Source: a bacterium (GTDB lineage: Bacteria; Patescibacteriota; Minisyncoccia; Moranbacterales; DUUL01). From it: a stretch of 64,000 nt of DNA. The notes under the pieces are model-generated. The model was not told the DNA's origin and did no database searches. It saw nothing but the letters and a program-made list of their open reading frames with translations. A program made the position numbers and the translations under genes. Location: the NCBI GenBank assembly GCA_018675685.1, contig JABGXP010000014.1, positions 81,288-145,287 of the forward strand, written 5' to 3'. Positions 1 to 64,000 of the stretch are shown piece after piece. Each line of letters starts with the position of its first letter. Position 1 is the stretch's first letter.

Positions 1-375
1 CAAAATATCGAAAAGTTCGAGCGAATTAAGAAAATGATCCATGCTGCCATAAAAGAAGCGGGTGGTAAAATTGAAATTATTGATACAATCTGTCGAGCAA
101 CCTTTGTGCGCCAAAAAGAGGCTTTTGTGATTGCAAAAGAAATGGATGCAGTAATTGTAATTGGTGGTAGGAGCAGTTCTAATACAAAACAGCTTTGGAA
201 AATAGCGAAAGATCAAAACCCAAATACAATTTGGATTGAAGACCCTAGTGAAGTAAAAAGCGATGAGAATAAGGAGTTTCTTCGAAGGGCTAAATCGATC
301 GGAATCATTTCTGGAGCCTCAACCTCTCCAGATGACATCAACATGGTTAGAAAAATGATCGAAAGTTCTGATTAG
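1..375 (+). CDS. ispH: 4-hydroxy-3-methylbut-2-enyl diphosphate reductase IspH, C-terminal part (5' end lies outside the window)
   Basis: Frame 1 is open from nt 1 to TAG at 373-375. The motif DAVIVIGGRSSSNTKQL matches the conserved IspH C-terminal 'vvGg-NSSN--L' signature, and the sequence around it (ICRATFVRQ..) also fits IspH. Confidence 0.7.
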   Translation, partial: QNIEKFERIKKMIHAAIKEAGGKIEIIDTICRATFVRQKEAFVIAKEMDAVIVIGGRSSSNTKQLWKIAKDQNPNTIWIEDPSEVKSDENKEFLRRAKSIGIISGASTSPDDINMVRKMIESSD

Positions 376-401
376 AAAGGATTTTGTAACTTTTTGAAAG
401 G

Positions 402-430
402 TTGACTGAATAGAAAATTGTTGTTATATT
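402..430 (+). promoter_or_regulatory. sigma70-like promoter: TTGACT, 17 nt, TATATT
   Basis: TTGACT at 402-407, 17-nt spacer, TATATT at 425-430, which ends 10 nt before ATG 441. Confidence 0.4.
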
Positions 431-440
431 GTGTAGTGTT

Positions 441-728
441 ATGAAACAAGAAGATGTTACATTGATTAGTTGCAGTGTTTGTGGTGAGAGATATCGCACA
501 GGCAGTGCAAAAATCGTAGGGAGTAGGAACAATTCTTTGATTGTTCATATTCATTGTGGAAGTTGTTATTCTTCTACGCTTACGATTATTTCCAAAAACT
601 CAACCGGTGAAAACACCATGACAATGGGAATGTTAACAGATTTAAGTTACAACGAAGCTGTGGAGTCAATGAATATGAGAGCAATCGATGCTGATGAAGT
701 GTTGGATATTATTGAGGAAACTCGATAG
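441..728 (+). CDS. small Cys-rich (CxxC...CxxC zinc-ribbon-like) hypothetical protein; the ATG at 441 is preferred over the TTG at 429
   Basis: ORF in the six-frame track with two CxxC pairs (CSVCGE, CGSC). A consensus promoter sits at 402-430, placing the transcription start only a few nt before ATG 441. Confidence 0.35.
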   Translation: MKQEDVTLISCSVCGERYRTGSAKIVGSRNNSLIVHIHCGSCYSSTLTIISKNSTGENTMTMGMLTDLSYNEAVESMNMRAIDADEVLDIIEETR

Positions 729-834
729 TAGTCGCAAAATCTCAATTCTTTTTTCACAATAAAGTTGTTCAATGTAGGCAAGTCTTTACTAAGTAATTAA
801 AGGGAAATTTCCCATAAGTGTTAAAAAAGTCAAG

Positions 835-1557
835 ATGGAAGAAATCACATTAAAAGCGAGAATTAGAAAAGAAGGTGAAAAATTAACAAAAGAAACTCGA
901 GAAATTCCTGCTGTTGTGTATGGAAAGAAGATCGGTAGTATTGCAATCTTCGTTAATTTATCTGAATTAAACAGAATATTTGATAAAGCAGGAGAGAGCA
1001 CGATTATAAACTTGCAAGTCGAGGATGAAAAAGGTAAAAACGAAATTTACAAAACGTTAATTTATGATTATCAAACAGAGGCCATTGGAAATGAATTTAT
1101 TCATGTTGATTTTTTTAACGTCAAGATGGACCAAAAAATTGAGACAAATGTCGAATTGGAATTTGTTGGAGAGTCAATCGCCGTGAAAGAGTTAGGTGGA
1201 ACTTTTGTTAGAGGTTTAGATTCAGTTGAAGTTCAGTGTTTGCCTGCTGATTTGCCCGGTAGTATTGAGATCGATATTTCAGTGTTGGATTCTTTCGATA
1301 AACATATTTATGTAAAAGATGTTATTGTTGGTGAAAAAATTAGTATTTTAACGGATGATACGATCGTTGTAGCGGCTGTCAGTGCTCCACGAACAAAGGA
1401 AGACGTTGAAAGTTTAGATGAAGCTGTTGATTCTGATATTTCACAAGTTGAGGGAATGGAAGAAATAGAGGCAGAAGGAGCGGCAGAAGGAGATGACGAA
1501 AAGAAAAAAGAAAAAGAGAGTAATGAGAATAAAGAGAAAAAGGAGAAAAAGGAATAA
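835..1557 (+). CDS. rplY: 50S ribosomal protein bL25 / general stress protein Ctc, with a K/E-rich C-terminal tail
   Basis: The N-terminal region (ARIRKEGEK.TKETREIPAVVYGKKIGSIAI.V) and the central beta-barrel region are typical of the Ctc-type L25. The C-terminus ends EKKKEKESNENKEKKEKKE. Confidence 0.8.
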   Translation: MEEITLKARIRKEGEKLTKETREIPAVVYGKKIGSIAIFVNLSELNRIFDKAGESTIINLQVEDEKGKNEIYKTLIYDYQTEAIGNEFIHVDFFNVKMDQKIETNVELEFVGESIAVKELGGTFVRGLDSVEVQCLPADLPGSIEIDISVLDSFDKHIYVKDVIVGEKISILTDDTIVVAAVSAPRTKEDVESLDEAVDSDISQVEGMEEIEAEGAAEGDDEKKKEKESNENKEKKEKKE

Positions 1558-1597
1558 TTAGTCCTTGGAATAAAAATTTTTAAGAGATAGCCTTGAA

Positions 1598-2884
1598 ATG
1601 TCTCAAAAAAAAAGAAAAATAAAATCTAGGATCTTTTTGATAACTATGACCTCACTGATTGTGATGTGGGGTCTAGTTTTTTCTTTTCCAAGTGATTATC
1701 TAAATTTTGCCATTGCTGCTAGTGATGATGAAGACGATAAAGAAAAGGAAGAGGAAGCTGAGGAGATTGAAGATGATGTTGAAAACCTAGAAGATGACCT
1801 AGAGAAAGCTCTAAAAGAGAAAGCTGTTAAGGAACAGGAAAAATTATTGATTTCAAATGAACTTTGGGCAATCCGAAAGAACATAACTGTTGTTGAGGCT
1901 GATATCGAAGAGACTGGCAATGAAATCAAGAAACTTGAAAGAGAAATTGTCGAGGCTATCGATGAAATTGCTTTAAAGAAAAAATTAATGGGGGCAATTT
2001 TGCGACAAATAAATCGAACAAACCGAGAGTTGCAGTTGATTGCTTACGGGAAAGAGAGTGGTTTGAGTGAGTATTTCTCGATTGTTGATGGTTTAGAGAA
2101 CATGGAGGGTAAGTTGTCGACATTGATTGTCGAGGTAAGACAGAAAAAAGAAGATCTAGAAAAGCAGAGAATCAAGCAAAAAGAGGGCTTGGCTTTACAT
2201 GATGACCAAAAAGAATTATTGGAGTATCAAAAAAATAAAAAAGGTTGGGTTCTTAGTCAAAAACAACAAGCTATCAACGAAGATGCTTCTGAGATCGGTC
2301 AAATTCAGGCCAAGATTTCTAAAATGAAATCAGAGATTTCTAAATTACTTGGAAAGGGGTATGATGCAAGTGATATTAAAAGTGCTGTTAAATATGCTAG
2401 TAAAAAGACGGGTGTTAGAAGAGATTTTTTGATGGGAATGTTAGTTGTCGAATCTAATTTAGGACGTTTCACTGGTGGGTGTAATTACAAAGAAAGTCGT
2501 ATGAGCGATTACCGAAAAACAATATTCAAGCAAATTTGTAAAGAAGTCGACAGAAATTATAAAAAAATGAAAGTCTCCTGCCCACCTTCTAATTACAAAG
2601 GAACTGGTGGTGCGATGGGAGTTCAGCAATTTATGTCAGACACTTGGTTAGGATATAAGGATAGAATTTCAGAAAAAACAGGTAATTATCCTCCTGACCC
2701 TTGGAATTTAACAGACGGAGTGATGGCGATGGCAATTAAACTTGGTAATGATGGAGCAACAAAAAAAAGCGGTGAATGGAGGGCTGCATCACGTTACCTT
2801 GGTACATGCCATACAAAAACCACCGAATTTTATTGTAGAGATGTTTTGTATTGGGCGGATAATTATGAAAAAGTTTTGAATTAA
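1598..2884 (+). CDS. membrane-anchored coiled-coil protein with a C-terminal lytic transglycosylase-like domain
   Basis: N-terminal TM/signal segment, an acidic stretch, and a long coiled coil. The C-terminal ESNLG...GAMGVQQFMSDTW resembles the ES...GAMG-MQFMP-TW motif of lytic murein transglycosylases. Confidence 0.5.
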   Translation: MSQKKRKIKSRIFLITMTSLIVMWGLVFSFPSDYLNFAIAASDDEDDKEKEEEAEEIEDDVENLEDDLEKALKEKAVKEQEKLLISNELWAIRKNITVVEADIEETGNEIKKLEREIVEAIDEIALKKKLMGAILRQINRTNRELQLIAYGKESGLSEYFSIVDGLENMEGKLSTLIVEVRQKKEDLEKQRIKQKEGLALHDDQKELLEYQKNKKGWVLSQKQQAINEDASEIGQIQAKISKMKSEISKLLGKGYDASDIKSAVKYASKKTGVRRDFLMGMLVVESNLGRFTGGCNYKESRMSDYRKTIFKQICKEVDRNYKKMKVSCPPSNYKGTGGAMGVQQFMSDTWLGYKDRISEKTGNYPPDPWNLTDGVMAMAIKLGNDGATKKSGEWRAASRYLGTCHTKTTEFYCRDVLYWADNYEKVLN

Positions 2885-3007
2885 TTTTGAAGCAATAGCA
2901 CAAAGCAAGTAATATTTTTTCTAGTTACTTGTTGGTGTAAAAAGACCGGAGTTTAACAACACAGGTCTTTTTTTGTTTTTTAAATTCTTGCTAAATGTAT
3001 AAATGTG

Positions 3008-3036
3008 TTGACGCGGAAATGAAAGTGGTGTAGAAT
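3008..3036 (+). promoter_or_regulatory. mraZ/dcw promoter: TTGACG, 17 nt, TAGAAT
   Basis: TTGACG at 3008-3013, 17-nt spacer, TAGAAT at 3031-3036, located ~115 nt upstream of mraZ. Confidence 0.5.
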
Positions 3037-3040
3037 GTAA

Positions 3041-3060
3041 GTGAAGTGGAGTGAAGTGGG
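3041..3060 (+). repeat. tandem 10-nt direct repeat GTGAAGTGG(A/G) x2 just downstream of the -10; candidate MraZ operator boxes
   Basis: GTGAAGTGGA at 3041-3050 and GTGAAGTGGG at 3051-3060, with a further GTGG at 3025-3028. MraZ autoregulation through GTGG/TGGG-type direct repeats at 10-bp periodicity is established for E. coli and Bacillus. Confidence 0.35.
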
Positions 3061-3151
3061 GAAAACACGAAACAAGTCTCTTAAGGGGAGGGATGGGAGT
3101 TGGACTCTTTGTCCTGCTCCCAGAGGCAATAAGAATTCATCCATTTATCTC

Positions 3152-3586
3152 ATGTTTATAGGTGAATACCAACACACAATTGACCCAAAGAAGCGGATTG
3201 CAATTCCGTCTAAGTTTAGGTTGCATTTTGAAGGTGGTGTGGTGGTGACAAGGGGCTTAGATAAATGCCTTTTTATCTATTCAAGAGAAGAGTGGTCAAA
3301 AATAGCTACAAAATTAGGAGAAATGCCAGTTGGTGAAAAATCAACCAGAAGTTTTGTTAGATTAATGCTCGCTGGTGCAGTTGATTCGAATCTCGACTCT
3401 CAAGGAAGAGTTTTAATTCCAGAGTATCTGAAAGAATACGCAAACTTAAAAAAACAAGTTATTGTTGCGGGCTTGTTTAATCGTTTAGAACTTTGGGATG
3501 AAAATGAGTGGAATAAATACAAAAAATCTGCTGAGGAGAATCAAGATGAAATAGCAGAGCAATTGGGGAAATTAGGAATGTACTAA
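3152..3586 (+). CDS. mraZ: transcriptional regulator MraZ
   Basis: The protein begins MFIGEYQHTIDPKKRIAIPSKFR and shows the two MraZ repeats. The GTG start at 3041 in the track is an upstream extension that overlaps the promoter and operator. Confidence 0.85.
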   Translation: MFIGEYQHTIDPKKRIAIPSKFRLHFEGGVVVTRGLDKCLFIYSREEWSKIATKLGEMPVGEKSTRSFVRLMLAGAVDSNLDSQGRVLIPEYLKEYANLKKQVIVAGLFNRLELWDENEWNKYKKSAEENQDEIAEQLGKLGMY

Positions 3587-3590
3587 AAAT

Positions 3591-4556
3591 ATGCACAAGA
3601 CAGTTTTATTAGCAGAATCAGCTTTTCAATTGAATCTAAAAAAAGGAGATGTAGTAGTCGATGCAACACTTGGAATGGGTGGACACACGATTGAACTTGC
3701 TAAAATAGTAGGTGAAAAAGGGAGAGTTATTGCAATTGATATGGATGCCGTTGCAATTCGTGAAGCAAAAAATCGAATTAAAAAAGAGCACAAAGAGTTT
3801 CTAGATAGAATAATTTTCGTAAAAGACAATTTCAAAAACATTGACAAAATAGTTGCTGGACAGGGGACTTCAGCAATTAAAGTAAAAGGTGTTTTAGCTG
3901 ATTTGGGCTGGAGAATCGAGCAAATCAATGATCCGGCATACGGTCTCAGCTTCAACGTTGATGCTAGACTCAATATGCGTCTAGATGAAGCTGGTGATAG
4001 TCCAGAAGACTCTGAGGATGCATTTGATATCATTAACTCTTGGTCAGCTGATGACCTAGAGAGATTATTCCGAGAGCTTGGAGAGGAGAGGTTTTCGAAG
4101 AGAATTGTTATTGCGATTAAAGAGGCAAGAAAAGAAAAGGAAATAAAAACAACGATGGAATTGGCCAATATTATAGAGGAATCAGTTGGTCACAGAGGAA
4201 GGAAAGGTGGGAGAAAAATACATCCAGCAACAAAAGTTTTTCAAGCACTTAGAATCCAAGTGAACAGTGAATTGAATAACTTAAATGTATTCTTGGAGAA
4301 CGCGCTTAAAGTATTGGAAAAGGATGGGCGTTTGGCAATTATCTCCTTTCATTCAATTGAGGATCGAATCGTGAAGAACTTTTGCAAGAGTGGTACAAAA
4401 GGATGTGTGTGTCCTAAGGAATTCCCAATCTGCAAATGTGGGAAAGAACCTAAATTGAAACTGATCACGAAAAAACCAATCATTCCTAGTGACTTGGAAC
4501 TTAAAGAAAATAGACGGGCAAGGAGTGCCAAGTTAAGGGTTATTCAAAAAAAATAG
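3591..4556 (+). CDS. rsmH: 16S rRNA (cytosine1402-N4)-methyltransferase RsmH
   Basis: SAM-binding GDVVVDATLGMGGHT, the RsmH/MraW fold, and position directly after mraZ. Confidence 0.9.
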   Translation: MHKTVLLAESAFQLNLKKGDVVVDATLGMGGHTIELAKIVGEKGRVIAIDMDAVAIREAKNRIKKEHKEFLDRIIFVKDNFKNIDKIVAGQGTSAIKVKGVLADLGWRIEQINDPAYGLSFNVDARLNMRLDEAGDSPEDSEDAFDIINSWSADDLERLFRELGEERFSKRIVIAIKEARKEKEIKTTMELANIIEESVGHRGRKGGRKIHPATKVFQALRIQVNSELNNLNVFLENALKVLEKDGRLAIISFHSIEDRIVKNFCKSGTKGCVCPKEFPICKCGKEPKLKLITKKPIIPSDLELKENRRARSAKLRVIQKK

Positions 4557-4604
4557 ACATAGAGGTATAAATAAAAAGTAAAAGTGTGAGGGGGCAACGT
4601 TGAT

Positions 4605-4970
4605 GTGGTAGCATATTCAGTTGCAACAAAAAAAGGAAAGATTGAAAGATGCAAAAAGATTCAAAAAAAGCATGAGTCTTCTTTTGGGTCTTCCTTATCT
4701 TCAATGGTTAACGCACTGACATTTGCGGTTGTTGTTGTTGGTGTGCTCTATGTAGCACAAACTAATAGACTAGCCACCATGGGGTATGAAATAAAAGAAA
4801 AAGAAAATGAAATCAACACACTATTTAAAGACAATGAAGCTCTTAAGATTAATGCCGCAGAGCTAAAATCGATGCATCATCTTGAGCTTAAGAAAGAAGA
4901 GATGAAACTAAGAAAGCCTCAAGAGATTGGTTATTTAGAGATTGATGATTCGGTAGCAATGGGGAGATAG
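4605..4970 (+). CDS. ftsL: cell-division protein FtsL-like (single TM plus coiled coil), GTG start
   Basis: Small bitopic protein (TM FAVVVVGVLYV followed by a coiled coil) sitting between rsmH and ftsI. A GAGGGGG Shine-Dalgarno lies 10 nt upstream of the GTG. Confidence 0.5.
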   Translation: MVAYSVATKKGKIERCKKIQKKHESSFGSSLSSMVNALTFAVVVVGVLYVAQTNRLATMGYEIKEKENEINTLFKDNEALKINAAELKSMHHLELKKEEMKLRKPQEIGYLEIDDSVAMGR

Positions 4971-4977
4971 GAACAAT

Positions 4978-6849
4978 ATGCTTAAAAAAGTTAAAAAAAG
5001 GAGAAAATCTGTGTCATCTGACTTGAAACAGAAAGTTCTACCAAGGTCCAGAGTGTATCTGGTTGTTTTTGCTATATTAATTTTTACGGGAATTATTGTT
5101 TTTCAATTGTATCGTCTACAAATCAAAGGCAATATTAAGTATACAAACCTAGCAAAAAAACAACACCAGGCAAGTAATAGAATTTTACCTTCAAGAGGCG
5201 AAATTTTTTTGTGTCAAAAAGAGGCAAAATTTTCATTAGCAGTTAACAAAGAACTTAAGACGGTTTTTGCTATGCCAAATGAGATTAAAGATCCAGTATT
5301 AACCGCGAGTATAATTGCCCCGATCTTAGACTTAGAAGAGACAGATGTTTTGAGAAAACTTTCAAAAAAAGGTGATTTATACGAAGTTTTAAGGCGTAAA
5401 ATTTCCAAAGAACTTTTCTTGAAGGTTGAAAAACTGAAATTGGAAGGGATTTATGGGGAAAGCGAATATTGGAGGTATTATCCAGGTAATTCGCTGGCAG
5501 CTCAAGTAGTTGGATTCGTTGGCTATAAAGAGGACAAACTATTTGGACAATATGGGATAGAGAGTAAATTAGAAGAAAGACTTAGTGGAAGAGAGGGTAT
5601 GATGGAACAAGAAAGGGATGTCTTTGGGAGGTGGATTTCAATTGGCTCCAAGTTAGTAACACCTGAGCGTGACGGACAAGATGTTGTTTTGACCTTGGAT
5701 CATGTTTTGCAGTTTAAGACAGAATCTGCACTTAAAAGTGCTATTAAAAGACACGATGCTGATAGTGGAAGAGTTATTATTACGAATCCAAGTACAGGCG
5801 AAATTTTAGCCATGGCTGCATACCCAACCTTTGATCCAAACGAATATTCAAAAGTTGAGGATATTAGTGTTTTTAAAAACTCTTTGATTTCAAATGAGTA
5901 TGAGTGTGGGTCTGTTTTTAAACCAATAACGATGGCTATTGGGCTAGACACAGAAAAAATTACACCAGAGACAACCTATATCGACAGAGGTTTTGTTGCA
6001 GAGGCTGGGTTTACTATTAATAATTCGGATAAAAAAGCATACCAAAAGCAAACAATGACACAGGTGATTGAGAAATCGCTAAATACAGGAGTTATCTTTG
6101 TTGAAAAAGAAATTGGAAATCAAGAATTTTATCGATATATAAAAGATTTTGGTTTCGGAGAAGTCACGGGTGTCTCCTTACCAGGAGAGGCTGACGGAAA
6201 CATCTCAAATTTAAAAAAGAATAGAGATATTGAATACTTCACTGCTTCTTTCGGGCAAGGAATTACTGTTACACCATTACAATTGGCAATGGCATACGGA
6301 GTGATGGCAAATGGAGGAGAGTTATTGAAGCCACAAATTATAAATAGTATTATTGATTTAAACGGAGCGGAAGAGAAATTTGAAACCAAGAAGGTTAAGT
6401 CTGTTATTTCTAAGAAAACATCTGAAGAGGTTTCTTTGATGCTAGAGAGTAATATTCTTAATGGACACGGGAAGTTAGCAGGAGTTCCAGGATACCGCAT
6501 CGCTGGTAAGACTGGAACAGCACAAATTCCTGATAAAGAGAACGGTGGATATTTAGAAGATGCAACCACTGGAACTTTCGCGGGATATGGACCTGTGGAA
6601 GATCCAATCTTTGCAATGGTTGTGATAATAGATTATCCTAAAGATGTGGAATGGGCAGAGAGTACAGCAGCCCCAGTTTTCGGAGAATTAGCGAAAGTAG
6701 TTCTTGATTATTATGGGGTAGAACCGACCGAGGAATATGATTTAAAGGATTTAGAAAAATTTGCAAAAACCCACAACTATCTTTTTAATAAAGAAGAAGA
6801 AATAAAAAATGAGTCATTAGAGACTGAAACAAGTAAGGATCAAGATTAA
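4978..6849 (+). CDS. ftsI: peptidoglycan D,D-transpeptidase (class B PBP, FtsI/PBP2-like)
   Basis: N-terminal TM and PBP dimerisation domain. Transpeptidase motifs SVFKP (SxxK), SNE, and KTGTA are present. Confidence 0.85.
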   Translation: MLKKVKKRRKSVSSDLKQKVLPRSRVYLVVFAILIFTGIIVFQLYRLQIKGNIKYTNLAKKQHQASNRILPSRGEIFLCQKEAKFSLAVNKELKTVFAMPNEIKDPVLTASIIAPILDLEETDVLRKLSKKGDLYEVLRRKISKELFLKVEKLKLEGIYGESEYWRYYPGNSLAAQVVGFVGYKEDKLFGQYGIESKLEERLSGREGMMEQERDVFGRWISIGSKLVTPERDGQDVVLTLDHVLQFKTESALKSAIKRHDADSGRVIITNPSTGEILAMAAYPTFDPNEYSKVEDISVFKNSLISNEYECGSVFKPITMAIGLDTEKITPETTYIDRGFVAEAGFTINNSDKKAYQKQTMTQVIEKSLNTGVIFVEKEIGNQEFYRYIKDFGFGEVTGVSLPGEADGNISNLKKNRDIEYFTASFGQGITVTPLQLAMAYGVMANGGELLKPQIINSIIDLNGAEEKFETKKVKSVISKKTSEEVSLMLESNILNGHGKLAGVPGYRIAGKTGTAQIPDKENGGYLEDATTGTFAGYGPVEDPIFAMVVIIDYPKDVEWAESTAAPVFGELAKVVLDYYGVEPTEEYDLKDLEKFAKTHNYLFNKEEEIKNESLETETSKDQD

Positions 6850-6873
6850 AGGCTAATTGATAAATTTCACCAT

Positions 6874-8199
6874 ATGAACAAGTCAAAGAAAGCAAGATTT
6901 TTAGAGAAAGTATTGCGTTTAATGGCAATTTGTGTTTTATGGCGACATAAACCAAAAGTTGTTGCAATTACGGGAAGTGTTGGGAAAACTACAACAAAAG
7001 ACATGACCTGGAAATTGTTGGAGAAGTATTTCAATGTCAGGAGGAATATTAAGAACTATAATAATGAAATTGGCGTTCCATTGACTATCATCGGCGTGGA
7101 GTCTGGGGAGAGCTCAATGATCAAATGGTTTTTTGTTTTCCTGAGTTGGGTGGGTGTTATGTTTTCTAGGAAATATCCAGAGATTTTGGTCTTGGAAATG
7201 GGTGCTGACAAGCCAGGTGATATCAAATACCTTACTAGTTTTGTGCCTATTGAGGTTGGAGTTATAACAAACATTGGGATTTCTCATCTTGAAAATTTTA
7301 AAACAAAAAAAGCGGTAGCTGTGGAAAAGGGGCATCTCCTAAGAAGTGTCCCTGTGAATGGACTGGCGATTTTAAATAGCGATGATGCTGAATGTCAAAA
7401 ACTAGCCCCACAGCTTAAAACCAACGTAATTAAGTGCGGTTTTGAGGAGGGGGCGTCAATGCTTGGAAGCGATATTATTTATGGTTATCGCTCATTGGAA
7501 ACCAGAAGTGGGAAAAAGATTAAGTTAGTTAAGGGGATTTTATTTAAATTAAACTATCAAGGTAAGATTATCCCAATTAAACTGAAGCACGCACTAGGTT
7601 ACCCTCAAGTTTATGCAGCACTCAATGCATTTGCTGTGGCAGAATACTTTAAACTGAATAAGCTTGAAGCCGCGGAAGCATTGCAGGATTTTCTTCCTCC
7701 ACCAGGAAGAATGGTTTTAATGCCAGGTATTAAAAATTCGGCAGTGATTGACGATACTTACAATAGTGCTCCGGAAAGTCTGAATGCTTGCCTTGTTACG
7801 CTTGATAAAATAAAAGCCGAAAGGAAAATTGTCGTCTTAGGTGATATGTTGGAGCTTGGAGAAGAAGAGGAGAGCGCTCATCGAGAGGCAGGAAAAAAAG
7901 TTGCCGAGTTACAACCAGAATTCTTCGTTGCTGTTGGAAAAAGAATGAAATATGCAGCGATAGAGTACAGGAAAAACACCCAAGATAAGGATTCAATAGG
8001 ATGCTTTAGCTCCCCCAACGAAGCAATGATTTTCATTCAGCATACGCTGAAAGAAGGAGATGTGGTTTTAGTGAAAGGATCACAGGGAATGAGAATGGAA
8101 AAAATTGTTGAAGAAATTATGAGGCAACCAGAAAAGAAAAAAGAATTGCTAGTTAGACAGGATGACACTTGGCAAACAAAGGATTTTATAGCGCCATAG
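6874..8199 (+). CDS. murF: Mur ligase, most likely UDP-MurNAc-tripeptide--D-Ala-D-Ala ligase MurF
   Basis: ATP-binding VVAITGSVGKTTTKDM, a Mur-ligase central and C-terminal domain, and a C-terminus DVVLVKGSQGMRMEKIVEEI typical of MurF. It follows ftsI. Confidence 0.6.
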   Translation: MNKSKKARFLEKVLRLMAICVLWRHKPKVVAITGSVGKTTTKDMTWKLLEKYFNVRRNIKNYNNEIGVPLTIIGVESGESSMIKWFFVFLSWVGVMFSRKYPEILVLEMGADKPGDIKYLTSFVPIEVGVITNIGISHLENFKTKKAVAVEKGHLLRSVPVNGLAILNSDDAECQKLAPQLKTNVIKCGFEEGASMLGSDIIYGYRSLETRSGKKIKLVKGILFKLNYQGKIIPIKLKHALGYPQVYAALNAFAVAEYFKLNKLEAAEALQDFLPPPGRMVLMPGIKNSAVIDDTYNSAPESLNACLVTLDKIKAERKIVVLGDMLELGEEEESAHREAGKKVAELQPEFFVAVGKRMKYAAIEYRKNTQDKDSIGCFSSPNEAMIFIQHTLKEGDVVLVKGSQGMRMEKIVEEIMRQPEKKKELLVRQDDTWQTKDFIAP

Positions 8200-8229
8200 A
8201 GAATACAACAGAGTGAATTCAAATAATAA

Positions 8230-8264
8230 AAAAGTCGCTATCTTTGTTTGGGTGACTTTTTTTA
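8230..8264. terminator. bidirectional intrinsic terminator between murF and the convergent rhodanese gene
   Basis: AAAGTCGC...GGTGACTTT stem flanked by an A-run and a T-run (TTTTTTT at 8257-8263). Confidence 0.4.
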
Positions 8265-8287
8265 AAACCAAACATGTTATTTATTTC

Positions 8288-9163
8288 CTATTTGTCAGCA
8301 GGCTCTTCTTTCCCAATATTAGCGATAGTATCCTTCATATCGTTGTAAGTGTCCTTACAGTTATATACACCAAGAACATTCATGTCATAGAGCCTTACTG
8401 CGGCTTGAAAGCTTCGAATAGGGTCTTTATCTAGAACAATAAAGCTTCTAACCGGTAATTTGTCTTTCTTTTTTTCTAATTCTTCTAAGGGGATATTAAT
8501 TGATCCATCGATATGATCAAGCGCAAAATCCACAGCTGAACGAGTGTCAATAAATTTCAGTCTAGACCCATCCAAGAGTTGTTCAATAATTTCCTTGGCT
8601 GTATAAGAAGTTACTTTCAGCAGATCTGATTGTATTAAGGGATTCCCAAGCGTAACCAAACCAAATTCGTTGTGAGCATAGTTTATGATCCCACCATCAA
8701 GATATTTTACAGTCAAACCCTCCTTCTGAAGATGTTCAGTGAGAATCCTACCATTAGGAGAATCTGTTCTATCTATAATTATTATAGTTTTTGTTTTGCT
8801 TAGTAAGTTTAGTTTATCCTCTAGTTTTGTCAGGGGTATATTAATCGAAGCTTCAATATGTTTTAAAATAAACTCATTCTCCTCTCGAATGTCCACCAAT
8901 TGAAAATCTTCGTTTCGAATTGCCCTTGAAGTTTCCTTTGGTGAAATTGTGGGAACTTGTAAATTAGCGTCTGCTTCTACCTGTTTGTTTTCAGAAAGTT
9001 TTTTTTCTAATGCACCCTTTTGTTTATTTATTTTTTTTACATAAAAAACACCAGAAATAGTTACTATTAGAATAAAAGCAACAAGGGCTGGCCAGATCAG
9101 AAAAGGTTGCGTCTTTTTTGACTCTTGGGAAATAATTTGTTTCCTTGGTGGTTGGTGTTGCAT
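8288..9163 (-). CDS. membrane-anchored protein with tandem rhodanese-like domains (no catalytic Cys seen in the CxxGxR position)
   Basis: N-terminal TM (FLIWPALVAFILIVTISGVF). Two repeats with rhodanese-like cores (DIREENEF..GHIEASINIPL and IDTRSAVDF..DHIDGSINIPL). Confidence 0.5.
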   Translation of the reverse strand: MQHQPPRKQIISQESKKTQPFLIWPALVAFILIVTISGVFYVKKINKQKGALEKKLSENKQVEADANLQVPTISPKETSRAIRNEDFQLVDIREENEFILKHIEASINIPLTKLEDKLNLLSKTKTIIIIDRTDSPNGRILTEHLQKEGLTVKYLDGGIINYAHNEFGLVTLGNPLIQSDLLKVTSYTAKEIIEQLLDGSRLKFIDTRSAVDFALDHIDGSINIPLEELEKKKDKLPVRSFIVLDKDPIRSFQAAVRLYDMNVLGVYNCKDTYNDMKDTIANIGKEEPADK

Positions 9164-9168
9164 ATATT

Positions 9169-10122
9169 TTATTTTAAAATTGTTTTTATGAAAGTTGGTC
9201 TTCCGTTTACAAAATCCTTGGCAGAAATTTCATTTTTCCCCTCTAATTGAACTGTTTTTAATAATAAAGCACCTTGGATTGTTTGAATTAACACCTCCTT
9301 GTCACGTTCGAACACTTGTCCTACCTCCATTGAATAGTTTTTTGAATCATAATCTTTGAAGGTCAATGTAACTCTTTTGTCTAAGTCAGCTTGTTTCCAG
9401 AAAGCACAAACTTTTGGCCAAACATTGAAGGCACGATATAAATTGAAGATATCTTCAGCATTTTGGTTCTGCCAAAGTATTTTCCCATCTTCTTTTCTTA
9501 TCATTCTTGTTGATGAAGACTGCTCATTGTTTTGCGGTGTAGAAGTAAGCTCTTTTTTTACAATCTTTTCAAGAGTCGGGATGAGTAATTGATTCGAAAT
9601 TTTAATTAGCTCATCTTCTAATCCTAAATAAGTAATATCTCTAGGTATAACAATGCTTTTTTGTGAAAAAATCTTACCAGTATCAACCCCTTCATCCATC
9701 AACATAATGGAAACACCAGTCTTCCCCCTACCATTTTTTAGTGCATTATGAATCGGAGAAGAACCGCGAAACTCTGGTAAAACTGAAGCATGAACATTGA
9801 TACAACCAAACAAGGGAATATCCAGAATTTCTTTTGGTAAGATGATTCCGTAGGCAGCAACAATTATTAGATCTGGCTGTTTGCTTCTTAAAAGGTTTAT
9901 TGCAGTAGCATTTAATTTTTCATATTGAATAACTTCAATGCCTTGTTTCTTAGCAATCTCCTTGACTGGACTTGCAAGCAGTTTACTTTTTCTTCCAATT
10001 GCTTTGTCTGGTTGAGTGAAAACACAATCTATTTTTATGCCTTCTTCAAGTAAATTCAATAAAATTTCACTTGCAAAGCGAGGGGTTCCCATGAAGACTA
10101 TTTTCTTGGAATCTAATAACAT
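9169..10122 (-). CDS. fmt: methionyl-tRNA formyltransferase
   Basis: N-terminal IVFMGTP.FA, the formyltransferase core (HASVLP..RG) and the C-terminal Fmt domain. It lies downstream of def. Confidence 0.9.
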   Translation of the reverse strand: MLLDSKKIVFMGTPRFASEILLNLLEEGIKIDCVFTQPDKAIGRKSKLLASPVKEIAKKQGIEVIQYEKLNATAINLLRSKQPDLIIVAAYGIILPKEILDIPLFGCINVHASVLPEFRGSSPIHNALKNGRGKTGVSIMLMDEGVDTGKIFSQKSIVIPRDITYLGLEDELIKISNQLLIPTLEKIVKKELTSTPQNNEQSSSTRMIRKEDGKILWQNQNAEDIFNLYRAFNVWPKVCAFWKQADLDKRVTLTFKDYDSKNYSMEVGQVFERDKEVLIQTIQGALLLKTVQLEGKNEISAKDFVNGRPTFIKTILK

Positions 10123-10129
10123 CTTTTAT

Positions 10130-10588
10130 TTATTTTGTAGTAGTATTGCTAGCTATTTTGTGGTCAATTAAAAGCGTTCCTTCAAGATGGTCAATTTCGT
10201 GTTGTAGCGCTCGGGCAAAGAACCCACGAGCCCTAATTATTTGTTTTTTGCCGTTTGCATCGATTGCCTTAACTTTTATTTTTTCGTATCGCTCAATTTG
10301 TAGGAATTTTCCAGGGAAAGAAAGGCAACCTTCCTCAGAAAGGATTTTTTCCCCTGAAAGTTTTTTAATTTCAGGATTAATCAATACAAAAAGTTCATCT
10401 TCGATTTCTATAATGCAAAGTTGAATATTTTCACCAACCTGCGGTGCTGCAAGTCCAACACCTTTATGTGCTCTTAAGGTATCTGTCATTTCGGTGATAA
10501 GGTTCTTAATCCTATCATTAGTTGGATCCATCACAGGAAGAGATTTTTTTCGTAAAATATCATTTGGGAAGGTCAGTAGTTCTAGCAT
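10130..10588 (-). CDS. def: peptide deformylase (likely start at the internal ATG 10586-10588; the track ORF extends to 10687)
   Basis: Motifs GVGLAAPQVG, EGCLSFPG and QHEIDHLEG. The longer ORF would overlap the priA 3' end by 41 nt. Confidence 0.8.
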   Translation of the reverse strand: MLELLTFPNDILRKKSLPVMDPTNDRIKNLITEMTDTLRAHKGVGLAAPQVGENIQLCIIEIEDELFVLINPEIKKLSGEKILSEEGCLSFPGKFLQIERYEKIKVKAIDANGKKQIIRARGFFARALQHEIDHLEGTLLIDHKIASNTTTK

Positions 10589-10646
10589 CAGACTGTAGTT
10601 AGATTTAATAAGTTGTTGAGAAAATTTACTTGATATTCTTATTGTA

Positions 10647-12611
10647 TTAGAAAATTGATTCAGAATCAACATCAATAATCCATTCATCAGGAACGATATT
10701 TGAAATACTCTTCCAAGTTTCAGATGTAAATGATGTTGTTTTCAAGAGAATGTGTTTTTCCCATCTCCCCCTGACCTTTTTGATAGTAGCAAAATAAGGT
10801 GGTTGAACCAAGGTTTTTGAGTTTCTAAAGTTTGTCGAAAGTTTATTGTAGGTTACTCTCGTTTTTTTAGCAAGAGTTGCTTCGTTAGGTTGCTTGAGAG
10901 TAAGACGAATTATATAAGAAAAAGGAGGGTAACTAAAAGCTTTTCTTGTCTCCAGTTCTTCCTTTGCAAATTCTAACCAATTTTGTTTCTGCACAGTTTC
11001 CAAGAGTTCACTTGCAGGGTCGTATGTTTGAATAATGCATTTTCCGTTTCGCTTGCTATTCACTCGATTTAGCCTTCCAGCCAATTGGAATAGATTTCCG
11101 ACCCATCTTTCGTCAAAACGAAAATCTGTTTGTCCAGCCCAATTATCAACGTTTATGGTAGCAGTGAGTTCAACGTTCGGTAAATCAAATCCTTTTGCAA
11201 TTGCATAGGTACCAACAAGAATATCAAGTTTATTATTCTGTAGTTTTTGAAAGAGTATCTTTCTGTCACTAATTTTTTCAAAAATTGTGCCATCAATAAG
11301 CTCGATTCTTGCGGAAGGGTAATGTTTCTTAAGGAAGCTGGCAACACCCTCTGTTCCAAACCCAATGTCCTTTAAGCGAAAACTTTTGCAAGAAGGACAT
11401 TGAGTCAGATTTGATGTTTTGAATGAGCAATGAAGACATTTATAGTTATTTTTTTCATGAACAAGAGGTAAGTTGCAAGAAGGGCATTGAAGTTTCTTCT
11501 TGCAATCAGTGCAATAGATAAGCTTACTTTTACCTCTTCTTGGAATGAGCACAAAAGAAAGCCCTTTCCTTTTAAGTGTTTTTGCAAGTTCAGTTTCCAG
11601 CTCTTCTGAAAAAGGAATCTCTCCTCTTTTAGTGTATATTTTTCTTAAATCAGGCAAAATAAACTCAGGTTCTATAACTTGGAAACCTTTTATTTTTAAT
11701 CTAGGGAGCTCCAAGAAGTAATATTTTCCATCTAGAGATTTTTTGACGGATTCCATCGACGGTGTACTTGAAATGAAAATAGTTTTAGTTTTGTAGATTT
11801 TCGTCATCATCTCCACTACAGTTCTTGCGTGATATCGAGGTGAACTATCCCATTGTTTATGCGAGATATCTTGCTCTTCATCAACAATGATTAATCCTAA
11901 ATTTTTAAACGGTAAGAAGAGCCCAATTCTGGTTGAAATTATAATATCAGCTGAACCTTCTTTTATTTGATTAAGCGCAAAAGTTACTTCCGTGGATTTC
12001 AATTTGGAATGGAAGAACAAGATGTTTTTTCCAGAAAATCTCTTTTTATATCTGATAATTTCTTGATTGGAGAGAAAAATTTCAGGAATAATTAAAAGAG
12101 ATTGTTTCTTTTCCTTGAGCATTTCTTGCATAGTAGTCATAGCCACCTCTGTTTTTCCGGCACAAGCAGGACCAAAGAGAAGAAATGGCTTTGTTGCGTT
12201 TCCATGTTTTATTTCTCCAATGACACTTTTTTGCTCTTTGGTGTGTTTTATTTTTTTTTGATCTTTCTCAGACTTAGACTGCTTAACAAAACAGGGAGTT
12301 TCTTTTTTGGCAAACTTTGGCACAAATTGTTTTGTGACAACACCAAGTGAGGTTAGATAATATACAGAAATTTGCCTTGCTAGTTTAATTTGCCTTGGAG
12401 TTAAAAATCCATAGCTAATAACTTTTGAAATAGGCCTTGTTTTGAATGTTGGGCGAGTTGTTTTTTTTGCTACAATCCCCGTAATCTTTTTTCTTCCGAA
12501 ATTAATCTCAACCAATGTTCCTATTGCTATTTCAATGTTATTTGAATAGGTGAAAAACTGAGGCTTATTCCGAGCCACCTTTGTTAGTGGGATGACATCA
12601 AAATAGTTCAT
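10647..12611 (-). CDS. priA: primosomal protein N' (PriA replication-restart helicase); the track ORF extends to a TTG at 12653
   Basis: Walker A GPACAGKTE and a DEEQD (DExH-type) box. There are two Cys4 zinc-binding clusters (CTDCKKKLQCPSC / CLHCSF...CPSC) and a C-terminal domain. The ATG at 12609-12611 gives the typical MNYFDVIPL start. Confidence 0.8.
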   Translation of the reverse strand: MNYFDVIPLTKVARNKPQFFTYSNNIEIAIGTLVEINFGRKKITGIVAKKTTRPTFKTRPISKVISYGFLTPRQIKLARQISVYYLTSLGVVTKQFVPKFAKKETPCFVKQSKSEKDQKKIKHTKEQKSVIGEIKHGNATKPFLLFGPACAGKTEVAMTTMQEMLKEKKQSLLIIPEIFLSNQEIIRYKKRFSGKNILFFHSKLKSTEVTFALNQIKEGSADIIISTRIGLFLPFKNLGLIIVDEEQDISHKQWDSSPRYHARTVVEMMTKIYKTKTIFISSTPSMESVKKSLDGKYYFLELPRLKIKGFQVIEPEFILPDLRKIYTKRGEIPFSEELETELAKTLKRKGLSFVLIPRRGKSKLIYCTDCKKKLQCPSCNLPLVHEKNNYKCLHCSFKTSNLTQCPSCKSFRLKDIGFGTEGVASFLKKHYPSARIELIDGTIFEKISDRKILFQKLQNNKLDILVGTYAIAKGFDLPNVELTATINVDNWAGQTDFRFDERWVGNLFQLAGRLNRVNSKRNGKCIIQTYDPASELLETVQKQNWLEFAKEELETRKAFSYPPFSYIIRLTLKQPNEATLAKKTRVTYNKLSTNFRNSKTLVQPPYFATIKKVRGRWEKHILLKTTSFTSETWKSISNIVPDEWIIDVDSESIF

Positions 12612-12637
12612 TTTGTTTAAATATTTTTTGCTATTCT

Positions 12638-13432
12638 CTAATTTATTTTCCAATGACCAACGAGATAACCAACTCCAATAGGCGCTTCATAGGAAAGTTG
12701 CTTAAAAGTGTGCCTATGATTCTCTAGTGCCCCAAGCGCAATAATAATCGAGCGTAGACCACATTCTCCAGCTTCTTCACAAAAATCAGGATTTAAATTC
12801 ATGATTTTAGAGGTCTCGTTTTTCTTGAGAAGCTCTATGAGCGTTTGATCAAATTTGACTCCATATGGAGAGAACCCAGCAGGGGCATCTTCAGTAAGAC
12901 GATGAGACATGTCTCCGCTGGCAATAATCGCAACATTTTCATTAACTTCGTCGATGACCTCACTTATGAATTTTCCGAAATTAAAATGTGTTTGCCAATC
13001 TAACGCTGTGTATGTCAAGGGAATAATCTTTGGCCTCCAACTCAAGTCTTTTAAGAGATGAAAAAGAGGAATAAGCACACCATGATCAATTTTTGACTCT
13101 CGAAGAACCTCTATCGGAAAATGTTTCTTCCTTAATTCAGAAAAAACTAGTTTTGCTAATTCTGGGTTGTTAGAAAAAGAAAAGTCGCTATTAGATGCTC
13201 CAAAATCAGAAAAACTACCCTTGAAATTATCTTCAAAGTTAATTGTGAATTTATCATATCTCATCGGTCCATGAGGTGAAACAATTATGATTGTCTCTGG
13301 TGCGGCTTTCTTGAATTCTTTCGCCAGTTTTTCCAGTGCATCAATTGTTTTTTTCGCAAGAGTAATTTGAGATCCTCCAATCTCTGGAATGATAAGTGGT
13401 GGATGAGGGCAAATTGCAGCAAAATTCAACAT
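12638..13432 (-). CDS. class III extradiol dioxygenase-like (LigB/DODA/MEMO-type fold) protein
   Basis: About 260 aa with a His-containing N-terminus (ICPHPPLIIPE, IIIVSPHGP) and a later DMSHRL motif, reminiscent of LigB-type catalytic subunits. No more specific assignment is possible. Confidence 0.4.
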   Translation of the reverse strand: MLNFAAICPHPPLIIPEIGGSQITLAKKTIDALEKLAKEFKKAAPETIIIVSPHGPMRYDKFTINFEDNFKGSFSDFGASNSDFSFSNNPELAKLVFSELRKKHFPIEVLRESKIDHGVLIPLFHLLKDLSWRPKIIPLTYTALDWQTHFNFGKFISEVIDEVNENVAIIASGDMSHRLTEDAPAGFSPYGVKFDQTLIELLKKNETSKIMNLNPDFCEEAGECGLRSIIIALGALENHRHTFKQLSYEAPIGVGYLVGHWKIN

Positions 13433-13466
13433 CTTTTTTTGTTATTTTCCATAAAAAACAAGATAA

Positions 13467-13488
13467 AAGTATTTTTTGTAAAATACTT
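13467..13488. promoter_or_regulatory. perfect 9-bp inverted repeat AAGTATTTT-ttgt-AAAATACTT in a divergent promoter region
   Basis: Seen directly in the sequence, 35 nt upstream of the minus-strand LigB-like start. Confidence 0.25.
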
Positions 13489-13579
13489 CAATGATTCTTT
13501 CGTCTATAACGATAGCAAAAGAGTTTGAAAAAGTCCAACTTCAGGGGCCCCAGAGACAATACGAATATATGCAAATGTA

Positions 13580-13608
13580 TTGACATTTTCATATAAATGT
13601 GTTAAAAT
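13580..13608 (+). promoter_or_regulatory. sigma70-like promoter: TTGACA, 17 nt, TAAAAT
   Basis: TTGACA at 13580-13585, 17-nt spacer, TAAAAT at 13603-13608. An AGAGGAGAG Shine-Dalgarno precedes ATG 13691. Confidence 0.45.
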
Positions 13609-13690
13609 TTTAAAAATGGTACTTTAAATCTATAAAATATACACAATAGAAAAAACGGTTTAAATTTTTTCAAAGAGAGGAGAGAATAAA

Positions 13691-13909
13691 ATGAATGCAT
13701 TGGTTCATGAGGTAGCAAAAGCTCTTTTTCTTACGGGAGCATTAGGTTTTTTAGTGCTTATAGTTGTGTCAATATATGGAGCACACAGAAAAAAACGGAG
13801 CAACGAAGATGGAATGCTGGACTATAAAAGGGATCTCAGACCTGTTTATTGGTTGCTTGCAACAATGGCGTTGATGATATCTGGAATTGGTTTGGGAATT
13901 TTTTTCTGA
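13691..13909 (+). CDS. small two-TM membrane protein, hypothetical
   Basis: 72-aa ORF with two hydrophobic helices, a strong Shine-Dalgarno, its own promoter, and a downstream terminator. Confidence 0.4.
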   Translation: MNALVHEVAKALFLTGALGFLVLIVVSIYGAHRKKRSNEDGMLDYKRDLRPVYWLLATMALMISGIGLGIFF

Positions 13910-13935
13910 CAACAGAAATTTTGTGAATATTTTTA

Positions 13936-13975
13936 AAAAGGCATGAACTAGAACTTCTAGTGCATGCCTTTTTAC
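13936..13975. terminator. bidirectional intrinsic terminator
   Basis: AAAAAGGCATGAACTAG..CTAGTGCATGCCTTTTT is a near-perfect hairpin flanked by A and T runs. Confidence 0.5.
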
Positions 13976-14091
13976 TTTTTGATTAACAGAAATCATTTTT
14001 TATAAGGATTTATTTGAACTATTTTTGAAATTATAACCAAAGTTTTTAATAAATACAACATTGCGGAATGAAGATTCTTTCATGTCAAGAG

Positions 14092-14120
14092 TTGACACCA
14101 TCCCAATGCAAGATTATAAT
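14092..14120 (+). promoter_or_regulatory. consensus sigma70 promoter TTGACA, 17 nt, TATAAT for nrdR-nrdD
   Basis: TTGACA at 14092-14097, 17-nt spacer, TATAAT at 14115-14120. Confidence 0.55.
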
Positions 14121-14147
14121 GTAGTAGTGTCATGGAGTACTTGATTG

Positions 14148-14163
14148 ACACAACATATTGTGC
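14148..14163 (+). promoter_or_regulatory. candidate NrdR box ACACAACATATTGTGC
   Basis: 16-bp near-palindrome matching the published NrdR-box consensus acaCwAtATaTwGtgt. It lies between the -10 and the nrdR start codon. Confidence 0.4.
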
Positions 14164-14197
14164 TATTATGTAGAAAAGAGTTAAATAAAACAAAATT

Positions 14198-14656
14198 ATG
14201 AAGTGTCCTTACTGTGGTCACAAGGAAACGAAGGTTGTTGATTCGCGAGAAATTGAAGACGGAAAGACGATCAGGAGGAGAAGGGAATGTGAGAAAGTGG
14301 AATGCAAGTTGAGATTTTCAACATATGAGCAAATTGAAACACTAAATTCGACTGTGTTGAAGCGCGACGGACAAAAAGAAGAATATAAAAGAGAGAAACT
14401 AGAAGAATCAATTAGAAGGGCAACAAACAAGAGATTGGAAGAATCTCAAATTGCACAAATTATTTCATCCGTTGAGTCCGAACTACGAACAAAGGGAAAA
14501 TGTGAGATGACTGCAAAGGAGATTGGAGAAGTAGTACTAACACATTTAAAAACACGCGATGAAGTTTCATATTTGCGATTTGCTTCAGTTTTTAAATCAT
14601 TTGGAACAGGAAAAAGATTTGTGAAAGAACTCGATAAGTTGGAGGAAAAAGAATAA
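14198..14656 (+). CDS. nrdR: transcriptional repressor NrdR
   Basis: N-terminal zinc ribbon MKCPYCGH...C..C followed by an ATP-cone (VLKRDGQKEEYKREKLEESIRRA). Confidence 0.9.
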   Translation: MKCPYCGHKETKVVDSREIEDGKTIRRRRECEKVECKLRFSTYEQIETLNSTVLKRDGQKEEYKREKLEESIRRATNKRLEESQIAQIISSVESELRTKGKCEMTAKEIGEVVLTHLKTRDEVSYLRFASVFKSFGTGKRFVKELDKLEEKE

Positions 14657-14764
14657 CAAAAAGATAAACACAAGAAAGGTAATTACATTTGGAAAGTTTT
14701 TGGCCAAAAATATTCCAATATTCCAATATCCATAATATATTAATTTTTGCGGGGGCAAACAAAA

Positions 14765-16894
14765 ATGAAAAAAGGGAAAAAACAGGTAGCTGCAAAGAAA
14801 GTGAACATTGCAAGAGCTACAAAAGGGGCGAAAACAAAGAAAAAAAGATTTGTACCGAAATTTAGCGAAGTTGTGAAAAGAGATGGCTCGGTGGTTAAAT
14901 TCTCTCAGAAAAAGATTTCAGAGGCTGTCTACAAGGCCTTCAAAGAGGTTGATGAGGGAAGTCTAGTGAAAGCAAGAGCTGTGTCAGAGAAAGCAGCTAG
15001 AATGCTGAGTAAGAACTGTGCACGTGGATATGTTCCGAGTATTGAAGAGGTTCAGGATACGGTTGAGAGAGTTTTAATGGTACTAGATTTTGAGGAAACA
15101 GCCAAAGCATATATCTTATATCGAGATAAGCGAAGAAAAATCAGAGACACAGAAGCTTCTTTGGAAGAAGCGGTTGAATTAGTGGATCAATACCTAAGAG
15201 AACTTGATTGGCAAGTGAAGGAAAATTCAAACATGGCATATTCCTTGCAAGGTTTGAATAATTACATTTCTTCAATTGTGAGTAGTAAGTACTGGATGGA
15301 AAGAATCTATGCAAAGAAAATTAAACGTTCGCATGAAGAAGGAGATCTACATATACATGACTTGGATAAATTAGCAGCTTATTGCTGTGGCTGGGATCTT
15401 CAAGATTTATTAAATAGAGGGTTCACAGGAGTTCCTGGAAAGATTTCCTGTAAACCACCACGACATTTTAGAACGGCGCTTGGACAATTAGTCAACTTCT
15501 TCTACACAACGCAGGGTGAAACAGCTGGAGCTCAAGCATTTTCAAACATTGATACATTGCTTGCACCATTTATTAAGTATGACAAGTTAGACTACAAAGC
15601 CGTGAAACAGGCTATTCAGGAATTTGTTTTCAATTTAAATGTTCCAACAAGGGTCGGATTTCAAACTCCATTTACCAATATCACATTAGACCTAGAGGTA
15701 CCAAAGATGTTCAAGGATCAGAATGTGATTAGGGGTGGTCAATTACAGGAAGACAAGTATGGTGATTTTCAAGAAGAGATGGACATGTTTAATCGGGCAT
15801 TTGCTGAAGTGATGAGCGAGGGTGATGCAAACGGAAGAGTGTTCACATTTCCAATTCCTACATATAACATTTCGAAGAAATTTAATTGGGATAACAAGAA
15901 TTTGGACAAAGTCTGGGAGATGACAGCTAAATATGGAATTCCATACTTTGCAAACTTCATTAATTCTGATATGGACCCAGAAGACGCTCGTTCAATGTGT
16001 TGCAGGCTAAGACTTGACAACAGAGAACTTCGGAAGAGAATGGGTGGCTTGTTTGGAGCTGCACCGCTAACAGGTTCAATTGGCGTTGTGACAATCAATC
16101 TTCCAAGAATTGGATACCTAGCAAAAGATAAAAAAGATTTCTATAAGAGATTAGATGTCCTAATGGATATCGCCAGAGACAGTTTGGAGGTCAAACGGAA
16201 GGTTATCGATAATTTTACAAAGAAAGGTTTGTATCCATATGCTGCATTCTATCTAGATGGGACGTTGCAAAGAAAGGGAAGTTGTTGGTCAAATCATTTC
16301 TCAACAATCGGCCTTGTGGGAATGAACGAGGCTGTTGTAAACTTGATTGGAAAATCAATTACCACAAAAACCGGAGTAAAATTCGCAGAAGAGGTTTTGG
16401 TTCATATGAGAGAGCGCATGATAAAATTCCAGACAGAAACTGATAATTTATATAACCTAGAAGCAACACCAGCAGAAGGAACAAGTTACCGACTAGCCCT
16501 CAAGGACCAAAAGCGTTTTCCAAAGATGATTTTTGCAAATAACGGAGCGGTAGAAGAAGGAGCTCAACCATATTACACAAACTCCTCGCAATTGCCTGTT
16601 GGACATACTGACGATCTATTTGAAGCACTGGACTTGCAAGATAAGTTGCAAACGAAGTATACTGGCGGGACTGTGCTACATGGATTTCTCGGAGAGCGAA
16701 TTAATGATATTAATACAACGAAAAGTCTTGTGAAAAAAATTGCCTCAAATTATGAGATGCCATATTTCACACTTTCTCCGACTTTCAGTGTTTGTCCAGT
16801 TCACGGGTATTTAACAGGAGAGCACAAGGCATGTCCAAAATGTGTTGCTCATTTGCCAGAGAAATATTCCAAGAAGTCTGCAGAGGTTAAATAA
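14765..16894 (+). CDS. nrdD: anaerobic ribonucleoside-triphosphate reductase NrdD (class III RNR) catalytic core; it lacks the glycyl-radical module
   Basis: Lys-rich N-terminus and an ATP-cone (VVKRDGSVVKFSQKKISEAV), then a large class III RNR barrel. It ends with a CPVHGY...CPKC zinc-ribbon-like segment but no RxxGY. ATG 14765 is preferred over the track's TTG 14747 because a GGGGG Shine-Dalgarno lies 8 nt upstream. Confidence 0.85.
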   Translation: MKKGKKQVAAKKVNIARATKGAKTKKKRFVPKFSEVVKRDGSVVKFSQKKISEAVYKAFKEVDEGSLVKARAVSEKAARMLSKNCARGYVPSIEEVQDTVERVLMVLDFEETAKAYILYRDKRRKIRDTEASLEEAVELVDQYLRELDWQVKENSNMAYSLQGLNNYISSIVSSKYWMERIYAKKIKRSHEEGDLHIHDLDKLAAYCCGWDLQDLLNRGFTGVPGKISCKPPRHFRTALGQLVNFFYTTQGETAGAQAFSNIDTLLAPFIKYDKLDYKAVKQAIQEFVFNLNVPTRVGFQTPFTNITLDLEVPKMFKDQNVIRGGQLQEDKYGDFQEEMDMFNRAFAEVMSEGDANGRVFTFPIPTYNISKKFNWDNKNLDKVWEMTAKYGIPYFANFINSDMDPEDARSMCCRLRLDNRELRKRMGGLFGAAPLTGSIGVVTINLPRIGYLAKDKKDFYKRLDVLMDIARDSLEVKRKVIDNFTKKGLYPYAAFYLDGTLQRKGSCWSNHFSTIGLVGMNEAVVNLIGKSITTKTGVKFAEEVLVHMRERMIKFQTETDNLYNLEATPAEGTSYRLALKDQKRFPKMIFANNGAVEEGAQPYYTNSSQLPVGHTDDLFEALDLQDKLQTKYTGGTVLHGFLGERINDINTTKSLVKKIASNYEMPYFTLSPTFSVCPVHGYLTGEHKACPKCVAHLPEKYSKKSAEVK

Positions 16895-16945
16895 TTAGCA
16901 AATAAATAGTTTACATATTTAATAAAACCATAAAAAACAAAAAAA

Positions 16946-17224
16946 ATGGTAAAAGTTACAAAACAAAAAATAGGGGAAAGTGAAATAGTTTGTCATGACT
17001 GCGGCAAGACAATGGCGGAAGGTGACATGTGCGTGCCTTATGATGTGGCAAAAAAAACTTTCTACAAGTGCGATAAATGCTTTGTAAAAGATGATTCATT
17101 AAGAAATTATCAAGAGACAGAGGTTTATTCTAGGATCGTTGGTTATATTAGACCAGTGAAGCAATGGAATGTTGGGAAGACAGCAGAATACGCTGATAGA
17201 AAAGAGTATTGTGTAGAAGCTTAA
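16946..17224 (+). CDS. stand-alone NrdD C-terminal module: Cys4 zinc ribbon plus glycyl-radical motif (RIVGY)
   Basis: CHDCGK..(18)..CDKC then YSRIVGYIRPVKQWNVGKTAEYADRKEY is the canonical class III RNR C-terminus. It is in the same frame as nrdD but separated from it by three in-frame stops (TAA, TAG, TAA) over 51 nt. Confidence 0.7.
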   Translation: MVKVTKQKIGESEIVCHDCGKTMAEGDMCVPYDVAKKTFYKCDKCFVKDDSLRNYQETEVYSRIVGYIRPVKQWNVGKTAEYADRKEYCVEA

Positions 17225-17300
17225 GTTTGCTGAAGGTGTAACGAAAGTTGCACCTTCTTCTTTTTACCTAGAAAAAAGAAATTAAAAATTAAGAAGTAAA

Positions 17301-18368
17301 ATGAGAAAAAGAATCGAGAAGTTTAAGGAAACATTTCATGCCCAGTCCTTCATTGCTGGAATCGTCGCGATTGTTTTTTTAGCGGGACTGTTTGTTTTTG
17401 TTTCTAATTTTAGTTTGGGTTTTAACGCAGTTGGGATCTCTACAATGATCGGTGAAGATAAGGTTGCTAGTATAATGAAGGATTTAGTGGAAAATAATTT
17501 AACTAAGAAGGGAACAGATGTAGCTGTCGAGAATGTTGAGTTTATTAAGGAACTGGGATTGTATGAAGTTAAGATGAAGCTTGCTGGGAAGGCAGAAACT
17601 AGTGCTTTTTTAAGTAGGGACGGGAAATATTTTGTTAAAGAGGCTGCAAGTTTGGAAGAAATTAAGTCAAAACGTGAGGCTCAAGAAGAGGCTGCAGCTG
17701 GGGAAGCGGAAAGAAAAAGAGATATCAAGATTCCCAAAACCAAAAAACCTAATGTTGAAGTTTTTGTGATGAGTCACTGTCCATTTGGAACACAGGTGCA
17801 AAAAGGTTTTCTACCTGTTATCAAAAAACTCGGAAGTAAGGCGGATATAAATTTCAAGTTTGTGGATTATTTAATGCATGGAAAAAAAGAATTGACTGAA
17901 AATTTGAATCAATATTGCATTGAGCAAGAGGAAAATAAAAAATACTTGAAATACCTGGAATGTTTTTTGGGTAGCACAGGAGAGGCGAGTGATTCAACGA
18001 GTTGTATGAAGGAGTTCGGAATTTCTGAAAAGAAAATTGCAAGCTGCAGTACCAAAGTTGATGAGAAATTTCTCATAAGTAAGCAGTTCGCAGACAAAAC
18101 TACTTGGCAAGGAGGAAAATACCCGCTTTTTAATTTGCAAAAAGAAGAAAATGACAAATATAAAGTTGGGGGATCACCAACTATCGTGATTAACGGTGTT
18201 ACCGTTGAACCAAACCGAGATCCGAAGAGTCTTTTAAAAACGGTATGCTCAGCCTTTGAGGAGGCTCCAAAGGAGTGTGAAGAGGTCGTTCCCTCTCAAA
18301 CACCGTCTCCGGGATTTGGCATTGGGAAGGCCCCAACAGTTTCAAGTGATGGAGGTTGCGAAGAATAG
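17301..18368 (+). CDS. membrane-anchored thioredoxin-fold thiol:disulfide oxidoreductase (DsbA-like, CPFG active site)
   Basis: N-terminal TM, a VFVMSHCPFGTQ CxxC motif, and GGSPTIVINGV (cis-Pro loop region). Ser/Gly/Cys-rich C-terminal tail. Confidence 0.55.
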   Translation: MRKRIEKFKETFHAQSFIAGIVAIVFLAGLFVFVSNFSLGFNAVGISTMIGEDKVASIMKDLVENNLTKKGTDVAVENVEFIKELGLYEVKMKLAGKAETSAFLSRDGKYFVKEAASLEEIKSKREAQEEAAAGEAERKRDIKIPKTKKPNVEVFVMSHCPFGTQVQKGFLPVIKKLGSKADINFKFVDYLMHGKKELTENLNQYCIEQEENKKYLKYLECFLGSTGEASDSTSCMKEFGISEKKIASCSTKVDEKFLISKQFADKTTWQGGKYPLFNLQKEENDKYKVGGSPTIVINGVTVEPNRDPKSLLKTVCSAFEEAPKECEEVVPSQTPSPGFGIGKAPTVSSDGGCEE

Positions 18369-18390
18369 AAGCTCTAAATTAGTATAAAAT

Positions 18391-18420
18391 AAAACCACCA
18401 GTTTTTGCCGGTGGTTTTAT
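18391..18420. terminator. bidirectional intrinsic terminator
   Basis: AAAACCACC-agtttttgcc-GGTGGTTTT hairpin between convergent genes. Confidence 0.45.
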
Positions 18421-18495
18421 TTATCAAAATTTCGTCTAACAACTCGTTATTTATTGATCGAGTTTAATCTAATTGAGCAATGTTAAAAAACTAGA

Positions 18496-20169
18496 CTATA
18501 ACCCTAGGAATCCGCCTCTATCAATTAGCTTTGAGCTATGAAGCCTTAGTTGACCATCAACGGATTTCTTGGAGTACAAAAGTTGAGTGTTTTTATCATA
18601 AATAACATCCCTGTTCTCTATTTCGACATCATTCTTTTGAACATTAACAAGCTCGATATGATCACGAGTATCAATCCCCGAAGACTTCACGGTGTCTCCA
18701 ATTGTAAAGAAGATGTTCTCATAATCTTCTATCCATTGAACGTTATAGATTGGAGCAGATGATCTGGTGATCATAAATTTCTCACCCTTTTCCCTGATTG
18801 GTTGGACCTCCCAGTCTCGTAACATAACGTACCAAATTTCATTATCACTCCAATATAAAAGCTTCTTCCCATCATCAGAAAATTGAATATCTTGAATTTC
18901 TCCTGAAAGTTCCTTGATGGAAACTTCACCTTCCTCTTTTTCATAATTAAAAAGAAAGAGTTTTTGATTAGGCGTCATGATTGCAATCCTGTATTGATCA
19001 TAAGTAACCATTTTTACAAAAGAGTCCTTATCTGTAATCGTTAAGATGCTGGCAATTTGTTTCTTAGTTTCAATATCGTTATTTTTGATTTCCCAAATTG
19101 AGTTGTCGACCAAATGGAAATAATAGATTCTGTTACCAGCAAAATCAAAGCCACCAACCTGATTGTCTAGTAAGAGTGCCTGATCTGGTTTTTGAATATC
19201 AACATAAAGAAGCTCGTGGTTTTTTGTTAAAATGACCAACTCATCGTTTTTATTGAACATCCAGCGAACTTGCTTGAACTCTATTTTATCAGAAGCATTT
19301 TCCGTAACATCATCTTTTATTTGTGTGGTTTCTGGGATGATTGTTGCTTGGTTTGTAGAAACTTCTTCGTTTAAACTTGGCACTGTAGAGATTTTTTGAT
19401 CAGCTTTTTTGCTAATTCCTTTTTCCTTTGATGTTTCTGTTTCCAAGCCTTTCTTGATTGTTACCCCATTTTCTTCTTTAAAAAGATCGTTTAGCACAAT
19501 AATGTCTTCTAGATTTTCTTTGTCTACCTTGGCAATTATGAAAATTTTCTCACCGTCAGATGATGAGAAGGGCATAAGAATCCTTTTATTGTCGCTGCTC
19601 CATTCAACATTCTCTTTTTCAGATTGTGGGAGGAAATTGAATTCAGAAGTTTCGTATATTGTTTTCACAGAGTTATCTTCAGTATTCAACAGAGCGACAA
19701 TTCTTAAGTCATCTTTTTCTGAAAAAAGGACAACTTCAGTATTGTTTCTTGGAGAAAGAAAGAATTGTTTTACATTTTCAACGATAAATGTGTTTTCCTC
19801 AAGCCCTGTATTGGGAAGCAGAAGAATATTCCAAAACTCTGTTGAGATTCCGGAGTGGACATTAATTGTTTTACTCCAAGAAGTATAGCCCTCCTTTTTG
19901 CAGGCAATAGTGTGTTTTCCTGGTCTAATACCATTCAATGTATAGGACCCATTAATAACGCTTAATTTACTCTTCTTTTGTTTTTTATTATCAACATAGA
20001 TGTCTATATCTCGAGGAGCACTTTTAATGGTAATAGACCCGCTATATACAAAAATGTTATTTACTGTGTCAAAGCGATATCCTTTTGCAAAGAGTACGAT
20101 TACAGGAGCTGTTAGAAAGAACAGAATGATAAAGAACAATAAATATAATCGTCTTTGGGTAATTGTCAT
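18496..20169 (-). CDS. membrane-anchored surface protein with a PEGA domain and beta-propeller-like repeats
   Basis: N-terminal TM and a PEGA-like segment (ITIKSAPRDIDIYVDNKK...IACKKEGYTSWSKTINV). Repetitive beta-rich C-terminal region. Confidence 0.45.
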   Translation of the reverse strand: MTITQRRLYLLFFIILFFLTAPVIVLFAKGYRFDTVNNIFVYSGSITIKSAPRDIDIYVDNKKQKKSKLSVINGSYTLNGIRPGKHTIACKKEGYTSWSKTINVHSGISTEFWNILLLPNTGLEENTFIVENVKQFFLSPRNNTEVVLFSEKDDLRIVALLNTEDNSVKTIYETSEFNFLPQSEKENVEWSSDNKRILMPFSSSDGEKIFIIAKVDKENLEDIIVLNDLFKEENGVTIKKGLETETSKEKGISKKADQKISTVPSLNEEVSTNQATIIPETTQIKDDVTENASDKIEFKQVRWMFNKNDELVILTKNHELLYVDIQKPDQALLLDNQVGGFDFAGNRIYYFHLVDNSIWEIKNNDIETKKQIASILTITDKDSFVKMVTYDQYRIAIMTPNQKLFLFNYEKEEGEVSIKELSGEIQDIQFSDDGKKLLYWSDNEIWYVMLRDWEVQPIREKGEKFMITRSSAPIYNVQWIEDYENIFFTIGDTVKSSGIDTRDHIELVNVQKNDVEIENRDVIYDKNTQLLYSKKSVDGQLRLHSSKLIDRGGFLGL

Positions 20170-20468
20170 AGATTTAAAAACAAATGATAAGCCAACAGCC
20201 TAGCCGTTCTTGAAGAAGGAAGAAAGGTTGTTGGTTTGTAATAATTAATATAGCACTGCCTTTATAGTATACTTGAAAAAAGATAGATTCTCAAACAGGA
20301 AAAGTATTAAGTTAAATCCTAAACTACCACCTATAATAATCAGCAATAAACTCCAGTAAGTAAAGCTCAATGCATGCAACTTGTCAAGGTTGTAAAGGTT
20401 TTTTATATATGTTAGATTTAAGTGAACAAGAGGGATTCTGGGGGAAGATAATTCTAGAGAAAAAATAT

Positions 20469-20840
20469 ATGGAAAACAAAGAAGTGAAAAGTGGTAGCAA
20501 AGAAGCGATTGTGAAGGAGGATAAAAAAACAGAATTGTTGCCAGTTAACGATTCTAAAGAGAGTAAGAATGGCGGTGTCTCTAAATACATTGACATTCGA
20601 ATTGTCATTCTGTTTGTAATAGGAGTTTTGTTTGGTTTTGCTATGAAAACGCAGACAACCAAAACAAACGTAATCGGAGCCAATGACCCACAACTCGAGA
20701 AAACGAGAGGTGATTATTTGTTCACCCAGTTTGAGCGAGAACAGGAACTTTCTGTGGAGGAAGCAGAGTTAATCGAAGCAGAAGCTGATGATTCAGTGAT
20801 AGAAGAAAGCGAAGATGTCTTGATAGATACAGAAGAGTAA
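20469..20840 (+). CDS. hypothetical single-TM protein with an acidic C-terminus (start uncertain; the track ORF begins at 20370)
   Basis: ORF only, with a TM segment IRIVILFVIGVLFGFAM. Confidence 0.25.
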   Translation: MENKEVKSGSKEAIVKEDKKTELLPVNDSKESKNGGVSKYIDIRIVILFVIGVLFGFAMKTQTTKTNVIGANDPQLEKTRGDYLFTQFEREQELSVEEAELIEAEADDSVIEESEDVLIDTEE

Positions 20841-20901
20841 AGGTAGTTTTAGGAGAAAAAATAAGGAGGATGATAGAATATTCAATAAATAAACAAAGGA
20901 T

Positions 20902-22230
20902 ATGTCAAAGAAAAAAAAGAAAAACGGGGGGCATGCAAAGAAAGAGATAATAGAATCAAACGTAAAAAAAGAAGCAATGAAAAAAGAAGACTCATTAAAG
21001 ACCGAGATGAAAAAAAGGGAAGAAGAAATCAAGGTGAACGCTGTCTCAAAAGAGGAAGTTAAATCAGAAGAAGAAATTGTTGGTCAAACAACACTTTCAG
21101 AATTGGATGAAAAGACAGAAAATCAAAAAACAATAAAAAATCTTGTTTCAGCTGTAATTTTGCTTTCAGGGATTGCAGTCGGTAGTTTTTTCGTTGATAT
21201 CGTCCAGTTTATGAGTGGTGATGGTTTCTCAAAGCGAGCTTTAGACAATTCCGAAGTATTGGTCGCAGGAGATCGAACCTGGGTAGCTTTTAATGAACCA
21301 GCCATTGATGTAAAAGTTTTGACTGTGAGTGAGGAAGAAATGAAGAATTGCAAGAATTGTGACACAAAGGAAGTGCTACTCTGGTTAAGGGATTACATTC
21401 CAACAATGGTAGTAAATAACGTGGATGCAGAATCAGAAGAAGGGAAGGCAATGATTGAAGCATATGAAATTAAATCATTACCAGCATTTTTCTTTTCTGA
21501 GGAAATCGAACAAACAAAGTTTTTCCAAGGTGAAGGTAGAGTTGTTTTCGCAGAAAAGAATGATTCTTTTATGCTAAATGCTGCTGGACTTGGAATCCCA
21601 GTCGGAAAGTATCTACAAACTCCTGAAGTAGGCGAAACAGATGCAATTCTTGGCAACAAAGAAGCGAAGGTGAAAGTGGTTGTTTTCTCTGATTTCCAGT
21701 GTCCATATTGTGGAGAACATTTTAAAAATGCAAAAGAAGCCGTTAAAGGTTTTAGCGAAGAAGAAGTTGCTCTTGTGTATAAAGACCTACCATTAAACTT
21801 TCATTTGCAAGGGAAAAATGCAGCAATGGCCGCAAGATGCAGTCAGGATCAAGAGAAATTTTGGGAAATGGGAGAACTGCTATATAGCTCACAAAAGGAT
21901 TGGCAGGACACTGAAGGAATTGCACAATTCAAAAAATATGCTAGAGAGCTAAAACTTGATACATTTAAATTTAACAAGTGTATGGATGATCGATCTGCAG
22001 AAGCTCTTGTTGATGAGGATTTGGCTCAGGCAAAGGAAATTGGAGTAACTGGAACACCAGCAACATTTGTTGGAACTCAGTTTGCAAGCGGAGTTGTTAC
22101 TGCACTAGAAATTAAAGCAATGATTCAAAATGAGTTGGATGGCGACATTGATGAGATGGACGCTGATATATTAGAAGATGTTTCAAGCGAAATGGAAGAA
22201 GAAACAGAAGAAGAAGTTAAAGTTCAATAA
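20902..22230 (+). CDS. membrane-anchored DsbA-family thiol:disulfide oxidoreductase (CPYC)
   Basis: Lys-rich N-terminus and a TM segment, then VVVFSDFQCPYCGEHF and the GVTGTPATFVG cis-Pro region of the DsbA/thioredoxin fold. Acidic C-terminal tail. Confidence 0.6.
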   Translation: MSKKKKKNGGHAKKEIIESNVKKEAMKKEDSLKTEMKKREEEIKVNAVSKEEVKSEEEIVGQTTLSELDEKTENQKTIKNLVSAVILLSGIAVGSFFVDIVQFMSGDGFSKRALDNSEVLVAGDRTWVAFNEPAIDVKVLTVSEEEMKNCKNCDTKEVLLWLRDYIPTMVVNNVDAESEEGKAMIEAYEIKSLPAFFFSEEIEQTKFFQGEGRVVFAEKNDSFMLNAAGLGIPVGKYLQTPEVGETDAILGNKEAKVKVVVFSDFQCPYCGEHFKNAKEAVKGFSEEEVALVYKDLPLNFHLQGKNAAMAARCSQDQEKFWEMGELLYSSQKDWQDTEGIAQFKKYARELKLDTFKFNKCMDDRSAEALVDEDLAQAKEIGVTGTPATFVGTQFASGVVTALEIKAMIQNELDGDIDEMDADILEDVSSEMEEETEEEVKVQ

Positions 22231-22251
22231 CTATTTATTCCTACGGGAATT

Positions 22252-22818
22252 ATGAAAAATAAAAACAAATACGAGATAATTATCCATGGCCGTGGGGGTC
22301 AGGGTGCTAAGACTACGGCTGAAATTTTGGTGCAAGCTGCTATTTTGAAGGGAAAATTTGTACAGGCTTTTCCAAATTTTGGCCCGGAACGAACAGGTGC
22401 TCCGATGTGTGCATTTGTGAGAATTTCCAATGAGCCAATCAGGACTCGCGAACCAGTCGTTGATCCTGATTGTGTTTTGGTCTTAGATGAAACGATTACC
22501 GATGTGATTGATGTAACAAAAAACGTAACAGATACGGAGGCTTTAATCATAAATTCGACAAAAGAAAAACAAGAATTGGCGAAGAAACTGAAGTTTGAGG
22601 GAAATCTTATCCCCATCGATGCTAGTGGGATGTCCCAAGAGATTATTGGTGAGAATAGACCTAATACAGTAATTATAGGTAGATTTGCTTTTGCTTCTCA
22701 TATTGTTGAACTGGAGGATGTAATAAAAGTTTTCCGCAATAAATATGAAAATAAAATTGGAAAAGAAAAGACTGATAAAAATATAAAAGCAATCGAAAAA
22801 GCTTTTAGGCATCACTAG
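22252..22818 (+). CDS. porG: pyruvate:ferredoxin oxidoreductase gamma subunit
   Basis: The IIIHGRGGQGAKTTAEIL signature. Confidence 0.8.
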   Translation: MKNKNKYEIIIHGRGGQGAKTTAEILVQAAILKGKFVQAFPNFGPERTGAPMCAFVRISNEPIRTREPVVDPDCVLVLDETITDVIDVTKNVTDTEALIINSTKEKQELAKKLKFEGNLIPIDASGMSQEIIGENRPNTVIIGRFAFASHIVELEDVIKVFRNKYENKIGKEKTDKNIKAIEKAFRHH

Positions 22819-22843
22819 AGTTAAGTTTTTTAGGTTTACAAAA

Positions 22844-23179
22844 ATGACACAAATAAAACAAACAAAAAGCACCCATTTTAGAAAAATAGCAGCAAAAACA
22901 AAACAGGAGAAGACCCAAATGGGGAAAGAATTAGGTGCTGCAATTGAAAATAAGGCTGAAAAATACCCTTCAATTGGAGAGTGGAAGAGTTCGATCTTCA
23001 CTGTCAAGGAGAAATGTATTGGCTGTGAAATGTGCGTAAAGCATTGTCCGGAGGCTGCTATAACAACAAAGGAAATCGGGGATAAAAAAAGAGCAGAAAT
23101 TGACCAATCTTTCTGTAAGGGTTGCGGGATATGCGAGAATGTTTGTCCAGTTGAAGCGATTGAGGTGAAGAAAATGTAA
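22844..23179 (+). CDS. porD: pyruvate:ferredoxin oxidoreductase delta subunit (2x[4Fe-4S] ferredoxin)
   Basis: Two CxxCxxCxxxCP motifs (CIGCEMCVKHCP and CKGCGICENVCP). Confidence 0.8.
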   Translation: MTQIKQTKSTHFRKIAAKTKQEKTQMGKELGAAIENKAEKYPSIGEWKSSIFTVKEKCIGCEMCVKHCPEAAITTKEIGDKKRAEIDQSFCKGCGICENVCPVEAIEVKKM

Positions 23180-23199
23180 GAGTTAAAAAGAAGGAATAA

Positions 23200-23871
23200 A
23201 TGGAAAAAAAATGTGGCAAGTTCAACTTGGTGATTGACTTTGACAGTACATTCATCAAATTGGAAGCCCTTGATGAACTGGCAAAGATTGCCCTGGAGAA
23301 TGATTCAAGAAAGGAAGAAAAAACTGCAGAGATACAGAAAATCACAAATCGTGGGATGGTAGGAGAAATCTCTTTTCCAGAATCACTACAATCAAGACTT
23401 GATTTGTTCAGTATAAAGAGAGAACATATAGAGAAGTTAATTAAGAAACTAAAAGGGAGTATTTCAGAATCCTTTTTGCGGAATAGAGATTTTTTTCTAA
23501 AAAATAAGGAGCATATATATATAATTTCAGGAGGTTTTCTCGACTATATTTTACCAGTTGCTCAAAATTTTGGAATTTCGAAAGAGCATATTTTAGCAAA
23601 TAGATTTGTTTTCGAAGGGGAGGATGTTATTGGTTTCGATAAGACAAGTTTTTTAGCGCAGGAAAGCGGTAAAGTGAAAGCTGTAAAAAATCTTGGAATT
23701 GGAAAAGTTGTGGTTGTCGGTGATGGATGGACTGATTATGAAATTAAAGAAACAGGTAATGCTGAAAACTTCTTTGCTTTTTCAGAGAATGTGAAGAGAG
23801 TAAAAGTAATAGAAGTTGCAGACGTAGAATGTTTTGACCTCGAACAAGTTATTGAAAAAATAAAGTCGTGA
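23200..23871 (+). CDS. HAD-superfamily hydrolase, phosphoserine phosphatase (SerB)-like, embedded in the por operon
   Basis: Motif I IDFDSTFI (DxDST), GMVGEISFPESLQSRL, and a motif IV VVGDGWTD; the architecture resembles SerB. Confidence 0.6.
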   Translation: MEKKCGKFNLVIDFDSTFIKLEALDELAKIALENDSRKEEKTAEIQKITNRGMVGEISFPESLQSRLDLFSIKREHIEKLIKKLKGSISESFLRNRDFFLKNKEHIYIISGGFLDYILPVAQNFGISKEHILANRFVFEGEDVIGFDKTSFLAQESGKVKAVKNLGIGKVVVVGDGWTDYEIKETGNAENFFAFSENVKRVKVIEVADVECFDLEQVIEKIKS

Positions 23872-23903
23872 AAATAGGCTAACACATTTATTGTTATATA
23901 AAG

Positions 23904-25031
23904 ATGAATACAAAAAATAAAAAAATTGCGCTTACTGGCGGTTATGCTGTTGGTGAGGCGATGCGACAAATTAATCCAGACGTTGTTGCAATGTACCCGA
24001 TTACTCCACAAACTCCAATTATTGAATATTTTGCTAAACAAAAAGCAAACGGAAAAGTGAAAACGGAGGTTGTCACTGTTGAGTCAGAGCACAGTGCTAT
24101 GAGTGCTTGTATTGGCTCTTCAGCATCAGGTGCACGAACTTTAACAGCTTCAAGCTCTCAGGGGATCATGTATATGTTTGAAGTTTTGCCAGTCGCTTCT
24201 TCAATGAGATTGCCAATTTTAATGGCAGTTTCAAATCGTGCAATTTCAGGGCCAATCAATATCCATGGTGATCATTCTGATGCCATGGCGATGAGAGATA
24301 CAGGCTGGATTCAAATTTTTGCCGAAAACACTCAGGAGGCATACGACAACACGATTATCGGAATGAAATTGGCAGAAAAAGCTCTTTTGCCTCTTGCGAC
24401 TAACATGGATGGATTTTTTGTTTCACATAGCGTTGAAAACCTAGAACTACTCGAAGACGAAGAAGTAAAAGGATTTATTGGTGAATATTCCCCTAAACAA
24501 AGTTTGTTTGACTTTGACAATCCGAAAACCTTTGGACCTGTTGCTTTGCAGAATTCTTATTTTGAGTTTAGAAAACAAATTCAGGATGCAATGCTGAAAA
24601 CTTCAAAAATGTTTGAAGAGGTGGCAGAAGAGTTTGAAAAAATATCCAAAAGAAAATATGGTTTTGTCGAGGAATATCGAACTGAAGACGCAGGTAAGGT
24701 AATAGTTGCGATGGGGAGTGTTTGCGGAACCATCAAAGAAACAGTTGATCGCCTAAGAGACGAAGGGAAGAACGTTGGGTTGTTGAAAATAAGACTTTTC
24801 AGACCATTTCCTTATAAGCAGGTTGCCAAAGCGCTAAAAGGTGTGCAAGATATTATTGTAATGGATCGAAACTTAGCATTTGGAACGAAGCAGGTTTTAG
24901 CATCTGAGATTGAACATGCAACAGGAAAGAAAGTACAAAGCGTTGTTTATGGGTTGGGAGGAAGAGATGTCTTCGAGAAACAGATTGAAGAGTTGTTCTT
25001 GGAAGAGAAATCCCCAGAATATTTAATGTAA
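23904..25031 (+). CDS. porA: pyruvate:ferredoxin oxidoreductase alpha subunit
   Basis: N-terminus ALTGGYAVGEAMRQINPDVVAMYPITPQT and the PFOR domain I/II fold. Confidence 0.85.
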   Translation: MNTKNKKIALTGGYAVGEAMRQINPDVVAMYPITPQTPIIEYFAKQKANGKVKTEVVTVESEHSAMSACIGSSASGARTLTASSSQGIMYMFEVLPVASSMRLPILMAVSNRAISGPINIHGDHSDAMAMRDTGWIQIFAENTQEAYDNTIIGMKLAEKALLPLATNMDGFFVSHSVENLELLEDEEVKGFIGEYSPKQSLFDFDNPKTFGPVALQNSYFEFRKQIQDAMLKTSKMFEEVAEEFEKISKRKYGFVEEYRTEDAGKVIVAMGSVCGTIKETVDRLRDEGKNVGLLKIRLFRPFPYKQVAKALKGVQDIIVMDRNLAFGTKQVLASEIEHATGKKVQSVVYGLGGRDVFEKQIEELFLEEKSPEYLM

Positions 25032-25069
25032 AAAGGCAATAATTTAAAAATAAGTCTTAGATTTGAAAT

Positions 25070-25990
25070 ATGAACAAAACATATAAAAAACAAAAATTTA
25101 CTGCAGCTACGACTTGTGCTGGTTGCCCAATTGGAGTTGTGGCTCGCACCGTTTTAAATGCAACCGATGATCCCATCGTGGTTACTAATGCAACCGGATG
25201 TATGGAGGTAACTTCTACTATATATCCCAATACCTCCTGGAAAGTTCCATATATACATAGCGTTTTTGGTAATGCTGGTGCAACTGCTTCGGGGATTGAA
25301 GCTGCTGTAAAATCTCTCAGTAAACAAGGAAAAGTTGATGAAAAAGTTAAAGTTATTGCTTTTGCTGGCGATGGTGGAACCTATGATATTGGCTTTCAGG
25401 CACTTTCTGGTGCGCTAGAAAGAGGCCATGACTTCTTGTATGTTTGTTATGATAATGGAGCTTATATGAACACAGGGAATCAGAGAAGTGGAGCAACTCC
25501 TTTAGGGGCTAGCACACAAACAACTCCTTTTGGAAAAGAAGCTTTCGGAAAGCAAACCAGAAGAAAAGATATTATGACAATTGTGGCTGGTCACCATGTT
25601 CCGTATGCAGCAACAGCAAATATTGGTTTTCTGGAAGATTTTAAAGCTAAGGTCAAAAAAGCTCTAGCAATTAAAGGCCCAAAATTTATTCTAGTTTTTT
25701 CACCCTGTGTTGCACTTTGGAAGTTTCCACCTGCAAAGACCTTTGAGGTTGCAAAGCTCGGCACAGAGACTAATTTTTGGCCTTTGTATGAGATTGAAAA
25801 TGGGCACTATAAGTTCTCCTATGAACCAAAAAAGCGAAAACCAATTGAAGAATTTTATGGCACCCAGGGAAGGTTCAAACATATCTTCAAAAGAGACGAC
25901 AAAGAAGCTTTATTGCAAAAAATTCAAAAAGAAATTGACGATGATTTTGCAAGAATTAAAGCAACAGTTGAATCACATCAAAAAGTATAA
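25070..25990 (+). CDS. porB: pyruvate:ferredoxin oxidoreductase beta subunit (TPP-binding)
   Basis: TTCAGCPIG Cys cluster and the TPP-binding GDGG..N motif (FAGDGGTYDIG...YDNGAYMNTGNQ). Confidence 0.85.
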   Translation: MNKTYKKQKFTAATTCAGCPIGVVARTVLNATDDPIVVTNATGCMEVTSTIYPNTSWKVPYIHSVFGNAGATASGIEAAVKSLSKQGKVDEKVKVIAFAGDGGTYDIGFQALSGALERGHDFLYVCYDNGAYMNTGNQRSGATPLGASTQTTPFGKEAFGKQTRRKDIMTIVAGHHVPYAATANIGFLEDFKAKVKKALAIKGPKFILVFSPCVALWKFPPAKTFEVAKLGTETNFWPLYEIENGHYKFSYEPKKRKPIEEFYGTQGRFKHIFKRDDKEALLQKIQKEIDDDFARIKATVESHQKV

Positions 25991-26060
25991 AATACATTAA
26001 AAAGCAATTAAGCTTTTAATTAATTGTAGAAGCTAAATAACTTTGAACAGGAAATAGTAT

Positions 26061-27200
26061 ATGGGAATTGAAATCATCATCATTGGAGTTTTTATAATCG
26101 CTGGCTTTATTGGCTTAGGTTTTTTTCTTAATGGAAAATTCTCAAACGTTCAAACCCAAGACAAAGGAAAAGAGCTCTTGCTTTTACAGCAACAAATGGG
26201 ACAAGTGATCCAGGTATTGGACCAAAGATTAGCTGAAAATAAACAAGAACTAGATCGAAAACTTTCAGAATCTAATATGATATCCAAAAATCAATCAACT
26301 GAAAATATTCGTGTGATTCAAGATATTTCACGTGATAGTCAAGACCAAGTTGCTAGAATCAACAAGCAATTATTAGGCGTGACACAGCAGATGACAAAAT
26401 TAGATGAAACAAACCGTCAAGTGATGGACTTTTCTTCCCAATTAAAGAATTTACAGGATATTTTAAAAAACCCGAAACAAAGGGGAGTGCTAGGGGAATA
26501 TTTTTTAGAAGAAACTTTGAAAAATGTACTACCTCCGAATAGTTACAAGATGCAATATGGATTTAAGGATGGAGTGATTGTGGATGCCGTTGTTTTTGTT
26601 AAGGAGAAGATTATCCCGATTGATTCGAAGTTTTCCTTAGAAACCTATGAAAAACTCTTAAGTTGCACTGATGCGAAACAAAGAACAATCCTGGAAAAAC
26701 AGTTTAAACAAGATTTGAAGAATCGAATTGACGAAACTTCAAAATATGTTAAACCAAACGAGCAAACGGTGGATTTTGCATTTATGTTCATTCCGTCAGA
26801 AGCGATTTATTACGACCTTCTTGTAAATAAAGTTGGTTCCGCGCAAGTTTCTTCACGAGATTTAATTGAGTATGCATTTAAAGACAAGCATGTGATTATT
26901 GTTTCACCTACATCATTTTTAGCCTATCTACAAACAGTTTTACAGGGATTGAGAGCCTTGGAAATTGAAGAATCAGCAAAAGAAATCCAAAAAAATGTTG
27001 AAAAACTCGGAAAACATCTCAGCCAATATTCTATATATCATGATAAACTTGGAAATACCTTAAAGACAACAGTTAATCATTTCAATAACTCCAGTAAAGA
27101 ATTCAATAAGGTTGATAAGGATATCATGAAAGTTACAAACACGAAAAAAAAGTTGGATTTAGAGGGGGAGGAAGTTGAATCTCCGAAGCTAGAGGCCTGA
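26061..27200 (+). CDS. rmuC: DNA recombination protein RmuC
   Basis: N-terminal TM and a long coiled coil. The C-terminal RmuC domain shows GVLGEYFLEETL...DAVVFV..KIIPIDSKFSLETY...FMFIPSEAIYY. Confidence 0.7.
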   Translation: MGIEIIIIGVFIIAGFIGLGFFLNGKFSNVQTQDKGKELLLLQQQMGQVIQVLDQRLAENKQELDRKLSESNMISKNQSTENIRVIQDISRDSQDQVARINKQLLGVTQQMTKLDETNRQVMDFSSQLKNLQDILKNPKQRGVLGEYFLEETLKNVLPPNSYKMQYGFKDGVIVDAVVFVKEKIIPIDSKFSLETYEKLLSCTDAKQRTILEKQFKQDLKNRIDETSKYVKPNEQTVDFAFMFIPSEAIYYDLLVNKVGSAQVSSRDLIEYAFKDKHVIIVSPTSFLAYLQTVLQGLRALEIEESAKEIQKNVEKLGKHLSQYSIYHDKLGNTLKTTVNHFNNSSKEFNKVDKDIMKVTNTKKKLDLEGEEVESPKLEA

Positions 27201-27221
27201 AAATCGAAATAATTTGCAATG

Positions 27222-27261
27222 AAAAGACGAGTCGGAGGAATTTCTCCTGACTCGTCTTTTG
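27222..27261. terminator. bidirectional intrinsic terminator
   Basis: AAAAGACGAGTCGGAG-gaattt-CTCCTGACTCGTCTTTT is a perfect 14-16 bp stem with an A-run before and a T-run after. Confidence 0.6.
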
Positions 27262-27281
27262 GTTATACCAAGATTCACAAT

Positions 27282-27734
27282 CTACCATCTCCATTGATTA
27301 CTTTGATGAAAGAGCGCTTTTAAATTCTGAGCACTTAACTTAAAGGCTTCTTCTATCTCATCAACACTCTTGTTGTATTGAAGAAGTTTCTTGGAGAACG
27401 CCGGATCCCCATTGATTGGTTTTGATAGAAAGGTTTTAGGCTCATAAACATGGCCCCGAATTTCAAGGGATAAACAACTACAGTAGAGTGCCTTTATTAG
27501 ATTACTACTCTCTTTTGTACTCTCGCTTTCTTCCCCTCCTCCTTTTTTGCATGGCTCAATTTTTGCTATGCAAACAGGAAAGAGAATCAATATCTCATGA
27601 AATATATCCTTGCCAACTGCAGCTTCTAGGGCATCCTTTCCGAGAAGATTTGTTTTGGGATGATAAAGATACATCTTACTACATTCTATTTCGATAGAAT
27701 TAACTTGGATTGTTCCTGTGGAAAGTTCTGTCAT
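27282..27734 (-). CDS. hypothetical protein (150 aa, several Cys; family not recognised)
   Basis: ORF only. It was compared mentally with QueF, QueD, FolE and MsrB motifs and no convincing match was found. Confidence 0.3.
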   Translation of the reverse strand: MTELSTGTIQVNSIEIECSKMYLYHPKTNLLGKDALEAAVGKDIFHEILILFPVCIAKIEPCKKGGGEESESTKESSNLIKALYCSCLSLEIRGHVYEPKTFLSKPINGDPAFSKKLLQYNKSVDEIEEAFKLSAQNLKALFHQSNQWRW

Positions 27735-27950
27735 GACGTATCTCCTAAAGGGTTTTTTGCTGTAATTAAGAAAGTTTCAAAGAACTAGTTAACAAAAAAT
27801 GGTATATTGAAAAACACATTTGTAACGATTAATATAGCACGCTTTATTTTTTTGTAAATGGCAACTTGCTGTATTTTATCTAAAAACATACCTATAAAAC
27901 AAAAAACAACCCAATAATAAAAAGAGTTGTACTTGGTTTTAGCTGTTTTT

Positions 27951-30650
27951 CTAAAGTGAGATCCTTAGAATATCACCATTTTTAGTGCTAATAAATGCTC
28001 GATCCTGTTTTTCATTGACCCAGAAGTGTTCAGCATCTATGAATTTTTCACTGAATTTTTTCACTGTCTCCGATTGATTGCTCTTTAAAATCTTCATAAG
28101 AACCCCGTTTTTTGAGTCCAAAGAATATATATTACTTGGTTGAGACCTAGTTTCGATATCGACAATTCTTGTCTCTTCATAATCATCATTTTTTGCAGAG
28201 AAAGAAGTTTTTAATTTTCCTTCAAAGTATTGTTGAATTTCTCCGTTTTCAGATGCCACCAAAAGTGAATCATCAACCGCTAAGTCAATTGCTGCTGAAA
28301 AGAATTGTTGGTTCGGTATCCTGATTTTATAATTATGAAAACCTCCTGGTTTGCGAGGAAATTGATAGATATTCTTTGAATTATTATCAAGAATATAAAG
28401 ATATTGGAGATAAACCCCAGCTCCTCCAATGGCAAGATTGTTAGGGAGTTTAATATCAACATCTGTAAAGCGATTTGTTACGGGGCTATAAGAAAAAACA
28501 CGCTTTTCTGAAATAAGGAAGACCAGTCTAAGGGTCGGCATAGATACAAGTGTTTTGGTTTCTTTCATATCATTCTTAAGAGGGACTTCTTTCAAATTAT
28601 TATTGGTGATGTCTAATCGGAAGAATTTTCCTGAAGCTGTGAGGATGAATAATTCGTCCTTATCTCCAGTTAAAGCTTTAATCTCCTCATTAACAGCTGC
28701 TATTGTTGTTGTTTCTGTCTCACTTTCGGAACCTCCTCTTTTTTGATCATTTATTATCTCGGTAGTTGAGGTTTCATTGAAAGCTTTATTTCCAATTAAT
28801 TTAGACAAAAATGAGAATAAGAAAATCAACGCCAAGAGAGAAATCGTGCCTATAAGAATTATTTTTTTGTATTTTCTTGTAAGCAAAACAAACTTTCTCT
28901 TGAGTCTCCCCAAATCTTTTTGTTTTGAGATTGCTATAACAGAGGTAATTGAACTCGTCATGGCATCTCGAAAAGAAGTTTTTATTTGTGTATCAGTTGG
29001 TTTTGTACTTTCGCTGGCAATGTTATTTCCCTTCCCGATTCTCTTCTCTCCAGAGACAAGAGAATTAATCTTAGCATGCATAGCTGTGTAGAGCTCCTTG
29101 ATTTTTTCTGTCAATTTAAGGAATATAGACTTTAGCTCATTCAGAATCCTTTGAAAATCAATTAAATCAAGTTTCTCTTTCACTTTTTTTAAATAGACGC
29201 CAATGGTTCTTCGAACACTCTTGGCTTGTTTTTCTTTAAATGTAGACTCTTCTTTTTTTCGTATCTCTCCATTTTTTACACGCATAAACTCTCTTTCTTT
29301 ACGAATCGTTTCTTTTTCTGCCTCCATTTTTTCTTGCTCCTCTAGTTCTTTCGATGGTTCAATGGGGTAGGATATGCTGTTATTGAAAGAGAGGTCTTTT
29401 ATGTTGTCATCTGATTTCCCAAGCTTAATTTTCGAAATTAAAGGGATTGAACTTGCTGAAATATTGTTATTTTTTTTCAAATCCTCAAGAGTTTTTTTGG
29501 CTTTATTTAAAATAGAATTAAAGCTCTTCTCATTGGTGTCGTCAATTTCCTTCATTTCAAGAACTTCTTTATTCCCATCAGCTTCTTTAATAAAAAGTTC
29601 CGGTTGCTCTTCAAACGGAGAAATAGGAGATGATCCCACAGTTTTGTTTTTTTGTTCCGTAGGCGCAGTTGGTTTGTTCGGAATATTCACTGCCCCTTTC
29701 TTTGCCTTTTTAGACAATTCTATTTCTCCGTCTCTTGTCTTTTTTGGTATTAATGAGGAGATTGGGGCCTCTGTCGTGATACTAACTTCTTTGTCTTTGG
29801 TATTTTTAGTCTCCTGTTCTATGTTTTTTAGTGAGCGGCATCTTTTGCCTAGAGAGGTCTTTGGAGTGAACGCTTCACTTTCTCCAAAAAAATTAAGCTT
29901 TGCGAGATCTTTTTCTTTTGGAGCCGAAGTCACGCTTTTCTCTTTGATGTTAGTGATAACAACCCCCACATCCTCTCCCTCTAAGTCCAAAGTTGATTTG
30001 AGAATATTATCAAATTCACTGGAAGTAAAGGTTTTTGTGTGGCGAGTGATTTCCTCCCAAGAAAGGGAGTCAAAAAGTTTCTTTGTTGAAAAAATAAGTT
30101 TATCTCCAATTGAGAGTTCACCATAAGAAATATCAGAAAATGTTTTCACAGGGTGCACGTTTTTTTCCTCATTTAACCCCTTTGATATTTCAGCAATTTT
30201 TTTATTCTTGGAGAGAAAAATTTGTCCATTCCCAAGCTTAGTAAAATGGAGTTCATTTCCGCTGATAACTCCAATAACAGCATCTAAATTATTGATCCAG
30301 TTTGTTATTTCATGTTGAGCAAGATCCTCTAATGCCAGGTTGATCTTATTAAGGGCACTTCCAAAACTTTCCTCTGTTCCCCTGTTTGGTTTTAAGAAGA
30401 ATTCTCGCTTAATCACCTGGGAAAGAAGATTCGGAAGATAGGCGGATCCTTCTGAGTTGTCATTACTTCTGATTATACCAAAAAGGTCTCCCAATTTACG
30501 TTGGGCTGGATTCTCTCCCTCAAAATGAAAAGTGTTTGAAAATGGTTGCAAAGCTTTATCTTTACAGACCGCCACCAAGAAGGAATCTAATTCAATTTCA
30601 ATTTTAGATTTTTTTTCTTTAATATTGTTGTGCATAGCAAAATATTTCAA
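27951..30650 (-). CDS. large (899 aa) membrane protein with an N-terminal cytoplasmic domain, a low-complexity/coiled-coil linker, one TM, and an extracytoplasmic beta-rich domain
   Basis: Long intact ORF with a TM at IILIGTISLLALIFLFSFL, a K/E-rich coiled-coil middle section, and a repetitive beta-strand-like C-terminus. Confidence 0.5.
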   Translation of the reverse strand: MKYFAMHNNIKEKKSKIEIELDSFLVAVCKDKALQPFSNTFHFEGENPAQRKLGDLFGIIRSNDNSEGSAYLPNLLSQVIKREFFLKPNRGTEESFGSALNKINLALEDLAQHEITNWINNLDAVIGVISGNELHFTKLGNGQIFLSKNKKIAEISKGLNEEKNVHPVKTFSDISYGELSIGDKLIFSTKKLFDSLSWEEITRHTKTFTSSEFDNILKSTLDLEGEDVGVVITNIKEKSVTSAPKEKDLAKLNFFGESEAFTPKTSLGKRCRSLKNIEQETKNTKDKEVSITTEAPISSLIPKKTRDGEIELSKKAKKGAVNIPNKPTAPTEQKNKTVGSSPISPFEEQPELFIKEADGNKEVLEMKEIDDTNEKSFNSILNKAKKTLEDLKKNNNISASSIPLISKIKLGKSDDNIKDLSFNNSISYPIEPSKELEEQEKMEAEKETIRKEREFMRVKNGEIRKKEESTFKEKQAKSVRRTIGVYLKKVKEKLDLIDFQRILNELKSIFLKLTEKIKELYTAMHAKINSLVSGEKRIGKGNNIASESTKPTDTQIKTSFRDAMTSSITSVIAISKQKDLGRLKRKFVLLTRKYKKIILIGTISLLALIFLFSFLSKLIGNKAFNETSTTEIINDQKRGGSESETETTTIAAVNEEIKALTGDKDELFILTASGKFFRLDITNNNLKEVPLKNDMKETKTLVSMPTLRLVFLISEKRVFSYSPVTNRFTDVDIKLPNNLAIGGAGVYLQYLYILDNNSKNIYQFPRKPGGFHNYKIRIPNQQFFSAAIDLAVDDSLLVASENGEIQQYFEGKLKTSFSAKNDDYEETRIVDIETRSQPSNIYSLDSKNGVLMKILKSNQSETVKKFSEKFIDAEHFWVNEKQDRAFISTKNGDILRISL

Positions 30651-30735
30651 GGAGACAACCAGTCTCCACGATATCGCTTTTCTTCTTTATTATAAAGCAA
30701 CTCTATTTTTTGTGCAAAGAAAAGAGGATAAAGTT

Positions 30736-30909
30736 ATGTTAAAGAATTTCAAAAAAGACGGTTTGCTAAATTTTAGCAAACCGTCTGTTCCAATTGAGAG
30801 TAAAATGTACAAGGTGGAACCTCCGATTGAATTAGAGTATTGCTCTGGGTGCACGTTTTTTCCAGTTCCATGGAAAAACGTTGAATTGGTCGCCAAACAT
30901 AATCATTAA
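30736..30909 (+). CDS. small (57 aa) hypothetical ORF with a CxxC pair
   Basis: An AAGAGGA Shine-Dalgarno lies 6 nt upstream of ATG 30736. It overlaps the minus-strand small ORF, so at most one of the two is likely real. Confidence 0.2.
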   Translation: MLKNFKKDGLLNFSKPSVPIESKMYKVEPPIELEYCSGCTFFPVPWKNVELVAKHNH

Positions 30910-31032
30910 TCCAGCAATAAATGTGGTGAAAAAACTGCAAATACAGCAAGAGGCAAGAAAAAGAGCCTCTCCAGTTCCGTGGCTACGGTTTGCTTGGCAA
31001 ATTTTTTCCAACGAAGGTTGATACTGTTCCAT
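30832..31032 (-). CDS. small (66 aa) membrane protein, hypothetical
   Basis: An AGGAG Shine-Dalgarno lies 7 nt upstream of the ATG, and there is a hydrophobic segment LFLASCCICSFFTTFIAGLMIMF. Its 3' end overlaps a plus-strand small ORF. Confidence 0.25.
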   Translation of the reverse strand: MEQYQPSLEKICQANRSHGTGEALFLASCCICSFFTTFIAGLMIMFGDQFNVFPWNWKKRAPRAIL

Positions 31033-31105
31033 AAGATATCTCCTCTTCTTTTGATTGAAAGAATCAAGCTATTAACAGTTTTAATTATATGCTAAGTAAA
31101 AAGAT

Positions 31106-31134
31106 TTGACAAATATTTGGAGCTGTCATACAAT
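31106..31134 (+). promoter_or_regulatory. hrcA operon promoter: TTGACA, 17 nt, TACAAT
   Basis: TTGACA at 31106-31111, 17-nt spacer, TACAAT at 31129-31134. Confidence 0.55.
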
Positions 31135-31138
31135 GATA

Positions 31139-31165
31139 TTAGCAGTCGATGGGGTAGAGTGCTAA
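31139..31165 (+). promoter_or_regulatory. CIRCE operator (HrcA binding site) TTAGCAGTC-N9-GAGTGCTAA
   Basis: It matches the CIRCE consensus TTAGCACTC-N9-GAGTGCTAA with one mismatch. It sits immediately after the -10 and 23 nt upstream of the hrcA ATG. Confidence 0.75.
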
Positions 31166-31187
31166 ATAACGAATTAACAAAAAATAG

Positions 31188-31958
31188 ATGCTTTCAGACA
31201 GACAAGGAAAAATTCTAGCGTTAATCGTTCAAGAGTACACAAGATCGGCAGTCCCAGTCAGCAGCTCTTCTATTATGAAGGCTTTTAGAGAAAATATTTC
31301 TTCAGCAACAATTCGAAATGAAATGTTCGAACTTGAGAGAATAGGGTTTCTATTGAAACCACATGTTTCAGCAGGTAGAACACCATCAGACGCTGGATAT
31401 CGATACTTTATTGACAATCTTTTGAAAAATCGCAAACTCACACAAGATGATCAAAAGACGTTGCAAGTCGAGATGCTAAAGTTGAAAGCGCAAAATACGA
31501 GACTTTCAAGAACTCTTGCAAAAACACTCTCAACAACATCAAGATGCATGGCTTTGTCAGGAATGATTGAAAAAAAGGACTATTATGATTTTGGAATGCA
31601 CACATTGATGGATGATCCAGAATTCAACGAACTCGATGAAGTTTCGCGAATTGCTGCCTCACTTGACGTGATTGATGAGAAAATGGAGAAACTTCTAGAC
31701 CACCTAGAAGACGGAGAAATAAGAATATTCATCGGAGAAGAGAATCCAATTGAAGAGATTCGTAAATGTTCCATGATTATTTCACCATATCGACTGGAAA
31801 ACGGTGAACGAGGAGTCTTGGCGATTATTGGCCCTAAAAGGATGGAATATGGAAAGAACAAGAATTTAATTGATTTTGTAAGTGGATTCTTCAGTAATAA
31901 AAGCACAAAAGCTTTCTTCATAACAGCGACAACAGCGAATTTAGTTAACTTAATTTAG
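31188..31958 (+). CDS. hrcA: heat-inducible transcription repressor HrcA
   Basis: N-terminal winged helix (ILALIVQEYTRSAVPVSSSSI...SSATIRNEMFELERIGFL) and the HrcA C-terminal domain. A CIRCE operator lies upstream and grpE/dnaK downstream. Confidence 0.85.
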   Translation: MLSDRQGKILALIVQEYTRSAVPVSSSSIMKAFRENISSATIRNEMFELERIGFLLKPHVSAGRTPSDAGYRYFIDNLLKNRKLTQDDQKTLQVEMLKLKAQNTRLSRTLAKTLSTTSRCMALSGMIEKKDYYDFGMHTLMDDPEFNELDEVSRIAASLDVIDEKMEKLLDHLEDGEIRIFIGEENPIEEIRKCSMIISPYRLENGERGVLAIIGPKRMEYGKNKNLIDFVSGFFSNKSTKAFFITATTANLVNLI

Positions 31959-32023
31959 CAAAGCTTAGAGCCCAAGCGCATATCAATAGAATAAGCAGGA
32001 TTAATAAAAAAAATAAAATAGCG

Positions 32024-32956
32024 ATGATGAACTTAGGGAGAAAAATTAAAAATAAGCAACAAACCGAAGATAAGATGAAAAAAGATAATTTTGATTTTGA
32101 AAACAGTAGTATACGACCGATGGCAATTACAGTGAAGATTGTAGTTTTAAACTCCGATCAGAAAGTTCTTCTCTTAAAAAGGAGCAAAAAGTCTTTGAAT
32201 CCGAAGAAATGGGACTTGCCGGGTGGGCATATCGACGAAGGAGAGTCTATAGAAGAAACAATCAAGAGAGAGGTCTTGGAAGAAACAGGGCTTTCTGTAG
32301 AGATTGGGCCAATCATCAACGTAGTTGAGTTTGCCAAGGATCACAAGGCATTTAAAGAGGAAAAAAGAGGTTTGCGATATATTGCACTAACAACTGATAC
32401 GGAAGTTGTACTAAACGAGGACGAGCATTCAGAATTCAAATGGCTTTCCTTTGATGAAGCAATTGCTAGCTTGGAAGACAAGGGGTTTGAAGGGGAGAAA
32501 AAACAAACCATCAAAGAAGCGAAAAATCGAATGGAACTCGAAAAATCATTAAATGGTTGGCACAGAACACTAGCCGAGTTTGATAATTTTAAAAAGAGAA
32601 CTGAAAAATCAAATGATGAATTCCGAAAATTTTGCCTCGAAAACTTTATCATGGAACTTTTACCAGTAATTGACAACTTTGAAATGGCAACGCAGCATAT
32701 TCCGACAGAACAACAGGAAGAGGGATGGGTTGTGGGCGTGATGCATATTAAAAATCAACTACTTGGAGTTTTGGAGGCTAATGGAGTGACAGAAGTTCCC
32801 ACCGCAAAAGGAGATGATGTAAATGAATCGATCCATGAGATACTGAAAGCTTCAGAAAAAAAAGATGGTGAAGGCGGAAAGGTTAAGAAGGTTTTGAAGA
32901 AGGGGTATCAAATCGAAAAGCGGATAATTCGACCAGCGACCATTGAAGTAGAATGA
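32024..32956 (+). CDS. grpE: fusion protein: N-terminal Nudix hydrolase domain plus C-terminal GrpE nucleotide-exchange factor
   Basis: A perfect Nudix box GGHIDEGESIEETIKREVLEETGL (Gx5Ex7REUxEExGU) at residues ~67-90. From residue ~165 the GrpE core appears: AEFDNFKKRTEK...LLPVIDNFEMA...GVMHIKNQLLGVLEANGVTEV...GYQIEKRIIRPATIEV. The reading frame is uninterrupted. Confidence 0.8.
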   Translation: MMNLGRKIKNKQQTEDKMKKDNFDFENSSIRPMAITVKIVVLNSDQKVLLLKRSKKSLNPKKWDLPGGHIDEGESIEETIKREVLEETGLSVEIGPIINVVEFAKDHKAFKEEKRGLRYIALTTDTEVVLNEDEHSEFKWLSFDEAIASLEDKGFEGEKKQTIKEAKNRMELEKSLNGWHRTLAEFDNFKKRTEKSNDEFRKFCLENFIMELLPVIDNFEMATQHIPTEQQEEGWVVGVMHIKNQLLGVLEANGVTEVPTAKGDDVNESIHEILKASEKKDGEGGKVKKVLKKGYQIEKRIIRPATIEVE

Positions 32957-33105
32957 TAAGTTGCATTGAAATGAAAGACGAATAAATAGTTTGAGTGCAT
33001 ATCTTGGTGATATTTCTTGTCGCCAAGGATATGGATTTAAAATAAGGGAGGGACAACCCCTGTAAAAATAGATCCAATTTTAATAAGTTAAGTGAAAATA
33101 AAGTT

Positions 33106-35049
33106 ATGGGAAAAATCCTAGGAATCGATTTAGGAACAACCAACTCTGCGATGGCTATCGTGGAAGGCGGAACTCCTGAGATCGTAGAAAACAAAGAAGG
33201 GAACAGAACAACTCCTTCAGTAGTCGCGATTAATAAAGGTGGTGAAAGATTAGTAGGTCTTTTAGCAAAAAGGCAAGCTGTGACAAATCATGAGAATACA
33301 ATCTATTCAGCAAAACGTTTGATTGGGCGAAAGTTTTCAGATGCAGAGGTAAAGGAAACTGCTACAAAACTTCCTTTTAAAATTACTTCAGGTAAAAATG
33401 AAGCCGTTAATATCACAATGAACGGAAAAGCATACCGACCAGCTGAAATTTCAGCAATGGTTTTGCAGAAATTAAAAGCTGATGCAGAGGAAAAACTCGG
33501 AGAAAAAATCGAAGAAGCTGTGATTACAGTTCCTGCATATTTTGACGATGCTCAAAGAAAAGCGACAAAAGATGCTGGAGAAATTGCTGGGCTCAAGGTG
33601 ATGCGAATCATCAATGAACCAACAGCTGCAGCACTTGCGTATGGTTTTAACAAGAAAAAAGACGAAAAAATTGCTGTCTATGATCTTGGAGGAGGAACTT
33701 TCGATATTTCAATTTTGGAAGTTGCTGAAGACACTGTGGAAGTTAAAGCTACAAATGGTGATACTTATCTTGGTGGAGATGATTTTGATGAAAAAATCAT
33801 AACTTGGATTCTAGATGAATTCAAGAAAGCAGAAGGAATTGATCTTTCAAAAGATCCACTTGCTCTTCAGAGAATCAAAGAATCTGCTGAGAAAGCGAAA
33901 ATTGAACTTTCAACAGCACAAGAAAGTGAAATCAACCAACCATTTATCACTTCAGGTGATGATGGACCAAAACATCTTGTGATGAAAATTTCAAGAGCTA
34001 AATTGGAAGAACTAGTAGGAGATTTAGTAGACAAAACACTTGAACCAGTGAAAAAGGCATTGGCTGACGCAAAATTCAAAGCAGCTGATATCAATGAAAT
34101 TGTGATGGTTGGAGGAATGACAAGAATGCCATTGGTTTTGAAGAGAGTAGAAGAATTCTTTGGAAAGAAACCATCGACCAGTGTTAATCCAGATGAAGTT
34201 GTGGCAATGGGTGCTGCAATTCAGGGTGGAGTTCTTCAAGGCGATGTCAAAGATGTATTGTTACTTGATGTGACACCACTTACTCTTGGAATTGAAACAA
34301 TGGGTGGAGTTTTAACACCACTTATTGAACGAAATACTACAATTCCAACAACAAAGTCACAAATATTTTCAACTGCAGCTGATAATCAACCTGGTGTTGA
34401 AATTCATGTTTTGCAGGGTGAACGAAAAATGGCTGCAGACAGCAAACCACTTGGAAGATTTATGTTGGATGGAATTCCACCAGCACCAAGAGGAGTGCCA
34501 CAAGTTGAAGTTTCTTTCGACATCGATGCAAATGGAATCTTGAATGTAAAAGCAATTGACAAAGCAACAAATAAAGAGCAATCAATTCGTATTGAAGCTT
34601 CAAGCGGAATGTCTGAGGAAGAGATTGAGAAAATGAAAAAGGATGCTGAACTGCATGCTGAAGAAGACAAAAAGAAAGCTGAGGAAATTGAAATAAAGAA
34701 CACAGCTGATGCAATCGTTCATTCGACCGAAAAAACTTTTAAAGAGGTTGGAGACAAGATTTCTGATGACAAGAAAAAACCAGTTGAAGAAAAGCTTGAA
34801 GCCTTGAAAAAAATAAAAGATGGTGATGACTTTGAGGCAATCAAAAAAGCTTCTGAAGAGCTTTCAACTGAGGCTCAGAAAATTGGCGAAGAGATGTATA
34901 AAGCAGCTCAAGAAGCAGAAGCAGCTAAAGCAGCACCTGAAGGAGAAGAGAAAAAAGAAGAGGGTGATGTAAAAGAGGCTGAAGTTGAAGAAAAAGAAGA
35001 AGAAAAGAAGGAAGAGAAGAAAGACGAAAAAGAAGAAGAAAAGAAATAG
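33106..35049 (+). CDS. dnaK: molecular chaperone DnaK (Hsp70) with a K/E-rich C-terminal tail
   Basis: GIDLGTTNS and all Hsp70 signatures are present. The C-terminus ends [20 protein letters not shown]. Confidence 0.95.
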
Positions 35050-35064
35050 TTCGGTTCTAGATAG

Positions 35065-35096
35065 ACGGGGGGCATCAGAGTGCCCCCCGTTTGTTC
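35065..35096 (+). terminator. intrinsic terminator after dnaK
   Basis: ACGGGGGGCA-tcagag-TGCCCCCCGT GC-rich hairpin followed by TTGTTC. Confidence 0.6.
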
Positions 35097-35137
35097 TAAA
35101 GAGGAACTTTATTGAATTAAGGACTGAGGAGAACATA

Positions 35138-35169
35138 GTCATTACATATGTAAGTACACATGTAATGAC
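35138..35169. promoter_or_regulatory. 10-bp perfect inverted repeat GTCATTACAT-N12-ATGTAATGAC upstream of the 35286 gene
   Basis: Seen directly in the sequence; a possible operator. Confidence 0.25.
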
Positions 35170-35285
35170 ATCACAACCTAGATAAAATTTAAGTACAAAA
35201 TCTTTCAAGTCAAAGATGAACACATGTAGTGTTAATTTACAAAAAGGGAATAAAACTAAATTAAAAATAATTAAACCCCAATAAA

Positions 35286-35591
35286 ATGAACCAAAACCAA
35301 CAACCCCAAGCGGGTCAACAACAAATCCAGATCAAAGCCAATGATGAGGATTTGAAGGGGAAGTATTCAAACACAGTCCAGATGATGCACACTAAAGAGG
35401 AATTTGTTTTAGATTTTTTGAATATCTTCCCTCCAACAGGCACACTCAATTCACGTGTGATTGTTTCTCCTTCACATTTCAAAAGAATGACTGCTGCAAT
35501 GAGCGACAATTTGAAGAAATATGAAGAGAAGTTCGGAAAGATCAAGGACGTGAAAGGGGAGGAAAGTGGAAAAATGGGATTTGTGGGATAG
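35286..35591 (+). CDS. small conserved hypothetical protein (resembles the DUF3467 family)
   Basis: 101-aa ORF with a Q/N-rich N-terminus. The core motif SNTVQMMHTKEEFVLDFLNIFPP recalls DUF3467 proteins; this comes from memory of the family, not from a search. Confidence 0.35.
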   Translation: MNQNQQPQAGQQQIQIKANDEDLKGKYSNTVQMMHTKEEFVLDFLNIFPPTGTLNSRVIVSPSHFKRMTAAMSDNLKKYEEKFGKIKDVKGEESGKMGFVG

Positions 35592-35618
35592 GAAAAAACT
35601 AAAAACGCCGAGTTAGTC

Positions 35619-35652
35619 AACTGCGCAATTTTTTAATTGGGCAGTTTTTTTA
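35619..35652 (+). terminator. intrinsic terminator
   Basis: AACTGCGCAATT-tttt-AATTGGGCAGTT (one mismatch) followed by TTTTTTATTT. Confidence 0.5.
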
Positions 35653-35747
35653 TTTGCTAAAAAGATGAAAACGTTGTATCATCTGAAGTTGGAATTTTAG
35701 ATTTTAACGAGTACTTATTTTAAATATTTTTTTTACGGGGGTGTATC

Positions 35748-36450
35748 ATGATGGGGGGCAATCAAGAACGTGTTTGGAAACCAGTTTTTGAAATCGACAC
35801 AAGTAAAGAACCTTTTTTAACTCAAAGGATGCCAAAACCAGGAGTCTTGCATGAACTTTTTCGTTTGATGTTAAACCTAAGAGTAGTTCATTACGTTACT
35901 GATGATTTTTTGGAAGAATACAGTCCATCATTGGCAATGTTGGCAAAGGTTGAAGTTAGCAGGGGTTTCAATGTCTTTGTTAAAAAAAATTACCAGCAAG
36001 AAAAGAGTTGCAGAAACACTCAGACTTTTGCGGAAAGGAGTTATTGCTAAAGCAGTCTTTGAAGCCGATGGGTACTTCCAGGATGTCTCGTTCTGCTTTG
36101 GGTCATTTTGTTTTCACGCTGGACCTGATGATATGGATGGACGGGAAAAGGTGCTTGCAAACGACATCAAAATCTTTGACGGAGTGGAGATTGTCTTTGA
36201 TTACGAGCGTTGGAAGAACGGATCCCATTTGTCATGGGGCGTTGAACTTTCCTTTGGGTGGGCAAACACTCTTGAACTTGGGTGTAAAGGCTCAATACGA
36301 GCAGATTCAAGGGAAGATACCATCAATGCATTGTTGGCGTATCTGAAAGAGGGGAAGAAGCACATTAAACCTCGCTTTCAAAAGGATCGCAAAAAACTGA
36401 TTGAGGCATTGAATCGGTTCGGGGATTCATATTGGTATTTCAAAATTTGA
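35748..36450 (+). pseudogene. unknown-function gene (~234 aa if intact) interrupted by a frameshift at an A8 homopolymer (35982-35989); GC-richer than its surroundings
   Basis: Track ORFs 35748..36050 (frame 0) and 35902..36450 (frame +1) overlap. Deleting one A from the A8 run fuses them into one continuous ORF (..SRGFNVFVKK/ITSKKRVAETL..). A GGGGGTG Shine-Dalgarno lies 7 nt upstream of ATG 35748. Confidence 0.5.
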
Positions 36451-36471
36451 GCAGTAAGCGCAAATGCGCGA

Positions 36472-36510
36472 GAAGACTTGGTCTAATTTAGATCAAGTCT
36501 TCTTAATTTA
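36472..36510 (+). terminator. intrinsic terminator after the frameshifted gene
   Basis: GAAGACTTG-N14-CAAGTCTTC perfect 9-bp stem followed by TTAATTTA. Confidence 0.45.
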
Positions 36511-36522
36511 CAGATAACAAAA

Positions 36523-36556
36523 AACAGGACCCTTTGAAATTTCAAAGTGTCCTGTT
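36523..36556. terminator. 34-nt near-perfect palindrome (stem ~17 bp, one mismatch) between convergent genes
   Basis: AACAGGACCCTTTGAAAT|TTCAAAGTGTCCTGTT. It is a likely terminator for the minus-strand gene ending at 36619, or a protein-binding palindrome. Confidence 0.4.
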
Positions 36557-36618
36557 TAGAAGAGATGAGAGAATTATTTTTTACACAAGTCCATTTTAGG
36601 TTCTTTCCCCACTAAATT

Positions 36619-36885
36619 TTAGCCTTGCATTGCATCTTTGATGATCTCCACAGTACCTTCATTCGAGATTTTTTCCAAGAGATTACGTAGTTGCTTTTCC
36701 AAATAGCTGGTTTCGGAAAAGATCATATCGACTAGGTGTTGTGGATCAACATCCCTGCCAAGTCCTATCTCCTGAATATAATCCTTAGTAGCTCCACTTA
36801 ATTTTTGCGTAGAAATAGCAGTTATTACAACCAACTTTGTAAGATCCGAAATGACCGTTGCTTGTTTTTTGAGCTTGCTATCCAT
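36619..36885 (-). CDS. small hypothetical protein (88 aa from the internal ATG; the track ORF extends to 36936)
   Basis: ORF only. No family recognised. Confidence 0.3.
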   Translation of the reverse strand: MDSKLKKQATVISDLTKLVVITAISTQKLSGATKDYIQEIGLGRDVDPQHLVDMIFSETSYLEKQLRNLLEKISNEGTVEIIKDAMQG

Positions 36886-37040
36886 GACCCCATCCCTCCC
36901 TTTTTGGTGTACGCAATAATGTGCACGAAAATTCAAACTAAAAAGTGCTATTGAATGATTTATTTATATACCATATAACAAGATTTGTCAATAGAATAAA
37001 ATGAAGAAGCTATTACCTAGTAAAGAGGTTTTTCTCTATC

Positions 37041-37823
37041 ATGAAAGAACATGCTATACTGAAATCAACTAGAATCAACTTAAAACGAAAATATAAAACT
37101 AAAATCATGCAACTCGAAGAACTTAAAAAAAGGGAACTGGGAATTAGAGCGGCCAGAATAAAAAAATTGAAACAGGAGAGAAGTAAAATGCAAAAGATTG
37201 ATTTCAAGGTTTCTGAGGCGAAGTTCAGTATTGGAGGACAAATTATTACAACTTGGGTCACTTTCTTCATAGTAGCTTCCATAACAGCATTTTTGATTTG
37301 TTTTATCGCTTTTGGTGACACAAGAGTATCTGTTTGTGATAGCCAAATTTCCTCAACCATTACAAATTTTTGTATTGGTTGGCAATCTTTGTTTATGCTC
37401 ACATTTTCAATTATTATTCTCCCAATAACTTTTTTGATTGGGACTGTGGAGTTTTTTCAAAGCATCAAGCAAGGGACGACCTTGAAGGAATTAAGTGAAC
37501 AATTGCAGTTTCAAAAGGATTTGAACACTGTTAGTAAGGTCTTGGTTTATTCATTGTTTATCCTGTCTATTCAAATTTTGATTTATTTTGGAACTTTTGA
37601 GATACTTCCAGATGTCTTGAAATTACCATTTATTGTTTTTGATACGGATGCAATGTTACCAATTGCGCTAGCCCTTTTATATTATTCTGTACATCAGAGA
37701 ATTGTATTTTTCTCAACAAGTACTAGGCTTTTATATACTGTGATTATTGTCAATCTTGCATCGATAGTTTTCTCCAGAGGAGTGCAATTAGTTTGGGAGG
37801 TTAGCTTCGGAAGATTATTCTAA
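37041..37823 (+). CDS. polytopic membrane protein with a basic coiled-coil N-terminus, hypothetical (start uncertain)
   Basis: N-terminal K/R/E-rich helix, then 5-6 hydrophobic helices. Confidence 0.4.
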   Translation: MKEHAILKSTRINLKRKYKTKIMQLEELKKRELGIRAARIKKLKQERSKMQKIDFKVSEAKFSIGGQIITTWVTFFIVASITAFLICFIAFGDTRVSVCDSQISSTITNFCIGWQSLFMLTFSIIILPITFLIGTVEFFQSIKQGTTLKELSEQLQFQKDLNTVSKVLVYSLFILSIQILIYFGTFEILPDVLKLPFIVFDTDAMLPIALALLYYSVHQRIVFFSTSTRLLYTVIIVNLASIVFSRGVQLVWEVSFGRLF

Positions 37824-38066
37824 GATAAGCATTGAATTTTTTTAAAACTCAGGACTTTTAACAAGGAGACAAACGTTCATTTTCAGCTATTATCTGTTTG
37901 GTCCATTTTTTCTTTTTAAAAAAATAAAAACCCTTGAAATTACTTTATCTCTAGTGTAATATTGATGAGGGTAAAATAATAAGATTATTTCTCCAAAGAA
38001 CAGAAAGTGTTTGACTTGTTTGTTTACATGAGAAATAGGCGCCTTTAATTAATAGTTTTAATTTTT

Positions 38067-39329
38067 ATGAATACAGAAGTAATACTAGGGGGATTGCGAA
38101 GCAAAAAGAAAGGACACTGGTTTTTGATCAGTGCTGCCCTGGTTTTAATAATTGTTTTGGTTTTCAATTTTGGATCCAATGCAAAAGGTGAGGACAAAGA
38201 AGGAGACACAATAGATATATCGCAGAAAGTTGTCGCATATGTTGAGACGGTGACACTAGGTGAAGGATCTTCAGATGCAGCCAAGCTTGAAAGAACGGCT
38301 ATTTTTCGTTCCGCACAAGCTGGAAATGTTGTCGCTGAAAACACAGGAAGGATTAAACAAGTCAATTTTGAAATTGGTGATTTTGTAAGGCAGGGCCAGG
38401 TCCTAGCCGTATTTGATCAATCTAGCTTGAAAACAACAGCTGTAACGGCTCTATCTTCAGCAAGCGCTGGATTGGAAATTGCCTTGGATACTCAAAAAAA
38501 GACAGAAAAAGTTGCAAAAGAGAGCTTGGAGCTAACTAAAAACGCAAGAAAAATTGCTAAAATGCAATATGAAAATGCAAAAAATGATCCCACGGAAGAT
38601 GAGGACATTGCAAAGAGAGCGTATGAAAACGCAAAAGATCTAGAGGATCAAGCTGAGCAAAATGTTAAGATCCAAAAGAATCAAGCACAGTTACAAGTTA
38701 ACGGTGCTAAGCAGACAATGGATGGTGCAAGAGTTGTTTTTGAAAAAACTATTCTTAGAGCTCCAATTTCTGGGACAGTTGTTTCTAAGAATGTTGCAAT
38801 TAGTGATTATATTACAAGTGGTTCTCGAATCGCTGGAGTTGTTGGAGAAGGAAAACTGCAAACAGTCGTTTCCTTGAATGCTGATCAAATCTCCAGAATA
38901 AAAATTGGCGACGAAGTTGCTATTGCGATTGGAAAAAGCCAGCACAAGGGGAAAATTGTCTCCCTTTCAACGATTGCAAAAACAACAAATCAAAGGTTTG
39001 ATGTTAAGATTGAAACTTTAAAGGAAGTTATGACAAACGCGAACAAGACAGGCAAAGTTCTTTTTTCGTTAGCGCTAGAAGAGGAAGTAGTAGAGCCCTC
39101 TGAGCAGAAGATTTTCTTCGCTCCGATAAGTTCTGTGAATTTAGGACAAAGGAGATCTGTCGTGTTTATCTTAGAAGAAGGGAAAGCCATTGCCAGAGAA
39201 ATTGAAGTTGGCGAAATTGTTGGTGATAAAATTGAAATAACAAAAGGAGTTTCTTTTGGAGAGAAGTTGATTATTGTTAATTCAAGAAATCTTACAGATG
39301 GTCAAGCAGTCACCACCAAAAAGGATTAG
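38067..39329 (+). CDS. efflux RND transporter periplasmic adaptor (membrane fusion protein)
   Basis: N-terminal TM and a coiled-coil hairpin. A lipoyl/beta-barrel region shows ILRAPISGTVVSKNVAISDYITSG. It lies directly upstream of the RND pump gene. Confidence 0.8.
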   Translation: MNTEVILGGLRSKKKGHWFLISAALVLIIVLVFNFGSNAKGEDKEGDTIDISQKVVAYVETVTLGEGSSDAAKLERTAIFRSAQAGNVVAENTGRIKQVNFEIGDFVRQGQVLAVFDQSSLKTTAVTALSSASAGLEIALDTQKKTEKVAKESLELTKNARKIAKMQYENAKNDPTEDEDIAKRAYENAKDLEDQAEQNVKIQKNQAQLQVNGAKQTMDGARVVFEKTILRAPISGTVVSKNVAISDYITSGSRIAGVVGEGKLQTVVSLNADQISRIKIGDEVAIAIGKSQHKGKIVSLSTIAKTTNQRFDVKIETLKEVMTNANKTGKVLFSLALEEEVVEPSEQKIFFAPISSVNLGQRRSVVFILEEGKAIAREIEVGEIVGDKIEITKGVSFGEKLIIVNSRNLTDGQAVTTKKD

Positions 39330-39380
39330 AAGATAAGGCTTGCAAAGAGCACAAATAAGAAATCGAAAAGAACTATTACA

Positions 39381-42300
39381 ATGAATAGCACAGAAAATTC
39401 TAGTGAAAACAAAGATTCTCGGGTGAAAAAATTGAAACTCAGAGAAAAAATCGTTCGAGAGTTGGAAGAATTTGAAAATTCTCCCTGGGTTTTTTTGATT
39501 AGGAAAAGCAAGCTTACAATCTTGATTATTATTGCATTATTAATCTTTGGGATAGCAACAATTAAAAACATGCCACGGGAACTGAACCCTGAGATAGAAA
39601 TTCCTTTTGCTATTGTTGTGACAGTTTTTCCGGGAGCGTCACCCTTGGATATTGAACAGCAAGTTACAAAAAAGATTGAGAGCGAAATAAGCGATCTAAA
39701 CGGAATCAAAAGAATTGACTCCTCGAGTTCTCTTGGATTTTCTTCTATTTTTGTTGAATTTGAGGCCGGCGAGGATATTGATAAATCAATCAAAGAACTT
39801 AAAGATAAGGTTGACAATGCCAAAACTGAGCTGCCAGAAGATGCTAGTGAACCAAAAACAGTTGAGGCTAAAATCGATGATCGGCCCGTAATGGAAGTGA
39901 CTCTTGTCTCAGAGGAATATGACGTCGCTGAGCTAAAACAGTTTGCCGAAAACTTAAAAGATGAGATAAAAGGAGTCCCTTTTGTGTCAGAGGTTAATAT
40001 TTCAGGAGGAAGAGATCGAGTGATCAAAGTTGATTTTGATCAAGATATTCTTGCAAAAAAAGGATTAACGGTGCAAGGAGTGCTAGGTGTCTTGAGTGCT
40101 AATAATGTTAATTTTCCTGCAGGTTCTATTGTGATTGAAAAATCAAGATATAATGTAAGAATCCAAGGAGAATTCAAGGATTCTTCCGAAGTAGGAATAT
40201 TTCCAATTGGTGCGAATAATGATGGAAGTTTGATTTATCTTGAAGATGTTGCGAAAGTAAAAGACGATTTTTCAAAAGAATTTTCCCGATCGAGATTTTC
40301 AATTGCTGGTGATGAGCCACTTGATGCAGTGTCAATTCAAATTTACAAAAAAACTGGGGGTGACGTGACAGCGCTAGCTAGTGAAGTTAGAGATCGAATC
40401 GAAAATGAGAAAGGTTCTGCATATCCAGAAAATGTAACAGTTGAGGTGACAAATGATTTTTCAAAGTTTGTGACTGATAGTATCAATACCTTGGTTGGTA
40501 ATGGTTTGGCAACTGTATTTTTAATCCTCTTGCTCTTATTGATTTTTCTAGGTTGGCAAGAAGCTTTTTTGGCTGGACCTGCTGTACCTTTTTCATTTTT
40601 CATTGCTTTTATCGTGATGGCAAGTGTTGGAGAGAGTTTGAACACTATTTCACTTTTTGCGCTTGTCTTATCCCTCGGTCTCTTGGTTGATAGTGCTATT
40701 GTAATTGTTGAGGGGATGCATAATAAGGTTGAAAAGTACAAATTAACAGGTTATCAAGCGGCTATTTCAACAGTAAGAGAATATGCAGCACCATTACTTG
40801 CAGGAATGCTAACAACAGTAGCAGCCTTTTTCCCGCTATTGTTTGTGAAAGGAATCTTCGGGTCCTTCATTAGAACAATTCCAATTGTTGTGATTTCGAC
40901 ACTTATCGCTGGGTTGTTTGTTTCCGTATCAATTATTCCAGCACTCGGCACATATCTTATTAAACCCGTTAGAAAGAAGAAAGAAGAACCTTGTGGCAGA
41001 AATTTTTTCACAAAAGTTTGCTTGAAAATGAAACAAATTTTTAAGGGAAAGCCACGAAAAGAGCGATTTTCTTCAAAAATGTTTGACTGGATCGCTAAGG
41101 TATACAGAAGGAATATTCCAAAAATTTTAACCAGTCGTAAAAGACGCATTCAAGTAATCGCTGGGATTTGGATATTTTTCTTTATTTCGATGGCATTGCC
41201 GGTGTTTGGTTTGATTAAAATGCAAGCTTTTGGTCAGGATGATTCTGATTTTTTCTACATCAACCTCGAAATGCCAAACGGAACTGTTTTGGAAAGAACG
41301 GATGAAATAACCAAGAAAATTGAGAATGAACTTCGGAAAGAATCTGAAATTGAGAATTTCGTTACTAACATAGGGAGCGCTATAGGTGGAGATGGCGCAA
41401 CTTCAGCTTCTGAAGGGGATAGCAACAAGGCTTTTATTCAAATTAATCTTATAGATAAAAAAGAACGTGAGACTTATAGTTTTGAGTTTGTTTCGGAGCT
41501 AAGAAAGAAACTCGAACCAATTGTCACCCAAGGGGACATTCGCTTTGTAGAGCTTGATTCAGGCCCCCCAGCAGGTAAGCCAATCGAACTTAGAGTAAGC
41601 GGTCCAGACCTTTTGATATTGGAGGAATTTGCTGAAAAAATTGCCGATGAATTGAAAAGCATTCCAACAACAATTGATGTGGAAACCTCTGTTAAACTTG
41701 CTGCAGGAGAGTTGGTTTTTACCCCAAACAAAGAAATCTTAGCTAAAAATGGAATTTCAGTGATTCAAATTGCTGGTGAGTTGAGGAGCAAGGTTGCTAG
41801 GAACGACGACATTGAGATTACCAGGGATGGTGATGAAGTGAAGATTGACACAGGAATTAATGACAAACAGTTATCAAGCACAGAAGACATCAAAGGGCTT
41901 TCTGTTTTAAATTCTAAGGGAGAGAAATTCTCAATCACTGAATTGGGCATGCTGACCTTTGAGCCTTCCCTTGCTACAATCAATAGGAGGGACAATGAAA
42001 GAATTGTCTTGATAACAGGGGATTCTGATGGAGGAAACACAACTGAAATCACTCAACAGCTTTTGGGTGAGATTGAAAAAATGTCATTGCCAAGTGGATA
42101 TACTGTTTCTTCTGGAGGTGAAGCGCAGGAGATGATGGAAGTTTATATCGATATGTTCTTGAAGATGATTTTGGGAATTGTGCTTATTCTGTTTATTCTT
42201 GTTTTGCAGTTCAATTCATATCGACAAACCATGATTATCATATTCACTATTCCGCTCGCAATGATCGGTGTGCTTTGGGGGATGACGATCTTTAGAATGA

Positions 42301-42638
42301 CATTGGATATCCCAGCTTTTATTGGAATTATTTCCTTGGCCGGGATTGTTGTTAATAACGCAATTATTCTTATTGATCAAATCAACCGTGAATTGAAGGA
42401 GGGAAGTGGATTGATTGATGCAGCTAAAAATGCAGGTTACATTCGTTTAAGGCCAATCTTCCTTACAACAATCACTACAATCATTGGTTTGTTACCACTT
42501 TCAATCACACAGCCAATTTGGAGAAATCTCGGTTTTGCGATTATTTTCGGACTGGCATTTTCAACGCTATTAACATTGATCATTGTACCAACAATGTTCG
42601 TGAGTCTTTATCGAAAAGAATATCCTCTTGAGAAGTAA
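39381..42638 (+). CDS. RND family efflux transporter permease (AcrB/HAE-type, 12 TM)
   Basis: 1085 aa with two large periplasmic loops and two 6-TM bundles. The N-terminal region reads ...ITLVLSLGLLVDSAIVIVEGMHNKVEKYKL and is typical of AcrB-like pumps. Confidence 0.9.
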   Translation: MNSTENSSENKDSRVKKLKLREKIVRELEEFENSPWVFLIRKSKLTILIIIALLIFGIATIKNMPRELNPEIEIPFAIVVTVFPGASPLDIEQQVTKKIESEISDLNGIKRIDSSSSLGFSSIFVEFEAGEDIDKSIKELKDKVDNAKTELPEDASEPKTVEAKIDDRPVMEVTLVSEEYDVAELKQFAENLKDEIKGVPFVSEVNISGGRDRVIKVDFDQDILAKKGLTVQGVLGVLSANNVNFPAGSIVIEKSRYNVRIQGEFKDSSEVGIFPIGANNDGSLIYLEDVAKVKDDFSKEFSRSRFSIAGDEPLDAVSIQIYKKTGGDVTALASEVRDRIENEKGSAYPENVTVEVTNDFSKFVTDSINTLVGNGLATVFLILLLLLIFLGWQEAFLAGPAVPFSFFIAFIVMASVGESLNTISLFALVLSLGLLVDSAIVIVEGMHNKVEKYKLTGYQAAISTVREYAAPLLAGMLTTVAAFFPLLFVKGIFGSFIRTIPIVVISTLIAGLFVSVSIIPALGTYLIKPVRKKKEEPCGRNFFTKVCLKMKQIFKGKPRKERFSSKMFDWIAKVYRRNIPKILTSRKRRIQVIAGIWIFFFISMALPVFGLIKMQAFGQDDSDFFYINLEMPNGTVLERTDEITKKIENELRKESEIENFVTNIGSAIGGDGATSASEGDSNKAFIQINLIDKKERETYSFEFVSELRKKLEPIVTQGDIRFVELDSGPPAGKPIELRVSGPDLLILEEFAEKIADELKSIPTTIDVETSVKLAAGELVFTPNKEILAKNGISVIQIAGELRSKVARNDDIEITRDGDEVKIDTGINDKQLSSTEDIKGLSVLNSKGEKFSITELGMLTFEPSLATINRRDNERIVLITGDSDGGNTTEITQQLLGEIEKMSLPSGYTVSSGGEAQEMMEVYIDMFLKMILGIVLILFILVLQFNSYRQTMIIIFTIPLAMIGVLWGMTIFRMTLDIPAFIGIISLAGIVVNNAIILIDQINRELKEGSGLIDAAKNAGYIRLRPIFLTTITTIIGLLPLSITQPIWRNLGFAIIFGLAFSTLLTLIIVPTMFVSLYRKEYPLEK

Positions 42639-42715
42639 TGCTTATTCTATGAAGAGTTTAAAGTGAAAATCTTCTCATCGAAGTTATAACAGAGGTGAAT
42701 TTTAGAAAAACTGAA

Positions 42716-42757
42716 GAGGTTGACATGTTTAAATCAAATATGTCGACCTCTTTTTTA
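42716..42757 (+). terminator. intrinsic terminator after the RND operon
   Basis: GAGGTTGACAT-N13-ATGTCGACCTC (one G.U wobble) followed by TTTTTT. Confidence 0.5.
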
Positions 42758-42770
42758 TTTCTTGCTAATT

Positions 42771-42779
42771 TGCTATAAT
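42771..42779 (+). promoter_or_regulatory. extended -10 element TGcTATAAT upstream of murG
   Basis: TATAAT at 42774-42779 with TG at 42771-42772. No good -35 was found. Confidence 0.3.
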
Positions 42780-42847
42780 TAGATTAAATAAGAGAACTAG
42801 AACAATTCTGGAGGTCTAGCAAGTCTAAACAAATAAAATATTAAAAT

Positions 42848-43990
42848 ATGTCATTAAAAGTAGTATTAGCCGGTGGTGGAACAGGCGGTCACCTCTTCCC
42901 GTTAGTGACCGTGGCAAAATATATAGAGAAGGATTTAATGACTAAAGGCGGGGCCCAGTTTTTGTATATTGGACCAAGGGGAGCGATGGAGAAGGAGGTA
43001 ATGACTAAAAACAATATTCCTCAAAAAACAATTCTCACAGGTAAACTTCATCGATACTTCACTCCAAGATATTTTCTTGACATCTTTAAGGCTCCTTTAG
43101 GCACTCTACAGTCTTTGTGGATTTTGCTTTGGTTCACTCCCGATGTTGTTTTTGCAAAAGGCGGCTTTGCTTCCGTACCAGTTGTGATTGCAGCAAAAAT
43201 GTATAATATTCCTGTTTTGATACATGAGTCAGATGCAATACCTGGTTTGGCAAATAAGTTCCTAGGATCGATTGCTAATAAAGTAATAATTTCTTTTGAG
43301 AGAGCAAGAATGTATTTCCCTAAATCCAAAACAGTACTAGCAGGAGTCCCGATTAAAGAGGATGCCATAGATGGAGATGCTAAAATAGGAAGGGAACTTT
43401 TGAATCTGCACAAAGAAGCAAAACCCGTAATATTCTTTATTGGGGGCTCTCAGGGGGCGCAAATTATAAATGAACGCGTCATGCTTATTTTGCCAGAATT
43501 AATTAAGAAATATCAAGTTATTCACCAAACAGGGAAATCCCATTATGACTTTATAGTCTCACAAGCTCAAAAACAGGGGTATAAAATTGGACACAGTGAT
43601 TATTACCCAATTGCATTTATTGGAGAGGAATTGAAACATATTTTTGCACTTGCCGATGTGGTTGTCTCGCGTGCTGGAGCAACTGCAATATTTGAAATTG
43701 CAGCAAATGAAAAACCAAGTATTTTGGTTCCAATCACAAACAGCGCGAATAATCATCAGCGAATCAACGCCTATGAAGTTTCAAAAGTGGGTGGAGCTGT
43801 AGCAATTGAAGAAGCTAATTTTCAAGAGCACCTTCTCTTGCACACTATTGATCAAATCGTGGGTGATCAAGAAATAAGGAGCAAAATGCAAGAGGGAATC
43901 AAATCTCTCTATTTTCCTCACTCCACAGAACAAATTGCAGAGGAATTAGTAACTCTAGCTAAGAAGTCAACAGCGGAAATAAATGATTAA
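42848..43990 (+). CDS. murG: UDP-N-acetylglucosamine--N-acetylmuramyl-(pentapeptide)-PP-undecaprenol N-acetylglucosamine transferase MurG
   Basis: VLAGGGTGGHLFP at the N-terminus and the GT28 C-terminal domain (GGSQGAQ..N). Confidence 0.9.
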   Translation: MSLKVVLAGGGTGGHLFPLVTVAKYIEKDLMTKGGAQFLYIGPRGAMEKEVMTKNNIPQKTILTGKLHRYFTPRYFLDIFKAPLGTLQSLWILLWFTPDVVFAKGGFASVPVVIAAKMYNIPVLIHESDAIPGLANKFLGSIANKVIISFERARMYFPKSKTVLAGVPIKEDAIDGDAKIGRELLNLHKEAKPVIFFIGGSQGAQIINERVMLILPELIKKYQVIHQTGKSHYDFIVSQAQKQGYKIGHSDYYPIAFIGEELKHIFALADVVVSRAGATAIFEIAANEKPSILVPITNSANNHQRINAYEVSKVGGAVAIEEANFQEHLLLHTIDQIVGDQEIRSKMQEGIKSLYFPHSTEQIAEELVTLAKKSTAEIND

Positions 43991-44030
43991 GTTTATTATC
44001 AAAACCGACCCAAATTTCTGTTTGTAACTA

Positions 44031-44058
44031 TTGACATCTGTGAGAATTGATATATAAT
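44031..44058 (+). promoter_or_regulatory. atp operon promoter: TTGACA, 16 nt, TATAAT
   Basis: TTGACA at 44031-44036 and TATAAT at 44053-44058. Confidence 0.5.
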
Positions 44059-44096
44059 GTCGGTGTAAAGCTAGCAAAGTGTAGAAAAGTAAAGAT

Positions 44097-44405
44097 ATGG
44101 AACGTTCTTCAAAGGAAGAGGGGGGAGAAGAGGCAGCTTGGTGGCAACCTAGTTTAATTCTTTTTTCAAAATTGAGCGGTTGGATTGGCGTGCCAATCAT
44201 AATCGCACTCTTTATCGGCAAATGGCTTGATGAAAGATATGAAACAGAGCCATGGCTGTTTTTGTTTTCAATTGGAATTGCCTTCGTCGGTTCATCAATT
44301 GGAATTGTAAAAGAGGCCAAAAGAGCAATGGATGAGATTGTAAGAGAAGACGAAGCGAAAAAGGCGAAGGAGAAGAAGGAGACGAAAAAAAAGAATTTTA
44401 GTTAA
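44097..44405 (+). CDS. AtpZ/AtpI-like small membrane protein (ATP synthase operon gene 1)
   Basis: Two-TM small protein (SGWIGVPIIIALFIGKWLDERYETEPWLFLFSIGIAFVGS) lying before atpB. Confidence 0.45.
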   Translation: MERSSKEEGGEEAAWWQPSLILFSKLSGWIGVPIIIALFIGKWLDERYETEPWLFLFSIGIAFVGSSIGIVKEAKRAMDEIVREDEAKKAKEKKETKKKNFS

Positions 44406-44459
44406 GTTTGATCGACAGGCGATGACGAGAGTATTATTTATTTATATTCGGAGATTACA

Positions 44460-45296
44460 ATGAAACAAGGAAATACCCAGGGCGCTAGTGAACAAGTGCA
44501 ACATGAGATTACGTTGTTCGCAGAGCCAGTGCTAAAATTTGAAAATTTCACAATTACCAACTCTTTGTTGAATAGTTTTGCGACAGTGCTTATCTTGGTG
44601 CTGTTTTTTATTGCCGCAGGAAGAAAAATCAAACAGATTCCAAAAGGAATTCAAAACTTTTTTGAAATGATTCTTGAGGAGTCTTTAACTTTTGCAGACA
44701 CAGTTACTGGTAGTCGTAAGAACTCAAAAAGATTTTTACCGATTGTGCTTTCGCTCTTCCTCTTTATATTAGTGAATAATTGGTTAGGGATTTTTCCAGG
44801 AATTGGAACCATCGGGTTCGTCGATTCACATGAAGGACACAAAGTATTTGTGCCCTTTTTTCGTGGTGGAACTGCGGATTTGAACACAACACTTGCGTTG
44901 GCACTTATTTCTATTGTCGGTTCACATGTTTTCGGAGTCATTACAGTTGGTGCTTGGAACTATCTAAATAGGTTTATCAATATCAAAGCATTGCTGGAGA
45001 TTCCAAGCAAGTTTAGAAAAGACCCTTCGGTCATACTAGTGAACCCAATTAAAGTAATGGTGGGAATGATTGAGATTGTTTCTGAAATTGCAAAAGTTGC
45101 TTCATTGTCATTTAGGCTTTTCGGAAATATTTTTGCAGGAGAGGTTCTGTTAGTTTCCATGATGGCGCTATTTGCATTTCTTTTGCCACTGCCATTTATG
45201 TTTATGGAAATTTTAGTTGGTTTTATTCAGGCATTAGTTTTCGCAATTTTGGTTTTAGTATTTTTCACAATGGCCACCGCTAGTGCTGAGCATTAA
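44460..45296 (+). CDS. atpB: F0F1 ATP synthase subunit a
   Basis: LSFRLFGNIFAGEVLL signature, including the essential Arg. Confidence 0.9.
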   Translation: MKQGNTQGASEQVQHEITLFAEPVLKFENFTITNSLLNSFATVLILVLFFIAAGRKIKQIPKGIQNFFEMILEESLTFADTVTGSRKNSKRFLPIVLSLFLFILVNNWLGIFPGIGTIGFVDSHEGHKVFVPFFRGGTADLNTTLALALISIVGSHVFGVITVGAWNYLNRFINIKALLEIPSKFRKDPSVILVNPIKVMVGMIEIVSEIAKVASLSFRLFGNIFAGEVLLVSMMALFAFLLPLPFMFMEILVGFIQALVFAILVLVFFTMATASAEH

Positions 45297-45447
45297 TATA
45301 TTGTTTTTGCGTTTGAGGTTTGAGACGAAAAGGATGAGCATGCTTTTTGTCTGAAGTCTTAAAAGAGGCTTATTTAATTATTTTCTTATTTTCTTTTGGT
45401 GTGTTTGTAAAACCGACGTTAAATAAATATCCCCGTCGATCAAGTAA

Positions 45448-45720
<273 letters not shown>

Positions 45721-45831
45721 ATATTGTTTACTTTAGACTTCTTTCTGCTGAGCAGACAGCTAGCAGAAGAGGTCCTCTAGTGAATATTATTTAGAAGTTA
45801 TTAATTTAAACAGACTAAAAGATCGAAAATT

Positions 45832-46332
45832 ATGGAAGAGTTAATTAAAACATTTCACATTGACTATAAGATGCTAGCAGCGCAGATGGTTAATTTTGCT
45901 ATTGTTATTGCTGTTCTTTATAAATTCGCGTACAAACCACTTTTAGTAAAAATGGATGAAAGAAGTGATACGATTGAAAAAGGCTTGAATGACGCAAGAG
46001 AAGCTGGAGAAAAACTAGAAGCTGCAGCAGAAGAAAGGGAAAAGCAGATTCAAGAAGCAAAAAAAGAAGCAAGACAAATTATCGACCAGGCGCAAAGACA
46101 ATCTGACAGAAACAAAGAAGAAGCAGTTGGTCAAGCAAGAATTGATGCTCAAAAGGTTGTTGACCAAGCTAAGAAGCAAATTCAAGCCCAGAAAGAAAAA
46201 ATGGTAGTTGAAATCAAGAGAGAAGTTGGAATGCTCGTTACCCTTGCAGTAAAGAAGGTTATTAATGAGAAATTAGACAGCAAGAAAGACGAAGAGTTGA
46301 TTGAGAAAGCGATTGCGGATGTGAAAAACTAA
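45832..46332 (+). CDS. atpF: F0F1 ATP synthase subunit b
   Basis: N-terminal TM and a long charged helix, in operon position. Confidence 0.8.
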   Translation: MEELIKTFHIDYKMLAAQMVNFAIVIAVLYKFAYKPLLVKMDERSDTIEKGLNDAREAGEKLEAAAEEREKQIQEAKKEARQIIDQAQRQSDRNKEEAVGQARIDAQKVVDQAKKQIQAQKEKMVVEIKREVGMLVTLAVKKVINEKLDSKKDEELIEKAIADVKN

Positions 46333-46344
46333 TCAAAAGAACAC

Positions 46345-46752
46345 ATGAATATTTCAAACAATCAATATGCCGAACTTGCCAAATTCATTCTTGATGAATC
46401 GAAAGACAAGAAAGCAGCCAAGGAAGGTGTTGTTAAATTAGCAAAACTAATCGTTGAAAATCGTGATCAAGGTGGATTTGAGAGGATTGTAAAACAGTTT
46501 AACAATTTAATAGAGAAAGAGGCCGGAGTTGTAAATGTGAACATTGTCAGCGCAAAAGAACTATCCAGCAAACAAGAGAAGCTTTTACAGGAGTCTATTG
46601 CAAAGAAATTGGACATCAAAAAAGATTTAATTGAAATTTTCAAGGAAGTTGATGAATCATTAATAGGCGGGATTAGTATTCAGATTGGAGCGAAAGTTAT
46701 AGATGGAAGTTTGAGGGCTAAAATAGAGAAATTGGAAAATTCACTACTATAA
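46345..46752 (+). CDS. atpH: F0F1 ATP synthase subunit delta (short form, 135 aa)
   Basis: Operon position. The C-terminal LIGGISIQIGAKVIDGSLRAKIEKL matches the delta/OSCP C-terminal motif. Confidence 0.65.
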   Translation: MNISNNQYAELAKFILDESKDKKAAKEGVVKLAKLIVENRDQGGFERIVKQFNNLIEKEAGVVNVNIVSAKELSSKQEKLLQESIAKKLDIKKDLIEIFKEVDESLIGGISIQIGAKVIDGSLRAKIEKLENSLL

Positions 46753-46785
46753 ACTATAAACTAACTTATAAATATCCTAAAAGAT

Positions 46786-48369
46786 ATGAACAAAGATTAT
46801 ATAATTGACGAACTTAAGAAACAAATTGCGAATGTTGATACCTCTTCAGAACTGAAAAGTGTCGGGAAAGTATTAGAAGTTGGAGACGGAGTGGCAAAAG
46901 TCGCTGGTCTTGATGATCTGATGATGTCTGAGATGGTTAAATTCGACACAGAAGATGGAGAAAACCTATTCGGTGTTGCATTGAACCTTGAAGATGGAAG
47001 AATTGGTGTAATCATCATTGGAGAAGTTTCGAGGGTAAGAGAGGGAATGAAGGTTTCTGCGACTGGTAAAATTCTTTCAATCCCGGTTTCTGATGAAATG
47101 ATTGGACGAGTTGTTGATCCAATCGGAACGATTATTGATGATGGTGATCAAATCAAAAAAGGGGAGTATTATCCAATCGAAAAAATTGCACCTGGTGTGA
47201 TGACTCGAGCTGGCGTTAGCCAACCTTTGCAAACCGGAATCAAATCAATTGATTCAATGATTCCAATTGGACGAGGACAAAGAGAATTGATTATTGGGGA
47301 TCGACAAACTGGAAAAACCGCAATTGCAATTGATACAATTATCAATCAAAAAGGTGAAGATGTGATTTGTATCTATGTTGCGATTGGACAAAAGAAATCA
47401 AAAATTGCTCAAATTGTTGAAAAGTTGAAAGAAAATGACGCAATGGAGCATACAATTATTGTTGTTGCTGGTTCTTCTGATCCTGCTGCATTTTCATTCA
47501 TTTCTCCATATTCTGGATGCGCAATTGGTGAATATTTCATGGAACAAGGAAAAGATGTACTAATTGTGTTTGATGATCTTTCTAAGCATGCTTGGGCATA
47601 TCGACAACTTTCATTACTTCTAAAGAGACCGCCAGGGCGAGAAGCATATCCTGGAGATGTTTTCTATTTACATTCAAGGCTTCTAGAGAGAAGTGCTAAA
47701 TTGAACAAAGAGAATGGCGGTGCTTCAATGACTGCTTTGCCAATCATTGAAACTCAAGCTGGAGATATTTCGGCATTTATTCCTACAAATGTGATTTCAA
47801 TTACAGATGGTCAAATTTTCTTGGAGTCAGATTTGTTTTATCAAGGAATTCGGCCAGCTATTAATGTCGGTCTTTCAGTTTCACGTGTAGGCTCTGCTGC
47901 TCAAACAAAAGCGATGAAAAAAGTTGCTGGTAAGATCAAGCTGGAATTAGCACAATTTCGAGAATTGGAAGCTTTCACAAAATTTGGTTCAGAATTGGAT
48001 GATCGAACAAAGCAAAAGATTGATCGAGGATACCGAACAATTGAAATTCTAAAACAAGCTCAATATGCTTCAATGCTAATGGAGGATCAAGTTGCAATCA
48101 TGTGGGCTTTGACAAAGGGATATATCGATGAAGTGGAAGTGGAAAAAGTAAAGGAGTGGGAAGCAAAGTTCAGTGAATATATGCAAAAAACTGGCAAAGA
48201 CGCTTTGAGGGCAATTAAAGAGGAAAAGAATATTTCTGAAGAACTCGAAGAGAAGCTAGTTAGCTTAACTGAGGATTTCAATAGTACCTGGAAGGAAGAG
48301 AATGAAGAGGAACAAGAAAAAGAAGAAAAGGAGGAGAAGAAAGAGGTACAGATGAAAAAGGCCGAGTAA
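46786..48369 (+). CDS. atpA: F0F1 ATP synthase subunit alpha with a ~25-aa E/K-rich C-terminal extension
   Basis: GDRQTGKTAIAIDTIINQ P-loop. The C-terminus ends EENEEEQEKEEKEEKKEVQMKKAE. Confidence 0.95.
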   Translation: MNKDYIIDELKKQIANVDTSSELKSVGKVLEVGDGVAKVAGLDDLMMSEMVKFDTEDGENLFGVALNLEDGRIGVIIIGEVSRVREGMKVSATGKILSIPVSDEMIGRVVDPIGTIIDDGDQIKKGEYYPIEKIAPGVMTRAGVSQPLQTGIKSIDSMIPIGRGQRELIIGDRQTGKTAIAIDTIINQKGEDVICIYVAIGQKKSKIAQIVEKLKENDAMEHTIIVVAGSSDPAAFSFISPYSGCAIGEYFMEQGKDVLIVFDDLSKHAWAYRQLSLLLKRPPGREAYPGDVFYLHSRLLERSAKLNKENGGASMTALPIIETQAGDISAFIPTNVISITDGQIFLESDLFYQGIRPAINVGLSVSRVGSAAQTKAMKKVAGKIKLELAQFRELEAFTKFGSELDDRTKQKIDRGYRTIEILKQAQYASMLMEDQVAIMWALTKGYIDEVEVEKVKEWEAKFSEYMQKTGKDALRAIKEEKNISEELEEKLVSLTEDFNSTWKEENEEEQEKEEKEEKKEVQMKKAE

Positions 48370-48402
48370 TAATAAAAGAATAATTTAATTTCCAGCAATA
48401 AT

Positions 48403-49368
48403 ATGGCAGGTAATTCAAAGGAAATACAACGAAGAATAAAGTCTATTGGAAATACTCGAAAAATTACTCGGGCTATGGAGATGGTTTCAGCATCCAAGAT
48501 GAAAAAAGAGATTAATCGGGTGTTGCAAGTCAGGGAATATGCACGAGCTTCTTGGGGTGTTTTGACAAACCTTTCGAAGGCTTTTGATCGACTGGAGCAC
48601 GGTCTCTTGGAGGTGCGTGAAGTTAAACGAGTTTTGATAGTGCTAATCACTTCAAACAGAGGTTTATGCGGAGCATATAATGCTCAAATAATTAAAAAAC
48701 TTTCCCAGCAAGTGAAAAATCCGAAATTGTTGAAAATTAACAGAATCGGGAATGAGAAAATTGGTTCAACGATAAAAGATGAAGATTTGGAGTTTGATTA
48801 TATTGCTGTTGGAAAAAAAGGTTTTAATTATCTTGCAAGGCGAGACAAGGATGTAGTTGCAAGTTTTGAAGATTTCAATTATTCGCCTTCAGTTGAGGCA
48901 GTCAGGTCACTGGCTAGAATTGTGATTGATGACTATGTAAGTGGAAAATATGATAAAGTTGTGGTTGCGTATACTGATTTTAAGAATACAGCCGTTCAAG
49001 TGCCAAAACTGAGACAGCTTTTGCCAATTTCAAAGATTGATATCGAAAAGCAAATCGAAGAAATGAACAGAGAAGATGATGTTAAAGATCTAAAAGAGAA
49101 AGAAGAGATTATTGATTACAAGATTGAACCAAAGCCGATCAAAGTTCTTCAGCAACTTTTGCCAAGGTTAGTGGAGGTGCAACTGTACCATGCAGTGCTT
49201 GAATCAAACGCTTCAAAAGAATCAGCAAGAATGTTGGCAATGAAGAATGCCTCTGATGCGGCAGCTGATATGATAACAGAATTGCAATATTCATATAATC
49301 AGATTCGTCAGACAGGAATTACGCAAGAGATTGCGGAAATTACTTCTGGTCGAGCTGCATTGGAATAA
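48403..49368 (+). CDS. atpG: F0F1 ATP synthase subunit gamma
   Basis: N-terminus IQRRIKSIGNTRKITRAMEMVSASKM and the C-terminal helix ..IRQTGITQEIAEITSG. Confidence 0.9.
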   Translation: MAGNSKEIQRRIKSIGNTRKITRAMEMVSASKMKKEINRVLQVREYARASWGVLTNLSKAFDRLEHGLLEVREVKRVLIVLITSNRGLCGAYNAQIIKKLSQQVKNPKLLKINRIGNEKIGSTIKDEDLEFDYIAVGKKGFNYLARRDKDVVASFEDFNYSPSVEAVRSLARIVIDDYVSGKYDKVVVAYTDFKNTAVQVPKLRQLLPISKIDIEKQIEEMNREDDVKDLKEKEEIIDYKIEPKPIKVLQQLLPRLVEVQLYHAVLESNASKESARMLAMKNASDAAADMITELQYSYNQIRQTGITQEIAEITSGRAALE

Positions 49369-49390
49369 AAAAGGACATAATTAATTTTAG

Positions 49391-50809
<1,419 letters not shown>

Positions 50810-50832
50810 CAAAGGAATTATTAATAGTGTAA

Positions 50833-51285
50833 ATGATGAAAACCATTAAACTTAAAGTTACTACACCAGAGCGAGTTGTTTTGGAGACCCAGGTGGAACA
50901 AATAACACTTTCAACGCAGGTTGGTAAGGTTACAATCTTGCCAAATCATGTGCCGCTCCTCAGCATTATCGTTCCTGGAATAATTGAAACCAAACAAGAG
51001 GGTCAAATAGAGCATATGGCCACCTCAGGAGGTTTTTTGGAGTTTCATGATAATGAGCTCACAATCTTGGCCGACACCGCTGAGAGGGCTGATGAGATTG
51101 ATCTGGAGCGTGCCCAAGAGGCAAGAGAGAAGGCAGCAGAAATGAAAAAAGATCAACAAATGCACATAGATGAAAATCAATATGCAATTGTTGTTTCTGG
51201 AATTGAAAAACAATTAGCAAGAATTAGGGTTGCAAAGAAATACCGACCGAAAGGACTCGGCAATAAAGGAGTGCCAAGAAATTAG
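50833..51285 (+). CDS. atpC: F0F1 ATP synthase subunit epsilon
   Basis: Operon position, with a beta-sandwich N-terminus and a helical C-terminus. Confidence 0.8.
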   Translation: MMKTIKLKVTTPERVVLETQVEQITLSTQVGKVTILPNHVPLLSIIVPGIIETKQEGQIEHMATSGGFLEFHDNELTILADTAERADEIDLERAQEAREKAAEMKKDQQMHIDENQYAIVVSGIEKQLARIRVAKKYRPKGLGNKGVPRN

Positions 51286-51304
51286 CAATATTATGAAATA
51301 GGAA

Positions 51305-51341
51305 AGAGGGTAACCAGGAACTTTGGTCACCCTCTTTTTTG
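51305..51341 (+). terminator. intrinsic terminator of the atp operon
   Basis: AGAGGGTAACC-aggaacttt-GGTCACCCTCT followed by TTTTTT. Confidence 0.55.
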
Positions 51342-51372
51342 AAAATCCTCTTTGCAAGACTTTTTAAAAAGA

Positions 51373-51401
51373 TTAACAAGGGTGGCCTTTCGTGGTATAA
51401 T
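51373..51401 (+). promoter_or_regulatory. orphan consensus-like promoter TTAACA, 17 nt, (TGg)TATAAT with no downstream ORF
   Basis: TTAACA at 51373-51378, 17-nt spacer, extended -10 TGGTATAAT at 51393-51401. Confidence 0.4.
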
Positions 51402-51407
51402 GTTTGC

Positions 51408-51566
51408 GTATGTAATTGAAAATAAATACATACAAAAAAAGAGACGTGTTTGACTCCCGATTTAACGGAGGAAAACACAGAACCATAGATCCCGTTCATT
51501 GGAAGCGGGTTTTATGGTATATGGATATTAAATAGCAAAGAGAGTGTACAGTGCATTCTCTTTTTG
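51408..51566 (+). ncRNA. candidate small RNA (~160 nt) defined by the upstream promoter and a downstream intrinsic terminator; identity unknown
   Basis: No ORF of 60 aa or more lies on the plus strand here. The terminator hairpin GAGAGTG-tacagtg-CATTCTC plus TTTTT sits at 51540-51565. Internal stems such as CCCG-ttcattggaag-CGGG are present. No recognisable tRNA, SRP or tmRNA motifs were found. Confidence 0.25.
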
Positions 51567-51571
51567 CAATA

Positions 51572-51601
51572 AATAATCATCGACTTTCATCGATGATTAT
51601 T
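51572..51601. promoter_or_regulatory. perfect 12-bp inverted repeat AATAATCATCGA-ctttca-TCGATGATTATT
   Basis: Seen directly in the sequence, 45 nt downstream of the stop of the minus-strand gene 51647..52606. It could be that gene's terminator or a protein-binding site. Confidence 0.35.
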
Positions 51602-51646
51602 AAAAATAGCTTTTTAGATTTGAGTTCTTTAATCTTAAATATCGAA

Positions 51647-52606
51647 TCAAGTTGTGCTTTTTCTTCCTAGCATTTCAAGGAGAGAGGGGAGTGCAAAGTG
51701 AACGACAATTCCAATTCCAATAGCTGAAAGTGGCACCCAGTAGAGCGCGTGACAATTTTCAAGGAGATACCAAGTTGCAACGAGAGCCGTTACTCCTGCA
51801 GTATCAAACTTCCAACCATAATCGCTGAGTTCTACATGTTTCCAGGTATTAGCAATAAGAGCTATTGCCAAAACGATAAGCGCTAGTACCCACGGCAACT
51901 TTTTTGTATTTTCGCAAGTAGTTGATGTCCCCTTAACATCTCCAGCATTTTCTGATCCTGCTCCTTCCTCGGAAATTATTGGTGTGTTTTCGCCGAGAAC
52001 TTCAGCCTCTTCTTCTGGTAAGTTCTCTGTTAGACCAAGCACGCGTCCTTGGTCAGTAAGAATATCTTCCTCGGTTTCATCTTCTGTTGCTACGCGTGAT
52101 TCTATTTCAAATTCAATATCAAATTTTGCTTCTAAGTTTTGATATTCATTACCAGCATCTTCATCGAATTTTATTTTAATGCGATATTCTTTGCCTTTTG
52201 TAGCGCTCAGACGGTCCATGTATAACTCTTCTTCATCTGCCTTTTTCAAGTCATAGCGGTCCCCTGGTCCGCCAATCCGATAACTCCCATTCTCAACCCT
52301 GATAACATATAGTTTCAATTCTTCTGCTAATTTCTTGTCACCCTTAAGGTCAATAGTAAAAAATAAATTAATATCATCTGTTTCGCTGTCATTTTCCACT
52401 CTAATAGTTTTCTTTTCTTGCCAACCAGGCAGGATGTTAGTGAAATCGAAAATAGCACTTTCATTTAAATTTGTTCCCACTGGATATTCAACATCGATTT
52501 TGTCATCTGCCCAAGCAATGTTTGTGAAAAAAACTCCACTAAAAAGCAAGCTTATTGTAAGTAAGAAGAATTTTTTCAGTCCAAATTTTATACCATCTTT
52601 TTTCAT
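51647..52606 (-). CDS. TasA/camelysin-like secreted protein with a C-terminal multi-TM membrane anchor
   Basis: Signal peptide, then a TasA-like domain (ILPGWQEKKTIRVEN; AGNEYQNLEAKFDIEFEIE, paralleling NAGNEYQGDQMTFNIELY in the 55591 gene). An acidic linker and 2-3 hydrophobic helices follow at the C-terminus. Its start overlaps the upstream gene's stop by 4 nt. Confidence 0.45.
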   Translation of the reverse strand: MKKDGIKFGLKKFFLLTISLLFSGVFFTNIAWADDKIDVEYPVGTNLNESAIFDFTNILPGWQEKKTIRVENDSETDDINLFFTIDLKGDKKLAEELKLYVIRVENGSYRIGGPGDRYDLKKADEEELYMDRLSATKGKEYRIKIKFDEDAGNEYQNLEAKFDIEFEIESRVATEDETEEDILTDQGRVLGLTENLPEEEAEVLGENTPIISEEGAGSENAGDVKGTSTTCENTKKLPWVLALIVLAIALIANTWKHVELSDYGWKFDTAGVTALVATWYLLENCHALYWVPLSAIGIGIVVHFALPSLLEMLGRKSTT

Positions 52607-54948
52607 GCCAATATGTTATTGATAATTAACATTACTATTTCTCCCAGATCATTCTCTTCCTCTTTTTTTTCTTCTTCCTTTAACTCTTCTTTTTCTTCTG
52701 ACTCTTCTTCTTTAATCGCTTCTAGTTCTACTTGTTCCTCTTTGGGTTCCTCAGATGTTTCGTTTTCTGCTTCCTCTGCTTTCTCGTCTTTTAATTCAGG
52801 GGTTTCATTGTTAGCTGATTCTTCTTCTACACTTTCCAATTTCTCTTCTTCTGGGGCTACCTCCTCTGCAATTTCTGGTATCGAGTCTTCTTCTTTGGAG
52901 TTTTCATTATTTAAATCAGAATCCTTGTCGTCAGTTTGGTTTTCTTCACTCTCAATAGAAGACTCTTCGCCCGAATCTTCTTCAGGTAGTTCAACTTGCT
53001 CAGTATCGGTTTGCTTTATGTTTTCTTCTTGGGCCTGATCAGTTTCTCCTTTAGAAGTATCCTCCCCTTTAATGGCATCGAGGAAAACTTCATCGCCATC
53101 TTCCTTTTTTTCATCTTCGTCTTCTTCTTGCGATTCCAAAGCAATTTCTGCTAGGATTTCGCGATAAACATCTTTGGGCATTTCATCATCATTTTCATCA
53201 TCTAAAAGACCCAAGTATTCCAAGAAAACTCCCTTGCAAAATGGATGTTCTTCCTCTCTGTCGAAATCTCTTTTGTCGAAACATTCTTCCAGAACTATTG
53301 CTTGATAATAATCTTTTTCATCGCTAGAGAGTTTGTTTTCTTTGCCTAAGCGAGGATTTGGGTCAACAAAAGGACCAACACCATCTGGGATTCGTTGAAA
53401 CGCTTTATTTTCAAAGAAATCGCTTGGCTTTTGATAATCATAGTGATCATTTTCAATTTCAACACTGCCATAACGAGCAATCAGATATAATTCACCGTTG
53501 TTGTTATTATCAAAGAATTCAGCTGGATTAAATTGTCCGTCTGCATACACAACTAGATCATCGCCAGCTGGAACAATGGTCTCACCACTATCTGAAGGGT
53601 TGTCATCATTGTCGCCGTTGGAAGTCGAAATAATAATTTCATCTCCGTCTTTATTGGCAATGATCCAACCAGCCACATCCCAGTCCTTGTCATCATTATT
53701 CCAAAGTTCAATCACTTCACCATTTGGCATTGGCGCTACGTCACTTCCAGATGGATTTGCCACAAACTCATTTAAAACTATTGGCAAGAGGTTTTGTCCA
53801 CCAGGCGTGCCATAGTTATTGATTTCATCTTCCCAAAAGTCAGTATCATTAGCAGCTGGGTGATTTGTCGTGAACCAATTTTTAGCATCCGTGCCATCTC
53901 CTGGGAGAGGCATTCTTTGCATTGAACGATAATCCGAACCATTTTCTCCTGCTGGCCAAGCTGAATCTTTCCAGGCGACGTCAACTGTTGTACCAGCTTT
54001 GTTTGCAAGTAAAAGTCCCTCGCCGTCATTGTGGAGACTCACATTTGATTTATGGGTGATTCCTTTATCAGAGTCTAGATTGCTGGAGAGGCCAATAGCT
54101 GTTTCATTCCATTTTTTTCTCAAGATCAAGAAATATCCATTAGCTTTGATGCTATATCCATGTGGAATTTCTAGGTGTGCCATTGCCCCTGCGCCATGGC
54201 CAAGACCATGAACATTCCAATTTGAAAGGTCAATCTCTTTGTCTGTCATGTTGCGAAGTTCAATCCATTCGTCAGAACTTCCTTCTTCTGATCCCATCCA
54301 CATAATCTCGTTGATAACAACAGCTTGGCTAGCTGACCACTGGTCGGAAGTAACACGGTTACTCGTAGTTTCAATATCAGAAAAGCCATCAGCTCCATGG
54401 GTCGAACCTGTTTGCCAAGCTTCAAATTTAAAATCAAAATCACAAACTTTATCAGCCAGGGAAGGATTGCCATCAGTTAATTTAACGGTAAAGTTCCAAG
54501 TTTCTTTTGAAATATTTTGTGTACTCGAAAAAAGATAGTCAGCTAATTTTTGATAGGTATTTGTTTGATCGTCTTTGATTTCCAATTTTTCACAAAGATC
54601 TAAGTCGCCAGAAAGATTTGTAGTTGAAACTTTGTAATTAAAATCCAGTATCCCGAGTTTTGAAAGCGAAACAGATTTAGAAGTTTCTGTGGAGGGTGAA
54701 ACTTTGGGAGAGAAACTGTCGTCGGAAGGAATGGAAAAGTCTAGAGTGGAAGCGCCCAGAGTGTTATTTGCGCCCTCTTCTTTGTCTGAAAAACTAGCAT
54801 TAGTGCCCCCAGGAAAATTCAGTGAAAAAGAAAAAACTGATATCAAAAGACAAATTCCCACTTTTTTGAGCGAGCTTAGGATTCTTCTTGTGATAACTGA
54901 TTTATATCTCCTTTTCTTCTTTGACATCGTCTTTTTTAGTATTATCAT
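52603..54948 (-). CDS. large secreted protein with a SipW-cognate (TasA-type) signal peptide, a TasA-like N-terminal domain, two lamin-tail domains (LTD), and a ~250-aa acidic tail
   Basis: Signal region ...VFSFSLNFPGGTNASFSDKEEGANNTLGASTLDFS carries the AxFSDxE motif. LTD signatures VVINEIMWMGSEEGSSDEWIELRNMTDKEIDLSNW and VLNEFVANPSGSD..GEVIELWNNDDKDWDVAGW are present. The E/D-rich C-terminus ends in a short hydrophobic LGEIVMLIINNILA. An alternative start MSKKK lies at 54927. Confidence 0.6.
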   Translation of the reverse strand: MIILKKTMSKKKRRYKSVITRRILSSLKKVGICLLISVFSFSLNFPGGTNASFSDKEEGANNTLGASTLDFSIPSDDSFSPKVSPSTETSKSVSLSKLGILDFNYKVSTTNLSGDLDLCEKLEIKDDQTNTYQKLADYLFSSTQNISKETWNFTVKLTDGNPSLADKVCDFDFKFEAWQTGSTHGADGFSDIETTSNRVTSDQWSASQAVVINEIMWMGSEEGSSDEWIELRNMTDKEIDLSNWNVHGLGHGAGAMAHLEIPHGYSIKANGYFLILRKKWNETAIGLSSNLDSDKGITHKSNVSLHNDGEGLLLANKAGTTVDVAWKDSAWPAGENGSDYRSMQRMPLPGDGTDAKNWFTTNHPAANDTDFWEDEINNYGTPGGQNLLPIVLNEFVANPSGSDVAPMPNGEVIELWNNDDKDWDVAGWIIANKDGDEIIISTSNGDNDDNPSDSGETIVPAGDDLVVYADGQFNPAEFFDNNNNGELYLIARYGSVEIENDHYDYQKPSDFFENKAFQRIPDGVGPFVDPNPRLGKENKLSSDEKDYYQAIVLEECFDKRDFDREEEHPFCKGVFLEYLGLLDDENDDEMPKDVYREILAEIALESQEEDEDEKKEDGDEVFLDAIKGEDTSKGETDQAQEENIKQTDTEQVELPEEDSGEESSIESEENQTDDKDSDLNNENSKEEDSIPEIAEEVAPEEEKLESVEEESANNETPELKDEKAEEAENETSEEPKEEQVELEAIKEEESEEKEELKEEEKKEEENDLGEIVMLIINNILA

Positions 54949-55495
54949 TCTCTAATTCATCTGCTTTGCGTTTTTTTGTTCTTCTTCGATAATCAAGTTT
55001 TTTCAATATTTCTTTCTTGATGGTCAAAATTTCATCATAGATAATAATAACTGCGGGAACAATGATGATTAGAACAAAACCAATCGGTTTTTGCGCAGCA
55101 TTCACGGCATATCCTAAAAATGGAACAGAGAAGAGCACTTTTCCAATAACTTCATTTTTTGAGACTTGTTTGTGGTCTTTCGCATTATTAGCATCTCCTT
55201 TAGTGATGTATTTTTCGATATCGTCATTTTTTTCTATGGCTGTGATTCTATGTGTGGTCGGTGTTTTCATTTTGGAGGACTCTCCAAAAGTGATCACATC
55301 ACCAACTTGATAATTTTCAGCTGGTTTTGTGGCTACTATGCTTCCTGTGCGAATTTTTGGTTCCATTGAGCCAGAAAGCACGATAAATGATTTATAACCA
55401 CCTTTTATGGGAATAGCAGACAGAACTAAAAAAACGGCAATAATTGCAATTGCAAGGATAAATAGGTAATAGAAAGTTTTGAAGATTTTTTTCAT
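54902..55495 (-). CDS. sipW: signal peptidase I, archaeal/ER type (SipW-like)
   Basis: N-terminal TM then SGSMEP (catalytic Ser box) ...GDVITF, with a second TM and a basic tail. This is the typical size and architecture of SipW-type SPases. Confidence 0.7.
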   Translation of the reverse strand: MKKIFKTFYYLFILAIAIIAVFLVLSAIPIKGGYKSFIVLSGSMEPKIRTGSIVATKPAENYQVGDVITFGESSKMKTPTTHRITAIEKNDDIEKYITKGDANNAKDHKQVSKNEVIGKVLFSVPFLGYAVNAAQKPIGFVLIIIVPAVIIIYDEILTIKKEILKKLDYRRRTKKRKADELENDNTKKDDVKEEKEI

Positions 55496-55590
55496 TAGAG
55501 GTGTGTTTCTTGGTAGTTGCTTGTTTAAAAACAGGAATAGTTAACTTATTGACTGCCCGAGAGTTCAGGCAGTCTAAAGTCAACTAACTA

Positions 55591-56643
55591 TTAGTAAGAA
55601 CTAACTATTAGTAAGTCAGTATCTTCATACCAAATCAAACCAGTCTCCCAGAGCCATTTGTCCATTTGAGTCCATTGAATAGCTCCATCATTCCATGCAG
55701 TCTTTGGGAGCAACCAAACCTTAACATCTTTCATGTCTTTTCCAAGCTCCATATCTCCGGTGAAATTGATATCACCACTTCCGTTTGATATGCTTTCTCC
55801 TAGGTATGTATCAACATTAGTACCACCATCATATCCAGCAGCTAATACATACGTTGTGTTAGGCAAAGCAACTTTTCCGTCAAATTCAAAATCAAAAGTT
55901 GGATTTTTAACTTCATAGGTTAGTGTGCCTTTGAAATCATCATCTTGAAGCACGTTCCAAGGTCCAGAAGTGTCTTTATTTTCTAGCCAAGCCTCCCCAT
56001 GAAGTTGTTCAGCATAGAGCTCAATGTTGAAAGTCATTTGATCACCTTGATATTCGTTGCCAGCGTTTTCATTCATGTGATAGCTTTGTCTAACTTGCAT
56101 GTAGCCATTAGCAGGAATCATTCCTAAGAACACTTTTTTAGCACCAGCATAGACATCATCAAGAGTTTTACCTTCTGAATCAAGGTAGAGGGTTTGTTCC
56201 CAGATAGGAGTATTACTTGAATCGTATACTTCAACGTATAGATCATAAATAATAACACTAGAGAGATCATTATTGTCAGTTGCACCACCCCAAGAACAAG
56301 CATCATTACTCCAATTACCACCTTGGCCATCACATTCAGGCTCTGATACTACACCTGTTATTTCTACAATTTCGGTGATATCCTTCCAAACATTAACAGG
56401 GTTTGCACTCTCTCCCTCATTTTCAATTTCAAAGTTGATATAATCGATATAATCTGGTTTCATGTCATCCATGGCGAAGCTTTCACTCCAAGGATTCATG
56501 TTATTTACTGAAATATCAATTGTTCCAGCAGTGAAAGTGTTGCCGACTGATTTTTCTTCATCTGAAAAATAGGCTACCGTACCACCGATTGCTACTGCTG
56601 CAACGGCTGTGATAACCATTAAACTTTTTAAAATCTTTTTCAT
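55591..56643 (-). CDS. TasA/camelysin-family secreted protein with a SipW-cognate signal peptide
   Basis: The N-terminus MKKILKSLMVITAVAAVAIGGTVAYFSDEEKSVGNTFTAGTIDIS is the hallmark SipW-cognate class signal (AYFSDxE). A camelysin-like beta-rich body follows. Confidence 0.7.
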   Translation of the reverse strand: MKKILKSLMVITAVAAVAIGGTVAYFSDEEKSVGNTFTAGTIDISVNNMNPWSESFAMDDMKPDYIDYINFEIENEGESANPVNVWKDITEIVEITGVVSEPECDGQGGNWSNDACSWGGATDNNDLSSVIIYDLYVEVYDSSNTPIWEQTLYLDSEGKTLDDVYAGAKKVFLGMIPANGYMQVRQSYHMNENAGNEYQGDQMTFNIELYAEQLHGEAWLENKDTSGPWNVLQDDDFKGTLTYEVKNPTFDFEFDGKVALPNTTYVLAAGYDGGTNVDTYLGESISNGSGDINFTGDMELGKDMKDVKVWLLPKTAWNDGAIQWTQMDKWLWETGLIWYEDTDLLIVSSY

Positions 56644-57035
56644 TTTTTCTTGTTAAATTTTTATACTAAATTTCTCCCTCTAGCAATTTAGTTAGTTTGG
56701 TTTAAGCTCTAATAGTTTAAACCAGAGAACCGTGCACAAATGTTTTTGGGTAGCTTATTCCTTCCTAGTGTTAATATTTAGTGTTTTATCTTAAACTTTG
56801 TTCATTTAACTAGATTTAAGGTAACAAAAAAATCAGAAACTTTTTGCTCCGTTGTTTTTTAGGGTTTTTTGATTTTGTTTTTCTTTCTTTTCAGGAATGC
56901 TCTTTCCATATCTGTTATTTAATCATTTAACAAAAATAATAAACAGACTCTTTCACAAACTAGCAACCAGGACCCCTCTTTTAATAACGAGTATAGCAAG
57001 TCATTTTCAAACGTCAAATGGGATTAAACTTATAA

Positions 57036-57061
57036 CCCTGTTTTTAGGGCAAAAAACAGGG
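57036..57061. other. perfect 10-bp hairpin CCCTGTTTTT-agggc-AAAAACAGGG in the long 5' intergenic region
   Basis: Seen directly in the sequence. A TTGACA (57095-57100) lies ~35 nt downstream. Confidence 0.3.
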
Positions 57062-57225
57062 GGATTCCTTTTTCCGAAAAAATGTTAAATCTAATTGACA
57101 TTTCCTGGTATTTATGTTCAAATTAATGAGCAGAAAATTATCTGGTAACAGTTTTTTTACAAAAAGCACGAAAAAGCAGTTAAACAAAAAACCTAGACTA
57201 GGCTATTTCCAAAGGAGAAAGGTTC

Positions 57226-57741
57226 ATGAAAAATAGAAGAGAAGAAAGAAGATTGTTGAGAGAAGAAGGTCTCCCAATTGAAAGAATGAGAATCATCGAC
57301 ACAGCAGAGACGTTGGATTTGCAAATCAAAGAATTTCTGGGTTGTCATGTATCCGTGAGTGGTTGTGGTTCTTCGAAAGAGCAGACACTGGATCTCTCAT
57401 TGGTGAGAGAGTTTGTCGGAGCAATTCCGGTTGCCAACGTTTTGTTCGAAGCACCTCGCTTTGCATGGACCAATGAGGAAGATGATATTCCTGTCAGGGC
57501 GATTGTTCTGGAAGTTTTGGCTGGTAGCAAAGGAGATGACCTTCTGAATGGCATTTTCGATGATGTTGGCATGATCTTTGAGGATATTCGTTTTTTGAAC
57601 TTTCTCTCAGTTATCCAAGCGACGTTGTCGCCAGTGTTTCCAGTTTGTGAGCTGGAGGTTTTGCTGAAAATGATTAATGATTTCAAAAAAAGTCCGGTGA
57701 TCCAAAAATCAGACATGGGGGATGAAAATATCAATGAATAG
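57226..57741 (+). CDS. hypothetical protein (171 aa), the first gene of a GC-richer island
   Basis: Intact ORF preceded by an AAAGGAGAAAGG Shine-Dalgarno. Its local GC content is visibly higher than that of the flanking genes. Confidence 0.4.
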   Translation: MKNRREERRLLREEGLPIERMRIIDTAETLDLQIKEFLGCHVSVSGCGSSKEQTLDLSLVREFVGAIPVANVLFEAPRFAWTNEEDDIPVRAIVLEVLAGSKGDDLLNGIFDDVGMIFEDIRFLNFLSVIQATLSPVFPVCELEVLLKMINDFKKSPVIQKSDMGDENINE

Positions 57742-57971
57742 CTCCTTTTGTCGAATAGTTCGTTCTATTGAATGTTTGCGAGGTGTCTAGTGGAAAATTC
57801 CGCTGGACACCTTTTTTTGAATAATTTTTGTCGATTTTCATTGACAAAAGTAACAAAATCATGTATGGTTATTGGAATGATCCAAATCTCTTTTGAGTCA
57901 AGGTCATTTGCTAGTTCTTCGTCAATTTGGAATTTTAGAAAAAAACTTTTTAATTTTTTTGGAGGTAAGTC

Positions 57972-58367
57972 TTGAAAGAAGAGCATGGAAGGATAAATGT
58001 TTTAATCGTGGATAGCGAGGAAGATGATGCTATAATTCTCGATATCAGAAAGTTGATCATCAATTTACATCAAAAACAAGGGAGCAAAAAAGAGCTAGCT
58101 ATTAGCTTAATTGATAGCCAAGTGAATCTTTTTGCACATCATTTAGAGTTTGATTTTCAAATTGTTATTCTGTTAAACAACAATGAAAAAAGCGATTTGA
58201 TTTTTCAATATCTAAATGGGTTTTTTTCTGGCAAGGCAAAGTTTATTGTCATTGGCCCTGAAATTGAAACTGCGGCTAAGCACGCGAAGTTTGAAGGTGC
58301 TTGGGTTGTTTCAAACACCTTTAATGAAGTGATCCCACAGTTCGAAACATTGATGGGAGAGAAGTAG
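57972..58367 (+). CDS. stand-alone receiver (CheY-like REC)-like domain protein, probably degenerate
   Basis: INVLIVDSEEDD (acidic pocket) .. LAISLIDS (candidate acceptor-Asp position) .. FIVIGPEIETAAK .. GAWVVSNTF, spaced as beta-alpha units like a receiver domain. Confidence 0.4.
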   Translation: MKEEHGRINVLIVDSEEDDAIILDIRKLIINLHQKQGSKKELAISLIDSQVNLFAHHLEFDFQIVILLNNNEKSDLIFQYLNGFFSGKAKFIVIGPEIETAAKHAKFEGAWVVSNTFNEVIPQFETLMGEK

Positions 58368-58426
58368 TTTAAACGGTCAATCAGCAAAGTAAACTGCAAA
58401 GGTTTACTGAAGATGGGGAGGATGCT

Positions 58427-58603
58427 ATGGACAGATATCTTGACCCAGAAATACGACAAAGGCGCAGAAACAAACTAGTAAGTGGCAAGTGCACTGTTTG
58501 TTCAAATGACGCTGCAATTCCTTGGAAGCAACATCAATATTGTTACGACTGCTGGGTAATTGCAGAGGTTTATTTCATGAAAGAACTGCGGAATGAAAAA
58601 TAA
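58427..58603 (+). CDS. unlisted 58-aa ORF encoding a CxxC..CxxC zinc-ribbon-like peptide (MDRYLDPEIRQRRRNKLVSGKCTVCSNDAAIPWKQHQYCYDCWVIAEVYFMKELRNEK)
   Basis: Translated by hand from ATG 58427 to TAA 58601-58603. It is below the 60-aa cutoff of the track and fills the gap between two island genes. Confidence 0.3.
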   Translation: MDRYLDPEIRQRRRNKLVSGKCTVCSNDAAIPWKQHQYCYDCWVIAEVYFMKELRNEK

Positions 58604-58653
58604 GGAGAGCGAAAGATTAATTTAACCTATCAATCAGCAAAGGTGGTAAGAAG

Positions 58654-59619
58654 ATGGAGAAAAGAAAAAAAGGAGATAAAAAACCAGAGAATGTAAGAAT
58701 CATTTTTGTTTCTGCTGTCTGCGGAAAAGAACCAGAGCTCATGACCAGTTTTCTTGAAGAGTTTGATTCTTTCGCGAAGAAGCAGGACAAAAAAACTTTT
58801 GTCTTGATTTTCTGCGGAAAAGCAAGCGACCCAAGCAAGCTTTTGCGAAAGGCTGACATTCTGGTAACTGATCCCGTGATCACTTGGGGTGGAAGAAAGA
58901 CATTCCTTCCTCAGCTAGGTTCTGCCAACGATGAGCGCGAGAATGGAAAACGCAGAATCATTATCGTTCTTCCAAGAAAGAAGGATGAAAGAAATAAATT
59001 CTTTGCTGACCCCCGGTGTTTTGCAAAGACATTGATGCCAAATGTGGAGCATCCTCGGAAAGTTGAAAAAATCTCGCATATTCCTTTGAATGGCAAGACT
59101 CTGGAAAAAATCGAAGATGAAGTCATTTTCGAACTACCAGAACATTGTTCAGCCCCGAGAGTGATGATCGCACTTTCTAATTCTTTTGAAATGATTGAAG
59201 CGAAAAAACTGAAGGAGACAATTGAGGCACAATTTGCCCTTGAGGTGATGGTGGTTCCTTGGAAAAGCTTCCGAGCTTCAATGGCCGCCGAAGCGGATGT
59301 TTTGATTACTAGCACTGTTCAACAGCTCGATAGACTCCCAACACCTGCAAGAGTTCCCACTAATAGGCACAATGGTAGAAACAACAAGTTTGTCGAATCA
59401 AAAGTTCACACCTATCAAAACTTGGCGCATGTTGACATGTCCAAGAAGGCTAATCCAGCCCTGCAGGTTGTTCTTTTGGGAAGGGAAGTGACAGCGTTCA
59501 TTGTTCGTTATGCGGACATCCTATCCGGCTTCTTAGAGTTTCCGCCAACAAAGGCTTCTTTGTCAGCAGCTTTACAAAGAGCAGCTTTGAAAAGCGAAAA
59601 ATCAGTTCTTATCAATTAG
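58654..59619 (+). CDS. hypothetical protein (321 aa) with two internally similar alpha/beta (receiver/flavodoxin-like) halves
   Basis: Repeat of the pattern R[IV]...S......F.....(V/I)L..........AD(I/V)L(V/I)T(D/S) at residues ~15-73 and ~168-220. An AGGTGG Shine-Dalgarno is present. Confidence 0.4.
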   Translation: MEKRKKGDKKPENVRIIFVSAVCGKEPELMTSFLEEFDSFAKKQDKKTFVLIFCGKASDPSKLLRKADILVTDPVITWGGRKTFLPQLGSANDERENGKRRIIIVLPRKKDERNKFFADPRCFAKTLMPNVEHPRKVEKISHIPLNGKTLEKIEDEVIFELPEHCSAPRVMIALSNSFEMIEAKKLKETIEAQFALEVMVVPWKSFRASMAAEADVLITSTVQQLDRLPTPARVPTNRHNGRNNKFVESKVHTYQNLAHVDMSKKANPALQVVLLGREVTAFIVRYADILSGFLEFPPTKASLSAALQRAALKSEKSVLIN

Positions 59620-59686
59620 GAAAATATCAAGTACATCAGGCTTAATTCTAAAGCAAGTTCTAAAACTAAAGTTTCAAAAAATGATT

Positions 59687-59726
59687 GAGGCATGCAGGAA
59701 ATTTTTCCTTCGCATGCCTCTTTTTG
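59687..59726 (+). terminator. strong intrinsic terminator closing the island
   Basis: GAGGCATGCAGGAAA-tt-TTTCCTTCGCATGCCTC followed by TTTTT. Confidence 0.6.
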
Positions 59727-59898
59727 TCAATTAAAGTTGACGTTTTAGCTAGAATATGCTAAAAAGAAATATTATACTTTTCAAAAAGAGATTACTTTTA
59801 TTTTCAATGAATATTTCGATTTGCTAGTCGCCGGGAAGCAAATTGATTTTGTAAGAAGATTTGTTAGAATGGTTTTGCATTACAAGTAATATGACTTT

Positions 59899-60507
59899 AT
59901 GGAGCTTAAAGAGTATTTAAAAGTTTTGAAGAAATACAAAACAACCTTTGTTGTCATCTGGGTTGGAGCGATTGCTTTTGGATTGATTGCAGCGTCTCTT
60001 GTTCCACAGAGATACAAAACGACTTTTTCAATTGATATCACAAGAGATACGCAGGAAGAAGGAACTCAGGAATATGACTTTGATCAATTCTATCGTTTAG
60101 AAGCAGACGATCGATTCGGCAGGACAATTGTAGAATGGTTTAGTGATGGTGCAATTGTAAACAACATTCACGCTGTCGCAAGAAGCGTGGAAGAGAATTT
60201 TGAAAATGAAGAACTCGAAACGAAATTTAAAGCAAAAAAGCTCGCAAATAGCTATTTGAGGGTTAGCTTCTTGGTTTCAGAGAAAAAAGAAGTAAAACCA
60301 CTTTTTCTGGGAGTGAAAAAAGTTCTAAATGAGAAAACCAAGGAGTTTAATGGCGGTTTCAATAAACAAAGCAGCTTTAAGCTCATTTTTAATGGACCAA
60401 CTATTGCAAATGCTACAATTCCACTTACCCCACTACTTATCAGTTTGATTGGCAGTGGTTTTTTCTTGGCAGCATTCGGGATTATGTTTAGAAAGTATCT
60501 AGAATAA
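59899..60507 (+). CDS. Wzz/YveK-like polysaccharide chain-length determinant protein (short form)
   Basis: N-terminal ELKEYLKVLKKYKTTFVVIWVGAIAFGLIAASLV (Wzz N-terminal motif plus TM1) and a C-terminal TM (LISLIGSGFFLAAFGIMF). Confidence 0.5.
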   Translation: MELKEYLKVLKKYKTTFVVIWVGAIAFGLIAASLVPQRYKTTFSIDITRDTQEEGTQEYDFDQFYRLEADDRFGRTIVEWFSDGAIVNNIHAVARSVEENFENEELETKFKAKKLANSYLRVSFLVSEKKEVKPLFLGVKKVLNEKTKEFNGGFNKQSSFKLIFNGPTIANATIPLTPLLISLIGSGFFLAAFGIMFRKYLE

Positions 60508-60515
60508 GAATCATT

Positions 60516-61664
60516 ATGAAAATAGGGATTGATATTAGATGTTTAGCAGAAGGGAATCGAACTGGTGTTGAGGAATACACGATTAGCTTTTTGAAGCGTC
60601 TTTTTGAGCAGGATTCGAAGAACGAATACCTGCTTTTTATTAACTCTTTTAAGAAAGTTAAAGAAGACCTTTCCTGGTTAGAGGAGTATCCAAACGTTGA
60701 AATGAGAAACTTTGGTTTTCCTAATAAACTTTTAAACTTTGCAATGTGGTTTTTGCGTTGGCCAAAAATTGACCTTTTGCTTGGAGGAGTTGACCTTTTT
60801 TTTGCACCAAACATTTCTTTCATAGCTCTTTCTGATAAATGTAAGTTCACTCTCACTGTTCACGATCTTTCATTTGAAAGATTCCCCGAACACTTTTCCG
60901 CTAAAAGAAGATTATGGCACTATGTTGTGAATCCAAGATTGCTTTGCAAGAGAGCTGACAAGATCTTAGCTGTATCAAATTCAACAAAAGATGACCTGAC
61001 GATGCTTTATCGAATCAGTGAAAGTAAAATAGAAGTAGCTTATCCTCGTTTGGAGACTAAAAATTTCACAGAACCCAATATTTCTGGAGACAAAACAATG
61101 AGAATGATCAGAGATTATAGCTTGCCTGATGAATTTGTCTTGTATTTAGGAACAATTGAGCCAAGGAAAAACATTATCTCACTTGTAAAAGCATTTGAGC
61201 ATTTGAAAAAAAGCGGCAAAGTATATAAAAACTTAAAACTGGTGATTGCGGGAAGAGTTGGGTGGTCGTATGAAAGAATAATTAAGGCCGTGGAATCAAG
61301 CCCTAATAAAAAAGATATTCTGTTTACTGGCTTTGTGCATGACTCTGATAAAGCTATTTTATATAAATTAGCAAAGGTTTTTGTCTATCCATCTTTCTTT
61401 GAAGGCTTTGGTTTTCCTCCGGTAGAGGCAATGGCAAGTGGTGTTCCTGTGATTACTTCAAATTGTTCTTCTATCCCAGAGGTCGTGCAAGATGCCGCAG
61501 TATTAATTGATCCATATCGGCCAGCTGAAATTTCACTAGCGATCAAACTTCTTTTGGAGGACAAAATATTGTATAATGATTTTATCAAGAAAGGAAGAAT
61601 GCACGTTGAAAAAATTGAAAAGCGATATTTGGAAGAGAATATTCTTTCTTATCTCAAGATATAG
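60516..61664 (+). CDS. family 4 (GT-B) glycosyltransferase
   Basis: EGFGFPPVEAMASGVPVITSNCSSIPEV (EX7E motif region) and the overall GT4 architecture. Confidence 0.85.
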   Translation: MKIGIDIRCLAEGNRTGVEEYTISFLKRLFEQDSKNEYLLFINSFKKVKEDLSWLEEYPNVEMRNFGFPNKLLNFAMWFLRWPKIDLLLGGVDLFFAPNISFIALSDKCKFTLTVHDLSFERFPEHFSAKRRLWHYVVNPRLLCKRADKILAVSNSTKDDLTMLYRISESKIEVAYPRLETKNFTEPNISGDKTMRMIRDYSLPDEFVLYLGTIEPRKNIISLVKAFEHLKKSGKVYKNLKLVIAGRVGWSYERIIKAVESSPNKKDILFTGFVHDSDKAILYKLAKVFVYPSFFEGFGFPPVEAMASGVPVITSNCSSIPEVVQDAAVLIDPYRPAEISLAIKLLLEDKILYNDFIKKGRMHVEKIEKRYLEENILSYLKI

Positions 61665-61739
61665 CAATTGTTTATGGTGATGGCGAGAAAAAACTCAAGC
61701 TTGAAACAAAAGATATAAAAAAGTTAGGAAAAACAAAAG

Positions 61740-62876
61740 ATGAAAAAAATTGGAATCGATGCTCGTTTTTATGGACCAACAGGGAAGGGTCTTGGAAGGT
61801 ATGCGCAGAAACTAGTTGAATACTTGGAAATGGTTGATGGAGGGAATAAGGAACGACAATATGTTGTTTTTTTGAGGAAAGATAATTTTGATCTGTATCA
61901 ACCAAAACATGAGAACTTTACTAAGGTACTGGCTGATTTTAGCTGGTATTCTTTTGCGGAACAATTAGGGTTTCCGCTTTTTTTATATGCTCAGAAGCTT
62001 GATTTGGTGCATTTTTGTCATTTCAATGTGCCACTTTTATATTGTAAGCAATTTGTTGTTACGATTCATGATTTAATCTTATTCCACCACCCGACTGTTA
62101 GGAATACGACTTTGAATAAATATTTCTATTTTTTGAAACTATTTGCATACAGGCTGGCGATCAGAAGGGCAGCAAAAAAGGCAAGGAAGATTATTGCAGT
62201 TTCGGAGTTCACAAGAAGCGATATTGTAGCCAATCTTGGTGTTACTAAAGAGCAAGTTGAAATGACCTATGAAGGCTGTGAATACCAATGTTTTTTGAAC
62301 AGTAAATGCGATGATGATGTTTTAACAAAGTATGGTATAATGAAACCATATCTGCTTTATGTCGGCAATGCTTATCCACACAAGAATCTAGAGAGACTAG
62401 TGGCGGTGTTTAGCAGACTTAGAAATAAAAATGATAAACTCCAATTAGTACTTGTTGGAGGAAAGGATTTTTTCTATGAAAATTTGGAAAAATTTGTTTT
62501 TGATGGGGGGTATGAGGGAATAATTTTCCCTGGCTATGTTCCAGATCGAGAACTTGATGTTTTGTATAAAAGAGCAGAACTCTATGTCTTTCCTTCTCTT
62601 TATGAAGGGTTCGGCTTACCACCACTAGAAGCTCTAGCTAAGAGCACAATGGTAGTCTCATCTTGCAGGACTTCTATGCCAGAAATTTTGCAAGACGCTG
62701 TTAGTTATTTTGACCCAGAAGATCTCGATTCAATGGAAAAATCAATTTTATTTGCCTTAGAAAACAAGCCCCCAAAAAAGGAGCTTCCCAAAAAAGCAAT
62801 TAAGGTTTTGGCAAAATTTTCTTGGAGAAAGATGGCGGAAGAGACATTAGATATATATAAAAAAGTTTTAAGGTAG
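61740..62876 (+). CDS. family 4 (GT-B) glycosyltransferase
   Basis: EGFGLPPLEALAKSTMVVSSCRTSMPEI and the overall GT4 architecture. Confidence 0.85.
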   Translation: MKKIGIDARFYGPTGKGLGRYAQKLVEYLEMVDGGNKERQYVVFLRKDNFDLYQPKHENFTKVLADFSWYSFAEQLGFPLFLYAQKLDLVHFCHFNVPLLYCKQFVVTIHDLILFHHPTVRNTTLNKYFYFLKLFAYRLAIRRAAKKARKIIAVSEFTRSDIVANLGVTKEQVEMTYEGCEYQCFLNSKCDDDVLTKYGIMKPYLLYVGNAYPHKNLERLVAVFSRLRNKNDKLQLVLVGGKDFFYENLEKFVFDGGYEGIIFPGYVPDRELDVLYKRAELYVFPSLYEGFGLPPLEALAKSTMVVSSCRTSMPEILQDAVSYFDPEDLDSMEKSILFALENKPPKKELPKKAIKVLAKFSWRKMAEETLDIYKKVLR

Positions 62877-62895
62877 CACAGTTTTTAAAATAAAA

Positions 62896-64000
62896 ATGAG
62901 CAAAATTCTAGATCATAGAACTAGCAAAACATACGATATTAAACCCGTTGACAAAAGGGGTAATCTTGACGAAGAAAAATTAAGAGAAGGGGAAGACTTG
63001 GTGCAACTCAGGGATCTAGAAAGAGAAGGGAAGAGTGCTCAAATGCTCAAAAAATTTGAAGAAGAAAAAGAGAGGGTCTCGCAAGACAGACTCATTTTTG
63101 ATATTGGAATTAAAGCTGAAGCTTTGGAAGTGGAAACACAAGGACAAGAAGAGAGACTGATAGAAAACCAAATAGCAGAAGATCAAATAGACCAAAAAGA
63201 AAAGGAAAAGGAAGATATTTCTGTTTTTGAATCGCCGCAACCACAAATAGAAAGAGAAGAAGACGGTATTGAAAATGTTGATGGCTTTGAAGTTGCTGAA
63301 GATGAATCTCCTGAAGATGTTCTAAAAAAATTCAAAGAAACCTTCGAGGAAAAAGATCAATCTGAAGAGGTTCTTTCTGATATCCAAATACAAGAAGAAG
63401 TGTCGATTCCAAAGAGAACTATTGAAGAGGTTCGCTTTGAAGAATCTGAAGAGAGAGAAGTAGAAGAAACGGAAACAGGTCTTGTGAGTGAAGAAGTTTT
63501 GCAGAATGAAGTTGAACATGAGAATTATGTTATTTTTGAGGGTAACCGTGCATTTACGCCAGAAGAAAGACCTGAAATTAAGGTTTTAAAGATTCAAATT
63601 TCGGGATTGCAGAAATTTGAAAAGAAACAAGAACAAGAACAAGAACAAGAACTCAATGGACAGCTTAAAGAGGAGAGAAGTCTAGATTGTAAACTAGAAA
63701 AGACAAGAAAGAGACAAGAAAACGCAGAACTCTTGGATCAATGGATGTCGGAGGATAAGAAAGAACAAGAGGGAATTGTAGAAGAGCAAAGATTAATAAG
63801 CGAAGAGTCGCAAGCAAGAGCTATTTTAATAGAGCAAAACAGGAAGGATGCCGAGGAAAGAAAGGAGGCAAAAAGAGAGCGAGAAGAAAAATTGGAGCTA
63901 GAAAAACAAGAAAAGGCCCAAGAGAGAGCTATTTTAATAGAGCGAAATAGGAAGGATGCCGAAGAAAGAAAAGAGGCAAAAAGAGAACAAGAGGAGAGAT
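62896..64000 (+). CDS. highly charged E/K/Q-rich repeat (coiled-coil-like) protein, 3' end beyond the window; not in the ORF track because no stop is reached
   Basis: Hand translation from ATG 62896 gives 368 codons with no in-frame stop up to nt 64000. It contains an in-frame 108-nt tandem repeat and a (CAAGAA)4 tract. Antisense track ORFs at 63016..63246 and 63322..63519 are mirror artefacts. Confidence 0.5.
   Translation, partial: MSKILDHRTSKTYDIKPVDKRGNLDEEKLREGEDLVQLRDLEREGKSAQMLKKFEEEKERVSQDRLIFDIGIKAEALEVETQGQEERLIENQIAEDQIDQKEKEKEDISVFESPQPQIEREEDGIENVDGFEVAEDESPEDVLKKFKETFEEKDQSEEVLSDIQIQEEVSIPKRTIEEVRFEESEEREVEETETGLVSEEVLQNEVEHENYVIFEGNRAFTPEERPEIKVLKIQISGLQKFEKKQEQEQEQELNGQLKEERSLDCKLEKTRKRQENAELLDQWMSEDKKEQEGIVEEQRLISEESQARAILIEQNRKDAEERKEAKREREEKLELEKQEKAQERAILIERNRKDAEERKEAKREQEER
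63628..63651 (+). repeat. (CAAGAA)x4 hexanucleotide microsatellite encoding QEQEQEQE
   Basis: Seen directly in the sequence. Confidence 0.6.
63817..64000 (+). repeat. 108-nt (36-aa) tandem repeat, at least 1.7 copies (RAILIEQNRKDAEERKEAKRE...), truncated by the window end
   Basis: Unit 1 starts at 63817 and unit 2 at 63925; they are ~90% identical at the nucleotide level. Confidence 0.6.

What the first reader, a model, noticed from the sequence alone, without database searches (positions are those of the whole stretch)
57226..59726. GC-richer four-gene island of unknown function with receiver-like folds, bounded by a hairpin/promoter and a strong terminator
The 2.4-kb block between the TasA locus and the polysaccharide genes has visibly higher GC than its surroundings (~45% versus ~35% by eye). 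All four plus-strand genes lack recognisable family motifs. They are a 171-aa protein, a stand-alone CheY-like receiver-like domain (131 aa), an unlisted 58-aa zinc-ribbon peptide, and a 321-aa protein built from two internally similar alpha/beta halves ending in AD(I/V)L(V/I)T. A 13-nt exact repeat TCAATCAGCAAAG precedes two of the genes (58377-58389 and 58630-58642). There is no integrase or transposase. This could be a horizontally acquired signalling or regulatory module, or a novel small system.
Basis: partly seen in the sequence, partly recalled or inferred. Interest (0 to 1): 0.55.

Follow-up and report, generated by a model that had tools for sequence, protein, structure and literature searches.

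The report
Fast-evolving receiver-fold gene pair, not island
The block is not a horizontally acquired four-gene island: it is an inherited but very fast-evolving stretch whose core is two unannotated genes for proteins with a CheY/receiver-like fold that lack most phosphorylation residues, found only in a few related uncultivated marine bacteria and always sitting just upstream of a conserved cell-envelope polysaccharide gene cluster.

Summary
All four + strand ORFs exist. None matches any Pfam, NCBIfam, PADLOC or PHROGs family.

The GC rise is real but small: 39.8% against 36.5% for the window, not 45 against 35. GC3 is 0.36-0.42 against 0.31±0.04.

The block is not one unit. Strong terminator hairpins follow the 171-aa gene and the 321-aa gene, giving [171] and [131-58-321], followed by the polysaccharide cluster with its own promoter.

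An exhaustive search of 1.84 billion cluster representatives found only four distant relatives of the 321-aa protein. In three other species it follows a 131-aa homologue and lies directly upstream of the Wzz-like/GT4/GT4/DUF4012 cluster. In a fifth species it precedes a ManC-like gene. The pair was therefore inherited in place.

The pair evolves much faster than its neighbours: 20-35% identity against 66-85% for flanking genes. Its raised GC3 is shared by the orthologues.

The 58-aa zinc-ribbon ORF is a species-specific insert bracketed by an imperfect 25-nt direct repeat.

Moderate-confidence AlphaFold models match receiver domains best. In p131 an invariant Asn replaces the acceptor Asp. 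p321 is a tandem, PleD-like.

Most likely these are phosphorylation-independent receiver-fold adaptors or regulators linked to envelope glycan synthesis. Their function is inferred, not shown.

The parts
57095..57123 (+). Promoter-like site for the 171-aa gene: TTGACA (57095-57100), 17-nt spacer, TGt-TCAAAT (57115-57123).
   Evidence: Read from the sequence. The stretch from TTGACA through the leader CAGTTTTTTTACAAA is conserved in L007, upstream of a different first gene. It was not listed by the consensus scan, because position 2 of the -10 hexamer is C. Function is inferred.
57226..57741 (+). p171: acidic (net charge -12), soluble 171-aa protein, monocistronic. It belongs to the variable segment between the TasA cluster and the conserved pair.
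   Evidence: ORF. No family hit. It finds only itself among 5.8 billion proteins. Residues 19-78 are 39% identical to residues 27-88 of the 346-aa protein at the syntenic place in L007. GC3 is 0.415. It has no TM segment.
57780..57820 (+). Intrinsic-terminator-like hairpin (15-bp stem) plus T7 run, ending the p171 unit.
   Evidence: Terminator scan. RNA fold gives dG -25.4 kcal/mol and z -6.9, with 0 of 200 shuffles as stable.
57841..57869 (+). Promoter-like site TTGACA-17-TATGGT for the p131-p58-p321 operon.
   Evidence: Consensus scan, 10 of 12 positions matched. Function is inferred.
57972..58367 (+). p131: single (beta-alpha)5 receiver-fold domain. Asp14 is invariant at the end of beta1. 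Asn69 is invariant where receivers carry the phospho-acceptor Asp. Gly95 stands in place of the beta4 Thr/Ser, and there is no beta5 Lys.
   Evidence: It finds only itself in the 5.8-billion-protein search. Homologues lie directly upstream of the p321 homologue in L007 (E 8e-15), L011 (9e-8) and L013 (profile E 2.5e-9). Invariant columns come from the alignment. AF2 model: pLDDT 72, pTM 0.69. Best Foldseek PDB matches are REC domains with TM 0.6-0.7, but E >= 5e-3. There is no sequence-level match to Response_reg.
58365..58389 (+). Copy 1 of the imperfect 25-nt direct repeat. It contains the exact 13-mer at 58377-58389 and starts at the p131 stop codon.
   Evidence: the repeat finder family D2, 21/25 identical, spacing 253 nt. 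The 13-mer occurs only twice in the window. A 21/25 match was reached by 1 of 100 shuffles. The repeat is absent from the relatives.
58427..58603 (+). p58: 58-aa basic ORF with two CxxC pairs (C22/C25, C39/C42), a putative zinc ribbon. It is a species-specific insert between p131 and p321.
   Evidence: ORF with a GGGGAGGA Shine-Dalgarno. NCBI names it HN784_03710, and its cluster holds 2 near-identical members. No homologue appears in any related locus or on viral contigs. In the relatives the p131 and p321 homologues are separated by 9 nt (L007), overlap by 4 nt (L011) or are separated by 54 nt (L013).
58618..58642 (+). Copy 2 of the 25-nt direct repeat (exact 13-mer at 58630-58642), 11 nt upstream of the p321 start codon.
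58654..59619 (+). p321: basic (net charge +14) protein with tandem receiver-fold domains.
- The N-domain (about residues 14-132) is a (beta-alpha)4 unit. Its invariant residues are S20, D68, D73 (at the end of beta3), G79, P107, R113 and F117.
- A low-confidence linker spans residues 135-165.
- The C-domain (about residues 170-319) is a (beta-alpha)5 unit with no Asp at the acceptor position. It carries an R/K-rich disordered insert at 223-253 and an invariant Pro297 in the beta5 loop.
   Evidence: The exhaustive HMMER search found 4 distant homologues among 1.84 billion representatives. Alignment. AF2 model: pLDDT 63.8, pTM 0.43. Foldseek PDB top hits are PleD REC-REC (7e-7), RcsC, the CpaE N-domain and CheY (TMt 0.75). 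BFVD top hits are multi-REC histidine kinases (1e-9). The N-domain is duplicated in P0004. N versus C profile comparison gives E 0.02, in register. The C-domain beta4-alpha5 region aligns in register with CheY, with P297 on P110, at E 0.055.
59687..59725 (+). Intrinsic-terminator-like hairpin plus T-run, ending the p131-p58-p321 operon.
   Evidence: RNA fold gives dG -21.4 and z -4.7. Equivalent GC-rich hairpins with T-runs follow the p321 homologues in L007, L011 and L013.
59737..59765 (+). Conserved promoter-like element of the downstream polysaccharide cluster: TTGACG, 17-nt spacer, TGc-TAAAAA. It is context, not part of the block, but it defines the block's 3' boundary.
   Evidence: Aligned and conserved in the window, L007, L011 and L013.
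59899..60507 (+). Context: the 202-aa two-TM Wzz-like protein, first gene of the conserved cluster (Wzz-like, GT4, GT4, DUF4012, spermine-synthase-like).
   Evidence: Pfam Wzz E 5e-5. It is 66-69% identical among the four species. DUF4012 is CPR-enriched and found in capsule/EPS loci (PMC6744442).

Best explanation
**What the block is**
It is a vertically inherited, rapidly diverging stretch of a small-genome uncultivated marine bacterium (probably candidate phyla radiation; inference). It lies between a TasA/SipW/LTD surface-protein cluster and a conserved envelope-polysaccharide cluster.

It has three parts:
1. A variable monocistronic gene, p171.
2. An operon whose conserved core is the gene pair p131-p321.
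3. p58, a small zinc-ribbon ORF that entered between the pair in this species only. It is bracketed by a 25-nt imperfect duplication of the old p131/p321 junction.

**What the proteins look like**
p131 is a single receiver-fold domain. p321 is a tandem of receiver-fold domains.
- The residues that make a receiver phosphorylatable are mostly gone. p131 has an invariant Asn for the acceptor Asp. The p321 C-domain has Ser, Thr, Asn or Gly at that position. Neither has the beta4 Thr/Ser or the beta5 Lys.
- Only the p321 N-domain keeps an invariant Asp (D73) at the end of beta3. It sits in a pocket with unusual invariant Ser, Pro and Arg residues.

**Most likely mechanism (inferred)**
These are phosphorylation-independent pseudo-receiver adaptors or regulators that work by protein-protein contact. 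Acidic p131 and basic p321 may form a complex. They probably act on the cytoplasmic side of envelope glycan synthesis or assembly encoded next door.

**Shown versus inferred**
- Shown: gene anatomy, transcription-unit signals, restricted distribution, conserved position, fast divergence and fold-level resemblance.
- Inferred: the pseudo-receiver mode of action, complex formation and the link to polysaccharide synthesis.
For: **Distribution**
- Each protein finds only itself among 5.8 billion proteins.
- The exhaustive HMMER search gives only 4 distant p321 relatives.

**Conserved position**
- In L007, L011/L012 and L013 the p321 homologue lies directly upstream of the Wzz-like/GT4/GT4/DUF4012 cluster and directly downstream of a p131 homologue.
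- L007 also keeps the LTD-SipW-TasA genes on the other side.
- In L009 the p321 homologue precedes a ManC-type sugar-nucleotide gene.

**Rate of evolution**
- p131 is 20-35% identical between species and p321 is 23-29%. The flanking Wzz-like, GT4 and GT4 genes are 66-85% identical.

**Composition**
- GC3 is modestly raised in this genome and equally raised in the orthologues of three other species.

**Transcription units**
- Terminators follow p171 and p321.
- The terminator and promoter between p321 and the Wzz-like gene are conserved in four species.

**Fold**
- AF2 models match receiver domains and tandem-receiver proteins best in two libraries.

**Residues**
- Invariant columns are listed.
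- Pro297 of the C-domain aligns with CheY Pro110.

**The p58 insert**
- It is absent from the relatives, and the flanking repeat is at chance level about 0.01.

**Localisation**
- None of the four proteins has a TM segment.
Against: - Model confidence is only moderate: pLDDT 64 and 72, built from 4-5 sequences.
- The Foldseek E-values for p131 are weak (>= 5e-3), and other flavodoxin-like folds (NrdI, type II dehydroquinase) score similarly.
- Profile comparisons with Response_reg-type sequences are not significant. Homology to receivers is therefore not demonstrated; only fold resemblance is.
- The pair is not co-transcribed with the polysaccharide cluster, because a terminator and a separate promoter lie between them.
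- The functional link rests on conserved adjacency in only four or five related species, which could simply be inherited synteny.
- The invariant Asp73 of the p321 N-domain leaves room for phosphorylation or catalysis.
- There is no expression or protein-level evidence.
Confidence: 0.5

Rival explanations
1. This is a horizontally acquired four-gene island that brings in a foreign signalling or regulatory module.
For: - Block GC lies in the top 0.3% of equal-sized windows.
- GC3 of p171 and p321 is about 2.8 sd above the window's genes, and their codon-usage likelihood is the lowest or near-lowest.
- The proteins have no relatives in other lineages.
Against: - The p131-p321 pair sits at the same site in three other species whose flanking genes are only 66-85% identical.
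- The orthologues share the raised GC3.
- There is no integrase, transposase, tRNA or island-bounding repeat.
- There are no viral relatives.
- The block splits into two transcription units.
- An ancient acquisition by the clade's ancestor cannot be excluded, but it has no donor signal.
Confidence: 0.06
2. This is a genuine phospho-signalling module. The p321 N-domain is phosphorylated on Asp73, by a distant kinase or a small phosphodonor, and relays the signal through its C-domain and p131, much as PleD or a CheY-like single-domain regulator would.
For: - Asp73 is invariant and sits at the end of beta3, the topological position of the receiver acceptor Asp.
- The best structural match is PleD, a tandem receiver protein.
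Against: - The beta1 acidic residues are replaced by an invariant Ser20, and the beta4 Thr/Ser and beta5 Lys are absent. The N-domain has only four strands.
- p131 and the C-domain lack the Asp altogether.
- There is no Pfam Response_reg match.
- No canonical receiver was detected in the 64-kb window with a home-made REC profile, and no kinase appears among the neighbours' Pfam hits within about 10 kb.
Confidence: 0.1
3. The domains are not regulators. They are divergent Rossmann- or flavodoxin-like ligand-binding or catalytic domains of the glycan pathway. One example would be a degenerate GT-B glycosyltransferase, occupying the slot that a GT4 holds upstream of the Wzz-like gene in more distant relatives. 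Another would be a sugar-phosphate or nucleotide binder that uses the Ser20/Asp73/Arg113 pocket.
For: - In distant Wzz-like loci the gene directly upstream is a GT4 of 366-393 aa, preceded by a Bac_transf gene.
- p321 has two alpha/beta domains of suitable size.
- The invariant polar residues cluster at the C-terminal ends of the strands, where such folds bind ligands.
- GT-B proteins appear low in the BFVD list.
- A weak OTCase-like motif match was seen at E 0.2.
Against: - hhalign of the p321 family against the upstream GT4 alignment, and against the window's own GT4, gives probability 0.1%.
- GT-B hits have Foldseek probabilities of 0.2-0.8, against 1.0 for receiver domains.
- There is no Walker, CX5R or EX7E motif (read from the alignment).
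Confidence: 0.12
4. The genes belong to a hypervariable conflict or host-interaction region (anti-phage, anti-host or immunity function). Their position next to the polysaccharide cluster is only historical.
For: - Divergence is far faster than in the flanking genes.
- Gene content changes between species in the segment upstream of the pair.
- Domain duplication has occurred in P0004.
- A small ORF has been inserted in this species.
- The neighbouring surface-protein genes are themselves variable.
Against: - There is no PADLOC or PHROGs hit.
- No nuclease, toxin or NTPase domain is present.
- The proteins are cytoplasmic with no secretion signal.
- The pair itself is stably retained in order and position.
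Confidence: 0.12

Closest known systems
Response-regulator receiver (REC, CheY-like) domains, in particular pseudo-receivers and tandem-receiver proteins. Structures matched: PleD REC-REC' (1w25), the CpaE N-terminal receiver-like domain (4dad, 4n0p) and the RcsC C-terminus (2ayx).
   Same: - The predicted (beta-alpha)5 flavodoxin-like topology is shared, and REC domains are the best Foldseek matches in both PDB and BFVD.
- The tandem arrangement resembles PleD.
- p131 keeps the beta1 Asp, and the p321 C-domain keeps the beta5-loop Pro.
- As in known pseudo-receivers, the acceptor Asp is replaced.
   Different: - There is no significant sequence or profile similarity to Response_reg.
- The acceptor Asp is missing in two of the three domains, and the Thr/Ser and Lys switch residues are missing in all three.
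- The p321 N-domain has only four strands and its own invariant motifs (S-x-T after beta1, D-x-V-I-T-W-G-G-R after beta3, L-P-R-x4-R-x2-F-F after beta4).
- There is no output domain and no partner kinase nearby.
Cytoplasmic regulators encoded beside Wzz/PCP-type genes in capsule and EPS loci: BY-kinases (CpsD/Wzc) and LMW-PTP or PHP phosphatases (Wzb/CpsB).
   Same: - The genes lie next to a small two-TM Wzz-like protein and glycosyltransferases.
- They encode small cytoplasmic alpha/beta proteins.
- A regulatory role is plausible.
   Different: - There is no Walker A/B, no tyrosine cluster and no CX5R motif (read from the alignments).
- There is no Pfam or NCBIfam hit.
- The pair is transcribed separately from the cluster.
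GT4 (GT-B fold) glycosyltransferases that occupy the position upstream of the Wzz-like gene in distant relatives.
   Same: The position relative to the Wzz-like gene is the same, and the protein has two alpha/beta domains of about 320-390 aa in total.
   Different: The profile-profile comparison is negative, with probability 0.1%. Structural matches to GT-B proteins are much weaker than those to REC domains.

Membership tests
Response regulator receiver domain (Pfam PF00072, CheY-like) | Significant sequence or profile match to the family | tested here: not met
   No Pfam hit at E <= 1 for p131, p321 or their homologues. hhalign against 7 canonical receivers gives probability <= 6%.
Response regulator receiver domain (Pfam PF00072, CheY-like) | (beta-alpha)5 fold with a parallel 2-1-3-4-5 sheet | tested here: met
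   AF2 secondary-structure order is (beta-alpha)5 for p131 and for the p321 C-domain, and (beta-alpha)4 for the N-domain. REC domains are the top Foldseek matches. Models are of moderate confidence only, and strand order was not inspected directly.
Response regulator receiver domain (Pfam PF00072, CheY-like) | Phospho-acceptor Asp at the C-terminal end of beta3 | tested here: not met
   p131 has an invariant Asn69. The p321 C-domain has Ser, Asn or Gly just after beta3, varying between homologues (Thr follows one residue later in the window protein). Only the p321 N-domain has an invariant Asp73 at this position.
Response regulator receiver domain (Pfam PF00072, CheY-like) | Acidic pair after beta1, Thr/Ser after beta4, Lys after beta5 | tested here: not met
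   p131 has Asp14 (invariant), but Gly95 and Asn115 in place of the Thr/Ser and Lys. The p321 N-domain has Ser20 and Pro107 and lacks beta5. The C-domain has no acidic pair, no Thr/Ser and no Lys, and keeps only Pro297.
Response regulator receiver domain (Pfam PF00072, CheY-like) | Partner histidine kinase or phosphotransfer protein | tested here: inconclusive
   None appears among the neighbours' Pfam hits within about 10 kb. A home-made REC profile found no canonical receiver in the 64-kb window. The rest of the genome was not available.
Genomic island (recent horizontal acquisition) | Atypical base composition or codon usage | tested here: inconclusive
   GC is +3.3 points and GC3 z-scores are 1.4-2.9. 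The same shift is seen in the orthologues of three other species.
Genomic island (recent horizontal acquisition) | Mobility genes, tRNA target or bounding repeats | tested here: not met
   No integrase or transposase, no tRNA in the window and no repeats bounding the block.
Genomic island (recent horizontal acquisition) | Absent from the same site in related genomes | tested here: not met
   The p131-p321 pair is present at the same site in L007, L011/L012 and L013. Only p58 is absent there, and p171 is only partly conserved.
BY-kinase / LMW-PTP capsule regulators | Walker A/B and a C-terminal Tyr cluster (kinase); CX5R(S/T) loop (phosphatase) | tested here: not met
   No such conserved motifs appear in alignments A2 and A4, and p131 has no Cys at all. 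No Pfam or NCBIfam hit.
GT4 / GT-B glycosyltransferase | Profile similarity to GT4 and the EX7E C-terminal motif | tested here: not met
   hhalign probability is 0.1% against the syntenic GT4 alignment and against the window's own GT4. No Glycos_transf_1 hit.
Known anti-phage defence systems (PADLOC) / phage protein families (PHROGs) | Match to a system component model | tested here: not met
   No PADLOC hit at all, and only PHROGs noise at E >= 0.018. No relatives on IMG/VR contigs.

The most novel reading that the evidence does not exclude
The p131-p321 pair could be a previously unrecognised, clade-specific receiver-fold control module that does not use phosphorylation. One version has the N-domain Ser20/Asp73/Arg113 pocket binding a small phosphorylated or nucleotide ligand. 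The module would gate envelope-polysaccharide production in an ultra-small, probably host-dependent marine bacterium. Its very fast evolution would then reflect adaptation of the cell surface to hosts or phages.
Probability: 0.12. Interest if true: 0.5.

Novelty: new variant of a known kind. Interest (0 to 1): 0.25.

Why it matters
The result removes a false lead: there is no foreign island and no new multi-gene system. It also defines a tiny, unannotated family pair with receiver-like folds that stays anchored to a CPR-type envelope-polysaccharide locus while diverging about three times faster than its neighbours.

If these proteins do regulate surface glycan synthesis without phosphorylation, they would be one of the few regulatory handles known for the cell envelope of uncultivated ultra-small bacteria.

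As it stands, this is ordinary genomic dark matter with a sensible fold assignment.

Tried and rejected
1. **Degenerate GT4.** The gene upstream of the Wzz-like gene in distant relatives is a GT4. hhalign of the p321 family against that GT4 alignment, and against the window's own GT4, gave probability 0.1%. Rejected.
2. **BY-kinase or LMW-PTP analogues of wzb/wzc.** No Walker or CX5R motifs and no family hits. Rejected.
3. **PTS-EIIB, TIR or flavodoxin-type phosphate-loop resemblances.** I noticed these by eye in beta1 and beta3 of the p321 N-domain. No Pfam support at E <= 1, and none appear among the top structural matches. Not pursued.
4. **Shared palindromic operator GTCAA-N6-TTGAC.** It occurs at all three promoters of the block. 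The window total is 5 against 3.4 expected, and similar sites precede unrelated genes such as ProRS in L007. These are probably just -35 boxes.
5. **The 13-mer as a regulatory motif.** It is absent from the relatives, and an exact 13-mer repeat is not unusual. It is better explained as a junction duplication around the p58 insert.
6. **Phage or mobile origin.** No relatives on IMG/VR contigs. One alignment query could not be run because it had no conserved stretch.
7. **Population variation for selection tests.** The window and three other assemblies differ at 2 positions in 15 kb, so this is uninformative. Interspecies divergence is too deep for dN/dS.
8. **PDB sequence-profile searches.** Only noise, at E >= 0.05.
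9. **Rfam and tRNA scans of the window.** Nothing found.
It was rerun after an exact look-up.
   - No structure-prediction quota was left for p171 or p58.

Full report
**1. What is in the sequence**

The region 57226-59619 carries four + strand ORFs:
- p171 at 57226-57741
- p131 at 57972-58367, with a TTG start preceded by GGAGGT
- p58 at 58427-58603
- p321 at 58654-59619

None of them matches Pfam, NCBIfam, PADLOC or PHROGs beyond noise. Rfam and tRNA scans of the whole window are empty.

The neighbours are as follows:
- Upstream, on the - strand: ATP synthase genes, then a 319-aa gene, a lamin-tail-domain protein, a SipW-like peptidase and a TasA/camelysin-like protein.
- Downstream, on the + strand: a two-TM Wzz-like protein, two GT4 glycosyltransferases, a 1206-aa DUF4012 protein, a spermine-synthase-like protein and a class II aminoacyl-tRNA synthetase.

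DUF4012 is a family enriched in candidate-phyla-radiation bacteria and is found in capsule/EPS loci (PMC6744442). The rest of the window is ordinary chromosome: PBP2, PriA, NrdD, DnaK, AcrB-like and MurG.

**2. Composition**

Block GC is 39.8% against 36.5% for the window. The sd of equal-sized windows is 1.3%, and only 0.3% of windows are as high. The p131 gene, at 35.1%, is below the window average.

GC3 values for p171, p131, p58 and p321 are 0.415, 0.359, 0.362 and 0.408. The 45 other genes of the window average 0.311 ± 0.036. The codon-usage likelihoods of p171 and p321 are among the lowest in the window.

**3. Transcription signals**

Two strong hairpins, each followed by a T-run, sit after p171 and after p321:
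- 57780-57813: dG -25.4, z -6.9
- 59687-59720: dG -21.4, z -4.7

A TTGACA-17-TATGGT site follows the first hairpin. Together these signals split the region into three units:
- [p171]
- [p131-p58-p321]
- the polysaccharide cluster, with its own promoter (TTGACG-17-TGcTAAAAA, 59737-59765)

The weak 5' hairpin it noted (57036-57061, z -2.3) is not conserved in the nearest relative.

**4. Distribution**

- Against 5.8 billion proteins, each of p171, p131 and p321 finds only itself. The same locus occurs in many marine samples and differs from the window at 2 of 15,000 bases.
- An exhaustive HMMER pass over 1.84 billion cluster representatives found four distant p321 relatives: P0004 to P0007, E 4e-33 to 5e-4, 23-34% identity.
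- No relatives occur on IMG/VR viral contigs.
- Profile HMMs of both families find nothing in 23 more distant Wzz-like loci or elsewhere in the window.

**5. Synteny, the decisive result**

In L007, L011/L012 and L013 the p321 homologue lies directly upstream of the same cluster: the 202-aa Wzz-like gene, GT4, GT4 and DUF4012. In each case it is directly preceded by a p131 homologue:
- phmmer E 8e-15 in L007 and 9e-8 in L011
- family profile E 2.5e-9 in L013

L007 also keeps the LTD-SipW-TasA genes on the far side. In a fifth species (L009) the p321 homologue precedes a ManC-type nucleotidyl-transferase.

Identity between the window and these species is:

| Gene | Identity to L007 / L011 / L013 |
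|---|---|
| p131 | 35 / 27 / 20% |
| p321 | 29 / 23 / 23% |
| Wzz-like | 67 / 69 / 66% |
| GT4 (382 aa) | 85 / 79 / 78% |
| GT4 (378 aa) | 77 / 76 / 78% |

The orthologues, and the variable segment upstream of them, show the same raised GC and GC3 relative to the conserved cluster. The terminator after p321 and the promoter of the Wzz-like gene are conserved in all four species.

Three conclusions follow:
- The pair was inherited in place.
- It evolves far faster than its neighbours.
- Its composition is a property of the genes, not a mark of recent import.

**6. The variable parts**

*p171.* It has only one detectable relative, the N-terminal part of a 346-aa protein at the syntenic place in L007 (39% identity over 60 residues). 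The promoter and leader in front of it are conserved in L007, although the first gene there is different.

*p58.* It has no homologue anywhere. In the relatives the two conserved genes are separated by 9 nt or 54 nt, or overlap by 4 nt. In the window, p58 is bracketed by a 25-nt direct repeat, 21/25 identical and 253 nt apart. The first copy starts at the p131 stop codon, and the second ends 11 nt before the p321 start.

The exact 13-mer alone is not beyond chance: 101 of 500 shuffles contain some exact 13-mer repeat. The 21/25 repeat is unusual: 1 of 100 shuffles reaches it. The simplest reading is an insertion into the old p131/p321 junction, with duplication of that junction.

**7. Folds**

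*p321.* The model was built from an alignment of 5 sequences (pLDDT 63.8, pTM 0.43). It shows:
- an N-terminal (beta-alpha)4 domain, residues 14-132
- a low-confidence linker, residues 135-165
- a C-terminal (beta-alpha)5 domain, residues 170-319, with a disordered R/K-rich insert at 223-253

The best Foldseek matches are receiver proteins:
- PDB: PleD, a tandem receiver protein (E 7e-7), then RcsC, CpaE N-terminal receiver-like domains and CheY (TM normalised to target about 0.7).
- BFVD: multi-receiver histidine kinases (E 1e-9).

*p131.* The model was built from 4 sequences (pLDDT 72, pTM 0.69). It is a clean (beta-alpha)5 domain. Its best PDB matches are receiver domains at TM 0.6-0.7, but with weak E-values (>= 5e-3) and alongside other flavodoxin-like folds.

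One suggestive point is that the C-domain's beta4-alpha5 region aligns in register with CheY, placing invariant Pro297 on Pro110 (E 0.055).

*The two halves of p321.* They align in register around ADILVT and ADVLIT at only E 0.02. The N-domain is clearly duplicated in P0004, giving an N-N-C architecture.

**8. Active-site positions**

Positions were assigned by combining the alignments and the models.
- p131 keeps Asp14 after beta1. It has an invariant Asn69 where the acceptor Asp should be, Gly95 for the beta4 Thr/Ser, and no beta5 Lys.
- The p321 C-domain has no acceptor Asp and no Thr/Ser or Lys.
- The p321 N-domain has an invariant Asp73 at the end of beta3. Its other invariant residues are Ser20 after beta1, Pro107 after beta4, and Arg113 and Phe117 in the next helix. 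This pocket differs from a receiver's.

No canonical receiver was found in the window with a home-made profile. No kinase appears among the neighbours' Pfam hits.

All four proteins lack TM segments. p131 is acidic (net charge -7) and p321 is basic (+14).

**9. Interpretation**

The HGT-island reading fails. What remains is a clade-restricted, fast-evolving pair of receiver-fold proteins that have lost most phosphorylation chemistry.

The most likely role is as phosphorylation-independent adaptors or regulators, comparable to known pseudo-receivers and to the adaptor receiver of PleD. They may act as a p131-p321 complex and may act on the adjacent envelope-glycan machinery.

The association with that machinery rests on conserved adjacency in four species and a sugar-nucleotide neighbour in a fifth. 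It does not rest on co-transcription. It is an inference of low to moderate strength.

The following remain possible:
- a ligand-binding or catalytic role for the N-domain pocket
- real phosphorylation of Asp73
- a conflict or host-interaction role, suggested by the fast evolution

A degenerate-glycosyltransferase origin was tested and not supported.

**10. Verdict**

- This is a new, very small family pair within a known fold class.
- Interest is modest.

Noticed in passing
window 51647-56643 (- strand); L004, L005, L006, L007, L011: A cluster of a TasA/camelysin-like protein (350 aa), a SipW-like signal peptidase (197 aa, overlapping the next gene by 47 nt), a lamin-tail-domain protein (781 aa, with a long acidic tail) and a 319-aa protein with no family hit. 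The TasA-SipW(-LTD) core recurs in distant bacterial MAGs. A TasA-like plus SipW-like pair also occurs in an Archaeoglobus MAG (37% and 32% identity).
   Followed up: partly
window 59687-59775; L007 10600-10690; L011 11020-11100; L013 11063-11140: The terminator hairpin after p321 and the promoter-like element of the Wzz-like gene are conserved across four species whose intergenic DNA otherwise diverges. The conserved stretch reads TTTTGTCAATTTTTGTTGACGTT..TG..TAGAATATGCTAGAAAGGAATATTA (-35 TTGACG, 17 nt, extended -10).
   Followed up: partly
window 57095-57165; L007 about 6080-6150: The promoter-like site and leader (TTGACA ... TATGnTnAAAT ... CAGTTTTTTTACAAA) upstream of p171 are conserved in L007. 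There they precede a different first gene, a 162-aa protein absent from the window.
   Followed up: no
window 57084-57099, 57830-57845, 59726-59741; L010 130-145; L007 6074, 10648, 18806: GTCAA-N6-TTGAC-like palindromes overlap the -35 box of all three promoters in the block and lie upstream of the p321 homologue in L010. The window total (5) is not above expectation (3.4), and one such site precedes a tRNA-synthetase gene in L007. This is probably generic promoter architecture.
   Followed up: yes
window 35902-36450 (+): A 182-aa ORF with no Pfam hit is the strongest compositional outlier of the window. Its GC3 is 0.44, and its codon-usage likelihood is the lowest among the 45 background genes, though the p321 gene scores slightly lower still.
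   Followed up: no
window 27951-30650 (-) and 18496-20169 (-): Two large ORFs, 899 aa and 557 aa, have no Pfam match at E <= 1e-5.
   Followed up: no
L015, L019, L021, L025, L027, L029, L032, L034, L036 (upstream of the Wzz-like gene); L028 3954-4379; L035 5572-5988: In distant relatives of the Wzz-like gene (25-36% identity), the upstream genes are a conserved GT4 (about 367 aa) and a Bac_transf initiating transferase (about 471 aa). In two loci an RNase H/RVT_3-like gene sits there instead.
   Followed up: partly
L007 9119-10552 (P0004): The p321 homologue of this species has an extra copy of the N-domain (N-N-C, 477 aa). Two further small no-Pfam genes lie upstream: one of 160 aa, faintly similar to the p131 family at E about 0.005, and one of 162 aa. 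This suggests local expansion of these domains.
   Followed up: partly
window 57326: The only difference in the block between the window and three other assemblies of the same organism lies in p171. P0002 is 99% identical to p171, so the change is non-synonymous.
   Followed up: no
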